NCBI GenBank assembly: GCA_019694155.1
Contig: JAIBCN010000002.1
Coordinates: 7,768 to 71,767 of the forward strand
Length of the DNA: 64,000 bases
Direction: 5' to 3'
Source: Vicinamibacteria bacterium
GTDB taxonomy: Bacteria; Acidobacteriota; Vicinamibacteria; Fen-336; JAGNNV01
Shown: positions 1 to 64,000 of the stretch, piece after piece
Layout: the number at the start of each line of letters is the position of its first letter
Numbering within the stretch: position 1 is the stretch's first letter
The notes under the pieces: generated by a model
Seen by the model: the letters and a program-made list of their open reading frames with translations, nothing else
The model's database searches: none
What the model was told of the DNA's origin: nothing
Program-made: the position numbers and the translations under genes

Positions 1-726
<726 letters not shown>

Positions 727-840
727 AACTGTGAGTGACTCTCGCCTGGTCATCCGAGAGTCAAAGAGCTCTTACGAGCCCCCTTTGTCTTCAAGGCTAA
801 AAACGCTTTTGAAACTCAAAAAATTGCGTGTGCTTGTCTA

Positions 841-853
841 GTTTTCAAAGAAC
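841..853 (-). promoter_or_regulatory. rrn antitermination boxA
   Basis: GTTCTTTGAAAAC on the minus strand, between the promoter and the 16S start. Confidence 0.85.
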
Positions 854-877
854 CGTCCGCCGTTTGGGGACCCAGCC

Positions 878-907
878 AGAATATCGAAAACGGGCTGGGT
901 GAGTCAA
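878..907 (-). promoter_or_regulatory. sigma70-type rRNA promoter
   Basis: TTGACT-N18-TATTCT on the minus strand, about 25 nt upstream of boxA. Confidence 0.7.
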
Positions 908-1139
908 GGCTTTGCTGGAGATTTCTCGGAACGAGGCCGGTGCGAAAACTGGCGCGGACACCACCGGACGGACCTTCAACCACCCCTTGTGGTTGTCGGG
1001 ACGGCGGCCCCCATTTGGGGACCCGGCGAGGCGGTCGAAAAAATCTTGCGGCCCCTAGGAATGGGGCGAAAGGAGAACGCCAAAGGAGCCCTTCCAGCTT
1101 TGATCGCCTGGAAAAAAGGCTCCGCAACCCGCTCACCAG

Positions 1140-1171
1140 GAAAAAAGAAGGACAACCCAACAGGGATGTCC
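1140..1171 (-). terminator. Intrinsic terminator after purN
   Basis: GGACATCCC-TGTT-GGGTTGTCC hairpin (one mismatch) followed by TTCTTTTTT on the minus strand, 26 nt after the purN stop. Confidence 0.7.
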
Positions 1172-1197
1172 ATTGTATTCCTCTGAAAAGGCGTCGG

Positions 1198-1797
1198 TTA
1201 CGTCAGCAATTTGACCGTCCGGCCCTGGATCGCGAAGGCCCCCCGCGCGACGATGTCAAGCGCCTTTGGATATATCCGGTGCTCCATATCCAGAATTCGC
1301 GAAGAGAGTGTCTCCTCAGTGTCGTCGTGTGCCACCGGGACGGGCTCCTGCAGGATGATCGGACCGGTATCCAGGCCCGCGTCCACGAAATGAACCGTCG
1401 CCCCAGACCAGCGAACGCCAGCCTCCAGAGCCTGCTTCTGGGCATGCATTCCCGGGAAGGCGGGGAGCATGGAGGGGTGGATGTTCAGGATCGGTCGCTG
1501 TAGTGAGTCGATGAAGGCTGGGGTCAGGCGGCGCATGTAACCAGCGAGGCAAACGACCTCTATCGAGCGGGAAGCCAGCAACGCCACTATGGCGCGCTCG
1601 TGGGTTTCCCGATCAACGCCTCGACTGGGGACGCAGACCGCCTCTACGGACGCCTCGCGCGCCAGACCGATGGCGCCGCAGCCCTCGATATTTGTTACAG
1701 CCAGGGTCACGCGATACGAGGAATAGTCGGCTTGCGCCGCGAGGAGCGCTCCGAGATTGCTGCCCCTGCCGCTCGCCAGAACTGCGACTCGCCTCAC
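1198..1797 (-). CDS. purN: Phosphoribosylglycinamide formyltransferase
   Basis: VAVLASGRGSNL, LNIHPSMLPAFPG and GATVHFVDAGLDTGPII motifs; overlaps the purM stop. Confidence 0.97.
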   Translation of the reverse strand: MRRVAVLASGRGSNLGALLAAQADYSSYRVTLAVTNIEGCGAIGLAREASVEAVCVPSRGVDRETHERAIVALLASRSIEVVCLAGYMRRLTPAFIDSLQRPILNIHPSMLPAFPGMHAQKQALEAGVRWSGATVHFVDAGLDTGPIILQEPVPVAHDDTEETLSSRILDMEHRIYPKALDIVARGAFAIQGRTVKLLT

Positions 1798-2813
1798 TCG
1801 AGGGTAACGCCCTCACCTGCAACGATCTCGCCGATCCTGAACGGGGTCTCCCCGCGCGCACGGAGGGAGGACTCGAGCTGCGCGGCGATGTCTCTCCCTG
1901 CCACCAGGATCATGCCGATCCCCATGTTGAAGGTCCGGAACATTTCGTCCCGGGCGACCGGGCCACCCTCGGCGATGAGACTGAAGATCGGCGGCACTGG
2001 CCAGGCCGAAGTCTCGATCCGCGCGCCGACTCCCTTGGGGAGGACTCGGGGGAGGTTGCCCTCAAAACCACCGCCCGTAATGTGACTGAGCGCCTTGATC
2101 CGATCCTGCTGGAGCTCCGGCCAGAGGGCCCCGAAGTAGCTCCGGTGTGGCGCCAGGAGCGCCTCTCCTACGGTGCCTGGAAGCGACGCCGGACGGTCGC
2201 TGACCTTCAGCCCCTGCTTCTCGAGAAGGACCTTCCGGGCGAGGGAGTAGCCATTTGTGTGAAGCCCGAGGGAGGGAAGGCCCAAGAGGAGATCACCCGG
2301 AACCACGTCCGCGCGGGGGAGGACCCTCGCTTTGTCCGCGGCCCCGACAATGAAACCCGCGAGGTCGTAGTCATCCGCGGCATATGTGCCGGGCATTTCG
2401 GCCGTCTCGCCGCCGATCAACGGGCAGGAGAACTCCTCGCAAGCACGAGCGATGCCCCTGACAATTAACTCGACCCGAGCGGGATCCATTCTGCCGAGGG
2501 CGATGTAGTCAAGGAAGAACAAGGGCCTCGCGCCCTGCACGAGTATGTCGTTGACACAATGGGCCACGAGATCGTAGCCAACGGTGTCATGAACGCCGCA
2601 GTCACGGGCAATTCGTATCTTGGTGCCCACGCCATCGGTGGAGGAAACGAGAACGGGCTCCTTCATCCCCGAGAAATCGGGCTGAAACACGCCGCCGAAT
2701 GAGCCGATCTCGGAAAGTACAGAGGCTGATTTCCTGGACGACAGGAGACGTTTGATCCGCTCCTTCGCGTCGTCCGCGGCAGCAATGTCGACGCCCGCGG
2801 CGCGGTAGTCCAA
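1794..2813 (-). CDS. purM: Phosphoribosylformylglycinamidine cyclo-ligase (AIR synthetase)
   Basis: MDYRAAGVDI, STDGVGTK, GGETAEMPG, GLHTNGYSL and HITGGG motifs; TTG start. Confidence 0.97.
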   Translation of the reverse strand: MDYRAAGVDIAAADDAKERIKRLLSSRKSASVLSEIGSFGGVFQPDFSGMKEPVLVSSTDGVGTKIRIARDCGVHDTVGYDLVAHCVNDILVQGARPLFFLDYIALGRMDPARVELIVRGIARACEEFSCPLIGGETAEMPGTYAADDYDLAGFIVGAADKARVLPRADVVPGDLLLGLPSLGLHTNGYSLARKVLLEKQGLKVSDRPASLPGTVGEALLAPHRSYFGALWPELQQDRIKALSHITGGGFEGNLPRVLPKGVGARIETSAWPVPPIFSLIAEGGPVARDEMFRTFNMGIGMILVAGRDIAAQLESSLRARGETPFRIGEIVAGEGVTLE

Positions 2814-2842
2814 GGGTTCGGCTCCTTCTCGGGTGTGAACGG

Positions 2843-4759
2843 CTAGCGGACGCTGGCGAACGCCTCTGCGTTCCGGGTGATCGGATAGCGATCGGTCAGG
2901 GTCTGCAGGTAGCTTGAAAACAGGCGGTCCTTCTTGGCCGCGACGAGAGACTCGCGGATGGAGTCCCGCTGCTGTGCAAGCGCCGTCTCGTCGGACGACT
3001 TCTTCTCGAGCACGCGCACGATCGCGACGCCCGAAGGCGTATCCAACGGTGGAGAGAGCTTCTTCTCTCCGAGTTCGAACGCCTGATCTTCGAGGATCGA
3101 GCCCTGGGGCACCTCGGTGAATGCCTGGCCGCGGCCTACGAGCCCTTTCGTCACCACTCTGGTCAATTTGGCGCGGGTTGCCGCCTTGGTCAGGTCGCTG
3201 CGCTCGGCGTCGGCCGCGAGAGCTTTGGCTGCTTCGCGGGCTTTTTCGCGCGCCTGGAATTTGATCAGGTCCTTCTTCACATCGTCCCTGACTTCTGAGA
3301 GTTCCGGGAGTTTTGAAGGAAGGATCTCTTCGAGGCGTATGAATGCGGCGCCGGCGCCGGCGGGAAATCCGTCTTTGGATGTCTCCTTGGCCTTGAGCTC
3401 GAACGCGCTGGACAGCAGCACGGGACTGGTCAGGGGGCCGGAACCCTTGCCGAGCTGCAAAGGCTCGCTCTTCTTGACCGTGAGGCCCTGGGCGCTCGCG
3501 ATCTGCTCCAGGCTTTGGTTCCCTTTGAGGGCCGCTGCCACAGCTTCGGCCTTCTGGGAAGCGAGTTCTCGGGACTTCGAATCCTGCAGCTGCGCCTCGA
3601 TGCGCTTCCGCGCCTGTTCGAGGGGTTGGGTAGTCCCAGGGAGGGTGGTGTCGACCTTGATGATGTGATAGCCGAAAGAGGTCTTCACCACGTCGGAAAT
3701 AGCGCCCGGCTGCAGACCGAAGGCAACGGCCGAAAACTCGGGGACCATCTGTTCGCGGGCGAAGCAGCCCAGGCTTCCTCCATTCGCCGCCGATGAATCT
3801 TCGGATTTCTCCTTCGCCACTTTCTCGAAGGCCTCACCCGCCTTGAGTCGGGCCAGGGCTGCTTCGGCGAGTGTCTTCGCCTCGACATCCTCGTGTCCCT
3901 CCGTGGCCGCAGCTCCCTGCTTGACCTTCACCAGAATGTGTCGGCCGCAAACCTGGGGAGGGGTCGCGAATTCCGCCGGGTTTGCACGATAGTAGTTCTC
4001 GATCTCCGACCCGGTGGGCAGCACCTTCGCCCGGAGTTCAATCGGGTCCACGAGCAGGTAGGAGAGCACCCGGCGCTCGGGCAGCCGAAAGCGCTCCTTG
4101 TTGGCCTCGAAACGGGCCTTGATTTCGTCGTCGGTGGGTTGAATAGCCGCCTCGAACTGCGAGGTCGGGATATGGACGTACTCGGCGTGAATCAGCTCGC
4201 TCCGGCGCCGGAACTCCGTGCTCACCTCGGCATCCGACACCCGTACGCCATCCGTGACCACTTCGCGCAGTCGCTGGGCCTTCAGCTGCTTTCGCACCTC
4301 GTTCTCGAAATCAGCCACGGTCATTCCCTGCTGCTGGAGCAGTCGGGCGAGGGTGGCCGAGCCCACGAAACGCCCCGCGGTCTGAAGCTGGGGGTCCTCG
4401 GTTATCGCCTTTATCACCGCCTGGTCATCCACCTGGAAGCCCAGCCGATCCGCCTCCAGCGCCTCGAGTTCCGCGCGGACCATGGTGGAGAGGACCTGCT
4501 CTCGCAGCCCCATGCGCTCCAGCATCGATTCGTCGATCTGACCCTGGTTCATGGCCAGAAACTGTCTCCGCTGCCTCAAGTACTGCTTCTGGAACTCGTT
4601 CGCCTGGATGGGCCGGCCCCCTACCGTCGCGACCGCGGCGTCCGCCAAACGGGTGGCGGGATCGAGGTTCGGGATGTAGAGAATCACGAACGCGAGAATC
4701 ACTACCCAGAGAAATACGAAAAACCAGCGCCGGTGACGCCGCAGAAATGCGAGGGCCAT
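2843..4759 (-). CDS. ppiD: PpiD-like membrane-anchored peptidyl-prolyl isomerase/chaperone (SurA-N plus parvulin)
   Basis: N-terminal TM helix, SurA_N-like domain, parvulin motifs (HILVK, SEDSSAANGGSLG, VKTSFGYHIIKV); 638 aa. Confidence 0.85.
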   Translation of the reverse strand: MALAFLRRHRRWFFVFLWVVILAFVILYIPNLDPATRLADAAVATVGGRPIQANEFQKQYLRQRRQFLAMNQGQIDESMLERMGLREQVLSTMVRAELEALEADRLGFQVDDQAVIKAITEDPQLQTAGRFVGSATLARLLQQQGMTVADFENEVRKQLKAQRLREVVTDGVRVSDAEVSTEFRRRSELIHAEYVHIPTSQFEAAIQPTDDEIKARFEANKERFRLPERRVLSYLLVDPIELRAKVLPTGSEIENYYRANPAEFATPPQVCGRHILVKVKQGAAATEGHEDVEAKTLAEAALARLKAGEAFEKVAKEKSEDSSAANGGSLGCFAREQMVPEFSAVAFGLQPGAISDVVKTSFGYHIIKVDTTLPGTTQPLEQARKRIEAQLQDSKSRELASQKAEAVAAALKGNQSLEQIASAQGLTVKKSEPLQLGKGSGPLTSPVLLSSAFELKAKETSKDGFPAGAGAAFIRLEEILPSKLPELSEVRDDVKKDLIKFQAREKAREAAKALAADAERSDLTKAATRAKLTRVVTKGLVGRGQAFTEVPQGSILEDQAFELGEKKLSPPLDTPSGVAIVRVLEKKSSDETALAQQRDSIRESLVAAKKDRLFSSYLQTLTDRYPITRNAEAFASVR

Positions 4760-4956
4760 CAGAGAGTCAACTCCAGATCTCGAAAAGGGAACGAAAGACC
4801 GGCCAATGGCGGGAAGCCGAGGACTCGATCGAACCTATAGGCAAAGGGTCGTCGAGTATACTTCGCCCTTCCGTTTCGGGAATGACTCTGGTTGCTTTCC
4901 GGAGATAATTTCCCTGTTTCGCGGCTTCTCGTGTGACCTTTCGAAAGGACTCCCCA

Positions 4957-6195
4957 GTGTCCAACGTCAACGTGCCCTCGGGCCCGGGGGATCGCCGCCT
5001 TCGGGTCTGGCGTCTTCTCGGGGCCATCGCGCTTCTGATCGCGGCGTTGTTGCTGGGCTACTCCTTCCTGCAAGACAAGCCGTCGGCTCCAACCACCGCC
5101 GCCGAGGCTCCGAAGGACATAGCCGCGAGTTTCGCGTCCATCCAGGGCAATGTGAAGACGCGGGGCGTCGGCGGGCTGGATTGGAGGACGGCCGAGATCC
5201 GCGTTCCGCTGCGGAAGAGCGACCTTGTGCGGACCTACCCCTCCTCTTCCGCCGAGATCAAGTTCTTCGATGAGACGCGTGTCACCGTTCGCCCGGACAG
5301 CCTGATCACCATCGAAGAGACGTCCAAGGATCCCAATTCCACTTCGAGCAAAGTCGCCTGGAAGGTGTCTTCGGGGGAGATCAACTACGAAACAACCCAG
5401 AAGAGCGGCGGTTCGACCGAGGCCGTCACACCCACCTTCAGGCTCGCCCTCGAGGGGAATTCCGCGGGGACAATGCGGGTGGGAGAGGGCGGCCTGACCG
5501 CGGTCGCTCAGCTCGCGGGAGCGGCCAACATCGAGACCAAGACCGGGCAGAAGATCCGACTGACGGCCAACGAAGGCCTCAAGGTCGACGCCACGGGAAA
5601 GGCGGGTGCGAAGCAGGTGCTTCCAGATGCGCCAACCGCCGCGGGGCCGGGCGGGGCCTCCGGCCTGCTGTCGCTCGCGGAGGGCGCGCCGGTACCGCTG
5701 TCATGGTCGGCCTCCGCAGGAGCGTCGGCTTACCGTGTCCAGATCGAAGCCAAGAGCGGCGCCGGGCGAGAAGTCGTCTTCGATCAGAACGGTCTGAAGG
5801 GCACAGCCGCCAGCATCCCCGGTCTTTCGGCAGGCGAATTCACCTTCCGGGTCGCTGGTCTGACCGACGACGGCGTCCAGGGGAAGTTCTCCGGCGCCGT
5901 CACCTTCCGGGTCGAGCGGGTCGCGCCGCCACGCCCGCCCGCCAACGCGCCCGCGCCCGCATTGGTGATCGAAGCGTTCGAGGCCCGGAACAATGTGCTC
6001 CGGCTCGTCGGGAAGACGGAGCCGGGGGCCAAGCTCACGGTCAACGGAGACCCGGTCACTGTGCAGCCCGATGGCTCGTTCCGCGAATTCGTCACCCTCG
6101 CCCGGAAGCAGGGAGAGCAAAGAGTCGTGATCCGGTCGACATCCGCGTCGGGCGGGGTCGCCGAAGAAACGCGAACTCTGCCCCCGGGTCAGTAG
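4957..6195 (+). CDS. Membrane-anchored FecR-domain protein with C-terminal FN3/Ig-like beta-sandwich domains
   Basis: TM segment (LLGAIALLIAALLLG), FecR-like DLVRTYPSSSAEIKFFDETRVTVRPDS, FN3-like LSWSAS..YRVQI and final GKTEPGAKLTVNG Ig domain; GTG at 4957 has AAAGGA upstream. Confidence 0.7.
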   Translation: MSNVNVPSGPGDRRLRVWRLLGAIALLIAALLLGYSFLQDKPSAPTTAAEAPKDIAASFASIQGNVKTRGVGGLDWRTAEIRVPLRKSDLVRTYPSSSAEIKFFDETRVTVRPDSLITIEETSKDPNSTSSKVAWKVSSGEINYETTQKSGGSTEAVTPTFRLALEGNSAGTMRVGEGGLTAVAQLAGAANIETKTGQKIRLTANEGLKVDATGKAGAKQVLPDAPTAAGPGGASGLLSLAEGAPVPLSWSASAGASAYRVQIEAKSGAGREVVFDQNGLKGTAASIPGLSAGEFTFRVAGLTDDGVQGKFSGAVTFRVERVAPPRPPANAPAPALVIEAFEARNNVLRLVGKTEPGAKLTVNGDPVTVQPDGSFREFVTLARKQGEQRVVIRSTSASGGVAEETRTLPPGQ

Positions 6196-6220
6196 CCAAA
6201 GTCAGGGACACAAAGGCGCG

Positions 6221-8256
<2,036 letters not shown>

Positions 8257-8332
8257 GAGGCTTCCTCCCTTGGTGGATCTGGCGACCCGCCGTTTTCGGG
8301 GCAGGACGTCCTAAGCCCGGCGAAGAATCACC

Positions 8333-9208
8333 ATGGACTCTCTGGTTGCGGGCGGGCGAAATGAGAGTGCATCACTGCGCCGCTCCTGGATGTGGCTGCT
8401 GGCCTTCGTCATCTTTCACCTCGTGGCGATCTCCCGACAGGTGGATGTGGACGGCATTTCACTCTTCGAACGCACCGCACTCGCCTTCTTCGCCCCGATC
8501 CAGAACGCGCTTTCCTCGACGGCCGACGCGATGGTGGGAGCGTGGAGTTCGTTCGTGGACCTGCGGCGAGTGGGAGAGGAGAACGAGCTCCTGAAAGCCC
8601 GGCTGCGCGCCGCCGAGATGCAGCTCCTTTCTCAGCGGGCCGCGGTGGAGGAGAACGCGCGCCTGCGCGTCTTTCTTGAACTCAAGCCCCGGCTCCCCAT
8701 GGCCACGATCCTCGCCGACGTGGTGGCGAGAAACGCCTCACCCTGGTTCAGGACCATCTCCATCGACAAGGGCTCGGCGAATGGCGTCCTCCTCGGTGCT
8801 ACGGTTCTATCGCCCTCCGGCGTCCTCGGGCGCGTCATCACTGTCTCACCGAACTCCGCGAGCGTGCAGCTGCTCGTGGATCGAGACAGCGGCGCCGCCG
8901 TGCTGACGGAGAAGAGTCGGGTGGATGGCATCGTGTCGGGATTCCAGGACGAATCCGATGGGTCTCCGCTCCTTCTTATGAAGTACGTCCCCAGCCTGGC
9001 CACGGTGACGCCCGGGGAGGTCGTCGTCACGTCCGGGCTTGACCAGCTCTTCGAGAAAGGCCTCGTGGTCGGGACCGTGCTCCGGGTCTCCGAGCCCGTG
9101 GGTCTCTTCAAAGATGTCTGGGTGCGCCCCTCCGCCTCGCCCGCCTTCGCCGAGCAGGTTTTCGTCTCCCTGGTCCCGAGAAGCAGGGAGGAGGCGCCGC
9201 CTCAATGA
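8333..9208 (+). CDS. mreC: Rod shape-determining protein MreC
   Basis: TM helix, coiled coil, IDKGSANGV and GEVVVTSGL motifs; position after mreB. Confidence 0.93.
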   Translation: MDSLVAGGRNESASLRRSWMWLLAFVIFHLVAISRQVDVDGISLFERTALAFFAPIQNALSSTADAMVGAWSSFVDLRRVGEENELLKARLRAAEMQLLSQRAAVEENARLRVFLELKPRLPMATILADVVARNASPWFRTISIDKGSANGVLLGATVLSPSGVLGRVITVSPNSASVQLLVDRDSGAAVLTEKSRVDGIVSGFQDESDGSPLLLMKYVPSLATVTPGEVVVTSGLDQLFEKGLVVGTVLRVSEPVGLFKDVWVRPSASPAFAEQVFVSLVPRSREEAPPQ

Positions 9209-9684
9209 AGGCCAATCTCATCGCGCTTGCTCTCCTTGTCTTCGCGCTGCTCCTTCAGAGCGCGCTCAGCCGGTTCCTTCCCGTGAGCGCCTACGTCGAT
9301 CTGCCCCTGGTGGTCGCAACCTGGTTCGCCCTCTCGCGTGGCGAGATCCTGGGGATGGTCGGGGGATCGCTTTCCGGGTGGATGACCGAGGTCCTCTTCG
9401 GCCGCGGAATCAAGGGGGTGTCGGGGTTGATCCGGCTCGTGATCGGCTTCGCTCTCGGCCTTCTGGGGTCCCGCCTTCTCATCACGGGCGCGCTGCCGCG
9501 ATTCTCTCTTCTTCTCACCGTGACCGTCATCGACACGCGCGCCTTCGAGTGGATCGCGCCCGCCTTCGGCATGTCCCCGGTCCAGTACTCGCCCGCGGCC
9601 ATGACCATTCGCGGGTCCATCAACGCGATGGTAGGACTGGTCCTGTTCGCGCTGTTCGAGCGTCAGCGAGCGAAGCCCGCATGA
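9205..9684 (+). CDS. mreD: Rod shape-determining protein MreD
   Basis: 159 aa polytopic membrane protein between mreC and mrdA, overlapping both by 4 nt. Confidence 0.85.
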   Translation: MKANLIALALLVFALLLQSALSRFLPVSAYVDLPLVVATWFALSRGEILGMVGGSLSGWMTEVLFGRGIKGVSGLIRLVIGFALGLLGSRLLITGALPRFSLLLTVTVIDTRAFEWIAPAFGMSPVQYSPAAMTIRGSINAMVGLVLFALFERQRAKPA

Positions 9685-11483
9685 AGATCTACGAAGACCT
9701 TCGCTCGACTCAGCAACGCCTCGACGGACTTCAGAACGGCCTTCTGGTCCTGGTGGCGCTCCTGCTCCTCCAGTTCTGGTTCCTCCAGGGCGTCAATTCG
9801 AGAAAGTACCGTGAGCTCGCCGAGAACAACCGGATTCGGACCTTGAGCATCGCCGCACCCAGAGGCACCCTCACGGACCGCAACGGCCACATCCTCGCCG
9901 AGAACAAGCCGGCCTTCAAGATCGTGGTCACCATGGGCCCGTCGGGCTCGGTCGAGGGCATTTCGCGATCGCTGGCTTCCCTCCTCAAGATCGATGAGGC
10001 GGAGATCCGGCAGAAGCTCGGCAAGCCGCGCGCGGCGTATCAGCCCGTCACCATCAAGCCGAAGGCCACTTTCGAGGATGTCGCCGCCGTCGAATCGCGC
10101 CGCCTCGAAATGCCCGAGGTCAGCGTCGAGGTGGTGCCCGTCCGCTCCTACCCGCAAGCGCGAAGCGCCGCCCACGTCGTCGGGAGGGTCGGCGAGGTCA
10201 CGGACCGCCAGCTCAAGCAGCCGGCCTTCGCCGACTTCGAGCCGGGACGGGTCGTGGGCCAGTCGGGCCTGGAAGCCCTGTACAACGAGGATCTCACCGG
10301 CACCGACGGACTCCGCCGGGTGGTGGTGAACAGTCGGGGGGTCGAAGTGTCGCTTTCCGAAGACCAGCCGGCGCGGGCGGGGGGCGCGGTTGAGCTCACG
10401 CTCGCCGCGGACCTGCAGGCCGCCATGGAAGAGGCGTTCAAGGATCGCGCGGGGAGCGCGGTCGCTCTCGACCCTCTGACGGGAGAGATCCTGGGCCTCG
10501 TGTCGTCGCCGGCTTTCGACCCCAACAACTTCAGTTCCGGCATCGAGCGGACGCTCTGGGAAAGCCTGATGCGGGATCCTGAGACGCCGCTGTTCAACCG
10601 TGCGGTCCAGGGCCAGTACGCGCCTGGGAGCCTCTTCAAGGTTGTGGTCGCGGCGGCGGGCCTCGAAGAGGGCCTCATCACTCCCGAGACCACGGTGTTT
10701 TGCCCGGGATACGCTTCCATCTACGGTCACGTCTTCAAGTGCAATCGCCCAGCCGGCCACGGGCTTGTCTCGCTGGGCCGCGCTCTCGGCGAGTCGTGCA
10801 ACGTGTTCTTCTATCAGCTCGGAGCGCGGCTGGAAATCCAGCGGCTTGCCGCCTACGCGAGAAGGTTCGGACTGGGCGGCGTCACCGGCGTCGATCTTCC
10901 GAACGAGGCTCCGGGGCTGATTCCCGATCCGGCCTGGAAGGAGCGTGCTCTGAAGGCGCCGTGGTACCCCGGAGAGACTGTTTCCGTTTCCATCGGTCAG
11001 GGCCAGGTCCTGGCGACGCCGCTCCAGATGGCCCGGATGATGGCGGTGATCGCAAACGGCGGGCGGCTCGTTCAGCCGCACATCGTGAGGCTCGTCTCGG
11101 GCCGGCCCGTGACCTACGAGTCTCCGCGCGCCCTGGGATTCAAGCCGTCGACTCTCGCCGCGATCCGCCGCGGCCTCTTCATGGCCGTGAATTCCGGCGG
11201 CTCGGCCCAGCGCGCGCAGATCTCCGATCTGGTGGTCGCGGGCAAGACCGGGTCCGCGCAAGTGGTTTCGTCCGCGAAACTCAAGAAGGACATCGATACC
11301 ATTCAGCCGAGAGCCTGGTTCGCGGGCTTCGCCCCTCTGGACAATCCACGCATCGCCCTCGCGGTGCTGGTCGACCATGGAGGCAGCGGCGGCATGGCGG
11401 CGGCGCCGGTGGCGCTCTCGATACTCGAGAAGTTCTTCGGACGCGAGCACGTGGATGTGCTCGCGAAGAAGGTAACCCCCTAA
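9681..11483 (+). CDS. mrdA: Penicillin-binding protein 2 (elongation transpeptidase)
   Basis: True start is the ATG at 9681 (the ORF track over-extends it); SxxK (SLFK), SxN (SCN) and KTG motifs. Confidence 0.95.
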   Translation: MKIYEDLRSTQQRLDGLQNGLLVLVALLLLQFWFLQGVNSRKYRELAENNRIRTLSIAAPRGTLTDRNGHILAENKPAFKIVVTMGPSGSVEGISRSLASLLKIDEAEIRQKLGKPRAAYQPVTIKPKATFEDVAAVESRRLEMPEVSVEVVPVRSYPQARSAAHVVGRVGEVTDRQLKQPAFADFEPGRVVGQSGLEALYNEDLTGTDGLRRVVVNSRGVEVSLSEDQPARAGGAVELTLAADLQAAMEEAFKDRAGSAVALDPLTGEILGLVSSPAFDPNNFSSGIERTLWESLMRDPETPLFNRAVQGQYAPGSLFKVVVAAAGLEEGLITPETTVFCPGYASIYGHVFKCNRPAGHGLVSLGRALGESCNVFFYQLGARLEIQRLAAYARRFGLGGVTGVDLPNEAPGLIPDPAWKERALKAPWYPGETVSVSIGQGQVLATPLQMARMMAVIANGGRLVQPHIVRLVSGRPVTYESPRALGFKPSTLAAIRRGLFMAVNSGGSAQRAQISDLVVAGKTGSAQVVSSAKLKKDIDTIQPRAWFAGFAPLDNPRIALAVLVDHGGSGGMAAAPVALSILEKFFGREHVDVLAKKVTP

Positions 11484-12572
11484 GTGTTGCGGCGGTTCTT
11501 CCAGGGGCTTGACTACCCGCTGCTCGGTCTCACCCTGCTGGTGAGCGGCCTCGGGGTGGCGATGATCAACAGCGCCACTCAGGGAACGAAGCTCCAGGGT
11601 CTCTGGATGGGCCAGCTGGGTGCTATCGGAATCGGCCTTCTCGTGTTGCTGGTGGTCGCCGCGACCGACTACCGCCGGCTCGCCGACCGGTCGCCGCTGC
11701 TCTTGGGCGCCACTCTCTTTCTCCTGCTCGCGACCCTGGCGCTCGCCCCTCGAATCGCCGGAACGCGGCGATGGCTGAGCCTCGGGCCGGTCCAGTTCCA
11801 GCCTTCCGAGTTCGCCAAAATTGTCGCCGCGCTGGTGATGGCCAAGCTGTTCTCGGAGATGAAGAAGGAAACTCTCGGACTTGCTGATCTGCTCGCGCCC
11901 GCCGCGGTGACCGGCGTCCTTGCCCTCACCATCGCGGCCGCGCCAGACCTGGGCACCGCCGTGTCTCTGGTTCCCATGTTTTTCGTCGGGGCATTTCTGG
12001 CCGGGCTTCGATACAAGTCGATCGCGATCCTGAGCGCCTTCCTGCTCGTCTTCGGCCTCATTTCCTGGGAATTCCTGCTGCGCGACTATCAGAAGGACCG
12101 GATCTACTCGTTCCTTGATCCTGACAAGGACCCAAGAGGGTCGGGCTATCAGAAGAAGCAGTCGCAGATCGCCGTTGGATCGGGGGGGCTCACGGGAAAG
12201 GGCTACGGCGAAGGAACTCAGACCCAGCTCGGATATCTCCCGGCCCGTCAGACCGATTTCATCTTCTCCGTGCTGGCCGAGGAATTCGGCTTCATGGGCG
12301 TCGTGGCGACACTCGGCCTCTATCTCGCCCTGCTCTGGAGGTGTCTCGACATCGCCCGGCTGGCGCGGGACCGGCTCGGCGCCATCCTCGTCGCCTGCCT
12401 TACCGCAACACTCACCTTCCAGGTTGTTTACAATGTCGGCATGGTGGCGGGTCTTCTCCCCGTCAAGGGCCTGCCCCTGCCGCTCATGAGCGCCGGTCGT
12501 TCTTCGGTGCTCGCGACATTTATTTCGATCGGCCTCATCCTCAGTGTCAGGATGCGCCGATTCGCCAATTGA
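11484..12572 (+). CDS. rodA: SEDS peptidoglycan glycosyltransferase RodA
   Basis: FQPSEFAK, PDLGTA, QSQIAVGSGG, TDFIFSVLAEEFG and GLPLPLMS motifs. Confidence 0.96.
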   Translation: MLRRFFQGLDYPLLGLTLLVSGLGVAMINSATQGTKLQGLWMGQLGAIGIGLLVLLVVAATDYRRLADRSPLLLGATLFLLLATLALAPRIAGTRRWLSLGPVQFQPSEFAKIVAALVMAKLFSEMKKETLGLADLLAPAAVTGVLALTIAAAPDLGTAVSLVPMFFVGAFLAGLRYKSIAILSAFLLVFGLISWEFLLRDYQKDRIYSFLDPDKDPRGSGYQKKQSQIAVGSGGLTGKGYGEGTQTQLGYLPARQTDFIFSVLAEEFGFMGVVATLGLYLALLWRCLDIARLARDRLGAILVACLTATLTFQVVYNVGMVAGLLPVKGLPLPLMSAGRSSVLATFISIGLILSVRMRRFAN

Positions 12573-12633
12573 CGGGCCCAAGCATCGAGCTTTTTCAGAT
12601 GACCTCCATCAGCAAGTCGCCCGTGCGTCCGGC

Positions 12634-14127
12634 ATGAGGCGCGAACTCGTCGTCACTTCTTCTCCCAAGGAAACCCGCGTAGCCCTTCTCGAAGACTCCC
12701 AGGTCGCGGAGTTCTTCATCGAGCGGTCGGAGCACGCCTCCACCGCGGGAAACATCTACAAGGGCCGGGTCAGTCGAGTCCTGCCCGGGATGGGTTCCGC
12801 CTTCGTCGACATAGGCCTCGAGCGCGACGCTTTCATGCACGCCGAGGATGTCTTCGAGGATCTCCCCGAGAACCTCCTCGAGGAGGAAGAGCGGGGCGCC
12901 AAGGCCGCACCGATCGAGGATCTCGTGAGCCCCGGCCAGGACATCGTGGTCCAGGTGGTGAAGGAGTCGCTCGGGACCAAGGGCGCGCGCATCACCGCGC
13001 ATATTTCCCTCCCGGGACGGTTCATGGTCTTCCTGCCCACCGTCGAACACGTGGGCGTCTCCCGGCGCGTTCAGGACGACGAAGAGCGGAAGCGCCTCAA
13101 GAGTTTTCTCAAGGGCATCCGGCGCGAGAACGGCGGGGGCGGCTTCATCGGTCGCACCGCGGCGCTCGGCCGCGACGTGGTGGACCTCGAGCGCGACGCG
13201 CGAAACCTGATTCGAACCTGGGATGAAGTACGCGGCGTCGCCTCGAGAGGCAAGGCGCCGATGCTTCTCTACAAGGAGCCGTCGCTGGTCGAGCGCCTTC
13301 TGCGCGACCTGCTCGGCAAGGACGTCGCCGGCGTGCACGTCGACGATCCCGAACTCCACAAGAAGGTCTACAACTTCCTCGACCGGGTCGATCCCGAGCT
13401 TCTCTCGAAAGTCCGGCTGGTCAACCGGCCCGGCCACATCTTCGACGACTTCGGCATCAACGCCGAGCTCGAGCGCGCGCTCAAGGCCCGCGTTCCGCTC
13501 GAATCCGGGGGCTCGATCGTCATCGAGGAGACCGAGGCCCTGGTCTCCGTCGACGTGAATACCGGCCGGTTCGTGGGCAAGAGCGACCACGAAGAAACCA
13601 TCGTCAAGAACAACATCGAGGCGGCTCGGGAGATCGCGCGACAGCTGCGATTGCGCGACCTCGGCGGCATCATCGTCCTCGACTTCATCGACATGAAGGA
13701 CCGGAAGAACCGCAAGAAGGTCCTGGCCGTGCTCGACGGGGAACTGCGCCGGGATCGCGCGACCAGCCGCGTGCTTTCGGTGAGCGAATTCGGCCTGGTG
13801 ATTCTCACCAGGAAGCGCGTCCGCGAGTCCCTGAGCAAGACCCTTTGCGAGACCTGTCCGGAATGCGGCGGCGCGGGCAGAGTGAAGAGCGTGCCCACCA
13901 TCCTGACCGAGATCTACGACGAAATTCGGAAACTTCCGGCCGAACTCAAGACCCAGAAGCTCACGCTCCGTGCGGCCCCGGCCGTCGCGGGAGTGCTGCT
14001 CGAGGAACGCGACAGTGGTTTCCTGTCCTCGATCTCCAGCCTCCTGTCGGAGCCACTGGGAGTCGAAGCGGACCCCCTGCTCAGCCAGGAGCAGTTCGAC
14101 ATCCTCACCGGCCCGCCCACGGTCTAG
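12634..14127 (+). CDS. rng: Ribonuclease G (Rne/Rng family)
   Basis: GNIYKGRVSRVLPGMGSAFVDIG, VDVNTGRF and GGIIVLDFIDM motifs; ATG at 12634 is in frame with the ORF-track ORF. Confidence 0.93.
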   Translation: MRRELVVTSSPKETRVALLEDSQVAEFFIERSEHASTAGNIYKGRVSRVLPGMGSAFVDIGLERDAFMHAEDVFEDLPENLLEEEERGAKAAPIEDLVSPGQDIVVQVVKESLGTKGARITAHISLPGRFMVFLPTVEHVGVSRRVQDDEERKRLKSFLKGIRRENGGGGFIGRTAALGRDVVDLERDARNLIRTWDEVRGVASRGKAPMLLYKEPSLVERLLRDLLGKDVAGVHVDDPELHKKVYNFLDRVDPELLSKVRLVNRPGHIFDDFGINAELERALKARVPLESGGSIVIEETEALVSVDVNTGRFVGKSDHEETIVKNNIEAAREIARQLRLRDLGGIIVLDFIDMKDRKNRKKVLAVLDGELRRDRATSRVLSVSEFGLVILTRKRVRESLSKTLCETCPECGGAGRVKSVPTILTEIYDEIRKLPAELKTQKLTLRAAPAVAGVLLEERDSGFLSSISSLLSEPLGVEADPLLSQEQFDILTGPPTV

Positions 14128-14513
14128 TCGTTCGCGCGGCCGCGACCACGCCTGGGGGCAAGAGCGCGAAAGAGCAGGGTGAGGAGCTCCTCCTCGCCCA
14201 CCAGGCACCCTGGCTCGATCGCGGTCCGCGTGAAGCGGACGCCCTCGCTCCTGAGACGCCTCGCCTGGAGAGCGCCTCGCCGGTCGGGGAGCAGGATGCG
14301 GCCGCCCGCCCCGACCACCCGGTGCCACGGTGTTTCGTCCTTCCCTTTGAGCGACGCCAGGATCCAGGCCACGGTCCTCGCGCCCCCGATGGGCCGGGCG
14401 AACGTGGCGGCAGCCCGGCCGACCGTTCCATAGCTCGCAGCGCGACCGCGAGGAATCGCGCCTACGATCCGTCGAACGATGCGGGCGGGAGATGGTTGGT
14501 TCGATTCGTCCAT
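14124..14513 (-). CDS. Alkyltransferase-like protein (ATL; MGMT family, YbaZ/Atl1 type)
   Basis: IPRGRAASYGTVG, ARTVAWIL and PWHRVV (Trp at the catalytic Cys position). Confidence 0.85.
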   Translation of the reverse strand: MDESNQPSPARIVRRIVGAIPRGRAASYGTVGRAAATFARPIGGARTVAWILASLKGKDETPWHRVVGAGGRILLPDRRGALQARRLRSEGVRFTRTAIEPGCLVGEEELLTLLFRALAPRRGRGRAND

Positions 14514-14534
14514 CGACGCCGTTCTGCGCCCCGT

Positions 14535-15632
14535 CTAGCGTGGCTCGGGAGTGGGCGTCGGCTTGATCGGGGTATTCGGCACGGTTGTGCGCTCCGGCCC
14601 CGCCGATCCCGTGGTTGTGATCTCCTCGTCGGTGGCCGCGGGCATCGGCGCGGCCTTGGCCTTGTTCCGCCCGATCTGGGTCGGCGCCTCGCGGACATAG
14701 ACGGTGTAAACCGCGTTCTTCTTGAGTTCGGCGATGTACTCGCCATACACCTTCTCGAGCTTCGCGCGAGAGAGCTCCTCCTGGATTCTCTCCTTGACCT
14801 GATCGAACGCCGTCACTTCGTCGGCCAGGCGCTCGCGGACCTTGAGGATCCAGTATCCACCCTCCACCGGAACGGGAGCGGAGACCTCGCCCGGACGCAG
14901 GTTCGCGATGGCGGCGGCGAGGGCGGGATTCAGATCCGCGGGCTCGACCCGGCCGAGGTCGCCCCCCGCGGCCTTGCTGGCGCTGACCGACACCTCGCGA
15001 GCGACCGTCTCGAAGTCCTCACCGTTCTTGAGGCGCGCCGCGGCGGCTTTTGCCGCCTCCGCCGCACCCTCGCCCTTGAGCACGATTTCCATAAGGTGAA
15101 CCGTGGCCTTGCGGGTGAAGTCGGCGCTCTTCCTGCGCTCGTATTCGGTGCGGACATCGGCCTCCGTCACCTGGGCTTTTGGATCAATGTCGCGGGAGCG
15201 AACCTGTCGGACGATCACAGAGCGTTCGATATTGCGGCGGAGGGCTTCCTTGGTGAGTCCCTCCCGCTTGAGCTGGGCCTGGAATTCCTCCTCGGAGGTG
15301 ATGTTCTGCTCCTTCTTGATGTCCTCGATGACCTGGTCGAGGTACTCGGGCCGCAGCTTCAGCCCGAGGGCCATCGCGCGGTCGACGAGCAGGAGTTCCT
15401 CCATGGCTTCGTCGAGGAGCTTCGCGTTGTTCTGCCGAAGAAAGGCCTCGATCTCCGAATCCGGCACCCGGGCGGCCTGGATGGCCGCCATCTGGCGGGC
15501 CTCGAACTCCGAGAGGGTGACGATCTGGCCGTTGACGCGGGCGATGACCCGCTCGATCACGTCGCCATGGACCAGAACGGAAGCGGAAAGGGCCCCCACG
15601 AAAAAAACGCTACCGAGCCGTGACAGCTTCAT
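14535..15632 (-). CDS. surA: SurA-like periplasmic chaperone/PPIase
   Basis: Signal peptide, VIERVIARVNGQIVT SurA N-terminus and a parvulin domain (GGDLG). Confidence 0.8.
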   Translation of the reverse strand: MKLSRLGSVFFVGALSASVLVHGDVIERVIARVNGQIVTLSEFEARQMAAIQAARVPDSEIEAFLRQNNAKLLDEAMEELLLVDRAMALGLKLRPEYLDQVIEDIKKEQNITSEEEFQAQLKREGLTKEALRRNIERSVIVRQVRSRDIDPKAQVTEADVRTEYERRKSADFTRKATVHLMEIVLKGEGAAEAAKAAAARLKNGEDFETVAREVSVSASKAAGGDLGRVEPADLNPALAAAIANLRPGEVSAPVPVEGGYWILKVRERLADEVTAFDQVKERIQEELSRAKLEKVYGEYIAELKKNAVYTVYVREAPTQIGRNKAKAAPMPAATDEEITTTGSAGPERTTVPNTPIKPTPTPEPR

Positions 15633-16419
15633 AGTTCACCTGTGCCTGAGAGACCAGACCATCGATAAGTTGCTTCATCCTTAGACGAGTCTTTGCCTCG
15701 GTCAGGCGGGACTCGATATCCGGCCGCGATTCTGCGAAGGACCGGGTGGCGGGGGCGGTCTTCGCCTCCAGCCGGAGGACATGGTAACCGAAGGAGGTGG
15801 TTACTATGCCTGAGACCTGGCCCGGGGAAAGAGAGAAGGCTGCTTGCTCGATCTCCGGAGGCAGTTCTCCACGGTGAAAGGAGCCAAGCAGGCCGCCGCC
15901 CCGTGCCTGGGGTGACCGGGACCGCGTGCGGGCGAGCAATTCGAAGGAGTTACGGTCTGAATTCAAAATCCGCACGACATCGCGGGCGTCCTGCATCGTC
16001 CCGAGCAGGATCTCCCGGATGGTCACCGATTCCTCCACCCTGGCCACCTCGGGGTGGGCTTCATAGTACGCCCGAGCCTCGCCTTCGGACACCCTCTCCT
16101 GAGAGAGGGCGGAAGCGAGCCACCGCTCCGCCGCCGCGCGACTCTCGCCCGCGTCCGAGACGCCGCTTCGGGCGGCCGCGATGGCGACCACCCGCTCCTC
16201 GACGAACCGCCCGAAAGCCGACGCCCTCATGGCCGGGTCCGAGGTGTCGGTGCCGTTCTTCGCGAGCGGCTCCAGCTCCTTCAGGAACGCGCTGCGTCGT
16301 ATGTCGACGCCCTGGAAGCGCAGCACCACGGGGTCAAGCGGGGCCCGACAGCCGAGCAGGCTCATCGCGAGAAGCCCCGCTCCCGTGCGCACGCATCGCA
16401 TGGTTTCCCGTCTGTTCAC
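15610..16419 (-). CDS. PpiC/PrsA-type peptidyl-prolyl isomerase, probable lipoprotein
   Basis: Lipobox-like SLLGC, GGLLGSF and VTTSFGYHVLRL parvulin motifs; GTG start overlaps the mfd stop. Confidence 0.8.
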   Translation of the reverse strand: MNRRETMRCVRTGAGLLAMSLLGCRAPLDPVVLRFQGVDIRRSAFLKELEPLAKNGTDTSDPAMRASAFGRFVEERVVAIAAARSGVSDAGESRAAAERWLASALSQERVSEGEARAYYEAHPEVARVEESVTIREILLGTMQDARDVVRILNSDRNSFELLARTRSRSPQARGGGLLGSFHRGELPPEIEQAAFSLSPGQVSGIVTTSFGYHVLRLEAKTAPATRSFAESRPDIESRLTEAKTRLRMKQLIDGLVSQAQVNYEAVTAR

Positions 16420-19400
16420 GATTCTTCGATTTTCGCCGAGCGAAGGCGTTCGAGCACCGCTCGGGAGGCATCGAGCGGTGCGCCCTGGGGCAGGGGCACG
16501 GTGAGCGTCTTCCCTTGTGGGCCGAGCTTCGCGCCGGGCCAGGCCGCGATGAGGGTGGCGAGCTTCGCGGGGTCGAGGGGCGGCGCATCGGTGAAGAGCA
16601 GGTCGAGCCGGACCCCAACGCGGTCCACCTTGGCGATGCCGAGGCTCTCCGCAAGGACGCGCAGGCGCGAGTAGGTGATGAGATCGATCGCGTCCTGGGG
16701 CAGGGGGCCGAATCGATCCCGAAGGTCGGCCTCAATCGCCTTGATGTCCTCATCCTTCGCCGCGTCCGCGGCGCGCTTGTAGATCAGGATTCGGTCCCGC
16801 GCCTCCGCGATGTAACCGGCCTTGAGCCTCAGGTCGATCCTCAGGTTGAGCACCGTTCGCTCGGACACGCTCGCTTCGCCGCCCGCCTGCATCTCGCGCA
16901 CCGCGTCCCCGAGCAGCTTCAGGTAGAGATCCAGGCCCACGGCCAGAATGTGGCCGCTTTGCTCTCCGCCCAGGAGGTTACCGGCGCCGCGCATCTCGAG
17001 GTCGAGCGCCGCCAGACGGAAGCCGGACCCGAGATCCGAGAATTCACGAATGGCGGCGAGACGCCGCTGCGCCACCTCGGAAAGAACGCGACCGGGAGGG
17101 ACCATGAGATATGCGAAGGCGGGGCGATCCGACCGGCCGACCCGGCCCCGAAGCTGATAGAGCTGGGCGAGGCCGAATCGGTCGGCCCGGTGAACGATGA
17201 GCGTGTTCGCTCTTGGCACGTCCAGGCCGTTCTCCACGATGGTGGTCGCGACCAGGACATCCGCGCGTCCCTCGACGAAGGCGAGCATGGACTTTTCGAG
17301 CTCGCTGTCCGTCATGCTGCCGTGGCCCACCACAACCCGCGCCTCGGGAACGAGCTCCTTGATCATCGAGGCGAGGGAGTAGATCGACTCGACGCGGTTG
17401 TGGACGACGTAGACCTGACCCTCGCGCTCCAGCTCATGCCGGATGGCGGTGGCGATCAGGTCCTTCGAGAACTTGACCACCATGGTCTGGATGGCCAGGC
17501 GGTCGCGGGGCGGGGTCTCGATGATCGACATGTCGCGCAGGCCCGAAAGACCCATCTGCAGGGTTCTGGGGATGGGCGTCGCGGACAGGGTGAGACTGTC
17601 GATGGATGTCTTCTTCTGCTTGAGCCGCTCCTTCGCGGCCACCCCAAATCGTTGCTCCTCGTCCACGATGACGAGGCCGAGGTCCTTGAACTCCGCGTCC
17701 TTGGAGAGGAGGCGGTGGGTCCCGATGACGATGTCCACGCGGCCTTCGCTCGCACGCTGCAGGATCTCCTTGTTCTCCTTCGTCGAGCGGAGACGAGACA
17801 CCATCTCCGCGGTGACGGGAAAGGGAGCGAACCGCCGCCTGAAGGTCTGGAGATGCTGAAAGGCGAGAACCGTGGTGGGCGCCAGCACTGCGACCTGTTT
17901 GCCGTCTGCCACCGCCCTCATGGCTGCGCGCATCGCCACCTCGGTCTTCCCGTAACCCACATCGCCGCACACCAGCCGGTCCATCGGCGTCGGGGACGAC
18001 ATGTCCGCGAAAACGTCCTCGATGGCCTTCCTCTGGTCCGGCGTCTCCTCGTATTCGAAGGCGTTCTCGAATTCCGACATCCAGGGGGACATGGGAGAGA
18101 AGGCGAAACCATGGCGGGTCTTCCGCTCGGCGTGGACCTTGAGCAGTTCGGCGGCCATGTCGCGCATAGCCCGCTTGACCCGCGACTTGGTCTTGGTCCA
18201 GGCCGTCCCGCCGAGCTTGTCGAGGGAGGGATTGCTGCCCTCGGCCGCGCGATGCTTCTGAATCCGATGGAACGACTCGACGGGAACCCGCAACAGGTCC
18301 CCGCCCTGGTAGCTCACCACCATGAACTCGGCGTCCGAACCGAGGACATGCAGGCTCTCGAGCCCGACGAATCGACCAATGCCGTGATCTTCGTGGACCA
18401 CGTAGTCGCCCGGCTTCAGGTCGCGGAAGTCCGAGAGGAACGAGCGCACCACGTTGCGACGCTTGTGAACGTGGACCTCTTCGGGAAAGACGTCGCCGTC
18501 CGCGAGCAGGCGGAGCCCCGAGTGGGGGAACTCGATGCCCCGGGAGAGATGCCCCGCCCCGATCTCAACGTGCGTGTCTTCGCCGGTGGCGATGCCGCCC
18601 TCGAACAGCGACTCCGCGAGCCGCTGCGCGCGCCCGGGGGTGCCGAGGAGGATGAAGGTCTTTCCCGCTGGCTCCTTGAGGTCCTCGCGAAGGCGCTTGA
18701 GATCGCCGCGATACTGGGCGGCGGGTCGCGAGCCGATGTGGATCGCGGTTTCGGCGGGCGCTATCTCGTGAAGCTCGGTGCGCTCCGGTCGCGTGAGATA
18801 GCTGCGAACGAGGTCGGGGTCCACGAAGGTCTCGAAGGCGCGCGCGGTCCGGGGATCATCGGGGTCGAGATCGGCGTGAAGGGTGGTCTTGACGTGCAGC
18901 GCCCTCTCCATCTCCGCGAGCGCGGGCTCGGGATCGATGACCACGAGCCAGTGCGGAGGCAGGATCTGGGGGATGGCGAGACGCGAGCTGCCCTCGGGCA
19001 CACCGAAGGGGAGCAGGGTCACCTCGTCGATTTCGTGGCGGCGCCTCTGTGTCGAAGGATCGAACTCGCGGAGACTGTCGATGCGATCACCGAAGAACTC
19101 GATGCGCAGCGGCCACAGACGCCCTGGCGGGAAGACATCGACGATCCCGCCCCGGCGCGCGAACGCTCCCGCCTCCACCACCGGGTCCTCCCTCCGGTAG
19201 CCGGCGCCGTCGAGATGGTCGAGCAGCATGTCCACCAGAAGTTCCTCGCCCACGCGGACCGAGAGACGCTTTTGGTTGATCACCTCGGGCGCGGCCACGG
19301 AGTGAACAAGGGCGGGGGCGGAGATCAGCACCGCCCGCACCGCGCCATCCTGCAGGGCCAGCGTTGATTGAGTGCGCTCGTGTTCCTCCGAGGTGGGCCC

Positions 19401-19676
19401 CGTCCCGGCGATCCGGGGCGGCAAGTCCGGAAAGGTCGCGAGTGTTCCTCGAGAGCCGAGCCAGGGGATCAGGGTTTCAGCGTCGCCGGAGAGGTTTTCG
19501 AGGTCCTTCTCGTGAGGCGCCACGAAGACCACGAGTCGTTCGGTGCTCGCGAGCGGAACCAGGAGGCGCGCGAGGCCGAAGAGGCCGGTCACATGGCTGG
19601 TGCGGCCTTCCTCGATCGCGCGCTGCAGCGCGAGGAACCCGGGTTCCCGGTCTAGGAATGAAGCGGGCGACTTCAC
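16416..19676 (-). CDS. mfd: Transcription-repair coupling factor
   Basis: UvrB-like N-terminus (RGGIVDVFP), CarD/TRCF domain, GDVGYGKTEVA, DEEQRFGV and QLRGRVGR motifs; real GTG start at 19676 overlaps the upstream stop. Confidence 0.96.
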   Translation of the reverse strand: MKSPASFLDREPGFLALQRAIEEGRTSHVTGLFGLARLLVPLASTERLVVFVAPHEKDLENLSGDAETLIPWLGSRGTLATFPDLPPRIAGTGPTSEEHERTQSTLALQDGAVRAVLISAPALVHSVAAPEVINQKRLSVRVGEELLVDMLLDHLDGAGYRREDPVVEAGAFARRGGIVDVFPPGRLWPLRIEFFGDRIDSLREFDPSTQRRRHEIDEVTLLPFGVPEGSSRLAIPQILPPHWLVVIDPEPALAEMERALHVKTTLHADLDPDDPRTARAFETFVDPDLVRSYLTRPERTELHEIAPAETAIHIGSRPAAQYRGDLKRLREDLKEPAGKTFILLGTPGRAQRLAESLFEGGIATGEDTHVEIGAGHLSRGIEFPHSGLRLLADGDVFPEEVHVHKRRNVVRSFLSDFRDLKPGDYVVHEDHGIGRFVGLESLHVLGSDAEFMVVSYQGGDLLRVPVESFHRIQKHRAAEGSNPSLDKLGGTAWTKTKSRVKRAMRDMAAELLKVHAERKTRHGFAFSPMSPWMSEFENAFEYEETPDQRKAIEDVFADMSSPTPMDRLVCGDVGYGKTEVAMRAAMRAVADGKQVAVLAPTTVLAFQHLQTFRRRFAPFPVTAEMVSRLRSTKENKEILQRASEGRVDIVIGTHRLLSKDAEFKDLGLVIVDEEQRFGVAAKERLKQKKTSIDSLTLSATPIPRTLQMGLSGLRDMSIIETPPRDRLAIQTMVVKFSKDLIATAIRHELEREGQVYVVHNRVESIYSLASMIKELVPEARVVVGHGSMTDSELEKSMLAFVEGRADVLVATTIVENGLDVPRANTLIVHRADRFGLAQLYQLRGRVGRSDRPAFAYLMVPPGRVLSEVAQRRLAAIREFSDLGSGFRLAALDLEMRGAGNLLGGEQSGHILAVGLDLYLKLLGDAVREMQAGGEASVSERTVLNLRIDLRLKAGYIAEARDRILIYKRAADAAKDEDIKAIEADLRDRFGPLPQDAIDLITYSRLRVLAESLGIAKVDRVGVRLDLLFTDAPPLDPAKLATLIAAWPGAKLGPQGKTLTVPLPQGAPLDASRAVLERLRSAKIEES

Positions 19677-21511
19677 GTCGAAGCGATCGTCCCGCCCTCG
19701 GCTTTCTGGATGAGCGCGGTGGTCGAGCGGTCGGCCACGAGTTCGACCCGGACCACGCGGCCGCCCCAGCTCTCGACTTCCTGCCGGCCCACGATCTTGT
19801 CGAGCGCCCAATCGGCGCCCTTGACCAGCACGTCGGGACGGATCGCGTTGATGACGGCGAGCGGCGTGTCCTCCTCGTAGATCACCACCCGGTCCACGCA
19901 CTCGAGGGCCAGCAGCGCCTCCGCTCTTTCCGCTTCGCCGATCACCGGGCGGGTCTCGCCCTTGATGCGTTTGACCGAAGCATCCGAATTGATGCCGACG
20001 ACGAGGACGTCTCCTTCCGCCCGGGCCTGTTCGAGGAGACTGATGTGTCCGGTGTGGAGGATGTCGAAGCAGCCGTTGGTGAACACCACGCTCCGGCCCA
20101 GGGCCCGGAAGCTGGCGCGGTCGTGGTGGAGGATCTGCAGGGTGTCCGCCTGACGGCGCCGCTCCACCCGCTCCGCCGCGCGCAGTTCGAGTTCGGGTCG
20201 CGCATCGGGCGCCGCGATCTGCAGCGACTCCGAGAAGGCCCAGGTGTGACGCGGCCGGTAGACGCCCACGTCCTTGACCCGGCTGCGAACCCGGAAGGAG
20301 TAGAGCCCGCGGTGATAGTCGTAGGGCGTTCCGTCCCGGCGATGCGCGGCGATGTCGAGGATGTAGCTGCCTTCCACCAGGCGCAGATCCTGGATCTCGA
20401 AGGTGAAACTGAAGGGGCCCGCGGCTCGGGTCGGCTTGAACTCCTCGATGTGGGTGTTCGTCCCGTAGACGGCGGTGCCATCCGCGGTGAAGATCCCGAC
20501 GCCGAAGACGAAGTCCTCCACCGGACTTCGCGCTTCGCCGCTCACCGCCACGCGAAGGGTGTCCCCGGTCACGAAGACGTGAGCCATGCGGTCGGTGTGG
20601 TCGCGGAGGTGGACCTCGTTCAGAACGATCTCCCCGCTTCCCCATCGGCGCTTCTCTTCCGGGGCCTCGCCGCTCACCTTGTCGCTGCTCTCCGCGACCT
20701 CGCGGACCTCCTGCTTGCCCAGGAGCTCGTTCTCCTGACCGGCCACGAAGCTCAAGTAGGCGTCGACCACCCTCTTCGGGTCGCCGGAATCCATGGCTTT
20801 GCCCTTGCGAAGCCAGAGGGCCTCGTCGCACATCTTCTCGACGAGACCCAGGCTGTGAGTCACGATGACGATGGTCTTTCCCCGTCTGCGGAACTCGCCG
20901 ATCTTCTCGAGACACTTGCGGGTGAAGGCTTCGTCGCCGACCGCGAGGACCTCGTCGATGAGGAGGATGTCGGGGTCGACGTGAATGGCGACCGCGAAGC
21001 CCAGGCGCGCGTACATGCCGGAGGAATAGGTTTTCACCGGCGCGTCGATGAAGTCCTTCATCTCCGCGAACTCGACGATCTCATCGAATCGGCGGTTGAC
21101 CTCGGCGCGGGTGAGGCCCAGCATGATGCCGTTAATAGCCACGTTTTCGCGGCCGCTGATCTCGGGATGGAACCCGGCGCCCAGTTCGATCAGCGCGGAG
21201 ACCCGGCCGGACACGTCGAGAGAGCCGCTCGAGGGCTTGGTGATGCCGGAGAGCAGCTTGAGGGTGGTCGATTTCCCGGAGCCGTTTTCGCCGAGGATCC
21301 CGTAGGTGCAGCCGCGCGGGATGTCGAAGGAGACGTGGTCGAGGGCGGTGAAGAGCTCGCTCGGCTTGAGGTCCCGAATGAGCGAGCCGGAGACGATGGC
21401 GCTCTTCAGGGTCGTGAACTGGTTTTTGTGGAGGTACTTCCGGTAGACCTTGGTGAGGCCGCGAGCGGAGATGGCGACTCCTTGTCCGGTGTGGGCGGGC
21501 AGGCCGTTCAT
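19673..21511 (-). CDS. wzt: Wzt-type polysaccharide ABC transporter ATPase with Wzt-C domain, fused to an RfaE/HldE-type heptose-1-phosphate adenylyltransferase domain
   Basis: GENGSGKST Walker A, YSSGMYARLGF signature, LIDEVLAVGD Walker B and Wzt_C (VFGVGIFTADG); continues without a stop into VVFTNGCFDILHTGH, GINSDASVKRIKG and LVKGADW; 612 aa from the ATG at 21511. Confidence 0.9.
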   Translation of the reverse strand: MNGLPAHTGQGVAISARGLTKVYRKYLHKNQFTTLKSAIVSGSLIRDLKPSELFTALDHVSFDIPRGCTYGILGENGSGKSTTLKLLSGITKPSSGSLDVSGRVSALIELGAGFHPEISGRENVAINGIMLGLTRAEVNRRFDEIVEFAEMKDFIDAPVKTYSSGMYARLGFAVAIHVDPDILLIDEVLAVGDEAFTRKCLEKIGEFRRRGKTIVIVTHSLGLVEKMCDEALWLRKGKAMDSGDPKRVVDAYLSFVAGQENELLGKQEVREVAESSDKVSGEAPEEKRRWGSGEIVLNEVHLRDHTDRMAHVFVTGDTLRVAVSGEARSPVEDFVFGVGIFTADGTAVYGTNTHIEEFKPTRAAGPFSFTFEIQDLRLVEGSYILDIAAHRRDGTPYDYHRGLYSFRVRSRVKDVGVYRPRHTWAFSESLQIAAPDARPELELRAAERVERRRQADTLQILHHDRASFRALGRSVVFTNGCFDILHTGHISLLEQARAEGDVLVVGINSDASVKRIKGETRPVIGEAERAEALLALECVDRVVIYEEDTPLAVINAIRPDVLVKGADWALDKIVGRQEVESWGGRVVRVELVADRSTTALIQKAEGGTIAST

Positions 21512-22293
21512 AGCTCTTCCGCCAGCGCGTCGCGAAGACGGTCGAAGAGAAAACAGCCGAACGCGAAGACCAGGATGGCCACGAGCGCCGAGGCCCCGAG
21601 GCCGGCCCAGTGGTCGAAGCGTCCCTCGAAGAGCATTTGCTGGTAGCTCACCACGATGTGGCTCATCGGATTGAGGCGAAGCAGGGTCTTGAAGGGGCCG
21701 TCGATGGAACCGTACATGTACAGGATGGGAGACCCGAAGAACCACAGCCGGAAGAGGTGCCCGATGATGTTGCTCAGGTCGCGAAAGTGAACGGTGAGCG
21801 CCGAAAGGGCGAGGGCGAGGCCGAGGGCCATCACGAACTGCACGAGCAGCGGAAGGGGAAAGAGAAGCGCGGCGGGGGAGAGCCGCTGATTCCAGACGAC
21901 GAAGAACAGGAGGATGGGAACGGACAGCAGGAAATTGAAGAGGTTCGTGATGACCGCGACCGTGGGCAGGATCTCGGGCGGGAACAGGACCTTCTTGAGC
22001 AGTCCCCCGCTGCTCACCAGCACCGAGGAGGCTTCGAGGACGGCGGCCTCGAAGAAGCTCCAGGGGAGGATGCCGCAGGCGAAGAAGAGCAGGTAGGGCT
22101 CCATCTCCTTCGCCCTCTGGCCGGGCAGCATGTACCCGAAGACCACGCCGTAGGTGAGGAGGTTCAACAGGGGATTGATGAAACTCCACACGAACCCGAG
22201 CACGCTCCCCCGGTAGCGCGCCTTGAGCTCACGCGAGACAAGGCTCTCGATGAGGGCCCTGTAGCGGAAGAGCGTCTTTATCTGGGCGAGGAT
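21508..22293 (-). CDS. wzm: Wzm ABC-2 type polysaccharide exporter permease (probable non-canonical start)
   Basis: LFRYRALIESLVSRELKARYRGSVLGFVWSFINP and LNPMSHIVVSYQ motifs. Homology extends 30 codons upstream of the first GTG (22203); candidate starts are ATC 22293 or CTG 22311. Confidence 0.88.
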   Translation of the reverse strand: MLAQIKTLFRYRALIESLVSRELKARYRGSVLGFVWSFINPLLNLLTYGVVFGYMLPGQRAKEMEPYLLFFACGILPWSFFEAAVLEASSVLVSSGGLLKKVLFPPEILPTVAVITNLFNFLLSVPILLFFVVWNQRLSPAALLFPLPLLVQFVMALGLALALSALTVHFRDLSNIIGHLFRLWFFGSPILYMYGSIDGPFKTLLRLNPMSHIVVSYQQMLFEGRFDHWAGLGASALVAILVFAFGCFLFDRLRDALAEEL

Positions 22294-22307
22294 CTGCGGC
22301 CTCGCGC

Positions 22308-22736
22308 TCAGGCGCCCTTGGTGTGGGAGGCCGCAGAGAGGCGGGCGATCGCCTTCACGTAGTCAGCCTGCGCTTCCTTGAAGCCCTCTTCGTCCTTCAC
22401 CATCTTCATGCGCTCGGCCGCGCGGGCCTTCGCCTTTTCGGCCCGGGCCACGTCGATTTCCTCGGCGCGCTCGCCGCCCTCGGCCAGGATGTGCACGCGG
22501 TCGGGCAGGACCTCGCAGAACCCGAACATGCAGGCGATGTGCCCGACCTCCGAACCCTGGCGATAAATGATCTCGCCGGCGCCGAGCGTGGCCAACATGG
22601 GGATGTGGCCGGGGAGAACGCCGAACGAGCCTTCCGAACCCGGAGCCTGGACGGAGTCCACCTCGTCGCGCATGAGCAGCCCGTCCGGGGTGACCACTTC
22701 GAGAGTGAGCTTGGTTGGGAGGTGGGAGTCGGCCAT
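22308..22736 (-). CDS. atpC: ATP synthase F1 epsilon subunit
   Basis: LEVVTPD and GSFGVLPGHIPML motifs; follows atpD. Confidence 0.96.
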   Translation of the reverse strand: MADSHLPTKLTLEVVTPDGLLMRDEVDSVQAPGSEGSFGVLPGHIPMLATLGAGEIIYRQGSEVGHIACMFGFCEVLPDRVHILAEGGERAEEIDVARAEKAKARAAERMKMVKDEEGFKEAQADYVKAIARLSAASHTKGA

Positions 22737-22748
22737 GGCGTCGGTCCT

Positions 22749-25078
<2,330 letters not shown>

Positions 25079-25106
25079 GCTCTGCTCTCGTGGCTCGCCT
25101 CGGGAA

Positions 25107-26621
25107 TCAGGCCGTGGCCTTGAAGAGATCGGCGAATTCGACGAGCGCGGCCTTCACGCGCTCGGTGAGCTCCTTGGTGAGCTCTTTCTTTTCCGCGATC
25201 TCCTTCAGCAGGCCGGGATGTCGGGCGTCCAGGTGCGCGTGGAGTTCTTTTTCGTAACGACGCACATCGCCCACGGCGTAGCCGTCGAGGAACCCGTTGA
25301 TGCCCGCGTACATCCCGATCACCTGCTTCTCCATGGCGACCGGCGCGTACTGGTCCTGCTTGAGGAACTCGGTCATGCGCTGGCCTCGCGCCAGGGTGGA
25401 CTGGGTGCTCTTGTCCAGGTCGCCCGCGAACATCGCGAAAGCGGCGAGCTCGCGATACTGGGCGAGGTCGAGGCGCAGGCGGCCGGCGACCGTCTTCATG
25501 GCCTTCACCTGGGCGGAGCCGCCGACGCGGGAGACGGAGTTGCCGACGTTGATCGCGGGACGGATGCCCGAGTTGAAGAGGTCGGCTTCGAGGAAGATCT
25601 GGCCGTCGGTGATGGAGATGACATTCGTCGGGATATAGGCCGAGATGTCGCCGGCCTGGGTCTCGATGATCGGAATGGCGGTAAGGCTCCCTCCACCTTT
25701 CTTGTTCGACAGCTTGGAGGCGCGCTCGAGCAGGCGGCTGTGGAGGTAGAAGACGTCGCCAGGGTACGCCTCGCGGCCGGGCGGGCGGCGGAGAATGAGT
25801 GAGATCTCTCGGTAGGCCGCGGCGTGCTTCGAGAGGTCGTCGTAGATGCACAGGGCGTGCTGGCCGTTGTCCCGGAAGTACTCGCCCATGGCCGTGCCGG
25901 CGTAGGGTGCGATGTAGAGGAAGGGGGCGGGGTCGGAGGCGGTGGCGGCGACCACGATGGTGTGGTCCATGGCCCCGAAATCCTCGAGCGTCTTCACCAC
26001 CTGCGCGACGGTGGAGCGCTTCTGCCCAATCGCCACATAGATGCAGATGACGCCTTTGCCCTTCTGGTTGATGATCGTGTCGATCGCCACCGCGGTCTTG
26101 CCGGTCTGACGATCGCCGATCACTAGTTCGCGCTGGCCGCGACCGATGTTGACCATCGAGTCGATGGCTTTGATTCCCGTCTCGAGCGGTTCGCGCACGG
26201 GTTGGCGGTCGACGACGCCAGGAGCGATGACTTCAACTTCCCCGAACTTCTTCGTGTGGATAGCGCCCTTGCCGTCGATCGGTTCGCCGATCGCGTTGAC
26301 CACGCGGCCCACGAGCTCGGGGCCGACGGGGATCGACATGATTCGGGAGGTGCGGCGAACTTCGTCTCCCTCGCGAATGAGGGTGTAGTCGCCGAGGAGG
26401 ATGGCGCCCACCGAATCCTCTTCGAGGTTGAGCGCCATCCCGCGCACGCCGTGGGGTAGATCGAGCAGTTCTCCCGCCATGCAGTTCGTGAGGCCGTGAA
26501 CGCGGGCGATGCCGTCGCCGACGGCGAGGACGGTCCCGATCTCCGCGGTATCGGTGCCCGCAGAGAACCCCGCGAGCTGCTGCTTGAGGACTTTTGTGAT
26601 TTCTTCGGCTCGGATTTCCAT
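25107..26621 (-). CDS. atpA: ATP synthase F1 alpha subunit
   Basis: GDRQTGKT and [22 protein letters not shown] motifs. Confidence 0.99.
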
Positions 26622-26702
26622 GGGCGCTTCTTCGATATTCCTGTGATTCTTTTGGGGGGAGGGCTGAGCGGTCCTTGGGAGTCGGGGCTTTGGCTTTGAG
26701 AC

Positions 26703-27224
26703 CTACAGAAGGTGCTGTCGCAGGGCGTGAAGGCGGCCCGTGACCGTGCCATCGAACAGGTGACCATCGACTTCGACCTTGAGTCCGCCGACGAGTGCGG
26801 CGTCGACGGACATTTCAATCTCCACCGATCCGGACACCGCAGCCTCGAGGGCCTTGCGCAGGCTCTGGGTCTCTTCGTCGCCGAGGGGCAGGGCGGTGAC
26901 CACCTTCGCCGAGTGCACGTTGTTCCGCGCGTTCCACTCGGCGTGGTAGCGCTGCACGATGTCCTTGAACAACTCCACCCGGCCGCCCTCGATCAGCATT
27001 TCGAAGAACCGAGGAAGCGGCGCGGAGAGACCCGTGAAGATCTCGAAGAAGATCGATTTCTTGGTGGCTGGGGGGACGCCCGGGTTCCCCAGGGCTTCCC
27101 GGAGCGTCGGGTTGGCTTTCAGGGTCGCGGCGACGGCGGCCAGTTCATCGCGCACCGCCTTCGGGTCAGCCGCGGTTTCTATGATGGCTCGGGCGTAGCG
27201 CCTTGCTGACTGGGTGTCGTTCAA
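26703..27224 (-). CDS. atpH: ATP synthase F1 delta subunit
   Basis: ARRYARA N-terminus and VDAALVGGLKVEVDGHLFDGTV C-terminus; TTG start; precedes atpA. Confidence 0.92.
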   Translation of the reverse strand: MNDTQSARRYARAIIETAADPKAVRDELAAVAATLKANPTLREALGNPGVPPATKKSIFFEIFTGLSAPLPRFFEMLIEGGRVELFKDIVQRYHAEWNARNNVHSAKVVTALPLGDEETQSLRKALEAAVSGSVEIEMSVDAALVGGLKVEVDGHLFDGTVTGRLHALRQHLL

Positions 27225-27347
27225 GCTTGGAGTGCGGTCTTCTGGGGAAACAGGCGCGCCTCGCGCGCGTTTTTTGGGGCGTGGAGCACCCTGGGGCGCC
27301 CCCTCTGGAGACGGTCGTAACTTTTCGGACGCGTGACAGATAGGATA

Positions 27348-28388
27348 TCACGCGCGCAGGACGATTCTCCCCGGGGTCGTGGCGACGGCTCGCCCTATCC
27401 GACGGGCCTCTGTGAGTTCCAGAAGGAGGGCTTTCGCGCGGTCTTCCGGCACGCTGAGCAAGAGCCCCCCGGAGGTCTGTGGATCGTAGGCCAGGGTCAC
27501 GAGGGCCGGGTCCGTTCCGGGCTCCTCGTCGACTTTCGATTCGAACTGCCGGCGATTCGCCTTGAGGCCACCCGACTGGCTCTCCTGAGCAAGCTCGCGC
27601 GCGCCCGGCAGAAGGGGCAGCGCCTGCGTATCGATCTCCAGGCCGACCCGGCTCTCCCGGGCGAGGCCAAGTCCGTGACCGATCAAGCCGAATCCCGTGA
27701 TGTCGGTCGCCGCATGCGCGGCGTACCGCCGGGCCATTTCCGCGGGGATCCGATTGAGCCGCGACATGCTGAGCGTGGACGCCGCGATGGAGACTTCCGG
27801 GGCGCGGGCATTCTTCTGGGCGGTGGCGATGACACCGGTCCCCAGGGGCTTGGTGAGAACCAGAATGTCGCCGGGCCTTGCCCCTGCGTTCGTCAGAAGG
27901 GCCGCCTCCTCCACGATCCCGGTCACCGCGTAACCGAACTTGATCTCGGGATCCCTCACCGTGTGCCCGCCCAGAAGAGCGCATCCCGCCTCCCTGAGCT
28001 TGCCCGCCCCTCCCCGGAAGATGGCGGCCGTCCACTCCGGTGGAAAGTCGCGGTCGGGAACGGCCGCGATCGAAAGGGCGGTGATGGGCCGGCCACCCAT
28101 GGCGTAGACATCCGAAAGAGCGTTGGCGGCGGCGATGGCGCCAAACGCCTCCGGATCGTCCACCACGGGCGTGAAGAAGTCGACGGTCTGGACCAGAAGC
28201 GTGCCGTCGTCGAGGCGATAGATTCCCGCGTCGTCGCCCGTGCGGTAGTCGACGAGAATTCGTGGATCGTTGATGCGGGGGAGTTCACCCAGGACCTGGG
28301 CGAGTTCGGCGGGGCCGAGCTTGCTCGCTCAACCCGCGCTCTTGACTCGTTCGGTGAGCCTGAGGATCCTCTGTCGGTCGTCCGTCAT
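27348..28388 (-). CDS. selD: Selenide, water dikinase (selenophosphate synthetase), selenocysteine-containing (UGA at codon 20)
   Basis: ATG at 28388 gives MTDDRQRILRLTERVKSAG-TGA(28329-28331)-ASKLGP, in frame with DDAGIYRL, QTVDFFTPVVDDP, ANALSDVYAMGG, TDITGFGLIGH and DPQTSGGLL. Confidence 0.95.
28287..28301 (-). promoter_or_regulatory. Candidate bacterial SECIS hairpin in selD
   Basis: GCCCAG-GUC-CUGGGU stem-loop starting 27 nt after the UGA; the CAGGUC apex resembles the E. coli fdhF SECIS apex. Confidence 0.6.
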
Positions 28389-28407
28389 CCTTATATGGTT
28401 TCTTATA

Positions 28408-28758
28408 CTACGGTTCCCGGGAGCCCACGTCGGTCTGCCCGGCCAGGCTCGCCCCCTCTTCGACGACGAGGCGGGGAGAGTCAAGCGTCGCCTCGACGCG
28501 TGCGCCAGCCAGAATCTCGATGCGGTCACGAGCGTGCACATGTCCTCTCACGCGACCTCGTATGGAAACGACGCCGCAGTCGATCTCGGCCTCGACGAAG
28601 CCATGCTCGCCGATCACCAGCATGTTGTCCGAGACGACGCGTCCGCGGACGACGCCGTCTATGCGGAAGGTGTCCTTGAAGCGCAGTTCTCCCACGAATT
28701 CGGTGCCCTGGTCGATGAAGCCGTTGAGGTTCTCGGAGAAGAAGGAGGGACGTGACAT
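28408..28758 (-). CDS. Bactofilin (polymer-forming cytoskeletal protein)
   Basis: GFIDQGTEFVGELRFKDTFRIDGVVRG and LVVEEGASLAG beta-helix repeats. Confidence 0.92.
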   Translation of the reverse strand: MSRPSFFSENLNGFIDQGTEFVGELRFKDTFRIDGVVRGRVVSDNMLVIGEHGFVEAEIDCGVVSIRGRVRGHVHARDRIEILAGARVEATLDSPRLVVEEGASLAGQTDVGSREP

Positions 28759-28766
28759 GCGTGTTC

Positions 28767-29642
28767 CTACCCTCTGACGATCCAGGCGTAGATGCGGTTC
28801 AGTTCGGTCTCGCTCTCGAAGGCGATCCGGATCTCTCCCTTGCCTCGCTTGCGGGTGATCTCCACGCGCGCCCCGAGCTTGGCCCGTAACTTCTCCTCCG
28901 CGGCCCGGGTGTTGGCGTCGACCTTTCTGATCTTGAGCGGCCTTGGATTCCTCGTCGCCTTCACTCGAGCCTCGACCTGGCGCACGGAAAGACCCTGCTT
29001 GATGGCGAGGGCCGCGAGATCCCGGAGCACTGTCTGGTCTTCGACGGCGAGCAGGGCCCGCGCGTGCCCGGCCGAGAGCGTGCCTCTTTGAAGCTCTTCT
29101 CGGACATCGGCGGGCAGACGCAACAGGCGGATGGTGTTGGCGACCGTGGCGCGGTCCTTTCCGACCTTCGAGGCGAGAGCTTCCTGTGTGAGACCCAGTT
29201 CATCCTGCAGTCGGCGGAGCGCCTGTGCCTCTTCGATCGGCGTGAGCTCTTCGCGTTGGATGTTCTCGACCAGAGCGAACTCCAGGACGCGATCATCGGC
29301 AACGGTCCGAACGACGGCTGGGATGGTTGGCAGTCCCAGCTTCTGAGCGGCTCGGAAACGGCGCTCTCCCGCAATGATCTGGAATCTCCCGTTGGCCACG
29401 GGGCGAACCAGGATCGGCTGGACCACGCCGCTCTCCTGGATCGATCGAGCCAGCTGTTCCAGCGCCTCGGGCCGAATGGTCGTTCGGGGCTGAGCAGGGT
29501 TGGCGTCGATGAGAGATATTGGAACCACGGACTCGGTACCTGCGCCACGGGGCGTGGCGGCCGTCTCGGTCGGTGCCGGGGTGGGGGCTTGTGGAATCAG
29601 GGCGGAGAGCCCTCGTCCAAGAGCCATTCGCTTAACGCTCAT
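28767..29642 (-). CDS. parB: Chromosome partitioning protein ParB/Spo0J
   Basis: LGRGLSALI N-terminal peptide, IIAGERRFRAA, LVENIQREEL and HTH; ATG at 29642 overlaps the parA stop. Confidence 0.97.
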   Translation of the reverse strand: MSVKRMALGRGLSALIPQAPTPAPTETAATPRGAGTESVVPISLIDANPAQPRTTIRPEALEQLARSIQESGVVQPILVRPVANGRFQIIAGERRFRAAQKLGLPTIPAVVRTVADDRVLEFALVENIQREELTPIEEAQALRRLQDELGLTQEALASKVGKDRATVANTIRLLRLPADVREELQRGTLSAGHARALLAVEDQTVLRDLAALAIKQGLSVRQVEARVKATRNPRPLKIRKVDANTRAAEEKLRAKLGARVEITRKRGKGEIRIAFESETELNRIYAWIVRG

Positions 29643-30406
29643 GAGCGCACCTCTCTCTCTGCTCGGTTCAAGACTTCGCGCGCCAGGCTCAGGTAGCACT
29701 CACTGGCTCGAGACTTGATGTCGTAGAGGAGTACGGGCTTTCCGAAGCTTGGCGCCTCGGCCAGACGGATGCTCCTTGGAATCGTCGTCCTGAACACCTG
29801 ATCGCCGAAGTGGGCGCGAACATCCGCCGAGACCTGCTGGGAGAGATTCGTCCGTTCATCGGCCATCGTCAGAAGCACCCCCTCGAGGGCCACTTTCGGA
29901 TTGAGAGCGGCCCGAATCCGATCGAGTGTCCCCAGAAAGGCCCCCAGGCCCTCAAGCGCGAAGTATTCGCACTGAATCGGCACAAGGACGGAGTCCGCCG
30001 CGGTCAGTGCGTTCACGGCCAGCAGGCCAAGGCTCGGTGGAGTGTCGAGGAGAATGAAGTCGTAGTCGCCCCGAAGAGCATCAACGGAACCGCGAAGGCG
30101 GAATTCGCGCCCATCGCCCGATGCCAGCTCCACTTCGAGCCCGGCCAGGTCCGGATCGGACTGAATCACCTGGAGATATTCCAGTGCCGTCCGTGCTGGG
30201 GGTGGGAGGCTGGCGCCGGAGAAGAGGGCTTCGTAAAAGCCCGAGACCTTCTCCAGGCCGAAGCCGGAAGTCAGATTGCCTTGGGGGTCGAGGTCAACCG
30301 CCAGCACGCGCTTCTCGGCGACTGCGAGGCTTGCGGCCAGGTTGATGGCGGTGGTGGTCTTGCCGACACCCCCTTTTTGGTTTGCTACTGCGATGACGCG
30401 GGCCAT
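29639..30406 (-). CDS. parA: Chromosome partitioning ATPase ParA/Soj
   Basis: NQKGGVGKTTT, DLDPQGN, LDTPPSLG and RLAEAPSFG motifs. Confidence 0.98.
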   Translation of the reverse strand: MARVIAVANQKGGVGKTTTAINLAASLAVAEKRVLAVDLDPQGNLTSGFGLEKVSGFYEALFSGASLPPPARTALEYLQVIQSDPDLAGLEVELASGDGREFRLRGSVDALRGDYDFILLDTPPSLGLLAVNALTAADSVLVPIQCEYFALEGLGAFLGTLDRIRAALNPKVALEGVLLTMADERTNLSQQVSADVRAHFGDQVFRTTIPRSIRLAEAPSFGKPVLLYDIKSRASECYLSLAREVLNRAEREVRS

Positions 30407-30437
30407 TGTTTCTCAGAATAGCATTCGGGTGTCGCCC

Positions 30438-30453
30438 CGTTTCACGTGAAACA
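30438..30453. promoter_or_regulatory. parS centromere site
   Basis: CGTTTCACGTGAAACA, a 15/16 match to the TGTTTCACGTGAAACA palindrome; overlaps the rsmG stop, 31 nt upstream of parA. Confidence 0.92.
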
Positions 30454-30990
30454 TCGACGCTGGACGGTCGAGCCCGAAGGCAGTTTGATGGCTTCTGTTC
30501 CCGACAACTCCGGGCCTCCAAAGACCAGCAGGGTTCCGCCGGGGGCGATCAGGGACCGCAGCGCCTCCGGGTCAAGTCCGACCGCGCGCATCGTCACCGT
30601 CGCGGCCTTCGGACCCTTGTACGCGTCGCTTCGTTCGCGGAGCACCGTGACGTTCGCGGCATTCATCTGCCGTGCGGCATCTCGCAGGAAGGCCCAGCGC
30701 TTGGCCCGGGGCTCGAGCAGCGTGAACTCCAGGTCCGGGCGGAGGGCCGCGAGGATCAGGCCGGGGGAACCGTTCCCCGAACCCACGTCGATTACCGGAT
30801 CCGTCAGCAGGTTTTCCGCTCCCAGAGTCGGCTGTATGAGTGTCTCGAAGGCCTGCTTCGCGTCCTGGGCCCCGGTGAGGTTGATCCTGGGAGACCAATG
30901 CATGAGGCAGTCCAGGTACCTCACCAGCCGGGATCGTGCCTCAGCACTTTCTATCGCCTGAAGGCCCCCGAGCACGTCTTGTTGGGACAA
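30442..30990 (-). CDS. rsmG: 16S rRNA m7G527 methyltransferase RsmG/GidB (short form)
   Basis: WSPRINLTG, IDVGSGNGSPG and LLEPRAKRWAFL motifs; TTG at 30990 just after the yidC stop. Confidence 0.85.
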   Translation of the reverse strand: MSQQDVLGGLQAIESAEARSRLVRYLDCLMHWSPRINLTGAQDAKQAFETLIQPTLGAENLLTDPVIDVGSGNGSPGLILAALRPDLEFTLLEPRAKRWAFLRDAARQMNAANVTVLRERSDAYKGPKAATVTMRAVGLDPEALRSLIAPGGTLLVFGGPELSGTEAIKLPSGSTVQRRCFT

Positions 30991-30991
30991 C

Positions 30992-32635
30992 CTAGGGGGT
31001 GGCCTTGGCTTTAGGGAAGAGGTGCGGGGCGAAGTACATGGCAAGCGCCTGCTGGGCCATCGCCACGAGGTTGGAGACGAACCAGTAGAGGTTCAGGCCC
31101 GCGGGGGCCCAGGCGAACATCCCCGAGAAGATAATGGGCATGAGCATCATCATCCTCTGCTGCGCGGGGTCCACGGCTGGGGCCGGCATCAGCCGCTGCA
31201 TGGCGATCATGGACAGTCCCGAAAGAAGGGGGGTGATGAAGAGCGGATCCTTGAGGCTCAAGTCGGGGATCCAGAAGAAGGGAGCGCCCTTGAGGTCAAC
31301 CGATATGTCGAGCATACGGTAGAACGCGAACAGAAAGGGCATGGTGAGCAGGGTCGGGAGGCAACCGGCCGCTGTCTGCCGAACCATGTCGATTCCGTTC
31401 TTCTCGTACACCTCTGCGATCTCCTGCTGCATCAATTGCCGCTTGGGATCGGTCAGGGAGAGTCTCTTGTATCGCTCCTGGACCGCGCGAATCTGTGGCC
31501 CTACTTTCGCCATCTTGGCGGACGAGAGGATCGCGTAGTGCCGAAGGGGGGCGAGGGCAATTCCGATCCCGATGGTGAGAAGGATGATCGCCACGCCGTA
31601 GTTGCCGACGCGGGCATTCACGGCCCGAAGCGCCCTCGTCAGGGGCACCACGATCGGGCCCAGCCAGCTGCCAACCGGCACGATCTTCTCGACACCCATG
31701 CCCAGGGCCTGGAGCCGGTCGTAGTCCTTGGCCCCCACGGTCAGTGCGATCGGAAGGGGCACGAGGAGTTGGACATGCGACTCTTTGCCTTCGACGATGG
31801 CGCTCGCCTGGGCCTCGATCGTGGCTCCGTTCTCTCGAGTCATGATGGCAGCGAAGTACTTGTTCTCCACTCCCACGAGCCTTGCGCGCATGTTCCGGGG
31901 CGCGGCCAGACCGCTTGGCGGCACCCGAACCTCGGCGCCTGCCTCGTCAATCTCGACAACCTCCGGGGGAAGATAGCCGCGCAGACTGCGCTCGTCTTCC
32001 GACGGCTGACCGAACCCGGGCCCCCAATAGACCTGGGCGGGGACGACCACGCCTTTCTCGCGGACCCTCGCATCGATTCGAAAGGCGCGGCCGCCCTTGA
32101 TCGCCTCGATGGTCTTCGTGACTTCCAGGGTGCCGTCCGAGAAGTCGAAGCGCGTCCCCTTCTCTCCTCCAACGGTCGTTTCGGCCGAGCGGAACTGGGC
32201 CTCTCTGATCCGCGCGTCGAGGTCGGGGCGTCCCGTGACCAGATCCAGGGGACCCGGGACCGGGTTTCCACCCGGATGGGCCTCCACCGGTTTTCCCCGC
32301 TGGTCCTTGTAGTCAAGCAGCTTCCAGGAAAGGAGCCGGGCGCCTCGAGAGCTGAATGCGATCTCGGTGTCCTTGAAGACGAGTTCCACCCGATGCTCTT
32401 CTCCCATCACGATGGGCGCGGTCGGCGCTTCTGGCGTCGGGGTCGCGGCCGCCATCGCGGGGCTCGCCGAAGGCGTCGTCGCGGAAACGCTGGCCGAAGC
32501 CCTCGGGGATCCCGCAGGGGTGCTCTGTGCGGGCGCTTCCGCTAGTTGCGGGTAGCGGGAGTTGGTCCACATCCGGAAGCCCAGCAACACAGCGAACGAC
32601 AACGCGAAGGCCAGAATCAAACGTCTTTCTTCCAT
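30992..32635 (-). CDS. yidC: Membrane protein insertase YidC
   Basis: N-terminal TM, periplasmic domain, NYGVAIILLT, GCLPTLLTMPF and PAGLNLYWFVSN motifs. Confidence 0.96.
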   Translation of the reverse strand: MEERRLILAFALSFAVLLGFRMWTNSRYPQLAEAPAQSTPAGSPRASASVSATTPSASPAMAAATPTPEAPTAPIVMGEEHRVELVFKDTEIAFSSRGARLLSWKLLDYKDQRGKPVEAHPGGNPVPGPLDLVTGRPDLDARIREAQFRSAETTVGGEKGTRFDFSDGTLEVTKTIEAIKGGRAFRIDARVREKGVVVPAQVYWGPGFGQPSEDERSLRGYLPPEVVEIDEAGAEVRVPPSGLAAPRNMRARLVGVENKYFAAIMTRENGATIEAQASAIVEGKESHVQLLVPLPIALTVGAKDYDRLQALGMGVEKIVPVGSWLGPIVVPLTRALRAVNARVGNYGVAIILLTIGIGIALAPLRHYAILSSAKMAKVGPQIRAVQERYKRLSLTDPKRQLMQQEIAEVYEKNGIDMVRQTAAGCLPTLLTMPFLFAFYRMLDISVDLKGAPFFWIPDLSLKDPLFITPLLSGLSMIAMQRLMPAPAVDPAQQRMMMLMPIIFSGMFAWAPAGLNLYWFVSNLVAMAQQALAMYFAPHLFPKAKATP

Positions 32636-32676
32636 TTGTTCTTCTTTCTCGCTTCCGAACGTGCTCTAGTGAAAAT

Positions 32677-32922
32677 TCAGGGTACGGGATCGAACCCGGC
32701 GCCGCCAAAGGGGCGGCATCGCAGGATGCGTCGGAGCCCCAACCAGGCACCACGCACGCCGTGTCGAACCAGCGCCTCCCGGGCATACTGGCTGCAAGAG
32801 GGCTCGAAGCGACAGCTGCCAACGAAGAACGGGGAAAGCACCGCCTTGTAGGCGTCAATGCACAGGACGAGGGCGCCGACCAGAGCGCGTTCCGGCGGCG
32901 ATCGCTTTTTTGAGGGCTTCAT
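32677..32922 (-). CDS. yidD: Membrane protein insertion efficiency factor YidD
   Basis: CRFEPSCSQYA, RILRCRPF and GFDPVP motifs. Confidence 0.95.
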   Translation of the reverse strand: MKPSKKRSPPERALVGALVLCIDAYKAVLSPFFVGSCRFEPSCSQYAREALVRHGVRGAWLGLRRILRCRPFGGAGFDPVP

Positions 32923-33238
32923 CCAAGACGCTTCCTGCCTCGGCCGCTGACAGCTCCGCAAACCCGGGCTTCAGGTTGAAGACTATGTCATACGGGGTCG
33001 CGCCCATTGAACTCCTTCGGTAGTGTTCGCGGACGAGCCGGCGAGCACGATTTCTGCGCACCGAGTCCCCTACCTTCACCGAGGCTGAAATTCCAATGCG
33101 CCCGGCGCCGTGCGCAGGGACGATGGCGACGCTCAGAAGAGGGGTTACGCCCCGGCTGCCGGCTTTCAGGATGGCTCCAAATTCGTCGCTCTTCCGGATC
33201 CGGCGGGCCCGGCCAAAGCGGGCGCTCCCAGGGGACAT
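32855..33238 (-). CDS. rnpA: RNase P protein component
   Basis: RIRKSDEF, RIGISASVKVGDSVRRNRARRLVRE (RNR motif); lies between rpmH and yidD. Confidence 0.92.
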   Translation of the reverse strand: MSPGSARFGRARRIRKSDEFGAILKAGSRGVTPLLSVAIVPAHGAGRIGISASVKVGDSVRRNRARRLVREHYRRSSMGATPYDIVFNLKPGFAELSAAEAGSVLDEALKKAIAAGTRSGRRPRPVH

Positions 33239-33288
33239 GAGAAGTCTCCGTGTGCCGCTATCGGGGGTTCCCCTGGGGCGGCCGGGGC

Positions 33289-33423
33289 TCAGGCGCCGAG
33301 GCGCTGCCTTCCCTTGGCGCGGCGCCTCTTGATCACGAGTCTTCCGCCGCGCGACCTCATGCGGACGAGAAAGCCATGAGTCCTTCTTTTGCGGCGATTG
33401 TTCGGCTGAAACGTTCTCTTCAC
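33289..33423 (-). CDS. rpmH: 50S ribosomal protein L34 (44 aa; below the ORF-track cutoff)
   Basis: Manual translation from the GTG at 33423: [44 protein letters not shown]. Confidence 0.98.
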
Positions 33424-33459
33424 TGTTTCTGGAATCCCTTGCGAAAAGTAGAACCTGTG

Positions 33460-33488
33460 ATGTTATCGGGTATTCCATCAGCCGTCAA
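33460..33488 (-). promoter_or_regulatory. sigma70-type promoter for the rpmH operon
   Basis: TTGACG-N17-TAACAT on the minus strand, 36 nt upstream of the rpmH start. Confidence 0.7.
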
Positions 33489-33643
33489 AATCGGGCATTT
33501 TTCGGGGGTGGTCCAGGGGGGGCGGCGTGTTATGGTTGACCCTCTTCGCAGGGCGATTTCCGCCCCCTAACCGAGCCCGATTTCAGGGCTCTCTGGTTGA
33601 TCCGGTAACCCTTCTTTCTGACGATGCGCCTGGCTTCTATTCG

Positions 33644-34933
33644 ATGACCGTCTGGGATCGTGTTCTGGATCTTGTGGAGAAGGAGGGACGCGTCAGCTCC
33701 CACTCCTTCGTCACGTGGTTCCGACCCACCGCCTTCCGTTCGTTCGACGGGTCGGTGCTCTCCATCGGCGTCCCCAGCGCGCCTTTTCGCGATTGGTTCC
33801 TGAAGAACTACTCGAGCCTCGTTTCCGAGATGCTGACGAGTCTGGGCCACCCCGGTGTTCGGCTTCAGTGCGACATCGACAGCTTCGGCAGCGTCGAATC
33901 GCTGCCCGTCATCGAAGCTTCCTCACTGAACCCAAAGTACACCTTCGAGACCTTCGTGGTGGGCGCGTCAAATCAGATGGCTCATGCGGCGGCGAAGGCT
34001 GTCGCCGAGGTTCCGTCGAAGTCCTACAACCCTTTGTTCATCTACGGCGGTGTCGGTCTCGGAAAGACCCACCTTCTGCAGGCGATCGGACACTATCTCC
34101 TCAAGCGAAACCCAAAGCTCGCTCTCACCTACGTGTCGAGCGAACACTTCGTCAATGAGGTGGTCTCCGCCATCCGGTACGAGAGGATTCTCCCCTTCCG
34201 CCAGCGCTACCGGGCGATCGACGTCCTCATCATCGACGACATCCAGTTTCTCTCCAACAAGGAGCGGTCCCAGGAAGAGTTCTTCCATCTCTTCAACACC
34301 CTCTACGAGGCCGGGAAGCAGGTGGTGATCTCCGCGGATGTTCCTCCCAAGATGCTGACGGGCGTTCACGAACGCATGCAGAGCCGTTTTTCTTCAGGCA
34401 TGTCCGCCGATGTCGGCCCGCCGGATATCGAGACCCGGGTGGTGATCCTCCAGAGGCTCGCGGCTGCAGAGGACATTCTCCTACCCGACAACGTCGGGCT
34501 CTTCGTTGCCTCGAAGGTCCGCTCAAACATCCGCGAACTGGAGGGTGCGTTCAATCGTATCGTGGCGCATGCCAGCCTGCGCGGTGTCGACATCGACATC
34601 GATGTCGCCCAGGCCGCGATGAAGGACCTGATGGATGCGCCCGAGAAACGCCTGTCCATCGAAACCGTCCAGAAGTTCGTGGCCGACCACTACAAGGTCA
34701 AGATCTCAGACCTCAAGGCTCGTAACAACTCGCGGAGCGTGACGATTCCGAGACAGGTCGCCATGTACCTTGCAAAGCACCTCACTTCCTCATCCCTCCC
34801 CGAGATCGGCCGCGGTTTCGGCGGCAAGCATCATTCCACCGTGATTCACTCGATCAGGAAGGTCGAGATGGACAGGAAGGCCGACAGCGATTTCGACAGG
34901 CTGCTCAACAGTCTTATCGCCTCGCTCAAATAG
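33644..34933 (+). CDS. dnaA: Chromosomal replication initiator DnaA
   Basis: LNPKYTFETFVVG, YGGVGLGKTHL, IDDIQF and SLPEIGRGFGGKHHSTVIHS motifs; ATG 33644 preferred over the upstream GTG at 33527. Confidence 0.98.
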   Translation: MTVWDRVLDLVEKEGRVSSHSFVTWFRPTAFRSFDGSVLSIGVPSAPFRDWFLKNYSSLVSEMLTSLGHPGVRLQCDIDSFGSVESLPVIEASSLNPKYTFETFVVGASNQMAHAAAKAVAEVPSKSYNPLFIYGGVGLGKTHLLQAIGHYLLKRNPKLALTYVSSEHFVNEVVSAIRYERILPFRQRYRAIDVLIIDDIQFLSNKERSQEEFFHLFNTLYEAGKQVVISADVPPKMLTGVHERMQSRFSSGMSADVGPPDIETRVVILQRLAAAEDILLPDNVGLFVASKVRSNIRELEGAFNRIVAHASLRGVDIDIDVAQAAMKDLMDAPEKRLSIETVQKFVADHYKVKISDLKARNNSRSVTIPRQVAMYLAKHLTSSSLPEIGRGFGGKHHSTVIHSIRKVEMDRKADSDFDRLLNSLIASLK

Positions 34934-35204
34934 CCTTATGTTGGGGTCCTCCGCTTTTCAACAAGGAACGACCTGTCGGGTTCCTTCGGATCTCTCGAAG
35001 GGGGCCGCTCCGCCAACACTCTCTGACGGAGATTCACAGAAGTTTCAACATCGTTTAGAATATCGTAACGGGTTGAAAATAAAAGACATCACTCAGATAT
35101 TCACCGCTAGTGAAAACTCCTCTGAATTGATAACAATCTCTTCTGTTTCTCAAGTAGAAGAAGAAAGACACGTTTCCTTCAAGCAGGTTTCTGGAAAGTA
35201 GGCC
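34934..35204. other. Probable oriC (dnaA-dnaN intergenic region)
   Basis: 271 bp non-coding; 35041-35160 is 35% GC by hand count in a GC-rich window; repeated DnaA-box-like 9-mers; TAGAAGAAG trio-like run; parS about 4.5 kb away. Confidence 0.75.
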
Positions 35205-36317
35205 ATGGAAATAACTGTCCGCCGTGAAGACCTTGTGAGAGATCTTCAAGTGATTCAGGGAATCGTCGATCGCCGGGGAGCGATCGCCATCCTTTCCAAC
35301 GCGCTTCTGGTCGCCTCGAATGATTCACTGTCCCTGTCCGCCACCGATCTCGATGTCTCGGTGAAGGCGGTCTGCCCGGCCCGTGTCAAGAAGGGAGGCG
35401 CGACCACGCTTCCCGCGAGGAAACTCCACGACATAGTCAAGGCGCTTCCTTCGGGGTCCGACATTCTCCTGCGCGACGACGAAGAGGGCTTCGTCTCCGT
35501 GCAGAGCGAAAGGACCAACTACAAAGTTGCCACCCTTCCCAAGGACGACTTTCCGACCCTGCCCGAAAGCAAAGGCGCCCAGGAGATCGCACTGCCCGCC
35601 GCGGTGATGAGCCGGCTGATCGGCAAGACGAGCTTCGCCATCACCGTGGAGGATGCGCGCTACTACCTGGGCGGCGCGCTGCTCATCGTCCACGGCGACA
35701 CCGTCACCATGGTGACCACCGACGGCCACCGGCTCTGCTTCGCCAGGGAGAAGGTCGAGGGCGCGAAGTTCAAGGAGGAAAGGGTCCTCATCCCCCGAAA
35801 GGCCATCAACGAACTGAAGCAGGTGACCGAGGGCGAGGAGACGATCTTCTTCTCGCGGACGGAAAATCACCTGATCTTCAGGACGCCGCGGCGAACGCTG
35901 ACAAGCAAGCTGGTGGAAGGGCAGTTCCCCGCTCACGAGAAGGTGATCGCTGCAAAGGGTCCCAAGGTAGGCCAGACCAAACGCACCGAACTCCTCGATG
36001 CGCTTCGCCGGGTGAGCCTCCTTTCGACCGAACGTTCCCGCGCGATCCGGCTGACCATGAAGCCCGGTGAGATCGAACTTCACGCTTCCTCGCCAGACCA
36101 GGGCGAGGCGGTTGAGACCTTCGCCGCCGAGTACTCCGGCGAGCAGGTCGACATTGGTTTCAATGCGCAGTACCTCATTGACTTCCTGTCTGTCCTTTCC
36201 GATGCCGAGGTCACGATCGAGCTGAAGGACAGCGACGCCCAGGGCATCTTCTATCCAACGTCCCAGAAGGACGGCGACTCGATGCACCGCTATGTCCTCA
36301 TGCCGATGAGGCTCTAG
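35205..36317 (+). CDS. dnaN: DNA polymerase III beta sliding clamp
   Basis: ATDLDVSV, TTDGHRL, GQFPAHEKVI, IGFNAQYLIDFL and C-terminal YVLMPMRL motifs. Confidence 0.98.
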   Translation: MEITVRREDLVRDLQVIQGIVDRRGAIAILSNALLVASNDSLSLSATDLDVSVKAVCPARVKKGGATTLPARKLHDIVKALPSGSDILLRDDEEGFVSVQSERTNYKVATLPKDDFPTLPESKGAQEIALPAAVMSRLIGKTSFAITVEDARYYLGGALLIVHGDTVTMVTTDGHRLCFAREKVEGAKFKEERVLIPRKAINELKQVTEGEETIFFSRTENHLIFRTPRRTLTSKLVEGQFPAHEKVIAAKGPKVGQTKRTELLDALRRVSLLSTERSRAIRLTMKPGEIELHASSPDQGEAVETFAAEYSGEQVDIGFNAQYLIDFLSVLSDAEVTIELKDSDAQGIFYPTSQKDGDSMHRYVLMPMRL

Positions 36318-36405
36318 GCACGAAAAGGAAAGCAACGGCCTTCGATCGCGGCGCACCGGCGCGCGAAGAGACGCCAAGGAGGGTGTGGCCGCCCTGCCCC
36401 TTTGA

Positions 36406-38865
<2,460 letters not shown>

Positions 38866-38907
38866 CCCGCTGACCCCCGCCGATCCACGGAAGAGAACCC
38901 ACCAAGC

Positions 38908-41421
38908 GTGACTGACCAGCAAGATTTCGCACTCGTCAAGATCCCGATGAACATCGCGGACGAGATGCGCCAGTCCTACATGGACTACGCCATGTCCGTC
39001 ATCATCGGGCGCGCCCTGCCCGACGTCCGCGACGGCCTCAAGCCCGCGAACCGGCGCGTCTTGTACACGATGCACGAGCTCGGACTCAACCCCGGCCGGC
39101 CCTTCCGCAAGAGCGCGGGCATCGTGGGCGACGTCATGGGCAAGTACCACCCCCACGGGGATGCGGCGGTCTACGACACCCTCGTGCGCATGGCCCAGGG
39201 CTTCAACATGCGCGCCCCCCTGGTCGACGGGCAGGGCAACTTCGGCTCGGTCGACGGCGACCCCGCCGCGGCCATGCGCTACACCGAGGCGCGACTCACC
39301 CGGGTCGCGACCACCATGATGGAGGACCTCGACAAGGAGACGGTCGAGTTCCAGCCCAACTACGACGACCGGCTCGAAGAGCCCACCGTCCTCCCCACCG
39401 TTCTCCCGAACCTGCTGGTGAACGGCTCCGCCGGCATCGCCGTGGGCATGGCCACGAACATCCCGCCGCACAACCTGGGCGAGGTCGTGGACGGGCTGTT
39501 GTACCTGCTCGCGAACCAGTCGCTCACCGACGACGAGCGTCTCGAGGGCCTGATGGAACGGATCCTCGGCCCCGATTTCCCGACCGCCGGGTTCATCCTC
39601 GGCCGTTCAGGGATCCGCTCCGCCTTCCGCACCGGCCGCGGCTCCGTGACCATGCGCGCGAAGGCCGAGATCGAAACGCGCAAGGGCGACCGCGAGTCGA
39701 TCGTCATCACCGAGATTCCATACCAGGTCAACAAGGCGCGCCTCATCGAACGCATCGCCGAACTGATCAAGGAAAAGAAGATCGAAGGGATCGCCGAGCC
39801 CCGGGACGAAAGCGACCGCCGGGGGATGCGCATCGTCATCGACGTCCGGAAGGACCAGCCCGCCCAGGTCCTCCTCAATCAGCTCTACAAGCAGACCCAG
39901 CTGCAGGACACCTTCGGGATCATCATGCTGGCCATCGTCCATCGCCGGCCGCGCGTCCTGAATCTCCTGCAGATCTGCGACTACTTCCTGGACTTCCGCC
40001 GCGAGATCGTGCGGCGGCGCACCGAATTCGAACTCCGGAAGGCGGAGGCGCGCGCTCACATCCTGCGCGGATACGTGATCGCGCTCGACAACCTCGACGC
40101 GGTCATCAAACTGATCCGGGGCGCCTCGACCCCCGCCGATGCGAAGAGCGGCCTCATCGCCAGCTTCGGCCTCAGCGAGCTTCAATCCGCGGCCATCCTC
40201 GAACTGCAGCTGCAGCGTCTCACCGGGATGGAGCGCCAGAAGATCATTGATGAGCTCGCGGAAATCGAGGCGGCCATCGCGCGTCTCAAGCAGATCCTGG
40301 CGAGCCGCGCCGAGATCGATTCCATCGTCGGCGCCGAACTGTCCGCCATCCGGGAAACGCACGCGAACCCGCGTCGCACACAGATCATCGACGCTCCCGA
40401 CGACATCTCGATCGAGGACACCATCGCGGACGAGGATGTGGCCATCTCCATCACCCACGAGGGCTACATCAAGCGCACCCCCATGACCCTGTACCGCAGC
40501 CAGCGTCGCGGAGGGCGCGGCCGGGTGGGGATGAAGACCAAGGAAGAGGATTTCGTCGAGAACCTGTTCGTGGCCTCGACCCACTCGTACGTCCTGATCT
40601 TCACCAACCGCGGCCGGCTCTACTGGCTCAAGGTTCACGAGATTCCAGACGTCGGGCCCCAGGCCAAAGGCAAGGCGGTGGTGAACCTGGTGCGGCTGCA
40701 GGAGGGCGAGAAGATCGCGGCCTTCGTTGCCTGCCGGGATTTCGACGCCAAGGGTTACATCGTCCTCGCCACCCGGAAGGGTGTGATCAAGAAAACTGAA
40801 CTCGCGTCCTTCTCGAACCCCCGGCCCGGCGGCATCATCGCCCTGGGCGTGGAGGAGGACGATGCCCTCATCGACGCCATGCAGACGACGGGAACCGACC
40901 AGCTCCTCCTCTCCACCCGCGGCGGCATGGCGATCCGCTTCGAGGAGACGGACGTCCGGCCCATGGGACGGACCGCATACGGTGTCAAAGGCATCGACCT
41001 CGAGGAAGGGGACACGGTGGTCTCCCTGGAAGTGGTGCGCGAGGCCGGGAGGGTGCTGACCGTGTGCGAGAACGGATACGGGAAGTGCACGCCCATCGAC
41101 GAGTACCGGATCCAGGGCCGGGGGGGCAAGGGCATCATCAATATCAAGACCGAGGGCCGGAACGGTGCGGTTATCGGGGTCAAATTCATGAGCGGCGATG
41201 AGGGCGTTATGCTCATTACCGGCAAGGGTATGATCATCCGAACACGATCTACCGAAATCTCGACAATGGGTCGGAACACACAGGGTGTGCGGCTGATCCA
41301 GACGGACGACGGCGACCAGCTGGTTTCGATCGCCCGTCTTGCCGAGAAGGACGAGAGCACAGAGACAACCGACACGGCTGAGGGCGAGGCCCCAACAGAA
41401 ACGCCAGGGAGCGAATCATGA
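38908..41421 (+). CDS. gyrA: DNA gyrase subunit A
   Basis: [23 protein letters not shown] and GyrA-box QRRGGRG motifs; C-terminal pinwheel repeats. Confidence 0.99.
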
Positions 41422-42089
41422 AGAATTCCTACATTGGGTTTACCGCGGCAGCGGCCTTCGCTGCCCTCACCATTGCCTGTGGCAATCAGGAAACACAGGT
41501 GATCGAGAATTTCTTTCGCGCCGTTCAGGCGAAGGACACGGGGACGCTGAGCAGCTTCGCCGTGGTCCAGTTCGATGGAGAGGTCAAGAGCTGGAAGGTG
41601 AAGAGCGTCGGCGAAGAGCAGAGGACGCCCGCCCCACTGGCCACTCTGGGCAAAGCCCTCAAGGAAGCCGACGAGGCCGCCGCCCAGAACAAAAAGGATG
41701 CGAGCGCCTACTTCAATGCCCACCCGCTCGAAGTCGACAAGGTCAAACCTCTCGTCGAGAGCGGTGGCAAGATCCCGGCCAACCTTCAAAAGACCGCGGA
41801 CGACTGGAAGAAGTTCAGCGATTTGGATCACGATCTCAAAGAGAAGGCGGCCAACGCCAAGCAGGCGTATGAGCGCGAGAAGCGCCTCGTCACCATGTCG
41901 ACAGGCTCGTCTGGAGACGCCGACGCGCTGGTCGGAGACGTGGTGAGCAAGACGGCAATCGTCGAGATCGAGTCCGCGGGCGACGTGAAGCCCTACGCCA
42001 TCCAGCTTCGCAAGTACGACGTCGCGCCCGCCGGCCAGACCGCGAAGGTGATGAGCCGCTGGCTGATCTACTCGATAACCAAGCAGTAG
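41418..42089 (+). CDS. Hypothetical lipoprotein with a helical/coiled-coil insert
   Basis: Signal peptide ending LTIAC; ATGA overlap with the gyrA stop; codon usage like its neighbours. Confidence 0.75.
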
Positions 42090-42128
42090 GGACGCCGCTT
42101 GGTGTCCCGGGCCTGAAACCCCCAGCGA

Positions 42129-44249
42129 TTAGGCGGGTTTCAGGCCGGCGAACTTGGCGAGCAGCCGGGTAGCCCCCCGGCCAGGGAAAGAAACTGTCAG
42201 CTTGGCGTCATCCCCGGCTCCCTCGACCCGGAGGACCGTCCCGTAGCCGAAGCGATCGTGAACCACGCTTTGCCCCGCGCGGAAGCGCTGCGCGCGCGGA
42301 GCGGCTTCTCCGGGTTCCCTTACGGTGGTGGGGCGACTGACCCGCCCGGCGGGGCCACCAGGCGGACCATCGAAGCACTCCGGAGGAATCTCCGACAGGA
42401 AGCGGCTGGGGAGGGTGACGCGCCGATCGCCGAAATAGGAGCGCTCGCGGGCGCGAGTCAGCACCAGACGATTCCGGGCCCGCGTCATTCCGACGTAGCA
42501 GAGCCGGCGTTCCTCCTCCATCTGCCCGGGATCCTGCACCGCACGCATGTGCGGGATTAGCCCCTCCTCCATGCCGACGAGAAATACGGTGTCGAACTCC
42601 AGGCCCTTGGCGGAGTGAAGGGTCATCAGTAGAACCGGGGCGTCGTCCCGGATCGAGTCGGCGTCGGCCAGCAGGAACGTGCGGTCCAGGAACTCGCGCA
42701 GACCGAGGCCCTCCCGCTCCTCGAAATCGGCCGCCGCCATGCGCAGTTCCTTCAGGTTCTGAAGGCGATCCTCTCTGACGGGAGACGGCTCCTCGTCAAC
42801 GAGCGCCTCGTAACCGGTTCTCTCGATGACCGCGTCCACAAGCGCGCCCGGACCGAGTGTGGCGTGCAGCTCCCGCAGTTCGGCCACGAGCGCAACGAAT
42901 CGCCCGAGGGCGGAGCGGGTCCTCGAAGGCAACGCGTCCGACGAGAGCACGTCCTTGAGGCCCGCCCACATGGAGACGGCCCCTCGCTGGGCCGCGACAG
43001 CGATGGCGCCAAGCGTCTGCTCGCCTACGCCACGAGGCGGCACGTTGACCACGCGCCGGAAGGCCGAGTCATCGTCGGGGTTCAGGATGAGACGAAGATA
43101 CGAGACGATGTCCCGGACCTCCCTCCGGGCATAGAAGCCAACCGCTCCCACCACCTGGTAGCGGATACGCGCGGAGGCAAAGGCCTCCTCGAGCGCGCGG
43201 CTCTGCGCGTTCATGCGATAGAGGCAGGCGATCCGGAGACCTTCTCCGTTTCGCTGAATGTCTGTCGCGACCTTCAGCGCCTCCTCGTATTCGTCCCGCG
43301 CGACCAGATTCTCAACATGACGACCGCCCTGACGCATGGCCTTGAGCGTCTTGCCGATTCGATTCTCGTTCTTGACCACGAGCCCGGAGGCGGCGTCGAG
43401 AATGGCCTGGGTGGACCGGTAGTTCTCCTCGAGACGGAGAATGGACGCTCCGGGAAAATCGCGCTCGAACTCGAGGATGTTCCGAATGTCTGCGCCCCGC
43501 CACGAGTAGATGGACTGATCCTCGTCGCCGACCACGGTGATGTTCTTGTGGGCCGAGGCGAGGGCTCGCACGATCCGGTACTGGAGGCGGTTCGTGTCCT
43601 GGTATTCGTCCACCAGAATGTACCGGAACGCGAGCTGAGCATCGCGATCGAGCACATCGCTCTCTTCGAGGAGGCGGGCCGAGAACGCGAGAAGGTCGTC
43701 GAAATCCACCGCATTGGCCGCGCGAAGCCCGGCGTTGTACCGGCCGGCGAGTTCGTTCAGGACTTCCAGCCGGTAGTCCCGCACGTCGGCCTCCGAATAG
43801 GGCCGCCCATTCTTCTGCATGGAGAGCAGGGAGAGCACGCGCCGGGGCGCGTACGTCTTGTCCGAGAGCCCGATGGAGGCGATGGCGCGCTTGACCAGAG
43901 ATACCGACTCGTCCTGATCGTAGATCACGAAATCACGAGAGAGGCCCGCATCCTCTGGGTGTCGCCGCAGAATGCGCACGCAGAGCGAGTGGAACGTCAT
44001 GATCCAGGCCGCGCGGGCGCCCGGCCCCAGCCGTTCTTCGATGCGGCGGCGCATCTCGTCCGCGGCCTTGTTGGTGAAGGTGACCGCGAGAATCTCCCGC
44101 GGATCGACGCCCATCTCCGAGACCAGAAAAGACACCCTCTCCGTGATCACGCGCGTCTTTCCACTGCCCGCGCCAGCCAGAATGAGGGTGGGGCCATGGG
44201 CCGCGCGCACGGCGGCAACCTGCTCGGCGCTGAGCGTCAGAGTGGACAA
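42129..44249 (-). CDS. uvrD: UvrD/PcrA SF1 DNA helicase
   Basis: AGAGSGKT, VTFTNKAA, VDEYQDTN, TLHSAKGLEF and EERRLCYVGMTRA motifs; C-terminal Tudor-like domain. Confidence 0.95.
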   Translation of the reverse strand: MSTLTLSAEQVAAVRAAHGPTLILAGAGSGKTRVITERVSFLVSEMGVDPREILAVTFTNKAADEMRRRIEERLGPGARAAWIMTFHSLCVRILRRHPEDAGLSRDFVIYDQDESVSLVKRAIASIGLSDKTYAPRRVLSLLSMQKNGRPYSEADVRDYRLEVLNELAGRYNAGLRAANAVDFDDLLAFSARLLEESDVLDRDAQLAFRYILVDEYQDTNRLQYRIVRALASAHKNITVVGDEDQSIYSWRGADIRNILEFERDFPGASILRLEENYRSTQAILDAASGLVVKNENRIGKTLKAMRQGGRHVENLVARDEYEEALKVATDIQRNGEGLRIACLYRMNAQSRALEEAFASARIRYQVVGAVGFYARREVRDIVSYLRLILNPDDDSAFRRVVNVPPRGVGEQTLGAIAVAAQRGAVSMWAGLKDVLSSDALPSRTRSALGRFVALVAELRELHATLGPGALVDAVIERTGYEALVDEEPSPVREDRLQNLKELRMAAADFEEREGLGLREFLDRTFLLADADSIRDDAPVLLMTLHSAKGLEFDTVFLVGMEEGLIPHMRAVQDPGQMEEERRLCYVGMTRARNRLVLTRARERSYFGDRRVTLPSRFLSEIPPECFDGPPGGPAGRVSRPTTVREPGEAAPRAQRFRAGQSVVHDRFGYGTVLRVEGAGDDAKLTVSFPGRGATRLLAKFAGLKPA

Positions 44250-44264
44250 TGATTCGGCTTCGAG

Positions 44265-46127
<1,863 letters not shown>

Positions 46128-46145
46128 GGTTCTCCGCCGTTCCCT

Positions 46146-47531
46146 TCAGTGCTTCTTTGGACGACGGCTGGCCCAGCCGGGCTTGTTTTCCTGGCGGGCC
46201 CGGCCAACACCCAGGGCGTCGGCGGGGACGTCCTTGGTGATGACGCTGCCTGCCGCGACATAGGCGCCCCTGCCGACCCGCACCGGGGCCACGAGAATCG
46301 AGTTGCTTCCCACGAAGGCCCCGTCCTCGATCGCGGTGGGGCTCTTCACCACGCCATCGTAGTTGCAGGTGATGGTGCCCGCCCCGATGTTGGCCTTGCC
46401 GCCGATCGTCGCGTCGCCCAGGTAGGAGAGGTGGGGGGCCTTGGATCCCGGTCCGAGGGACGTCTTCTTTAGCTCCACGAAGTTGCCGACCTTTGCGTTC
46501 TCGCCAACCACCGAGTCCGGCCGTATGTGCGCGAAGGGACCCACCGAAGCGCCCGCCTCCACCGTGGAATTCCTGATCAGGCAGGAGTCGAGAATGGTTG
46601 CATTCGGCCCGATACGTGAATTCTCGATCCGACAAAAAGGGCCGACGGACGCGCCCGCTTCCACCACCGTCGAGCCTTCAAGAATCGTGAATGCCCGAAT
46701 GCGCGCCCCTGTCCCGACCCGGACATCCGGCCCGATCAGAACCGTGTCGGGTCGCTCGATCGAGACACCCGCCGCCAGGAGAGCCCGCGTTCTACGTTCG
46801 TAGAGGTCACGTTCCACCGCCGAAAGCTCGGTCGTGGTGTTCACGCCGGTGGCCTCTGTGGCGTCGGTGACCAGCAGGGCCTCGACGCGCTCTCCAGCGG
46901 CGACCAACAGGCCGATAACGTCCGTGAGATAGAACTCGCCCTGCGCGTTGTTCGGCTGGAGATCCTGAATGGTCGCGCGCAACTTCCTGCCGTCGAACAC
47001 ATACAGGCTGGCGTTGACCTCGTCGATGAGGCGTTGCTCCGCCGTGGCGTCCTTGGCCTCAACGATAGCCGCCACGCGGCCGGACGGATCCCGGAGAATG
47101 CGGCCGTAGGCTGCAGGCGCGGCCGTCCGGAAGGAAACGAGGGCGGCGGCGGCGGCGGAACCCTCTCGCAAAGCGCACAAGGCGCGCAGCGTTTCGGTGC
47201 GAAGGAGCGGAACGTCGCCGGCCAGAATCAGGACTGGGCAATTTGCATCGTCGGGCACGGCCCTCAGCGCGACCTGCACCGCGTGGCCGGTCCCAAGCTG
47301 CGGCTCCTGTGTGGCGAAAGCCAAACCCTCTCGGGGCGCGCACGAGTCCCGCACCGTCTCCGCCTGGTGACCGACAACGACCACCGTCTCCGCACCGAGT
47401 TCCTCGCACCGGTCCAGGACATAGTGCAGGATGGGACGGCCCGCCGCGGCATGGAGAACCTTCGGAAGCGCGGAGTTCATCCGCGTGCCCTTTCCGGCGG
47501 CGAGGACGATGGCGCGTACCGCGGATGCCAA
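46146..47531 (-). CDS. glmU: Bifunctional UDP-GlcNAc pyrophosphorylase/glucosamine-1-P acetyltransferase
   Basis: LAAGKGTRMNSALPKVLH, NNAQGEFYLTD, hexapeptide repeats and NIGAGTITCNYDG. Confidence 0.98.
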   Translation of the reverse strand: MASAVRAIVLAAGKGTRMNSALPKVLHAAAGRPILHYVLDRCEELGAETVVVVGHQAETVRDSCAPREGLAFATQEPQLGTGHAVQVALRAVPDDANCPVLILAGDVPLLRTETLRALCALREGSAAAAALVSFRTAAPAAYGRILRDPSGRVAAIVEAKDATAEQRLIDEVNASLYVFDGRKLRATIQDLQPNNAQGEFYLTDVIGLLVAAGERVEALLVTDATEATGVNTTTELSAVERDLYERRTRALLAAGVSIERPDTVLIGPDVRVGTGARIRAFTILEGSTVVEAGASVGPFCRIENSRIGPNATILDSCLIRNSTVEAGASVGPFAHIRPDSVVGENAKVGNFVELKKTSLGPGSKAPHLSYLGDATIGGKANIGAGTITCNYDGVVKSPTAIEDGAFVGSNSILVAPVRVGRGAYVAAGSVITKDVPADALGVGRARQENKPGWASRRPKKH

Positions 47532-47583
47532 GACCGATTCCCCGGGGGTTCTGGACTAGGTCAGCCGATCCATCAGGAACGGC

Positions 47584-48090
47584 TCAGGCCGCGGTCACAG
47601 CTTCAAAGGCCGGGTTTCCCAGGAGAGCCGCGAACTCACCATCCAGGGGCGCCTGCGCGCGGCGCTCGGGCGAAAGAGCGCAGGCCGCCTTGAGGGACGC
47701 GATAGCCTCGTCGGTCTTTTCGCGACGCGCCCGCACCACGGCGAGGGTGTAGTGAGCGTCCGCATTCTTCGGCTGGTCGGCGAGAACGGCCTCGACCTCC
47801 TTCTCCGCCAGATCGAGATCACCCGCGTTCAGGGCGATCACGCCCGAAAGCAGTCGCTCACTCGCGTTCTTGGGCCGTCCCGTGCGCCCGGTGTCCTTGT
47901 TGAGACCCATCGCCCCAAAACGACGGGCGCGATCGAGGATGTCGACCTCGTCCGAGAATTGGGATTCGATCGCGACCAGGGCCTCCTTCGCCTTGTCAGC
48001 CTCGCCCTTGAAGGCGGCGCGAACGAGTTTTGCAAAGGCCTCTGTGGCAAGTTCTCTCCGGCGGTCGTCCGCGAGCGGCTTCTTCGACAT
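47584..48090 (-). CDS. TPR-containing hypothetical protein
   Basis: TPR-like helices (PKNADAHYTLAVVRAR); same strand as and directly upstream of glmU. Confidence 0.7.
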   Translation of the reverse strand: MSKKPLADDRRRELATEAFAKLVRAAFKGEADKAKEALVAIESQFSDEVDILDRARRFGAMGLNKDTGRTGRPKNASERLLSGVIALNAGDLDLAEKEVEAVLADQPKNADAHYTLAVVRARREKTDEAIASLKAACALSPERRAQAPLDGEFAALLGNPAFEAVTAA

Positions 48091-48396
48091 GGCTTCAGAT
48101 CTCTTCTCTTTCAGGACTTTGGTGCATGGAAACTATGGGAAAAACCGCAGGTTCTACGGTCGGAATAACGAGCGGGCGGGACCGGTGAATGTATCACAAG
48201 GGGGCCGGTTCTCGTCCTTGTGTCCCGGAGACCAGCCAGTGGCGGAAGAGACACTTCGTTGTGCCTCGGAGTGGTGGCCGGGCCACACCAAGAGACCCCA
48301 GATACCACACGGCAAGATCTTGATATAAATCGGTTTATGATAAATGGGTCGTGGCTGCCCGGCTGGGGTACAGCAATTGCAGAGCCAAAGTCACCT

Positions 48397-49287
48397 GTGC
48401 GCCAACGCACCCTTCAGAGAACCGTCGAGACCCAGGGGGTCGGGCTTCACTCCGGCAAGCTCGTTTCTCTCCGGCTTCTGCCCGCCGCCGCCAATAGCGG
48501 CGTGGTCTTTGTTCGCACGGACCTTGAGAACCGCGAGGTTCCCGCTCGTGTCGAATGGGTGGCGCAACAGGAGCTCGCGATGTCCCTGAAGAGGGACGGG
48601 GCCCAGGTGCTCACCGTCGAGCATCTTCTTGCGGCGCTCTATGCGACGGGCGTCGACAACGTCCGCGTTGAGATCAACGGCCCGGAGATACCGGTTTTCG
48701 ACGGATCGTCGAGAATGTTCCTGCACCTCATCGATGAAGCCGGTATCAAGAACCTGGCGGCCTTCCAGAGCACCCTGGTGGTTCGTCGATCTGTCCGGGT
48801 TGAGTCTCCAAAGGGCGATCGCTTCATCCTGATCGAGCCGTCCGATGCGTTCGAGGTTGACTACACGATTGATTTCAACCACGCCCTCGTGGGTCGTCAG
48901 CGGGTGGCCCTCGACGTTAGCGAAGAAACGTTTCGAAATGAACTGTCCACCGCTCGCACCTTCTGCTTCCTCAAGGATGTGGAAGCCATGCGCGCCCGCG
49001 GCCTGGCCCTGGGCGGCTCGCTCGAGAGCGCAGTGGTGATCGGAGAGAACGGATTCCTCTCCAGTCCCAGGATGAAGGACGAGTTCGTGCGGCACAAGGC
49101 GCTCGACGTGGTCGGCGACCTGGCCCTGCTTGGATTCCGGGTTCGCGGCCGGGTGGTGGCGCACTGCGCCGGACACGCCCTCCACGCCGACTTGGTGCGC
49201 GCCCTTCTCCGCGATCACGCGGCCTGGACCATTGAGACCGCAACGCCGCACCTGTCCGGCTTCGAGCACGCGATAGCGACCGCCTGA
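48397..49287 (+). CDS. lpxC: UDP-3-O-acyl-GlcNAc deacetylase
   Basis: RQRTL..GVGLHSG, TVEHLLAAL, EIPVFDGSS and HKALDVVGDL motifs; GTG at 48397 preferred. Confidence 0.97.
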   Translation: MRQRTLQRTVETQGVGLHSGKLVSLRLLPAAANSGVVFVRTDLENREVPARVEWVAQQELAMSLKRDGAQVLTVEHLLAALYATGVDNVRVEINGPEIPVFDGSSRMFLHLIDEAGIKNLAAFQSTLVVRRSVRVESPKGDRFILIEPSDAFEVDYTIDFNHALVGRQRVALDVSEETFRNELSTARTFCFLKDVEAMRARGLALGGSLESAVVIGENGFLSSPRMKDEFVRHKALDVVGDLALLGFRVRGRVVAHCAGHALHADLVRALLRDHAAWTIETATPHLSGFEHAIATA

Positions 49288-49317
49288 GGTTCCTGCTCCC
49301 ACCCGGGGGAGTGAACG

Positions 49318-49360
49318 GAAAAAGAAAAGGCCCGCCGATGAAGGCGGGCCGTTCCTTTTT
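49318..49360. terminator. Probable bidirectional intrinsic terminator between lpxC and exbD
   Basis: A-rich run, GGCCCGCC-GATGAA-GGCGGGCC hairpin, then GTTCCTTTTT, between convergent genes. Confidence 0.8.
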
Positions 49361-49396
49361 GGGGCTCCACGCGAGCGGGCGCCCCGATGAGGTGCG

Positions 49397-49861
49397 CTAC
49401 TGCGACTGGGGCGCCCCTGCGGTGCTCGTGTCGGAGATGATGCCGACGCGCTCGACGCCGGCGCCGCGAGCTATGTCCATCGCCTCGACCACCTTGCCGT
49501 AGAGGGACTTCGACTCGCCGCGCACGAACAGTGTCTTGTCGCTGCGCGTCTGGAAGACGTCCTTGAGCTTCTGGTCCAGCTCCTCGAGACTCGCCATCGG
49601 CTGCTTGTTGACCGAGATCGTGCCGGCTTCCGTGATCTCCATGACGATAACGTCGGGCGGCTTCACGGGTGGCGGCTGATTCTTGTTGTCCTTCGGGAGG
49701 GCGATATCGACGCCCTTCTGGGCGGTCGGCGTCACCAGCATGAAGATGATGAGCAAGACCAGCATGACGTCGATGAGCGGCGTGATGTTGATGTCCGAAA
49801 CCGCGGCCGGACCCGCCGCGTAATGGGCGTCGTCGTGCTTCTTCTTCTTGGACTGCGCCAT
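49397..49861 (-). CDS. exbD: ExbD/TolR family protein (second copy)
   Basis: INITPLIDVMLVLLIIFML TM with conserved Asp; VERVGI C-terminus. Confidence 0.92.
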   Translation of the reverse strand: MAQSKKKKHDDAHYAAGPAAVSDINITPLIDVMLVLLIIFMLVTPTAQKGVDIALPKDNKNQPPPVKPPDVIVMEITEAGTISVNKQPMASLEELDQKLKDVFQTRSDKTLFVRGESKSLYGKVVEAMDIARGAGVERVGIISDTSTAGAPQSQ

Positions 49862-49865
49862 CGTC

Positions 49866-50297
49866 TTAGCCCTCCACCTTGGGTTCGGAAATGAGCGCGA
49901 TCTCTTCGACGCCTGCGTCGCGGCAGGCATCCATGACCTTCATGACTTCGCCGTACTCGATCCGGACATCGGCCTTGAGGAAAGCCACCTTGTCGGTGTC
50001 CCCCTTCTCCTCGAGAGCCTTCACCAGGAGTTCCTTGAGTTCGGGAATTCCGCCCTCGAGCTTCCTACCCTTGAAGAAGACGGTGAAGTTCCTGGTGAAC
50101 CCGATCGTGATGTTGTCCTGCTCGTCCTTGCGCTCTTTGGTGTTCGCTGCCTTGGGCAGCTCGACATCGACGCCCTTGTTGATCAGGGGCGTGATCACCA
50201 TGAAGATGATCAGGAGCACGATCATGATGTCGGCCATGGGCGTCACGTTGATGTCCGCGATCGCTCCGCCTTTTTTTCCGCCGACTGCCATCGCCAT
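49866..50297 (-). CDS. exbD: ExbD/TolR family protein (first copy)
   Basis: INVTPMADIMIVLLIIFMV and LKADVRIEYGEV motifs. Confidence 0.92.
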   Translation of the reverse strand: MAMAVGGKKGGAIADINVTPMADIMIVLLIIFMVITPLINKGVDVELPKAANTKERKDEQDNITIGFTRNFTVFFKGRKLEGGIPELKELLVKALEEKGDTDKVAFLKADVRIEYGEVMKVMDACRDAGVEEIALISEPKVEG

Positions 50298-50412
50298 GGT
50301 GTTTGCGAGCCTCGTTAAGTGTTTACGGGAAGGCCAGAGAAGCGCCCCCGGGATCCCCTCTCTCCGCGACTACAGGCGGGGGGCAAAGTCCCGGGGGTGT
50401 TCCGGGGGCTGT

Positions 50413-51084
50413 TTAGGCGCTCTTCTTCACGAAGTCGAGCAACTCCGAGCCGGAGTTGTCCATTTCGACCGTAAACCCGTCCACCTGGCCGGCGAAGTAG
50501 TTGTACGCCCACACCGCGACGATGGCGACAACGAGGCCGAGCGCCGTGGTGATGAGCGCTTCCGCGATACCGGCGGAGATCGCCGCGATACCACCCGAAC
50601 CGGTCATGGCCATGCCGGAGAACGCGTTGATAATGCCGAATGTGGTGCCGAAGAGGCCCACGAAAGGCGCGGTCGCGCCCGTGGTCGCGAGGAAGGAAAG
50701 GCCCTTCTTGAGGTCGGCCAGGTTCACCGCAGTGGCCCGCTGCATGGCGCGCTTGGCAGCGTCGAGAGCGGCGTCCTTGTCGGTTTCACCCGTGGCGCCC
50801 TGGAACTGCCATTCCTGCAGCCCGGCCAAGGACACCTTGGCAAGGTGAGAAGACTTCATTCCCGCCGAACCCGACAGGTCGACCGCTTCCTTCAACTTAC
50901 CGGCCTTGAGGAGACGCGCCACATCGGCCGCGTACTTTCTGGACTGAGCCTTGGCGTTGTTATAGAGCTTCCAGCGGTCGAAGATGATCGAAATTGACCA
51001 GATGGACATGATGAGCAGGGTGAAGACAACGCCCTTCGCAACCCAGCCCATGCTGGACCACAGATGCGCCATATCGAATTGCAT
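50413..51084 (-). CDS. exbB: ExbB/TolQ/MotA proton channel protein
   Basis: LATTGATAPFVGLFGTTFGII and GIAEALITTALGL motifs. Confidence 0.94.
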   Translation of the reverse strand: MQFDMAHLWSSMGWVAKGVVFTLLIMSIWSISIIFDRWKLYNNAKAQSRKYAADVARLLKAGKLKEAVDLSGSAGMKSSHLAKVSLAGLQEWQFQGATGETDKDAALDAAKRAMQRATAVNLADLKKGLSFLATTGATAPFVGLFGTTFGIINAFSGMAMTGSGGIAAISAGIAEALITTALGLVVAIVAVWAYNYFAGQVDGFTVEMDNSGSELLDFVKKSA

Positions 51085-51134
51085 TATTGAAACTCCTAAG
51101 GTCGGTTATTGAGAGGTAGGACGAGAGGGGAGGG

Positions 51135-51863
51135 CTAGTTGAGCCTGAAGTTCACCGTAACCGTCATGATGACGGGAACCGGCACGCCGTTCAGGAGCGT
51201 CGGAGTGTACTGCCATTGCTTGACCGCATCGATACCGGCCTGGTCGAGCAGCGGAATACCGCGCAGAACCTTGACATCCGTGACCTTGCCCTGCGGGCTG
51301 ATGGTGCATTCGAGGATGACGATGCCCTGGACCCTCGCCTGCTTCGCGATGTCGGGGTAGACGGGCGCCACGTTCTTCGTCTTGGTCGGTTCCTTGATGT
51401 TGCCGCCAACACGGACTGCCTGAACCGGGGGAGGAGGCTCGGAGGGAAGGCCGCCGACGATGCCGCCCGCGACACCGCCCGCCACACCGCCTTCAACGCC
51501 ACCCGCGGCGCCACCCTCTACGCCAAGATCAATGCCCGCCGAGGGCTTGATTTCCTGGGGAACTTCCACCGGGGCCACGAACTTCGTCTCTTGAACCGGC
51601 GGAGGCGCCTGTTGCTGGACGACCTTGGGGGCCGGAGGTGGCGGGGGGGGCGGGGGAGGGGGTGCTGCCGCCGGCTCCACGAAGAACGCTTTGACCGCGG
51701 CCGCGGGCTCCGGCAACTCCTGAGCCTGGAGCAGGGGGACGATCACCACCGCCAGAAGGCCGATCGCGTGAAGGGCGACGGAGATCGTGAAGAACAGACT
51801 TCGCTTGGGTCTATGACCCTTTGTGTCCGATTCAACTAAGTCTGCAAACAGTTTTCGTTCCAT
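51135..51863 (-). CDS. tonB: TonB family energy transducer
   Basis: TM with SxxxH (SVALH), Pro-rich linker and TonB_C (YPDIAKQARVQGIV..AVKQWQYTP). Confidence 0.92.
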   Translation of the reverse strand: MERKLFADLVESDTKGHRPKRSLFFTISVALHAIGLLAVVIVPLLQAQELPEPAAAVKAFFVEPAAAPPPPPPPPPPAPKVVQQQAPPPVQETKFVAPVEVPQEIKPSAGIDLGVEGGAAGGVEGGVAGGVAGGIVGGLPSEPPPPVQAVRVGGNIKEPTKTKNVAPVYPDIAKQARVQGIVILECTISPQGKVTDVKVLRGIPLLDQAGIDAVKQWQYTPTLLNGVPVPVIMTVTVNFRLN

Positions 51864-51968
51864 CTGTCACCTCGCTCTTGTCTTTCGAGATCAAGAGACG
51901 TTTCGATGGTGGATGAGGTCAATGAAGAACCAAATTTCCGAAACGGTTCTCGTCGGATCAGTCTTCGA

Positions 51969-51998
51969 ATTCTAGACACCGCGGCGAAACACTGTCAA
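51969..51998 (-). promoter_or_regulatory. sigma70-type promoter for the tonB-exbB-exbD-exbD operon
   Basis: TTGACA-N18-TAGAAT on the minus strand. Confidence 0.65.
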
Positions 51999-52116
51999 CG
52001 AATTGCCGCGCATTCTTTGGCTACATTTCAGCAGGTTCTCGCTCGTGATCGCACCGCCATCGGTAAGATAATCCAGCACGCGCCATACACAGAAGACGCG
52101 CCAAGCACATGAATCG

Positions 52117-52146
52117 TTGACGTGACTTTGACCGCTGCCCTACAAT
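52117..52146 (+). promoter_or_regulatory. sigma70-type promoter for the TPR lipoprotein
   Basis: TTGACG-N18-TACAAT on the plus strand. Confidence 0.55.
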
Positions 52147-52306
52147 TCGTCGAAATCGTCAGCTTTCTTTCCAGATCGATCCATCCTCCAACGGGCCGAA
52201 CGTTCTCGAACCGAGGTCGCTGTTTTTGGAGAACAAGCTCCCAAATCACTCGCCGTCCGCCCGAGAGGCGGCAGCGGGAACCAAAGCCCCTTTGAAAGAC
52301 ACCAAC

Positions 52307-53332
52307 ATGAGGCACGCGATTCGGACCCTGGCCATCGTTCTCCTTGCAATTCCCGTCCTGAATTGCGCGCGGGTTCAAGCGCAGACGGCGCTTCGCGAAG
52401 GGCACAAGCTCTATAAGGATGAGAGCTTCAGAAAGGCGATCGAGGAGTACGACATCGTCCTCCAGAAGGATCCCACGAACATCGAGGCCACCTTCTACCG
52501 CGGGAGTTCCTATCACCAGCTCTTCCGCCCGGGCAAGGAGGACACGAACGTCAACCTGGAATCGGCGATCAAGGACTACAAGGTTGTTCTCGCCGCGACC
52601 CCCTCGGCCGGCGACAAGAAGTACCCGATTCTCAAGAAGAACGCCCTGTCGGCTCTCATCGGCATCTACGCCGACGATCCCTATCGCGACTTCGACACCG
52701 CGATGAAGTATGCGAACGAGCTGACGAACAGCGAACCGGGGAACCTGCAGAATCTCTTCGCCATGGCGAACCTCTACGAGAAGTTCGGCAAGGTCAACGA
52801 GGCGGAAGACGCCTACAAGAAGGCGGTCGCCCTTGCTCCGAAGGACGTCAAGGCATGCGGCGCGCTCGCGGGCTTCTACAACAAGACCCTGTGGGACGAG
52901 AAGGGCGTGCCGGTGGCTGACGGCGGCGCCGGCCGGGGCCGGTTCGATGACGCGGTCAACCAGTTGAAGGTTTGCGCCGAACTCGACCCCAAGGATCCCA
53001 AGGGCTACTACACCGTCGCCACCTTCTATTGGGACCAGTGCTATCGCGGACCCCTTCTCGACGACGCCCGCAAGAAGCAGCTCGCCGACGAAGGCATGGT
53101 CTTTGTGGAGAAGGCGCTCGCCATCAAGGGCGACTTCGTGGAGGCGCTCATCTACAAAGGGCTTCTGCTTCGCGAACAGGCCAAGCTGACCAGGAACCCG
53201 GCCACCCGCAACAGCCTCATTGAAGAAGCGCAGCTCCTGCAGAAGCGTGCGGTCGAGTTGAAGAAGGAACAGGACGCCGAACTCGCCGAGAAGGCGAAGC
53301 AGGCGGCCGCGGCCGCGTCCACCTCCAACTAG
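52307..53332 (+). CDS. TPR-repeat protein, probable lipoprotein
   Basis: MRHAIRTLAIVLLAIPVLNC signal peptide ending in Cys; several TPR helices; ATG at 52307 preferred over the TTG at 52226. Confidence 0.8.
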   Translation: MRHAIRTLAIVLLAIPVLNCARVQAQTALREGHKLYKDESFRKAIEEYDIVLQKDPTNIEATFYRGSSYHQLFRPGKEDTNVNLESAIKDYKVVLAATPSAGDKKYPILKKNALSALIGIYADDPYRDFDTAMKYANELTNSEPGNLQNLFAMANLYEKFGKVNEAEDAYKKAVALAPKDVKACGALAGFYNKTLWDEKGVPVADGGAGRGRFDDAVNQLKVCAELDPKDPKGYYTVATFYWDQCYRGPLLDDARKKQLADEGMVFVEKALAIKGDFVEALIYKGLLLREQAKLTRNPATRNSLIEEAQLLQKRAVELKKEQDAELAEKAKQAAAAASTSN

Positions 53333-53384
53333 CCCCTCCAGCCGGGCCGGTCCGCCGTCGAAGGACGGGGCAAGAGGCCCGGGT

Positions 53385-53765
53385 TCACCGCCTCTTCCTG
53401 GCTGGCTTCCTGCCCGCCCTCTTGGGGCCTGCCGCCTTTTTCACGGCCGGCTTCGATCTCCCGGTGTTCTTGGCCTTCGAGGCCGGTCCGGGCGTGACGC
53501 TGAGCCGACGGACATAGGCCGAGAGCATTTCGTTCTCGTAGGTCACGGAGTTCAGGAAGAGAGATTCGGCCAGGTAGCTCCGCTGTTCGGCGGCGCTCAT
53601 CTGGTCGATGACGGCCAGGATTTCCGCACGCATGGTCTCAAAGGACGAATTGAGAACGTTGCTGAGCGTGATCTCCTTGTAGAGCGCCTCGATGATGGCG
53701 AGAAGGTCGCCGTCGAGGGGCACCTCGAAACCGGTGGACAGACGGACGGTGCGTTCCTTGGACAT
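53385..53765 (-). CDS. Hypothetical protein with a Lys/Arg/Ala-rich C-terminal tail
   Basis: ATG at 53765 overlaps the STAS stop (TAATG); helical core (YLAESLFLNSVTYENE) plus basic tail. Confidence 0.75.
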   Translation of the reverse strand: MSKERTVRLSTGFEVPLDGDLLAIIEALYKEITLSNVLNSSFETMRAEILAVIDQMSAAEQRSYLAESLFLNSVTYENEMLSAYVRRLSVTPGPASKAKNTGRSKPAVKKAAGPKRAGRKPARKRR

Positions 53766-54136
53766 TATTGCTTCCCGGTCGAGGGCGCGAAAGCCCGGAT
53801 GGCCTCCTCTTCCTCGCGGAAGATGGGCACGATCTTGTGGACGCCGGCCATGGACAACATAGTCTCGACTCGCGCCTGAGGCGCCAGAATATGAAGTCCG
53901 CCGCCCTGGTCCTTGGCCAGGCGATAGATGTCCATGACGCACCCGATGGTGGCGCTGTCGATGTAGGACACCGCGCCCAGGTCCAGCACCAGCGATCGCG
54001 CCCCGCCATCCACCGCTTCCTTGGTCTTGGCCACCAGCGTCGGGAGCAGTGGGTAGATCACGCGGGCGGTCTGAATACGGATGACGGTCGCGTCTCCGAC
54101 CTTCTCAATCGAAAGATCCACGGTCTTCTCCTTCAA
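53765..54136 (-). CDS. STAS-domain anti-sigma factor antagonist (SpoIIAA/RsbV-like)
   Basis: LVLDLGAVSYIDSATIG with the phosphorylatable Ser; VETMLSMAGV..IVPIF C-terminus. Confidence 0.9.
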   Translation of the reverse strand: MKEKTVDLSIEKVGDATVIRIQTARVIYPLLPTLVAKTKEAVDGGARSLVLDLGAVSYIDSATIGCVMDIYRLAKDQGGGLHILAPQARVETMLSMAGVHKIVPIFREEEEAIRAFAPSTGKQ

Positions 54137-54152
54137 ACATGTGTGCGCCGTC

Positions 54153-54737
54153 TCATCGGGGACCGCCGGCGCGGAGGGCTCGCGCCAACTCCTCGCGTCC
54201 GCGATTGATCCGGCTCTTGATCGTTCCCACGGGCAGCGACAGCCTCACCGCCATCTCCTCGTAGGCGAGCCCCTTGAGGTCCCTGAGAACCACGGCCTCC
54301 CGCAGCTTCTCCGGGAGGGTCGCGAGACCTTTCCGCAGGACCTCTCTGGCCTCAGAGGCCTCGATGGATCGCAAGGGGTCAGTGGACAGGGGCGCCACGG
54401 CCTGGTCGAAGGCCAGGCCGTCGTCGACCATCGTCCGTTGTTCGCGCCGGGTCGAGCGATAGTTGTCGATGCAGTGGTTCCGGGCCACCGACGCCAGCCA
54501 TTTGGAAAAGTCCGCCGACGGATCGAACTTTCCGAGGTTCTTGAAGATCCGCAGGAAGATCTCCTGGGAAAGATCCTCGGCACGGTCGTGGCGGCCCGTG
54601 AACTTGTAGGCGATGTTGAAAACGCGGCGTCGATGCTTCTCTACGAGCGTCTCCCAGGCCGCCCCGTCCCCCGAAAGACACTGGGCGACCATGAGCACGT
54701 CTTCGGGCCGCGGCTCGGCGGGAGTTGTCGAAAGCAC
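54153..54737 (-). CDS. ECF-type RNA polymerase sigma factor (sigma-24/RpoE family)
   Basis: AEDLSQEIFLRIF, FSKWLASVARNHCID (region 2) and YEEMA..GTIKSRINRGR (region 4). Confidence 0.95.
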   Translation of the reverse strand: MLSTTPAEPRPEDVLMVAQCLSGDGAAWETLVEKHRRRVFNIAYKFTGRHDRAEDLSQEIFLRIFKNLGKFDPSADFSKWLASVARNHCIDNYRSTRREQRTMVDDGLAFDQAVAPLSTDPLRSIEASEAREVLRKGLATLPEKLREAVVLRDLKGLAYEEMAVRLSLPVGTIKSRINRGREELARALRAGGPR

Positions 54738-54794
54738 GTTTTCCTGTTGGAGGCTCTGAGAAAGCGATTCAGCCGTCTGGACGGAGCGCCGACC

Positions 54795-55601
54795 CTACTT
54801 CAACTCCGGCCGCCCCGCCTCGGTCCATGCGGTATACCAGAAGCTGCCCACATCCGCGGCGGCGCCAGACAAAAGGTCGCCCAAAAGCCGGCCCGCGCGG
54901 AGTTCGAAGGCTTCGAAGAAAGCGCCCGCGTAGGAGGACCGGCCCCGATAGGCGAGGCTGTCCGCGTAGAGGATGTTGTCGACCCAGATGTGACTCCGCA
55001 CCATGGTCGCGAAGATGTAGTCGCGCGGATTCTCCAGAAGACGCGCGGCCTCCGGGTTGACCTTGAGCCGACCTTCCATGTCCTCCGGCAGGCGCGCCCC
55101 GAATCTCTTGGCGATGCCCGCCTGATCGGTTTTCTGACCATCGAAGTTCTCGGTCATCTGCAGAGGGTTGTTCAGATCGGCGGCGAGTATGGCCACGTCG
55201 TCCGCGGCCCGGAGGATCTTCTCCTTGTCGCCCTCCTTGAAGGCCGCGACGAGTCTTTTTTGGGCGTCCAGAAGAAGAAACGGCAGGCGACCCACGAGCC
55301 TGATGTCGGCCCTGGCGCTGACCGCCGCCTCGTCCTGCGGCACATCCTTGAACGGGAACGCGCCCAGGAGTTCGAGCGCGAAGCGGCGCCCCTCCGGGCG
55401 CGCCGGAGCATCCTCGTCAGGCGTCAGGCTTGGCATTTCGTACTTGTGGTCCTCGAAGTACTTCTTCTGGCCCTTGGGCAGCGTATCGATGGCCTTGCGA
55501 ATCACCAGGCGGTACACGGAATCGCTCCAGGCGAATGACGACGCGGGCGCAAGAGCGACGAGCGCCACGAGAGCGATCCGTCCGAGATTCTTCAGTTTCA
55601 T
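54795..55601 (-). CDS. Secreted Zn-phospholipase C / S1-P1 nuclease-fold protein, predicted catalytically inactive
   Basis: Signal peptide (ASSFA/W), mature N-terminal Trp, and DLNNPLQMTENFDGQ.T.Q.GI..RF..RLPE segment matching the family scaffold from memory, but without the His ligands. Confidence 0.65.
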   Translation of the reverse strand: MKLKNLGRIALVALVALAPASSFAWSDSVYRLVIRKAIDTLPKGQKKYFEDHKYEMPSLTPDEDAPARPEGRRFALELLGAFPFKDVPQDEAAVSARADIRLVGRLPFLLLDAQKRLVAAFKEGDKEKILRAADDVAILAADLNNPLQMTENFDGQKTDQAGIAKRFGARLPEDMEGRLKVNPEAARLLENPRDYIFATMVRSHIWVDNILYADSLAYRGRSSYAGAFFEAFELRAGRLLGDLLSGAAADVGSFWYTAWTEAGRPELK

Positions 55602-55636
55602 TGCTTCCTCCAGGGGGCGCGGCAAGGTCCGGAACG

Positions 55637-56356
55637 CTATTCTGCGCGAGCCACGATAATGGAACGAACTTCCCGGGCGCCCTGAGACAGCAGAGTCAGG
55701 GCGCACTCCCGAAGGGTCGCCCCAGTTGTGGTCACATCGTCGACGAGCGTGACCGCTGCGCCCCTGAAGACTCCGGGATGAACGACAGCAAATGCGTTCC
55801 GCACATTGCGTCGGCGTTCACCGGCCGAAAGGTCCGTCTGGGTTCTGGTGTTTCGAGAGCGAACGAGGCTGCGGGACACCGGGACGCCGCATTCCCCGCT
55901 GAGCGCGGCCGCCAGCAGGTGGGCCTGGTTGAACCCGCGCTGACGCTCCCTCTCAGGGTGAAGCGGCACTCCGACGAGAACATCCGAGGCCCCCAGGATG
56001 CGCCGGCAGCGCGCGCTTCCCATCAGGCGGATGGAGAGACGCGCCGCCGTTCGGTGGCGGCCCTGGTACTTGAGCGCCACCACGCAGTCGCGAAGCGGGC
56101 CGGCATAGGCGCCCAGAGCCACGCCCTCCAGGATGCCGGAACGCCCGCGACGACATCGGCCGCAGTCCTCCCCATCGGATCCAGGCAGGGGGCAGCCGCA
56201 GCGACACACGGGCTCGCTCATTACCGGGAGGAGCCCCCAGCACTTCTGGCACAGCGGCGGATCATGGGCGGAGACGAGGCCCCCGCATGACACACAGGCG
56301 GTGGGAAACAGGGCCGCGGAGAGCGCATCCCAGGTCCTTGTCCAGAAGAGAGTCAA
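55637..56356 (-). CDS. comF: ComF family protein (double zinc ribbon plus PRTase)
   Basis: CVSC..CQKC..CRC..CGRC, RQRGFNQA and LVDDVTTTGATL motifs; TTG at 56356 preferred. Confidence 0.9.
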   Translation of the reverse strand: MTLFWTRTWDALSAALFPTACVSCGGLVSAHDPPLCQKCWGLLPVMSEPVCRCGCPLPGSDGEDCGRCRRGRSGILEGVALGAYAGPLRDCVVALKYQGRHRTAARLSIRLMGSARCRRILGASDVLVGVPLHPERERQRGFNQAHLLAAALSGECGVPVSRSLVRSRNTRTQTDLSAGERRRNVRNAFAVVHPGVFRGAAVTLVDDVTTTGATLRECALTLLSQGAREVRSIIVARAE

Positions 56357-56373
56357 TCGACGAGCCCTTCCCG

Positions 56374-56727
56374 CTAGATGATCCCGGCTTCGATCTTCTC
56401 CTGGCAGCTCAGGCAGTGCTTGGCCCACGGAACCGCCTCGAGCCGCTTGCGTTCCACGTCGTCCCCGCACACGATGCAGGCCCCGAAGCGCTTCTCGTCG
56501 ATCCGGACGATGGCGTCGTCGATCATCTGAATCTCGTCGCGCTCCTTGTTCGAGAGGCTGAACAGGAACTCCTTCGTGTAGGAGTTGGCGGCCTTGTCGA
56601 CCGGGTCATGGGAAACGTCGGAGTCGACCTGCTTGCCTTGCGAGCGAGTCTTGTCGTATCCCTTCGTTATGTCGGTCTTCTGATCGACGAGGCGCTTCCG
56701 ATAGAGCTTCAGCGTCTTTGTGTCCAT
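56374..56727 (-). CDS. dksA: DksA/TraR C4-zinc-finger protein
   Basis: Coiled-coil tip DPVDKA (DxxDxA) and CIVC..CLSC zinc finger; ATG at 56727. Confidence 0.85.
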   Translation of the reverse strand: MDTKTLKLYRKRLVDQKTDITKGYDKTRSQGKQVDSDVSHDPVDKAANSYTKEFLFSLSNKERDEIQMIDDAIVRIDEKRFGACIVCGDDVERKRLEAVPWAKHCLSCQEKIEAGII

Positions 56728-56780
56728 GTCCGATCTTCTCTCCTTGATCTTCGTCTTTCCACCACGGCCCGCGTGATCGA

Positions 56781-57719
56781 TCACGCGATTCCAAATCGCT
56801 TGCACTTCTCCCAGAGGGACTTGCGCGAGATGCCGAGCGTTCGCGCGGCATCCGCCTTCGTCCCTGCCGAGTGTTCGAGCACCCACAGGATGTAAACGCG
56901 CTCCAGTTCCTTCAGCGTCGGCTGCCCGGAGCGGAACGAACGCAAGACAGTACCAGCACTGAGCATGTGTTTGGGAAGAGCGGAGGCGTCGAGCGGCCGA
57001 TCTCCCTCGTGGCGCAGGATCGCGCGCTCGATGGCTGACTGCAGCTCTCGGACGTTTCCGGGCCAGGAGTAGGCGGAAAGGACCTGGGCCGCCGCTTCCG
57101 AGAACCCGGAGGCGAGGGTCTTCTTCCGACGCCGCTCCGAGGCCAGGAAGGCGGTCGCGAGAGGGAGGATGTCTTCGACTCGCTCCCGGAGAGGCGGGAC
57201 GGGAATGGTGATCACGGACAGGCGGTGGTAGAGATCGTCCCGGAAGGTCCCAAGTGCGATGGCTTCCTTCAGCGGGCCGCGCGAGGTGGCGACGAACCGG
57301 ACGTTCACCGGCCGCGCCGTACTCTCCCCAAGGCGCTGAATCATCCCGTCCTCGATGGCGCGCAGGAGCTTCGCCTGTATGGAAAGCGCGAGGTCCTCGA
57401 CATGGTCGAGAACCAGCGTGCCGCCGTTCGCCCGCTCGATTCGCCCGCTCTGGGCCTCGAAGGCATGTGTGAAGGCGCCCCGGCCGTGCCCGAAGAACTC
57501 CGAATCGGCGAGAGACTCCGCGATTGCCCCGCACGAGAGAACCTCATAGGGCCCGTTGCGCCTGGGACTCAGGTCGTGCAGGGCTTCGGCGATCCGGCCC
57601 TTCCCCGAGCCGGTCTCTCCCTCGATGACCACGGGGGCCGACGCGGCCGCCACTCGAGGCAGCCACGACGTCAGGTCTCGCATGGCCTTGGAGGCCGCGA
57701 TCAGGGGCTCTGGGTTCAA
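56781..57719 (-). CDS. sigma54-interaction AAA+ plus Fis-HTH protein lacking a regulatory domain; atypical motifs
   Basis: GETGSGK, GAFTHA, LVLDHV, FRDDLYHRL, WPGNVREL and C-terminal HTH; TTG at 57719 overlaps the rsfS stop. Confidence 0.88.
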   Translation of the reverse strand: MNPEPLIAASKAMRDLTSWLPRVAAASAPVVIEGETGSGKGRIAEALHDLSPRRNGPYEVLSCGAIAESLADSEFFGHGRGAFTHAFEAQSGRIERANGGTLVLDHVEDLALSIQAKLLRAIEDGMIQRLGESTARPVNVRFVATSRGPLKEAIALGTFRDDLYHRLSVITIPVPPLRERVEDILPLATAFLASERRRKKTLASGFSEAAAQVLSAYSWPGNVRELQSAIERAILRHEGDRPLDASALPKHMLSAGTVLRSFRSGQPTLKELERVYILWVLEHSAGTKADAARTLGISRKSLWEKCKRFGIA

Positions 57720-58060
57720 TCCTTGACCTCTTCGCGCCGAGCCCCGCCCCACAACCGTTCGAGGTCGTAGAACTCGCGGCTCTTGGGCGTGAAGACATGG
57801 ACCACGAAAGGGCCATAGTCCATGAGGATCCACTCCCGTCGGGGGTAGCCCTCCAGATGACGGGGCTTCACGCCCTGAAGGCGCAGCCTCTCCTCGATGG
57901 CGTCCACGATGGCCACGACCTGCCGCTGGTTCCTGCCGGTGGCGATGGTGAAGCCGTCGGCGAGCCCCGATCCTTCGGCAAGTTCGAGGATGACGACATC
58001 CTCCGCTTGCTTGGCGAGCGCGGCTCGCGCCGCGGTTCGACAGTAGTCAATGGCGTTCAC
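57716..58060 (-). CDS. rsfS: Ribosome silencing factor RsfS (Iojap)
   Basis: ATGRNQRQVVAI, WILMDYG, VHVF and FYDLERLW motifs; follows nadD. Confidence 0.95.
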   Translation of the reverse strand: MNAIDYCRTAARAALAKQAEDVVILELAEGSGLADGFTIATGRNQRQVVAIVDAIEERLRLQGVKPRHLEGYPRREWILMDYGPFVVHVFTPKSREFYDLERLWGGARREEVKD

Positions 58061-58614
58061 TTGTACAGGCCTTTCTCCTCGATGTAGAGCCGCACCGACT
58101 CGGGAGTGAGATAGCGAATGGATTTCGATGCCTTGACCGCCGCGCGCAAATCCGTCGAGGCAATCGCGAGTCCCTCGAAGGGAACGGCGTCGGGTACCGT
58201 GGCCTCGTGTCCCGGCCGGCCCAGCACGCGAATCTCGGCCAATCTCCGCACCTCCGCGCTCTCTCGCCACTGGTCGAGGCCGGCCGCCGCATCCGAGCCG
58301 AGAATCAGGACGAACCGGGCCTGCGGCCAGCGCTCGGCCAGGGCCCGCAAGGTGTCCACGGTATAGCTCGGCGCCTCGCGGTGGATTTCGCAATCCTCGA
58401 CTGCGAGGGCCGGGTTGTCGGCGACCGCGAGCGACAGCATCGCGCGACGATCCTCGCTCGAGGCGGCGGTCGGCCCCTTGAAAGGCGATTGCCGCGCCGG
58501 AACCAGCCGCACCTCGCGGAGTTCGAAGGCTTCGAGGGCCCACTGCGCCGCCCGGAGGTGACCGTAGTGCACGGGATCGAAGGAGCCGCCCAGCAAGCCG
58601 ATGCGAGGGCTCAT
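58057..58614 (-). CDS. nadD: Nicotinate-nucleotide adenylyltransferase
   Basis: GGSFDPVHYGH, SYTVDTL, ILGSD and IASTDLR motifs. Confidence 0.96.
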   Translation of the reverse strand: MSPRIGLLGGSFDPVHYGHLRAAQWALEAFELREVRLVPARQSPFKGPTAASSEDRRAMLSLAVADNPALAVEDCEIHREAPSYTVDTLRALAERWPQARFVLILGSDAAAGLDQWRESAEVRRLAEIRVLGRPGHEATVPDAVPFEGLAIASTDLRAAVKASKSIRYLTPESVRLYIEEKGLYK

Positions 58615-59621
58615 GCTTCCCCCCGCGGCGTCTGCAGCATGGAGGCGAGGCGGCCAACGAGTTCCTTGAGCCCCTGGCCGGTGGCGGCGGATATCTCGAA
58701 CAGCTCGAGGTCGTCCCTCTTCGCGATCGCCCGTATGGCGGGAAGAGGATCCGCGTCTTCGCGCGCCAGATCCCGCTTGCTGGCCACGAGGACGCGCGGC
58801 CGGCTGGCGAGCGCCTCCGAAAAAGCCCGCAGCTCGCGGCAGATGGTCTCGTAGTCCTCCGTCACATCCCGCCCGGACAGGCCGGAGGCGTCGATGACGT
58901 GCGCGAGCACGCGTGTTCGTTCGATGTGACGCAGGAAGTCGAGGCCCAGGCCGGAACCAGTGGAGGCGCCCTCGATGATTCCGGGCACGTCGGCCACGAC
59001 GAAATCGTAGTCATCAAAAGACGCCATTCCGAGGACCGGGCTCAGGGTGGTGAACGGGTAGTCGGCGATCTTGGGTTTGGCGGCGGAGATCTTGGAGAGG
59101 AGCGTCGACTTTCCCGCGTTTGGCAGACCCACGAGGCCGACGTCCGCCAGAAGCTTGAGATCAAGTCGAAGCCAGCGCTCCTCACCAGCCTCGCCCGGAT
59201 CCGCGTTTCGGGGCGCGCGGTTCATGTTCGACAGGTAGCTCTTGTTGCCGCGCCCGCCGCGTCCGCCCTTGGCGATCAGAAGCTGCTCGCCATCGGCCAC
59301 GACCTCGCCCAGAACCAGATCCGTGTCCTCCTCCCGAACAATGGTTCCCAGGGGGACATCGATCAGGGTGTCCGGCGCATCCCGGCCCGTCCGGTTGCTG
59401 GGGCCGCCATGGCCGCCTCGCTTGGCCCGGAACTCGGTGTGGAACCGCAGGGGAAGGAGCGTGTTCTGGTTCACACGCCCCACCAGCACGACGTCTCCAC
59501 CGCTCCCGCCGTTTCCCCCGTCAGGTCCGCCCATGGGGACGAAAGCCTCCCGACGGAAACTCGAGCAGCCGCGTCCGCCGTCCCCGCCCTTTACGAAGAT
59601 CTTGACGCGGTCGACGAACAC
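58611..59621 (-). CDS. obgE: GTPase ObgE/CgtA (no long C-terminal extension)
   Basis: MFVDRVKI Gly-rich N-terminus, GLPNAGKST, DYPFTT, DVPG and SKRD motifs. Confidence 0.98.
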   Translation of the reverse strand: MFVDRVKIFVKGGDGGRGCSSFRREAFVPMGGPDGGNGGSGGDVVLVGRVNQNTLLPLRFHTEFRAKRGGHGGPSNRTGRDAPDTLIDVPLGTIVREEDTDLVLGEVVADGEQLLIAKGGRGGRGNKSYLSNMNRAPRNADPGEAGEERWLRLDLKLLADVGLVGLPNAGKSTLLSKISAAKPKIADYPFTTLSPVLGMASFDDYDFVVADVPGIIEGASTGSGLGLDFLRHIERTRVLAHVIDASGLSGRDVTEDYETICRELRAFSEALASRPRVLVASKRDLAREDADPLPAIRAIAKRDDLELFEISAATGQGLKELVGRLASMLQTPRGEA

Positions 59622-59691
59622 AAATCTAAGACCAGGACCGGGGAAGCTCTAGAGCCCTCCGACGAGGGTTTTGCGGCGCTTCGGAAAGCGC

Positions 59692-59952
59692 TTACGCCTC
59701 GACCGGAACGATGCTGATGAACTTCCCGCGCCCGCCGTGGTCCTCGAAAACGACGTGGCCGCTGACCTTGGCGAAGACCGAGTGGTCCTTCGCGAGGCCG
59801 GCGTTCTTCCCGGCCTTGAAGCCCGTGCCCTTCTGACGCACGATGATGCTGCCGCCGGAAACCAGCTGGCCGCCGAAGGCCTTGACGCCGAGGCGCTGTG
59901 AGTTGGAATCGCGGCCGTTGCGGGACGATCCGCCGCCTTTATTGGTAGCCAT
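59692..59952 (-). CDS. rpmA: 50S ribosomal protein L27
   Basis: [19 protein letters not shown] and IIVRQKGT motifs. Confidence 0.98.
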
Positions 59953-59966
59953 TTCCTTGAAGCTCC

Positions 59967-60278
59967 TTAGGCCGAGACGCCGTCGACGCGGACCGTAGTG
60001 AGGTACTGCCGGTGGCCGCGGGTCTTCTTGTAGTGCTTGCGGTGCTTGAACTTGAAGACCCGCACCTTCGTGTCGCGGATCTGCGCGATCACGGTGGCGG
60101 TCACCGAGGCGCCCGAAACCGGATTGCCGGCCGAGACTCCCGCATCCGTGCTGACGAGGAGCACATCCGAGAAGGTGATCTTGTCGCCGACGTTGTTGGT
60201 GAGCCGATCGACCTGGAGCTTCGCTCCGGGTTCGGCGCGGTACTGTTTTCCGCCGGAGCGGACAATTGCGTAAACCAA
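59967..60278 (-). CDS. rplU: 50S ribosomal protein L21
   Basis: [11 protein letters not shown] and GHRQYLT motifs. Confidence 0.98.
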
Positions 60279-60364
60279 GGTGGCCTCCGTCTAGACCCGA
60301 AATAGAGCCGGGGATTCTACCCTAAGCCGGCGTGTTCGCGGGGGCACCCGACTCCGAGGGTGGC

Positions 60365-63313
60365 TTAGAAGTCGTATCCGATCCAGAACTGGAAGCGCGA
60401 GGACACGCTGCGGACCTTGAGATCCGTGAGCCAGCTCCAGTCGAAGTGCATGGGCATACCGAGCAGGAATGCCTGGACGCCGACCCCGTAGGAGGCCCGT
60501 CCATCCACGAGCCGGCGTCCATCGACCGCCTGCCCAAAGAGCGGATCGTTGACGTAGGACACCCCCGGGCCGTTGGTCCAGAAGTCGTAGGGCTGGCCCG
60601 GGTACCGGGCGCCGCCGATGTTTCCAAACACCGTCCCGCGCACGGGGCCGAGAATCCCGATGGGAGTCGCCATGAGGTCGATCAGCGGTATTCGCAGCTC
60701 GGCGTTGGCGAAGAAGCCCTCCGAACCCACGAAAGACAGGTAGTCGTAGCCGCGCATCTCCATGTTCCCGCCGAATCCGAATAGCTGCGGCTGATCCCCC
60801 CTCGACACATAGGCGCGCAGCCGGGTGGCGAGCAGCATGGAGGTTCCGCCGACCCGCATGTACTTCCGCGCGTCGAAGTCGAGGGTCCTCCGAGAAATGA
60901 ACCCGCCGATACTCGGCGAGTATTCCAGTCGGATGTTGGCCGTGGAACCCGAGAGAGGTCCGAACTCCCGGAAGCGCGTGGTTTCGCGGGTATACGTGAC
61001 GCTGAGCGGCAGCGAGCTGCCGTTGTAGATCGGCACCTGTCCGCCGTACGCGCCCACCGTCTGCTCCAGGTCGAGCTGCAAGGAGGGATCCTGGTACGCC
61101 GAGTTGATCCTCATGTAGCCCGCGGAGAACGTGATGCGGTTGAACTTGTTGAGGGGGTAGATGGCGAAGGCCGCGGCGCCCGTGTATCGCTCGGTGGCGT
61201 AGGCGTCGGAGCGCGAGTAGCTGTACGAATAGAGGGAAGGGAAGTAGTACCGCGTGAAGTCCGAGGCCAGGATCCCCCAGTTCCAGCGCGAGGAGAGATT
61301 GGTGTACTGGCCCGAGTAGTTCCGGAAGTCGCGAACCGACTCCGCGGTGAACAGGAAACTCTGATCGCCCAGGACATCGGTGAGGGCGATCTGCGACCCG
61401 CCGAAGAAGTCGCCGTTCGATGTCACGCCGACGTTCAGGGGCGGGCGGCCCTCGAGATAGAGACCCTCGAAAAGCCGCTTCCGACGTTTGTTCTCCGCGA
61501 CCACCTGGTGGGTCACGTCGGGCTGGAAGTCCACCACCTCGGTCGGAGCGGCCGAGGCCTGCTCCACCTCCCGGCTCTGTTCCGCCGGGTCGAGGGTGTA
61601 CAGCTGATACGCGCCCTTGAAATAGCCGATGAAGCCGACGCGATCGCCGCGCGAGGTCTTCAGGGGCGCGGGGGCCATGTTCCCCCCCATGGTGTCGGTG
61701 AACTGGCGGATCACGCCGGTCTTGATGTCGATGCTCCGGAGGTTGTAGATCCCGTCATCCTCGTTCGAGGAATAGAAGACCTCCGAACCATCGGTCGAGA
61801 AGTAGGGCGACATGTCGGCGAAAGGACCGGTGGTGAGGTCGATTCGCCGGGAGGGGTTGCCGAGCGGGAACATGACGACCTTGTAGTTGCCGCTGACCCG
61901 GCGGTTGTAGACCACGAGCGTCCCGTCGGGAGAGATCCGGGGGTTCGCGTCGAAGAACGGGTCGTTGGTGAGATTCTTGTACTCCCCCGTCTCCAGGTTC
62001 ATGAGGTAGATGTCGGCGATCCCCTCCTTGGTGGCGGCGAAGAGCACCTGCTTTCCATTGGGCAGGATGCAGGGCGACTCCACCTCGTCGAGACCGATGG
62101 GGATCTTCTGTTTCATCTCGCCCGTGAGAGGTGAGACCAGGAAGAGGCTCCGCCCTTTTCCCGTCCTCCCGATGAAGGCGACGGCGTCGCCCTTGGGTGA
62201 GAAGTCGATGGTTCGTCCGGTCACGAACCCTTCGCCGGGGAAAGTGATGCCGTCATATTTCCCCGTGTAGCCATTGGTGAGGTTCTTCACCACCGAGCCG
62301 TCCCGCGTCGAGAGCATGACTATGTCCGCCTCGCCGTCGTTCCGGTTGCCGGTGATGGCCGCCACGAGCTCCCCCGAAGGAGAGGGCGCGAAGGCGTACA
62401 CCTGCGAGAAGGAGGTTTTTTCCGGATCCGGCGAGATCTCCGTCCCGTAATCGTTCGGCCGCTGCCGGTCACGAAACGGCTTGAAACGCTCCTTGATCCA
62501 CTTTTCGAAGGCCTCGTCGAACTCTTTCGGCGTCATCCGGAAGGTCTGCTGATAGATGCTGTCTTCCGACGTGGTGATGATGCTCTTCCGCAAGGTGTAC
62601 ATGAACTGCCGAATGCCTTCCTTGCCGAACCGCGCGGCCATGAAATCGAAGGTGGCGTGTCCGAGGTTGTAATCGGTTCGGCCCCCCGCCTGCTCCAGCT
62701 TCGACATCCGCGGCACCTGGTCATTGAGCGCGGCGTCGCGCACCGTCATCAGGTCGTGGGAATCCCACTCGCCCCGCATGTAATCGGCGAGGCCCTCGGC
62801 GACCCAGAGCGGCGTGTTCCGCGAGAAGATCCCCTGGGGAATCAGATCGAACTCGAAGACGTGGGTGAGTTCGTGCGTGATCAGTCCCTGGAGGCGGTCG
62901 GGCGCGCCGTCCGCCGGAATCACCATCCGGTTGCGGACGGGCTCGGTGAAGGCCTGCACCTGTTCGGGGATGAAGTCGGGGTAGAGGTTTGTCTGCTCGA
63001 ACTCGGAATGGGTCTTGTAGAAGACCACGGGGATCGATGACTGGATCTCGTGCTTGAGCTCCGAGGAAACGTGCTGGTAGGCGCTCTCGAGATAGGAGAC
63101 GAGGCGAGCCAGATGCTGCTCGAATTCCGGGTAGTAGTACACCTCGAAATGGGGGCTCTTGTAGACACGCCAGGCGAACCGGTCGTAGTTCACCTTGTTC
63201 TTGCCGAAATAGGGGATGTACTGCGCGAACGCGGAGGGTGCGACGAGCACCGCGATCAGCCAGAGCGAAAGAAGACGCAAAGATCGCTTCATGAGGGGCG
63301 GGGTCATGGTCAT
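60365..63313 (-). CDS. Omp85/BamA-superfamily outer membrane protein with an N-terminal zinc-peptidase (HExxH) domain and a PD40/WD40 beta-propeller
   Basis: Signal peptide; HELTH..WVAEGLADY; repeats such as NPRISPDG and SPYFSTDG; barrel with the MRGYDY loop and C-terminal FWIGYDF; no POTRA domain recognised. Confidence 0.85.
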   Translation of the reverse strand: MTMTPPLMKRSLRLLSLWLIAVLVAPSAFAQYIPYFGKNKVNYDRFAWRVYKSPHFEVYYYPEFEQHLARLVSYLESAYQHVSSELKHEIQSSIPVVFYKTHSEFEQTNLYPDFIPEQVQAFTEPVRNRMVIPADGAPDRLQGLITHELTHVFEFDLIPQGIFSRNTPLWVAEGLADYMRGEWDSHDLMTVRDAALNDQVPRMSKLEQAGGRTDYNLGHATFDFMAARFGKEGIRQFMYTLRKSIITTSEDSIYQQTFRMTPKEFDEAFEKWIKERFKPFRDRQRPNDYGTEISPDPEKTSFSQVYAFAPSPSGELVAAITGNRNDGEADIVMLSTRDGSVVKNLTNGYTGKYDGITFPGEGFVTGRTIDFSPKGDAVAFIGRTGKGRSLFLVSPLTGEMKQKIPIGLDEVESPCILPNGKQVLFAATKEGIADIYLMNLETGEYKNLTNDPFFDANPRISPDGTLVVYNRRVSGNYKVVMFPLGNPSRRIDLTTGPFADMSPYFSTDGSEVFYSSNEDDGIYNLRSIDIKTGVIRQFTDTMGGNMAPAPLKTSRGDRVGFIGYFKGAYQLYTLDPAEQSREVEQASAAPTEVVDFQPDVTHQVVAENKRRKRLFEGLYLEGRPPLNVGVTSNGDFFGGSQIALTDVLGDQSFLFTAESVRDFRNYSGQYTNLSSRWNWGILASDFTRYYFPSLYSYSYSRSDAYATERYTGAAAFAIYPLNKFNRITFSAGYMRINSAYQDPSLQLDLEQTVGAYGGQVPIYNGSSLPLSVTYTRETTRFREFGPLSGSTANIRLEYSPSIGGFISRRTLDFDARKYMRVGGTSMLLATRLRAYVSRGDQPQLFGFGGNMEMRGYDYLSFVGSEGFFANAELRIPLIDLMATPIGILGPVRGTVFGNIGGARYPGQPYDFWTNGPGVSYVNDPLFGQAVDGRRLVDGRASYGVGVQAFLLGMPMHFDWSWLTDLKVRSVSSRFQFWIGYDF

Positions 63314-63329
63314 CCTCGAATGGGCGTCA

Positions 63330-64000
63330 CTACGGCAGGAGAACGCGAGTCCCCCGGATCTTCTGGGGTGAAATCACGCCGAGAAAATTGGGCAGGAGAC
63401 GATCCATGAGTTCGAAATACGAGGAGAGAGGAGACACCTTCTGCTCTTCGCCGTAGACGACCTCCTCGGAGAACCGCTCCTTGTGCAGGAGGCGTCCGGT
63501 GGCTCCGTCGATAAATGAGAAGTCGGCGGACAGGTTGAAGGCCTTGCGCTCGGAATAGCGATTCCCGCGCCTCTCGACCACCCGCCCGCGGCTGTCGCGC
63601 ACCAGCGCCGACTCCTGCTGGAACCCGGAACGGTTCTGCTCCTCGAAGGCTAGCTTGCCGGTCACGATGAGAGGGTTTTGAAACTCCTCCCCGAGTTTTC
63701 TCCAGAACGCGGTGTCCTGGAGGATTCGCTCCCCTTCCGCCCGGTAACGATCGCGGTCCTCCCGGGTCACCCGCACGTCCTCGCTGGGCTTGAAGGCTTT
63801 TGCGAGGGCCTGGTTCAGGGGCGGCCGGTCGGGTTCGATCACCTGCAGTTTCGAGGCGGAGCGGAGCTGGTTCTGAATCAGGCGGGCTGTCTCGGGGGCG
63901 AGATCAATGCCCTCATCGACGAGGTCGGTGACGAAACCCGCCACCAGAACCCTGCGGAACTTCGAGACGTCGAGCTTGGACTTCAGGGGCGTTTCGATGG
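63330..64000 (-). CDS. Hypothetical envelope protein, partial (5' end beyond the window)
   Basis: Reading frame stays open to the window edge; alpha/beta pattern loosely like CsgG/LptE-type domains; stop lies 16 nt before the Omp85 gene. Confidence 0.65.
   Translation of the reverse strand, partial: IETPLKSKLDVSKFRRVLVAGFVTDLVDEGIDLAPETARLIQNQLRSASKLQVIEPDRPPLNQALAKAFKPSEDVRVTREDRDRYRAEGERILQDTAFWRKLGEEFQNPLIVTGKLAFEEQNRSGFQQESALVRDSRGRVVERRGNRYSERKAFNLSADFSFIDGATGRLLHKERFSEEVVYGEEQKVSPLSSYFELMDRLLPNFLGVISPQKIRGTRVLLP

What the first reader, a model, noticed from the sequence alone, without database searches (positions are those of the whole stretch)
19673..21511. Wzt exporter ATPase fused to an ADP-heptose-type nucleotidyltransferase
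One 612-aa frame runs ABC ATPase, then Wzt C-terminal carbohydrate-binding domain, a short linker (SESLQIAAPDARPELELRAAERVERRRQ), and a complete RfaE2/HldE-C-like domain (FTNGCFDILHTGH, NSDASV, VKGADW; about 19673-20130). There is no stop at the junction, and both ends are coupled by 4-nt overlaps to wzm and mfd. In characterised systems such as E. coli O9a, Wzt-C reads the glycan terminus, while ADP-heptose synthesis (HldE, or RfaE1/RfaE2) is a separate cytoplasmic step. A fusion would place nucleotide-sugar synthesis on the exporter and could channel or gate export of a heptose-containing or heptose-capped glycan (inference). This is the best candidate for an undescribed system in the window.
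Basis: partly seen in the sequence, partly recalled or inferred. Interest (0 to 1): 0.8.

Follow-up and report, generated by a model that had tools for sequence, protein, structure and literature searches.

The report
Glycan exporter ATPase fused to heptose-activating enzyme
A soil acidobacterium (class Vicinamibacteria) really does encode one protein that joins the motor subunit of a surface-polysaccharide exporter to the enzyme that makes ADP-heptose, but most relatives keep these as two adjacent genes, so the fusion is a recurrent, derived form of a conserved gene pair and not a new machine.

Summary
Window 19673-21511 (minus strand) is one uninterrupted 612-aa ORF with an ABC ATPase domain, a Wzt carbohydrate-binding domain (CBD) and an HldC/RfaE-II domain. 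The last domain scores above NCBIfam's curated cut-off and is 50% identical, without gaps, to E. coli HldE domain II. The ORF overlaps wzm (ATGA) and mfd (GTGA).

The fusion is not an assembly artefact. More than 110 protein clusters from independent metagenomes, down to 53% identity, carry all three domains.

The wider picture changes the interpretation. Of 80 species-level genomes with this CBD subfamily, all labelled Vicinamibacteria or Acidobacteriota apart from a few submitter labels (Acidimicrobiia, Solibacteraceae, 'uncultured bacterium'), 13 are fused. Another 64 have separate wzt and hldC genes, usually overlapping or a few bases apart, and 10 of these differ from a fusion by a single in-frame stop. 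Parsimony infers a split ancestor and about 13 switches.

The conserved unit is therefore an atpC-wzm-wzt-hldC-mfd module near oriC. Covalent tethering is optional.

No glycosyltransferase, heptose kinase or other heptose-pathway gene was found nearby, and no paper on this architecture was found. The idea of a heptose-capped or channelled glycan remains untested.

Verdict: a new domain-architecture variant of known parts, of moderate interest.

The parts
19673..21511 (-). wzt::hldC, one 612-aa ORF (ATG 21511-21509, TGA 19675-19673)
   Evidence: Continuous translation. Three Pfam domains. Full-length homologues at 53-92% identity.
20732..21478 (-). ABC nucleotide-binding domain of Wzt (residues about 12-260). 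Walker A GENGSGKST, signature SSGM, Walker B LLIDEVLAVGDE.
   Evidence: PF00005 at residues 57-188. TagH/Wzt NCBIfam models cover residues 12-260. PDB A. aeolicus Wzt 8dku/7k2t, E about 1e-72. Foldseek top hits are 8dku and 7k2t.
20654..20731 (-). Variable, low-confidence linker between NBD and CBD (residues 261-286)
   Evidence: pLDDT below 50 for residues 261-287. Length and sequence vary across the family.
20255..20653 (-). Wzt C-terminal carbohydrate-binding domain (residues 287-419), with invariant YGTNT and PYDYHR motifs
   Evidence: PF14524 1.6e-26. The family profile hits the A. aeolicus CBD 8dky/6o14 (E 4e-13), then R. terrigena 5hno and E. coli O9a 2r5o. pLDDT is about 90-97.
20114..20254 (-). 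Junction segment (residues 420-466): last CBD strands, a disordered linker (about 439-450), then the N-terminal helices of the HldC fold
   Evidence: pLDDT below 50 at residues 439-450 and at 155-163 of the two-domain model. This segment is the most variable in length and sequence across the family. In split relatives the wzt stop and hldC start fall here.
19697..20113 (-). HldC / RfaE domain II-like nucleotidyltransferase (residues 467-605). Motifs TNGCFDILHTGH, NSD, KG, EEDTP, VKGADW, DRSTT.
   Evidence: TIGR02199 197-200 bits against cut-off 181.5. B. pseudomallei HldC 5x9q, E 1e-38. 50% identity without gaps over 140 aa to E. coli HldE 333-472. Foldseek 5xf2, target-normalised TM-score 0.85-0.89, rmsd 2.1-2.9 A.
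21508..22311 (-). wzm, ABC-2 permease partner. The 5' end is uncertain because no canonical start codon precedes the conserved N-terminus.
   Evidence: PF01061 7e-18. The conserved N-terminal peptide lacks ATG/GTG/TTG in the window and in L007-L014.
16416..19676 (-). mfd (transcription-repair coupling factor), GTG start overlapping the wzt::hldC stop
   Evidence: ORF and GTGA overlap. The syntenic gene carries Mfd Pfam domains in L001 and L006.
22308..22736 (-). atpC (ATP synthase epsilon), last gene of atpHAGDC immediately upstream of wzm
   Evidence: ORF. Syntenic ATP-synt_DE genes in L001, L002, L005 and L006. tblastn finds atpC upstream of wzm in most loci.

Best explanation
This is the fused form of a conserved three-gene module, wzm-wzt-hldC. 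In Vicinamibacteria (Acidobacteriota) the module sits between the ATP synthase F1 genes (atpC) and mfd, in the origin-proximal housekeeping region.

Shown: Wzm plus the N-terminal two thirds of this protein are homologous to the CBD-dependent class of O-polysaccharide ABC exporters, with A. aeolicus WzmWzt the closest solved example. The C-terminal third is a canonical, motif-intact HldC.

Inferred from family knowledge: as in characterised CBD-dependent systems, a Wzm2Wzt2 complex would export a lipid-linked polysaccharide whose non-reducing end carries a cap read by the CBD. [quoted passage not shown]

Shown: the ancestral and still commonest state is two genes, with the hldC start overlapping or lying a few bases after the wzt stop. 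In the window's lineage, and in about a dozen other switches, the stop in the variable linker was lost or regained. When the stop is lost, two HldC domains hang from the cytoplasmic face of the transporter on a disordered tether of about 25-45 residues.

Inferred: the fusion adds no new chemistry. It fixes 1:1 co-expression and places ADP-heptose synthesis at the membrane where envelope glycans are assembled. It is tolerated because the Wzt C-terminus and the HldC N-terminus are both free. The tight, class-wide pairing indicates that the exporter and ADP-heptose supply serve the same envelope (LPS) pathway. Which glycan is exported, and whether it contains heptose, is not shown.
For: - Domain identities.
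- Catalytic motifs of all three domains are invariant in 40 fused members at 55-92% identity. Both linkers vary in length and sequence and are predicted disordered. pTM is only 0.39 for the full-length model and 0.51 for CBD+HldC, so no fixed docking is predicted.
- Synteny atpC-wzm-wzt(-)hldC-mfd holds at 57% identity and in nearly all 80 GTDB loci.
- State counts among L007-L086: 13 fused, 64 split, 2 cut by a contig end, 1 without hldC.
- In split loci the hldC start lies within a few tens of bases of the wzt stop in most cases. A 4-nt overlap is available in 13 loci. In 10 loci the genes are in the same frame, separated by one stop.
- An NJ tree with Fitch parsimony gives a split root state and about 13 changes over 197 sequences.
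- Only one 50%-identity cluster in 1.84 billion representatives matches the query over its full length.
- lpxC, glmU and glmS are in the window, so the organism makes lipid A.
- No promoter or credible terminator hit lies between atpC and mfd.
Against: - No biochemical or genetic data exist for any member.
- The rest of the ADP-heptose pathway (GmhA, HldA kinase, GmhB) and any heptosyltransferase were not found in the window or in 86 loci. Whole genomes could not be searched.
- Repeated independent fixation, and long persistence of the fusion in the uniformly fused 68-leaf clade, could mean the tether gives a selective benefit beyond co-expression.
- The Phe that is predicted in B. pseudomallei HldC to stack on adenine (FEHDRSTT motif, PMC7993394) is Leu or Val in this family. 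Nucleotide specificity is therefore not certain.
- The tree is a crude NJ tree, so the number of switches is approximate.
Confidence: 0.6

Rival explanations
1. Coupled synthesis and export. The exported polymer contains heptose, or is terminated by a heptose cap that the CBD reads. The HldC partner, tethered or docked, supplies ADP-heptose locally, so that chain completion and export are channelled or gated at the transporter.
For: - The wzt-hldC adjacency is conserved across the whole class, with recurrent fusion. This is classic Rosetta-stone evidence for physical or functional interaction.
- hldC is linked to the exporter and not to other heptose genes.
- The putative cap-pocket motifs of the CBD (PYDYHR, YGTNT) are invariant across the family, which suggests one conserved ligand and not serotype variation.
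- There is precedent for sugar caps, such as the beta-Kdo cap read by a CBD (PMC9445017 introduction).
- Another Wzt carries a C-terminal sulfotransferase (P0265), so enzymes related to end modification may be recruited to Wzt.
Against: - No heptosyltransferase or any other glycosyltransferase lies at the locus in the window or its relatives.
- In the unfused sister lineage the extra genes are a SAM methyltransferase and a GT-C-like protein, which points to a methyl-type cap as in A. aeolicus and E. coli O8/O9a.
- Most genomes are unfused and one lacks hldC at the locus.
- AlphaFold gives no confident CBD-HldC packing.
- HldC makes a soluble nucleotide sugar, and a separate transferase would still be needed.
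Confidence: 0.2
2. The C-terminal domain is not a heptose-1-P adenylyltransferase. It would activate a different phosphate ester, such as a polyol phosphate or another sugar-1-P, possibly with CTP. The module would then be a TagGH/TagD-like system for a teichoic-acid-like or otherwise non-LPS polymer.
For: - Wzt's NBD also scores strongly against TagH models and TagH/TarH structures.
- The domain belongs to the same Pfam family as TagD.
- The adenine-stacking Phe of B. pseudomallei HldC is replaced by Leu or Val (PMC7993394).
- No other heptose-pathway gene was seen nearby.
Against: - TIGR02199, an equivalog-level model, scores above its curated cut-off (200 bits against 181.5). TagD model TIGR01518 scores 42 bits against a cut-off of 165.
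- Identity to E. coli HldE domain II is 50% without gaps, and about 46-47% to B. pseudomallei HldC with rmsd about 2 A.
- The predicted heptose-1-P-binding motifs TNG, NSD, KG and ExTP are all present.
Confidence: 0.1
3. Artefact or decay: a sequencing or assembly error, or a recent pseudogenising read-through, joined two genes in this window only.
For: Related genomes differ from a fusion by a single in-frame stop, so one base error could create an apparent fusion.
Against: - The same fusion occurs in more than 110 clusters from four independent data sources.
- All 9 closest species-level genomes carry it.
- Motifs are intact, and codon position 3 GC is high as in neighbouring genes.
Confidence: 0.02

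Closest known systems
Aquifex aeolicus WzmWzt O-antigen ABC transporter (PDB 7K2T, 8DKU; CBD 6O14/8DKY)
   Same: Same NBD plus C-terminal jelly-roll CBD on one polypeptide, with an adjacent ABC-2 permease. Best sequence match (E about 1e-72, residues 53-400) and best fold match. The CBD profile matches the A. aeolicus CBD best.
   Different: A. aeolicus Wzt ends after the CBD, whereas this protein continues into a 150-aa enzyme. The Trp that lids the methyl pocket in A. aeolicus (most likely Trp362, judged by eye) aligns with an invariant Tyr here (PYDYHR). The ligand is unknown. The gene sits in a housekeeping operon context and not in an O-antigen cluster.
E. coli O9a/O8 Wzm-Wzt with the WbdD terminator
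   Same: CBD-dependent export logic: a capped chain is recognised by Wzt-C. The unfused sister locus L003 has a SAM methyltransferase between wzm and wzt.
   Different: The match to the O9a CBD is very weak (2r5o, E 0.049). No WbdD-like kinase/methyltransferase or mannosyltransferase genes are in the window.
E. coli HldE (bifunctional) and Burkholderia pseudomallei HldC (PDB 5X9Q/5XF2)
   Same: The C-terminal domain is 50% identical to HldE residues 333-472 and is the best PDB match to BpHldC. It has the HxGH, NSD, KG, ExTP and RSTT motifs.
   Different: The fusion partner is an ABC transporter ATPase with CBD and not the heptose-7-P kinase. No kinase homologue is nearby. KGG is KGA here, and the FEHDRSTT Phe is Leu or Val.
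TagGH/TarGH teichoic-acid exporter plus TagD cytidylyltransferase
   Same: A Wzm/Wzt-type ABC exporter genetically associated with a small nucleotidyltransferase of the same superfamily. The NBD scores highly against TagH models.
   Different: The domain fails the TagD model (42 bits against 165). The host has lipid A genes (lpxC). The Wzt_C CBD is typical of O-polysaccharide exporters and not of TagH.

Membership tests
Wzt, CBD-containing O-polysaccharide ABC exporter ATPase | ABC nucleotide-binding domain with Walker A, signature and Walker B motifs, of the Wzt/TagH subfamily | tested here: met
   PF00005 1.4e-21. TagH and galactan-Wzt NCBIfam models at 1e-69 to 6e-54, below their equivalog cut-offs as expected for a distant lineage. 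8dku/7k2t E about 1e-72. Motifs GENGSGKST, SSGM and LLIDEVLAVGDE are invariant.
Wzt, CBD-containing O-polysaccharide ABC exporter ATPase | C-terminal Wzt_C jelly-roll carbohydrate-binding domain | tested here: met
   PF14524 93 bits against cut-off 30.4. Matches CBD structures 8dky/6o14, 5hno and 2r5o. Confident all-beta model.
Wzt, CBD-containing O-polysaccharide ABC exporter ATPase | Adjacent ABC-2 permease (Wzm) | tested here: met
   PF01061 in the ORF ending at 21508, with an ATGA overlap.
Wzt, CBD-containing O-polysaccharide ABC exporter ATPase | CBD binds a non-reducing-end cap, and export depends on it | not testable with these tools
   Only the invariance of PYDYHR/YGTNT and an aromatic residue (Tyr) at the position of the A. 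aeolicus pocket Trp could be seen.
Wzt, CBD-containing O-polysaccharide ABC exporter ATPase | Located with the glycosyltransferases and terminator of an O-polysaccharide cluster | tested here: not met
   The window's neighbours are atpHAGDC, mfd and surA-like genes. No glycosyltransferase was found among the main ORFs scanned across the 64 kb. Some relatives have a methyltransferase or a GT-C-like gene inserted.
HldC / RfaE domain II (D-beta-D-heptose-1-phosphate adenylyltransferase) | Scores above the curated cut-off of equivalog-domain model TIGR02199 | tested here: met
   197.0 bits (full protein) and 200.6 bits (domain alone) against cut-off 181.5.
HldC / RfaE domain II (D-beta-D-heptose-1-phosphate adenylyltransferase) | [quoted passage not shown] | tested here: met
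   TNGCFDILHTGH, NSD, KG and EEDTP are present and invariant in the family. KGG is KGA.
HldC / RfaE domain II (D-beta-D-heptose-1-phosphate adenylyltransferase) | Phe of the FEHDRSTT motif, predicted to stack on the ATP adenine (PMC7993394) | tested here: not met
   The aligned residue is Leu in the window (ELVADRSTT) and Leu or Val in the family. E. coli HldE has Phe. The role of this residue rests on docking, not on experiment.
HldC / RfaE domain II (D-beta-D-heptose-1-phosphate adenylyltransferase) | Genome also encodes GmhA, the heptose-7-P kinase, GmhB and a heptosyltransferase | tested here: inconclusive
   None was found in the window or in 86 loci of 4-22 kb. Whole genomes could not be searched with the remaining quota.
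HldC / RfaE domain II (D-beta-D-heptose-1-phosphate adenylyltransferase) | Catalyses ATP + heptose-1-P to ADP-heptose + PPi | not testable with these tools
   Needs an enzyme assay.
HldE (bifunctional kinase/adenylyltransferase) | N-terminal PfkB-type heptose-7-P kinase domain on the same polypeptide | tested here: not met
   No Pfam PfkB hit. tblastn with E. coli HldE residues 1-320 finds nothing in the window or loci.
TagD glycerol-3-phosphate cytidylyltransferase | Scores above the cut-off of TIGR01518 | tested here: not met
   42.3 bits against cut-off 165.4.

The most novel reading that the evidence does not exclude
The class-wide wzm-wzt-hldC module, apparently co-transcribed with the ATP synthase genes, encodes a conserved 'housekeeping' envelope glycan system. 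In it, ADP-heptose synthesis is physically coupled to a CBD-dependent exporter: HldC docks on the Wzt CBD dimer (covalently in fused lineages), and the exported polymer is heptose-based or heptose-capped. Donor supply, capping and export would then form one membrane-associated assembly. No such arrangement has been described for any Wzm/Wzt system.
Probability: 0.15. Interest if true: 0.7.

Novelty: new variant of a known kind. Interest (0 to 1): 0.42.

Why it matters
Wzm/Wzt exporters are the model for ABC-transporter-dependent O-antigen and glycan export. Known Wzt proteins end at the CBD. A lineage in which a nucleotide-sugar synthase is repeatedly welded to that CBD, and is otherwise always the next gene, points to an unstudied functional link between ADP-heptose supply and polymer export. 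It occurs in one of the most abundant and least characterised soil bacterial classes.

Practical consequences:
- Current automatic annotation names the 612-aa protein only as an adenylyltransferase, which hides a transporter subunit.
- The natural fused and split pairs offer a ready-made experiment on whether tethering matters.
- The invariant CBD pocket suggests a class-wide conserved surface glycan that could serve as a marker or a phage receptor.

If the pairing merely reflects co-regulation of LPS genes, the finding is a tidy example of fusion/fission toggling through a single stop codon.

Tried and rejected
1. Exact-sequence look-up of the window protein in public assemblies found nothing on record. 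Context therefore came from relatives.
2. Five full-text literature searches (Wzt/CBD/ADP-heptose; Vicinamibacteria/LPS/heptose; HldC/RfaE/ABC transporter/fusion; HldC structure; Acidobacteria/heptosyltransferase) found no paper on this architecture or on vicinamibacterial heptose.
3. The first homologue list suggested the fusion is nearly universal. I rejected this as ranking bias, because fused proteins outscore split ones. An unbiased scan with the CBD alone showed that most genomes are split.
4. I looked for a predicted rigid CBD-HldC interface with two AlphaFold runs. The domains are confident, but the linker is disordered and pTM is low.
5. I looked for informative genes in loci with insertions between wzt and hldC or between atpC and wzm. 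The content was heterogeneous, by eye: TA-like or mobile genes, an MBOAT-like gene, an FkbM-like and other methyltransferases, and a PP2C-like gene. There was no consistent pathway gene.
6. tblastn with the E. coli HldE kinase domain against the window and all loci gave no hit.
7. The promoter/terminator scan found nothing credible between atpC and mfd.
8. The listing of cluster members added only the organism label Vicinamibacteria.
9. I considered TagD-like, FAD-synthetase-like and PPAT-like identities for the C-terminal domain. All score far below their cut-offs.
Full report
1. THE OBSERVATION

On the minus strand, window 21511 to 19673 is one open reading frame of 612 codons ending in TGA.

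Pfam places ABC_tran at residues 57-188, Wzt_C at 287-419 and CTP_transf_like at 477-572. [quoted passage not shown] Its curated cut-off is 181.5. The TagD model scores 42 bits against a cut-off of 165.

The wzm stop and wzt start overlap as ATGA. The wzt::hldC stop overlaps a GTG that opens the mfd frame, as GTGA.

2. DOMAIN IDENTITIES

The closest solved structure for residues 53-400 is full-length Aquifex aeolicus Wzt (8DKU/7K2T, E about 1e-72). A profile of the family's CBD hits the A. aeolicus CBD best (E 4e-13). It then hits the Raoultella terrigena CBD and, weakly, the E. coli O9a CBD.

The C-terminal 140 residues are the best PDB match to Burkholderia pseudomallei HldC (5X9Q, E 1e-38). 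They are 50% identical, without a single gap, to residues 333-472 of E. coli HldE.

An AlphaFold model built on 40 family members gives confident CBD and HldC domains. Foldseek returns A. aeolicus Wzt first and BpHldC for the last domain (target-normalised TM-score 0.85-0.89, rmsd 2.1-2.9 A).

[quoted passage not shown] All are present and invariant across fused members, with KGA in place of KGG. The one departure is the Phe of the FEHDRSTT motif, predicted by docking to stack on adenine, which is Leu or Val here.

3. THE FUSION IS REAL

The top full-length hits of a 5.8-billion-protein search come from JGI, ENA, NCBI and Logan assemblies at 53-92% identity. They all carry the same three Pfam domains in proteins of about 590-640 residues.

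Both inter-domain linkers vary freely in length and sequence, while the domains are conserved. That pattern is expected of a functional multidomain protein and not of a read-through accident. [quoted passage not shown] This identifies the lineage and shows the architecture is already deposited, though named after only one of its three domains.

4. THE FUSION IS NOT THE RULE

The first list is biased, because a fused protein outscores a split one. I therefore scanned 185,579 species-representative genomes with an alignment of the CBD alone. At least 585 genomes carry this CBD subfamily. The best 80 are MAGs almost all labelled Vicinamibacteria, Vicinamibacterales or Acidobacteriota; a few carry other submitter labels (Acidimicrobiia, Solibacteraceae, 'uncultured bacterium').

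I classified these 80 loci by tblastn with the three domains:
- 13 are fused. These are the nine closest to the window, L007-L015, plus L034, L042, L066 and L086.
- 64 have separate wzt and hldC genes.
- 2 are cut by a contig end.
- 1 (L071) has mfd directly after wzt, with no hldC.

Gene calls from the source databases agree. L006 has a 467-aa Wzt and a 153-aa HldC overlapping by 4 nt. L005 has the two genes in the same frame, separated by a single TGA and 66 nt.

Across the split loci, the hldC start lies within a few tens of bases of the wzt stop in most cases. A 4-nt overlap is available in 13 loci. Ten GTDB loci are one in-frame stop away from a fusion. About ten carry 0.6-3.5 kb of inserted genes.

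I built a neighbour-joining tree of the NBD+CBD part from 197 sequences and applied Fitch parsimony. It infers a split ancestor and about 13 state changes, 4 of them among the GTDB loci alone. The window's clade is a uniformly fused block of 68 leaves. Its sister group (L003, P0090, P0091) is split. The tree is crude, so the number of changes is approximate.

An exhaustive HMMER search of 1.84 billion 50%-identity representatives found only one cluster (P0127, 608 aa) that matches the query end to end. The fusion is therefore confined to this one family.

5. GENOMIC CONTEXT

The window is the origin-proximal housekeeping region. It holds dnaA, dnaN, gyrB, gyrA, parAB, gidB, yidC, atpHAGDC, then wzm-wzt::hldC, then mfd, SurA-like isomerases, RNase E/G, rodA, PBP2 and mreBC. 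Further away are glmS, glmU and lpxC.

The order atpC-wzm-wzt-hldC-mfd is kept at 57% identity (L001) and in nearly all 80 loci. No promoter-like site and no credible terminator lies between atpC and mfd. The gene junctions overlap.

No glycosyltransferase, no heptosyltransferase, no SIS-type GmhA (the only SIS domains belong to GlmS) and no PfkB kinase was found among the window ORFs scanned. A tblastn with the E. coli HldE kinase domain finds nothing in the window or in any of the 86 loci. The presence of lpxC shows that the organism makes lipid A.

In the unfused sister lineage (L003) a 556-aa SAM-dependent methyltransferase sits between wzm and wzt. A 646-aa protein with weak GT87 (GT-C) and PA14 matches sits between wzt and hldC. 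The methyltransferase is the kind of enzyme that caps chains in E. coli O8/O9a and A. aeolicus (PMC9445017).

6. WHAT IT MOST LIKELY IS AND DOES

Shown:
- A Wzm/Wzt exporter of the CBD-dependent class.
- A motif-intact HldC.
- A class-wide, translationally coupled wzt-hldC pair.
- Repeated toggling between split and fused states within the variable linker.

Inferred from established knowledge of the families:
- Wzm2Wzt2 exports a lipid-linked, end-capped polysaccharide.
- HldC makes ADP-heptose.
- In fused lineages two HldC domains hang from the CBD dimer on a flexible tether. pTM is 0.39 for the full-length model and 0.51 for the CBD+HldC model, and the linker pLDDT is below 50.

Known CBD dimers exchange their C-terminal strands and swing as rigid bodies during the ATP cycle (PMC9445017). 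A long disordered linker is what one would expect if the appended enzyme must not interfere with that motion.

My reading is that the fusion fixes stoichiometric co-expression and membrane co-localisation of ADP-heptose synthesis with envelope-glycan assembly, and is otherwise near neutral. Confidence is about 0.6. The informative fact is the conserved pairing, not the covalent link.

7. RIVAL EXPLANATIONS

- Coupled synthesis and export of a heptose-containing or heptose-capped polymer (about 0.2). Recurrent fusion and the invariant CBD pocket motifs favour this. The lack of any transferase at the locus, the methyltransferase in the sister lineage, the predominance of split genes and the absence of predicted docking all weigh against it.
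- A different substrate for the HldC-like domain, in a TagGH/TagD-like system (about 0.1). This is disfavoured by the model scores and by 50% identity to HldE.
- Artefact (about 0.02). This is excluded for practical purposes by the many independent fused relatives.

8. COMPARISON WITH KNOWN SYSTEMS AND NOVELTY

Each part is a member of a known family. The membership tests are listed separately. The points not met are:
- The usual O-antigen cluster context.
- The HldE kinase domain.
- The adenine-stacking Phe.

Three features are new relative to characterised systems:
- An enzyme domain appended to Wzt's CBD.
- hldC genetically tied to an exporter and not to heptose-pathway genes.
- The module embedded in an ATP-synthase/mfd housekeeping operon across a whole class.

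No paper describing this was found. One other Wzt with a C-terminal enzyme, a sulfotransferase, turned up in passing (P0265). I rate this a new variant of a known kind, of moderate interest.

Noticed in passing
window 22203-22311 (minus); also L007-L014: wzm has no ATG/GTG/TTG in front of its conserved N-terminus (SARPQILAQIKTLFRYRALIESLVSRELKARYRGS). The first canonical start (GTG 22203) would remove the conserved RELKARYRG motif. The same holds in eight close relatives. Candidate starts are a CTG at 22311 that overlaps the atpC stop (CTGA), or a conserved ATC/ATA at 22293. Either way, wzm appears translationally chained to atpC.
   Followed up: partly
P0265 (678 aa): Another Wzt-type protein with an enzyme after the CBD: ABC_tran + Wzt_C + Sulfotransfer_1. 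Appending a modifying or donor-making enzyme to Wzt's C-terminus may be a wider theme.
   Followed up: no
L003:1385-3052 and L003:4447-6384: In the unfused sister lineage of the window's clade, a 556-aa SAM methyltransferase lies between wzm and wzt. It is a possible WbdD-like chain-capping enzyme. A 646-aa protein with weak GT87/GT-C and PA14 matches lies between wzt and hldC.
   Followed up: partly
L005:6688-6757; L019, L024, L030, L044, L047, L048, L058, L081, L083, L084: wzt and hldC are in the same reading frame, separated by a single stop codon. One point mutation therefore converts split to fused or back.
   Followed up: yes
L071:8417-8613: One vicinamibacterial genome has mfd directly after wzt, with no hldC within 8 kb downstream. 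The pairing is therefore not absolute.
   Followed up: no
L046:8429-12010, L061:8429-9890, L056:8429-10965, L064:8429-9285: Inserted genes between wzt and hldC are heterogeneous. By eye they include small toxin-antitoxin-like or mobile genes (L046, L061), an MBOAT-like membrane acyltransferase (L056) and an FkbM-like methyltransferase (L064). Only the L003 insert was scanned against Pfam.
   Followed up: no
P0131, P0139, P0203 and many other proteins of about 780-920 aa: Numerous Wzt relatives carry two ABC_tran domains, and some carry two Wzt_C domains, on one polypeptide (tandem-duplicated Wzt).
   Followed up: no
window 33461-41418 and 28770-32665: The window spans the chromosomal origin region: dnaA, dnaN, gyrB and gyrA on the plus strand, and yidC, gidB, parA and parB on the minus strand. 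lpxC, glmU and glmS lie at 44-49 kb.
   Followed up: partly
window 19697-19740 (residues about 590-605): The Phe of the HldC FEHDRSTT motif, predicted to stack on the ATP adenine in B. pseudomallei HldC and present in E. coli HldE, is Leu or Val throughout this family. This is a possible hint of altered nucleotide preference.
   Followed up: partly
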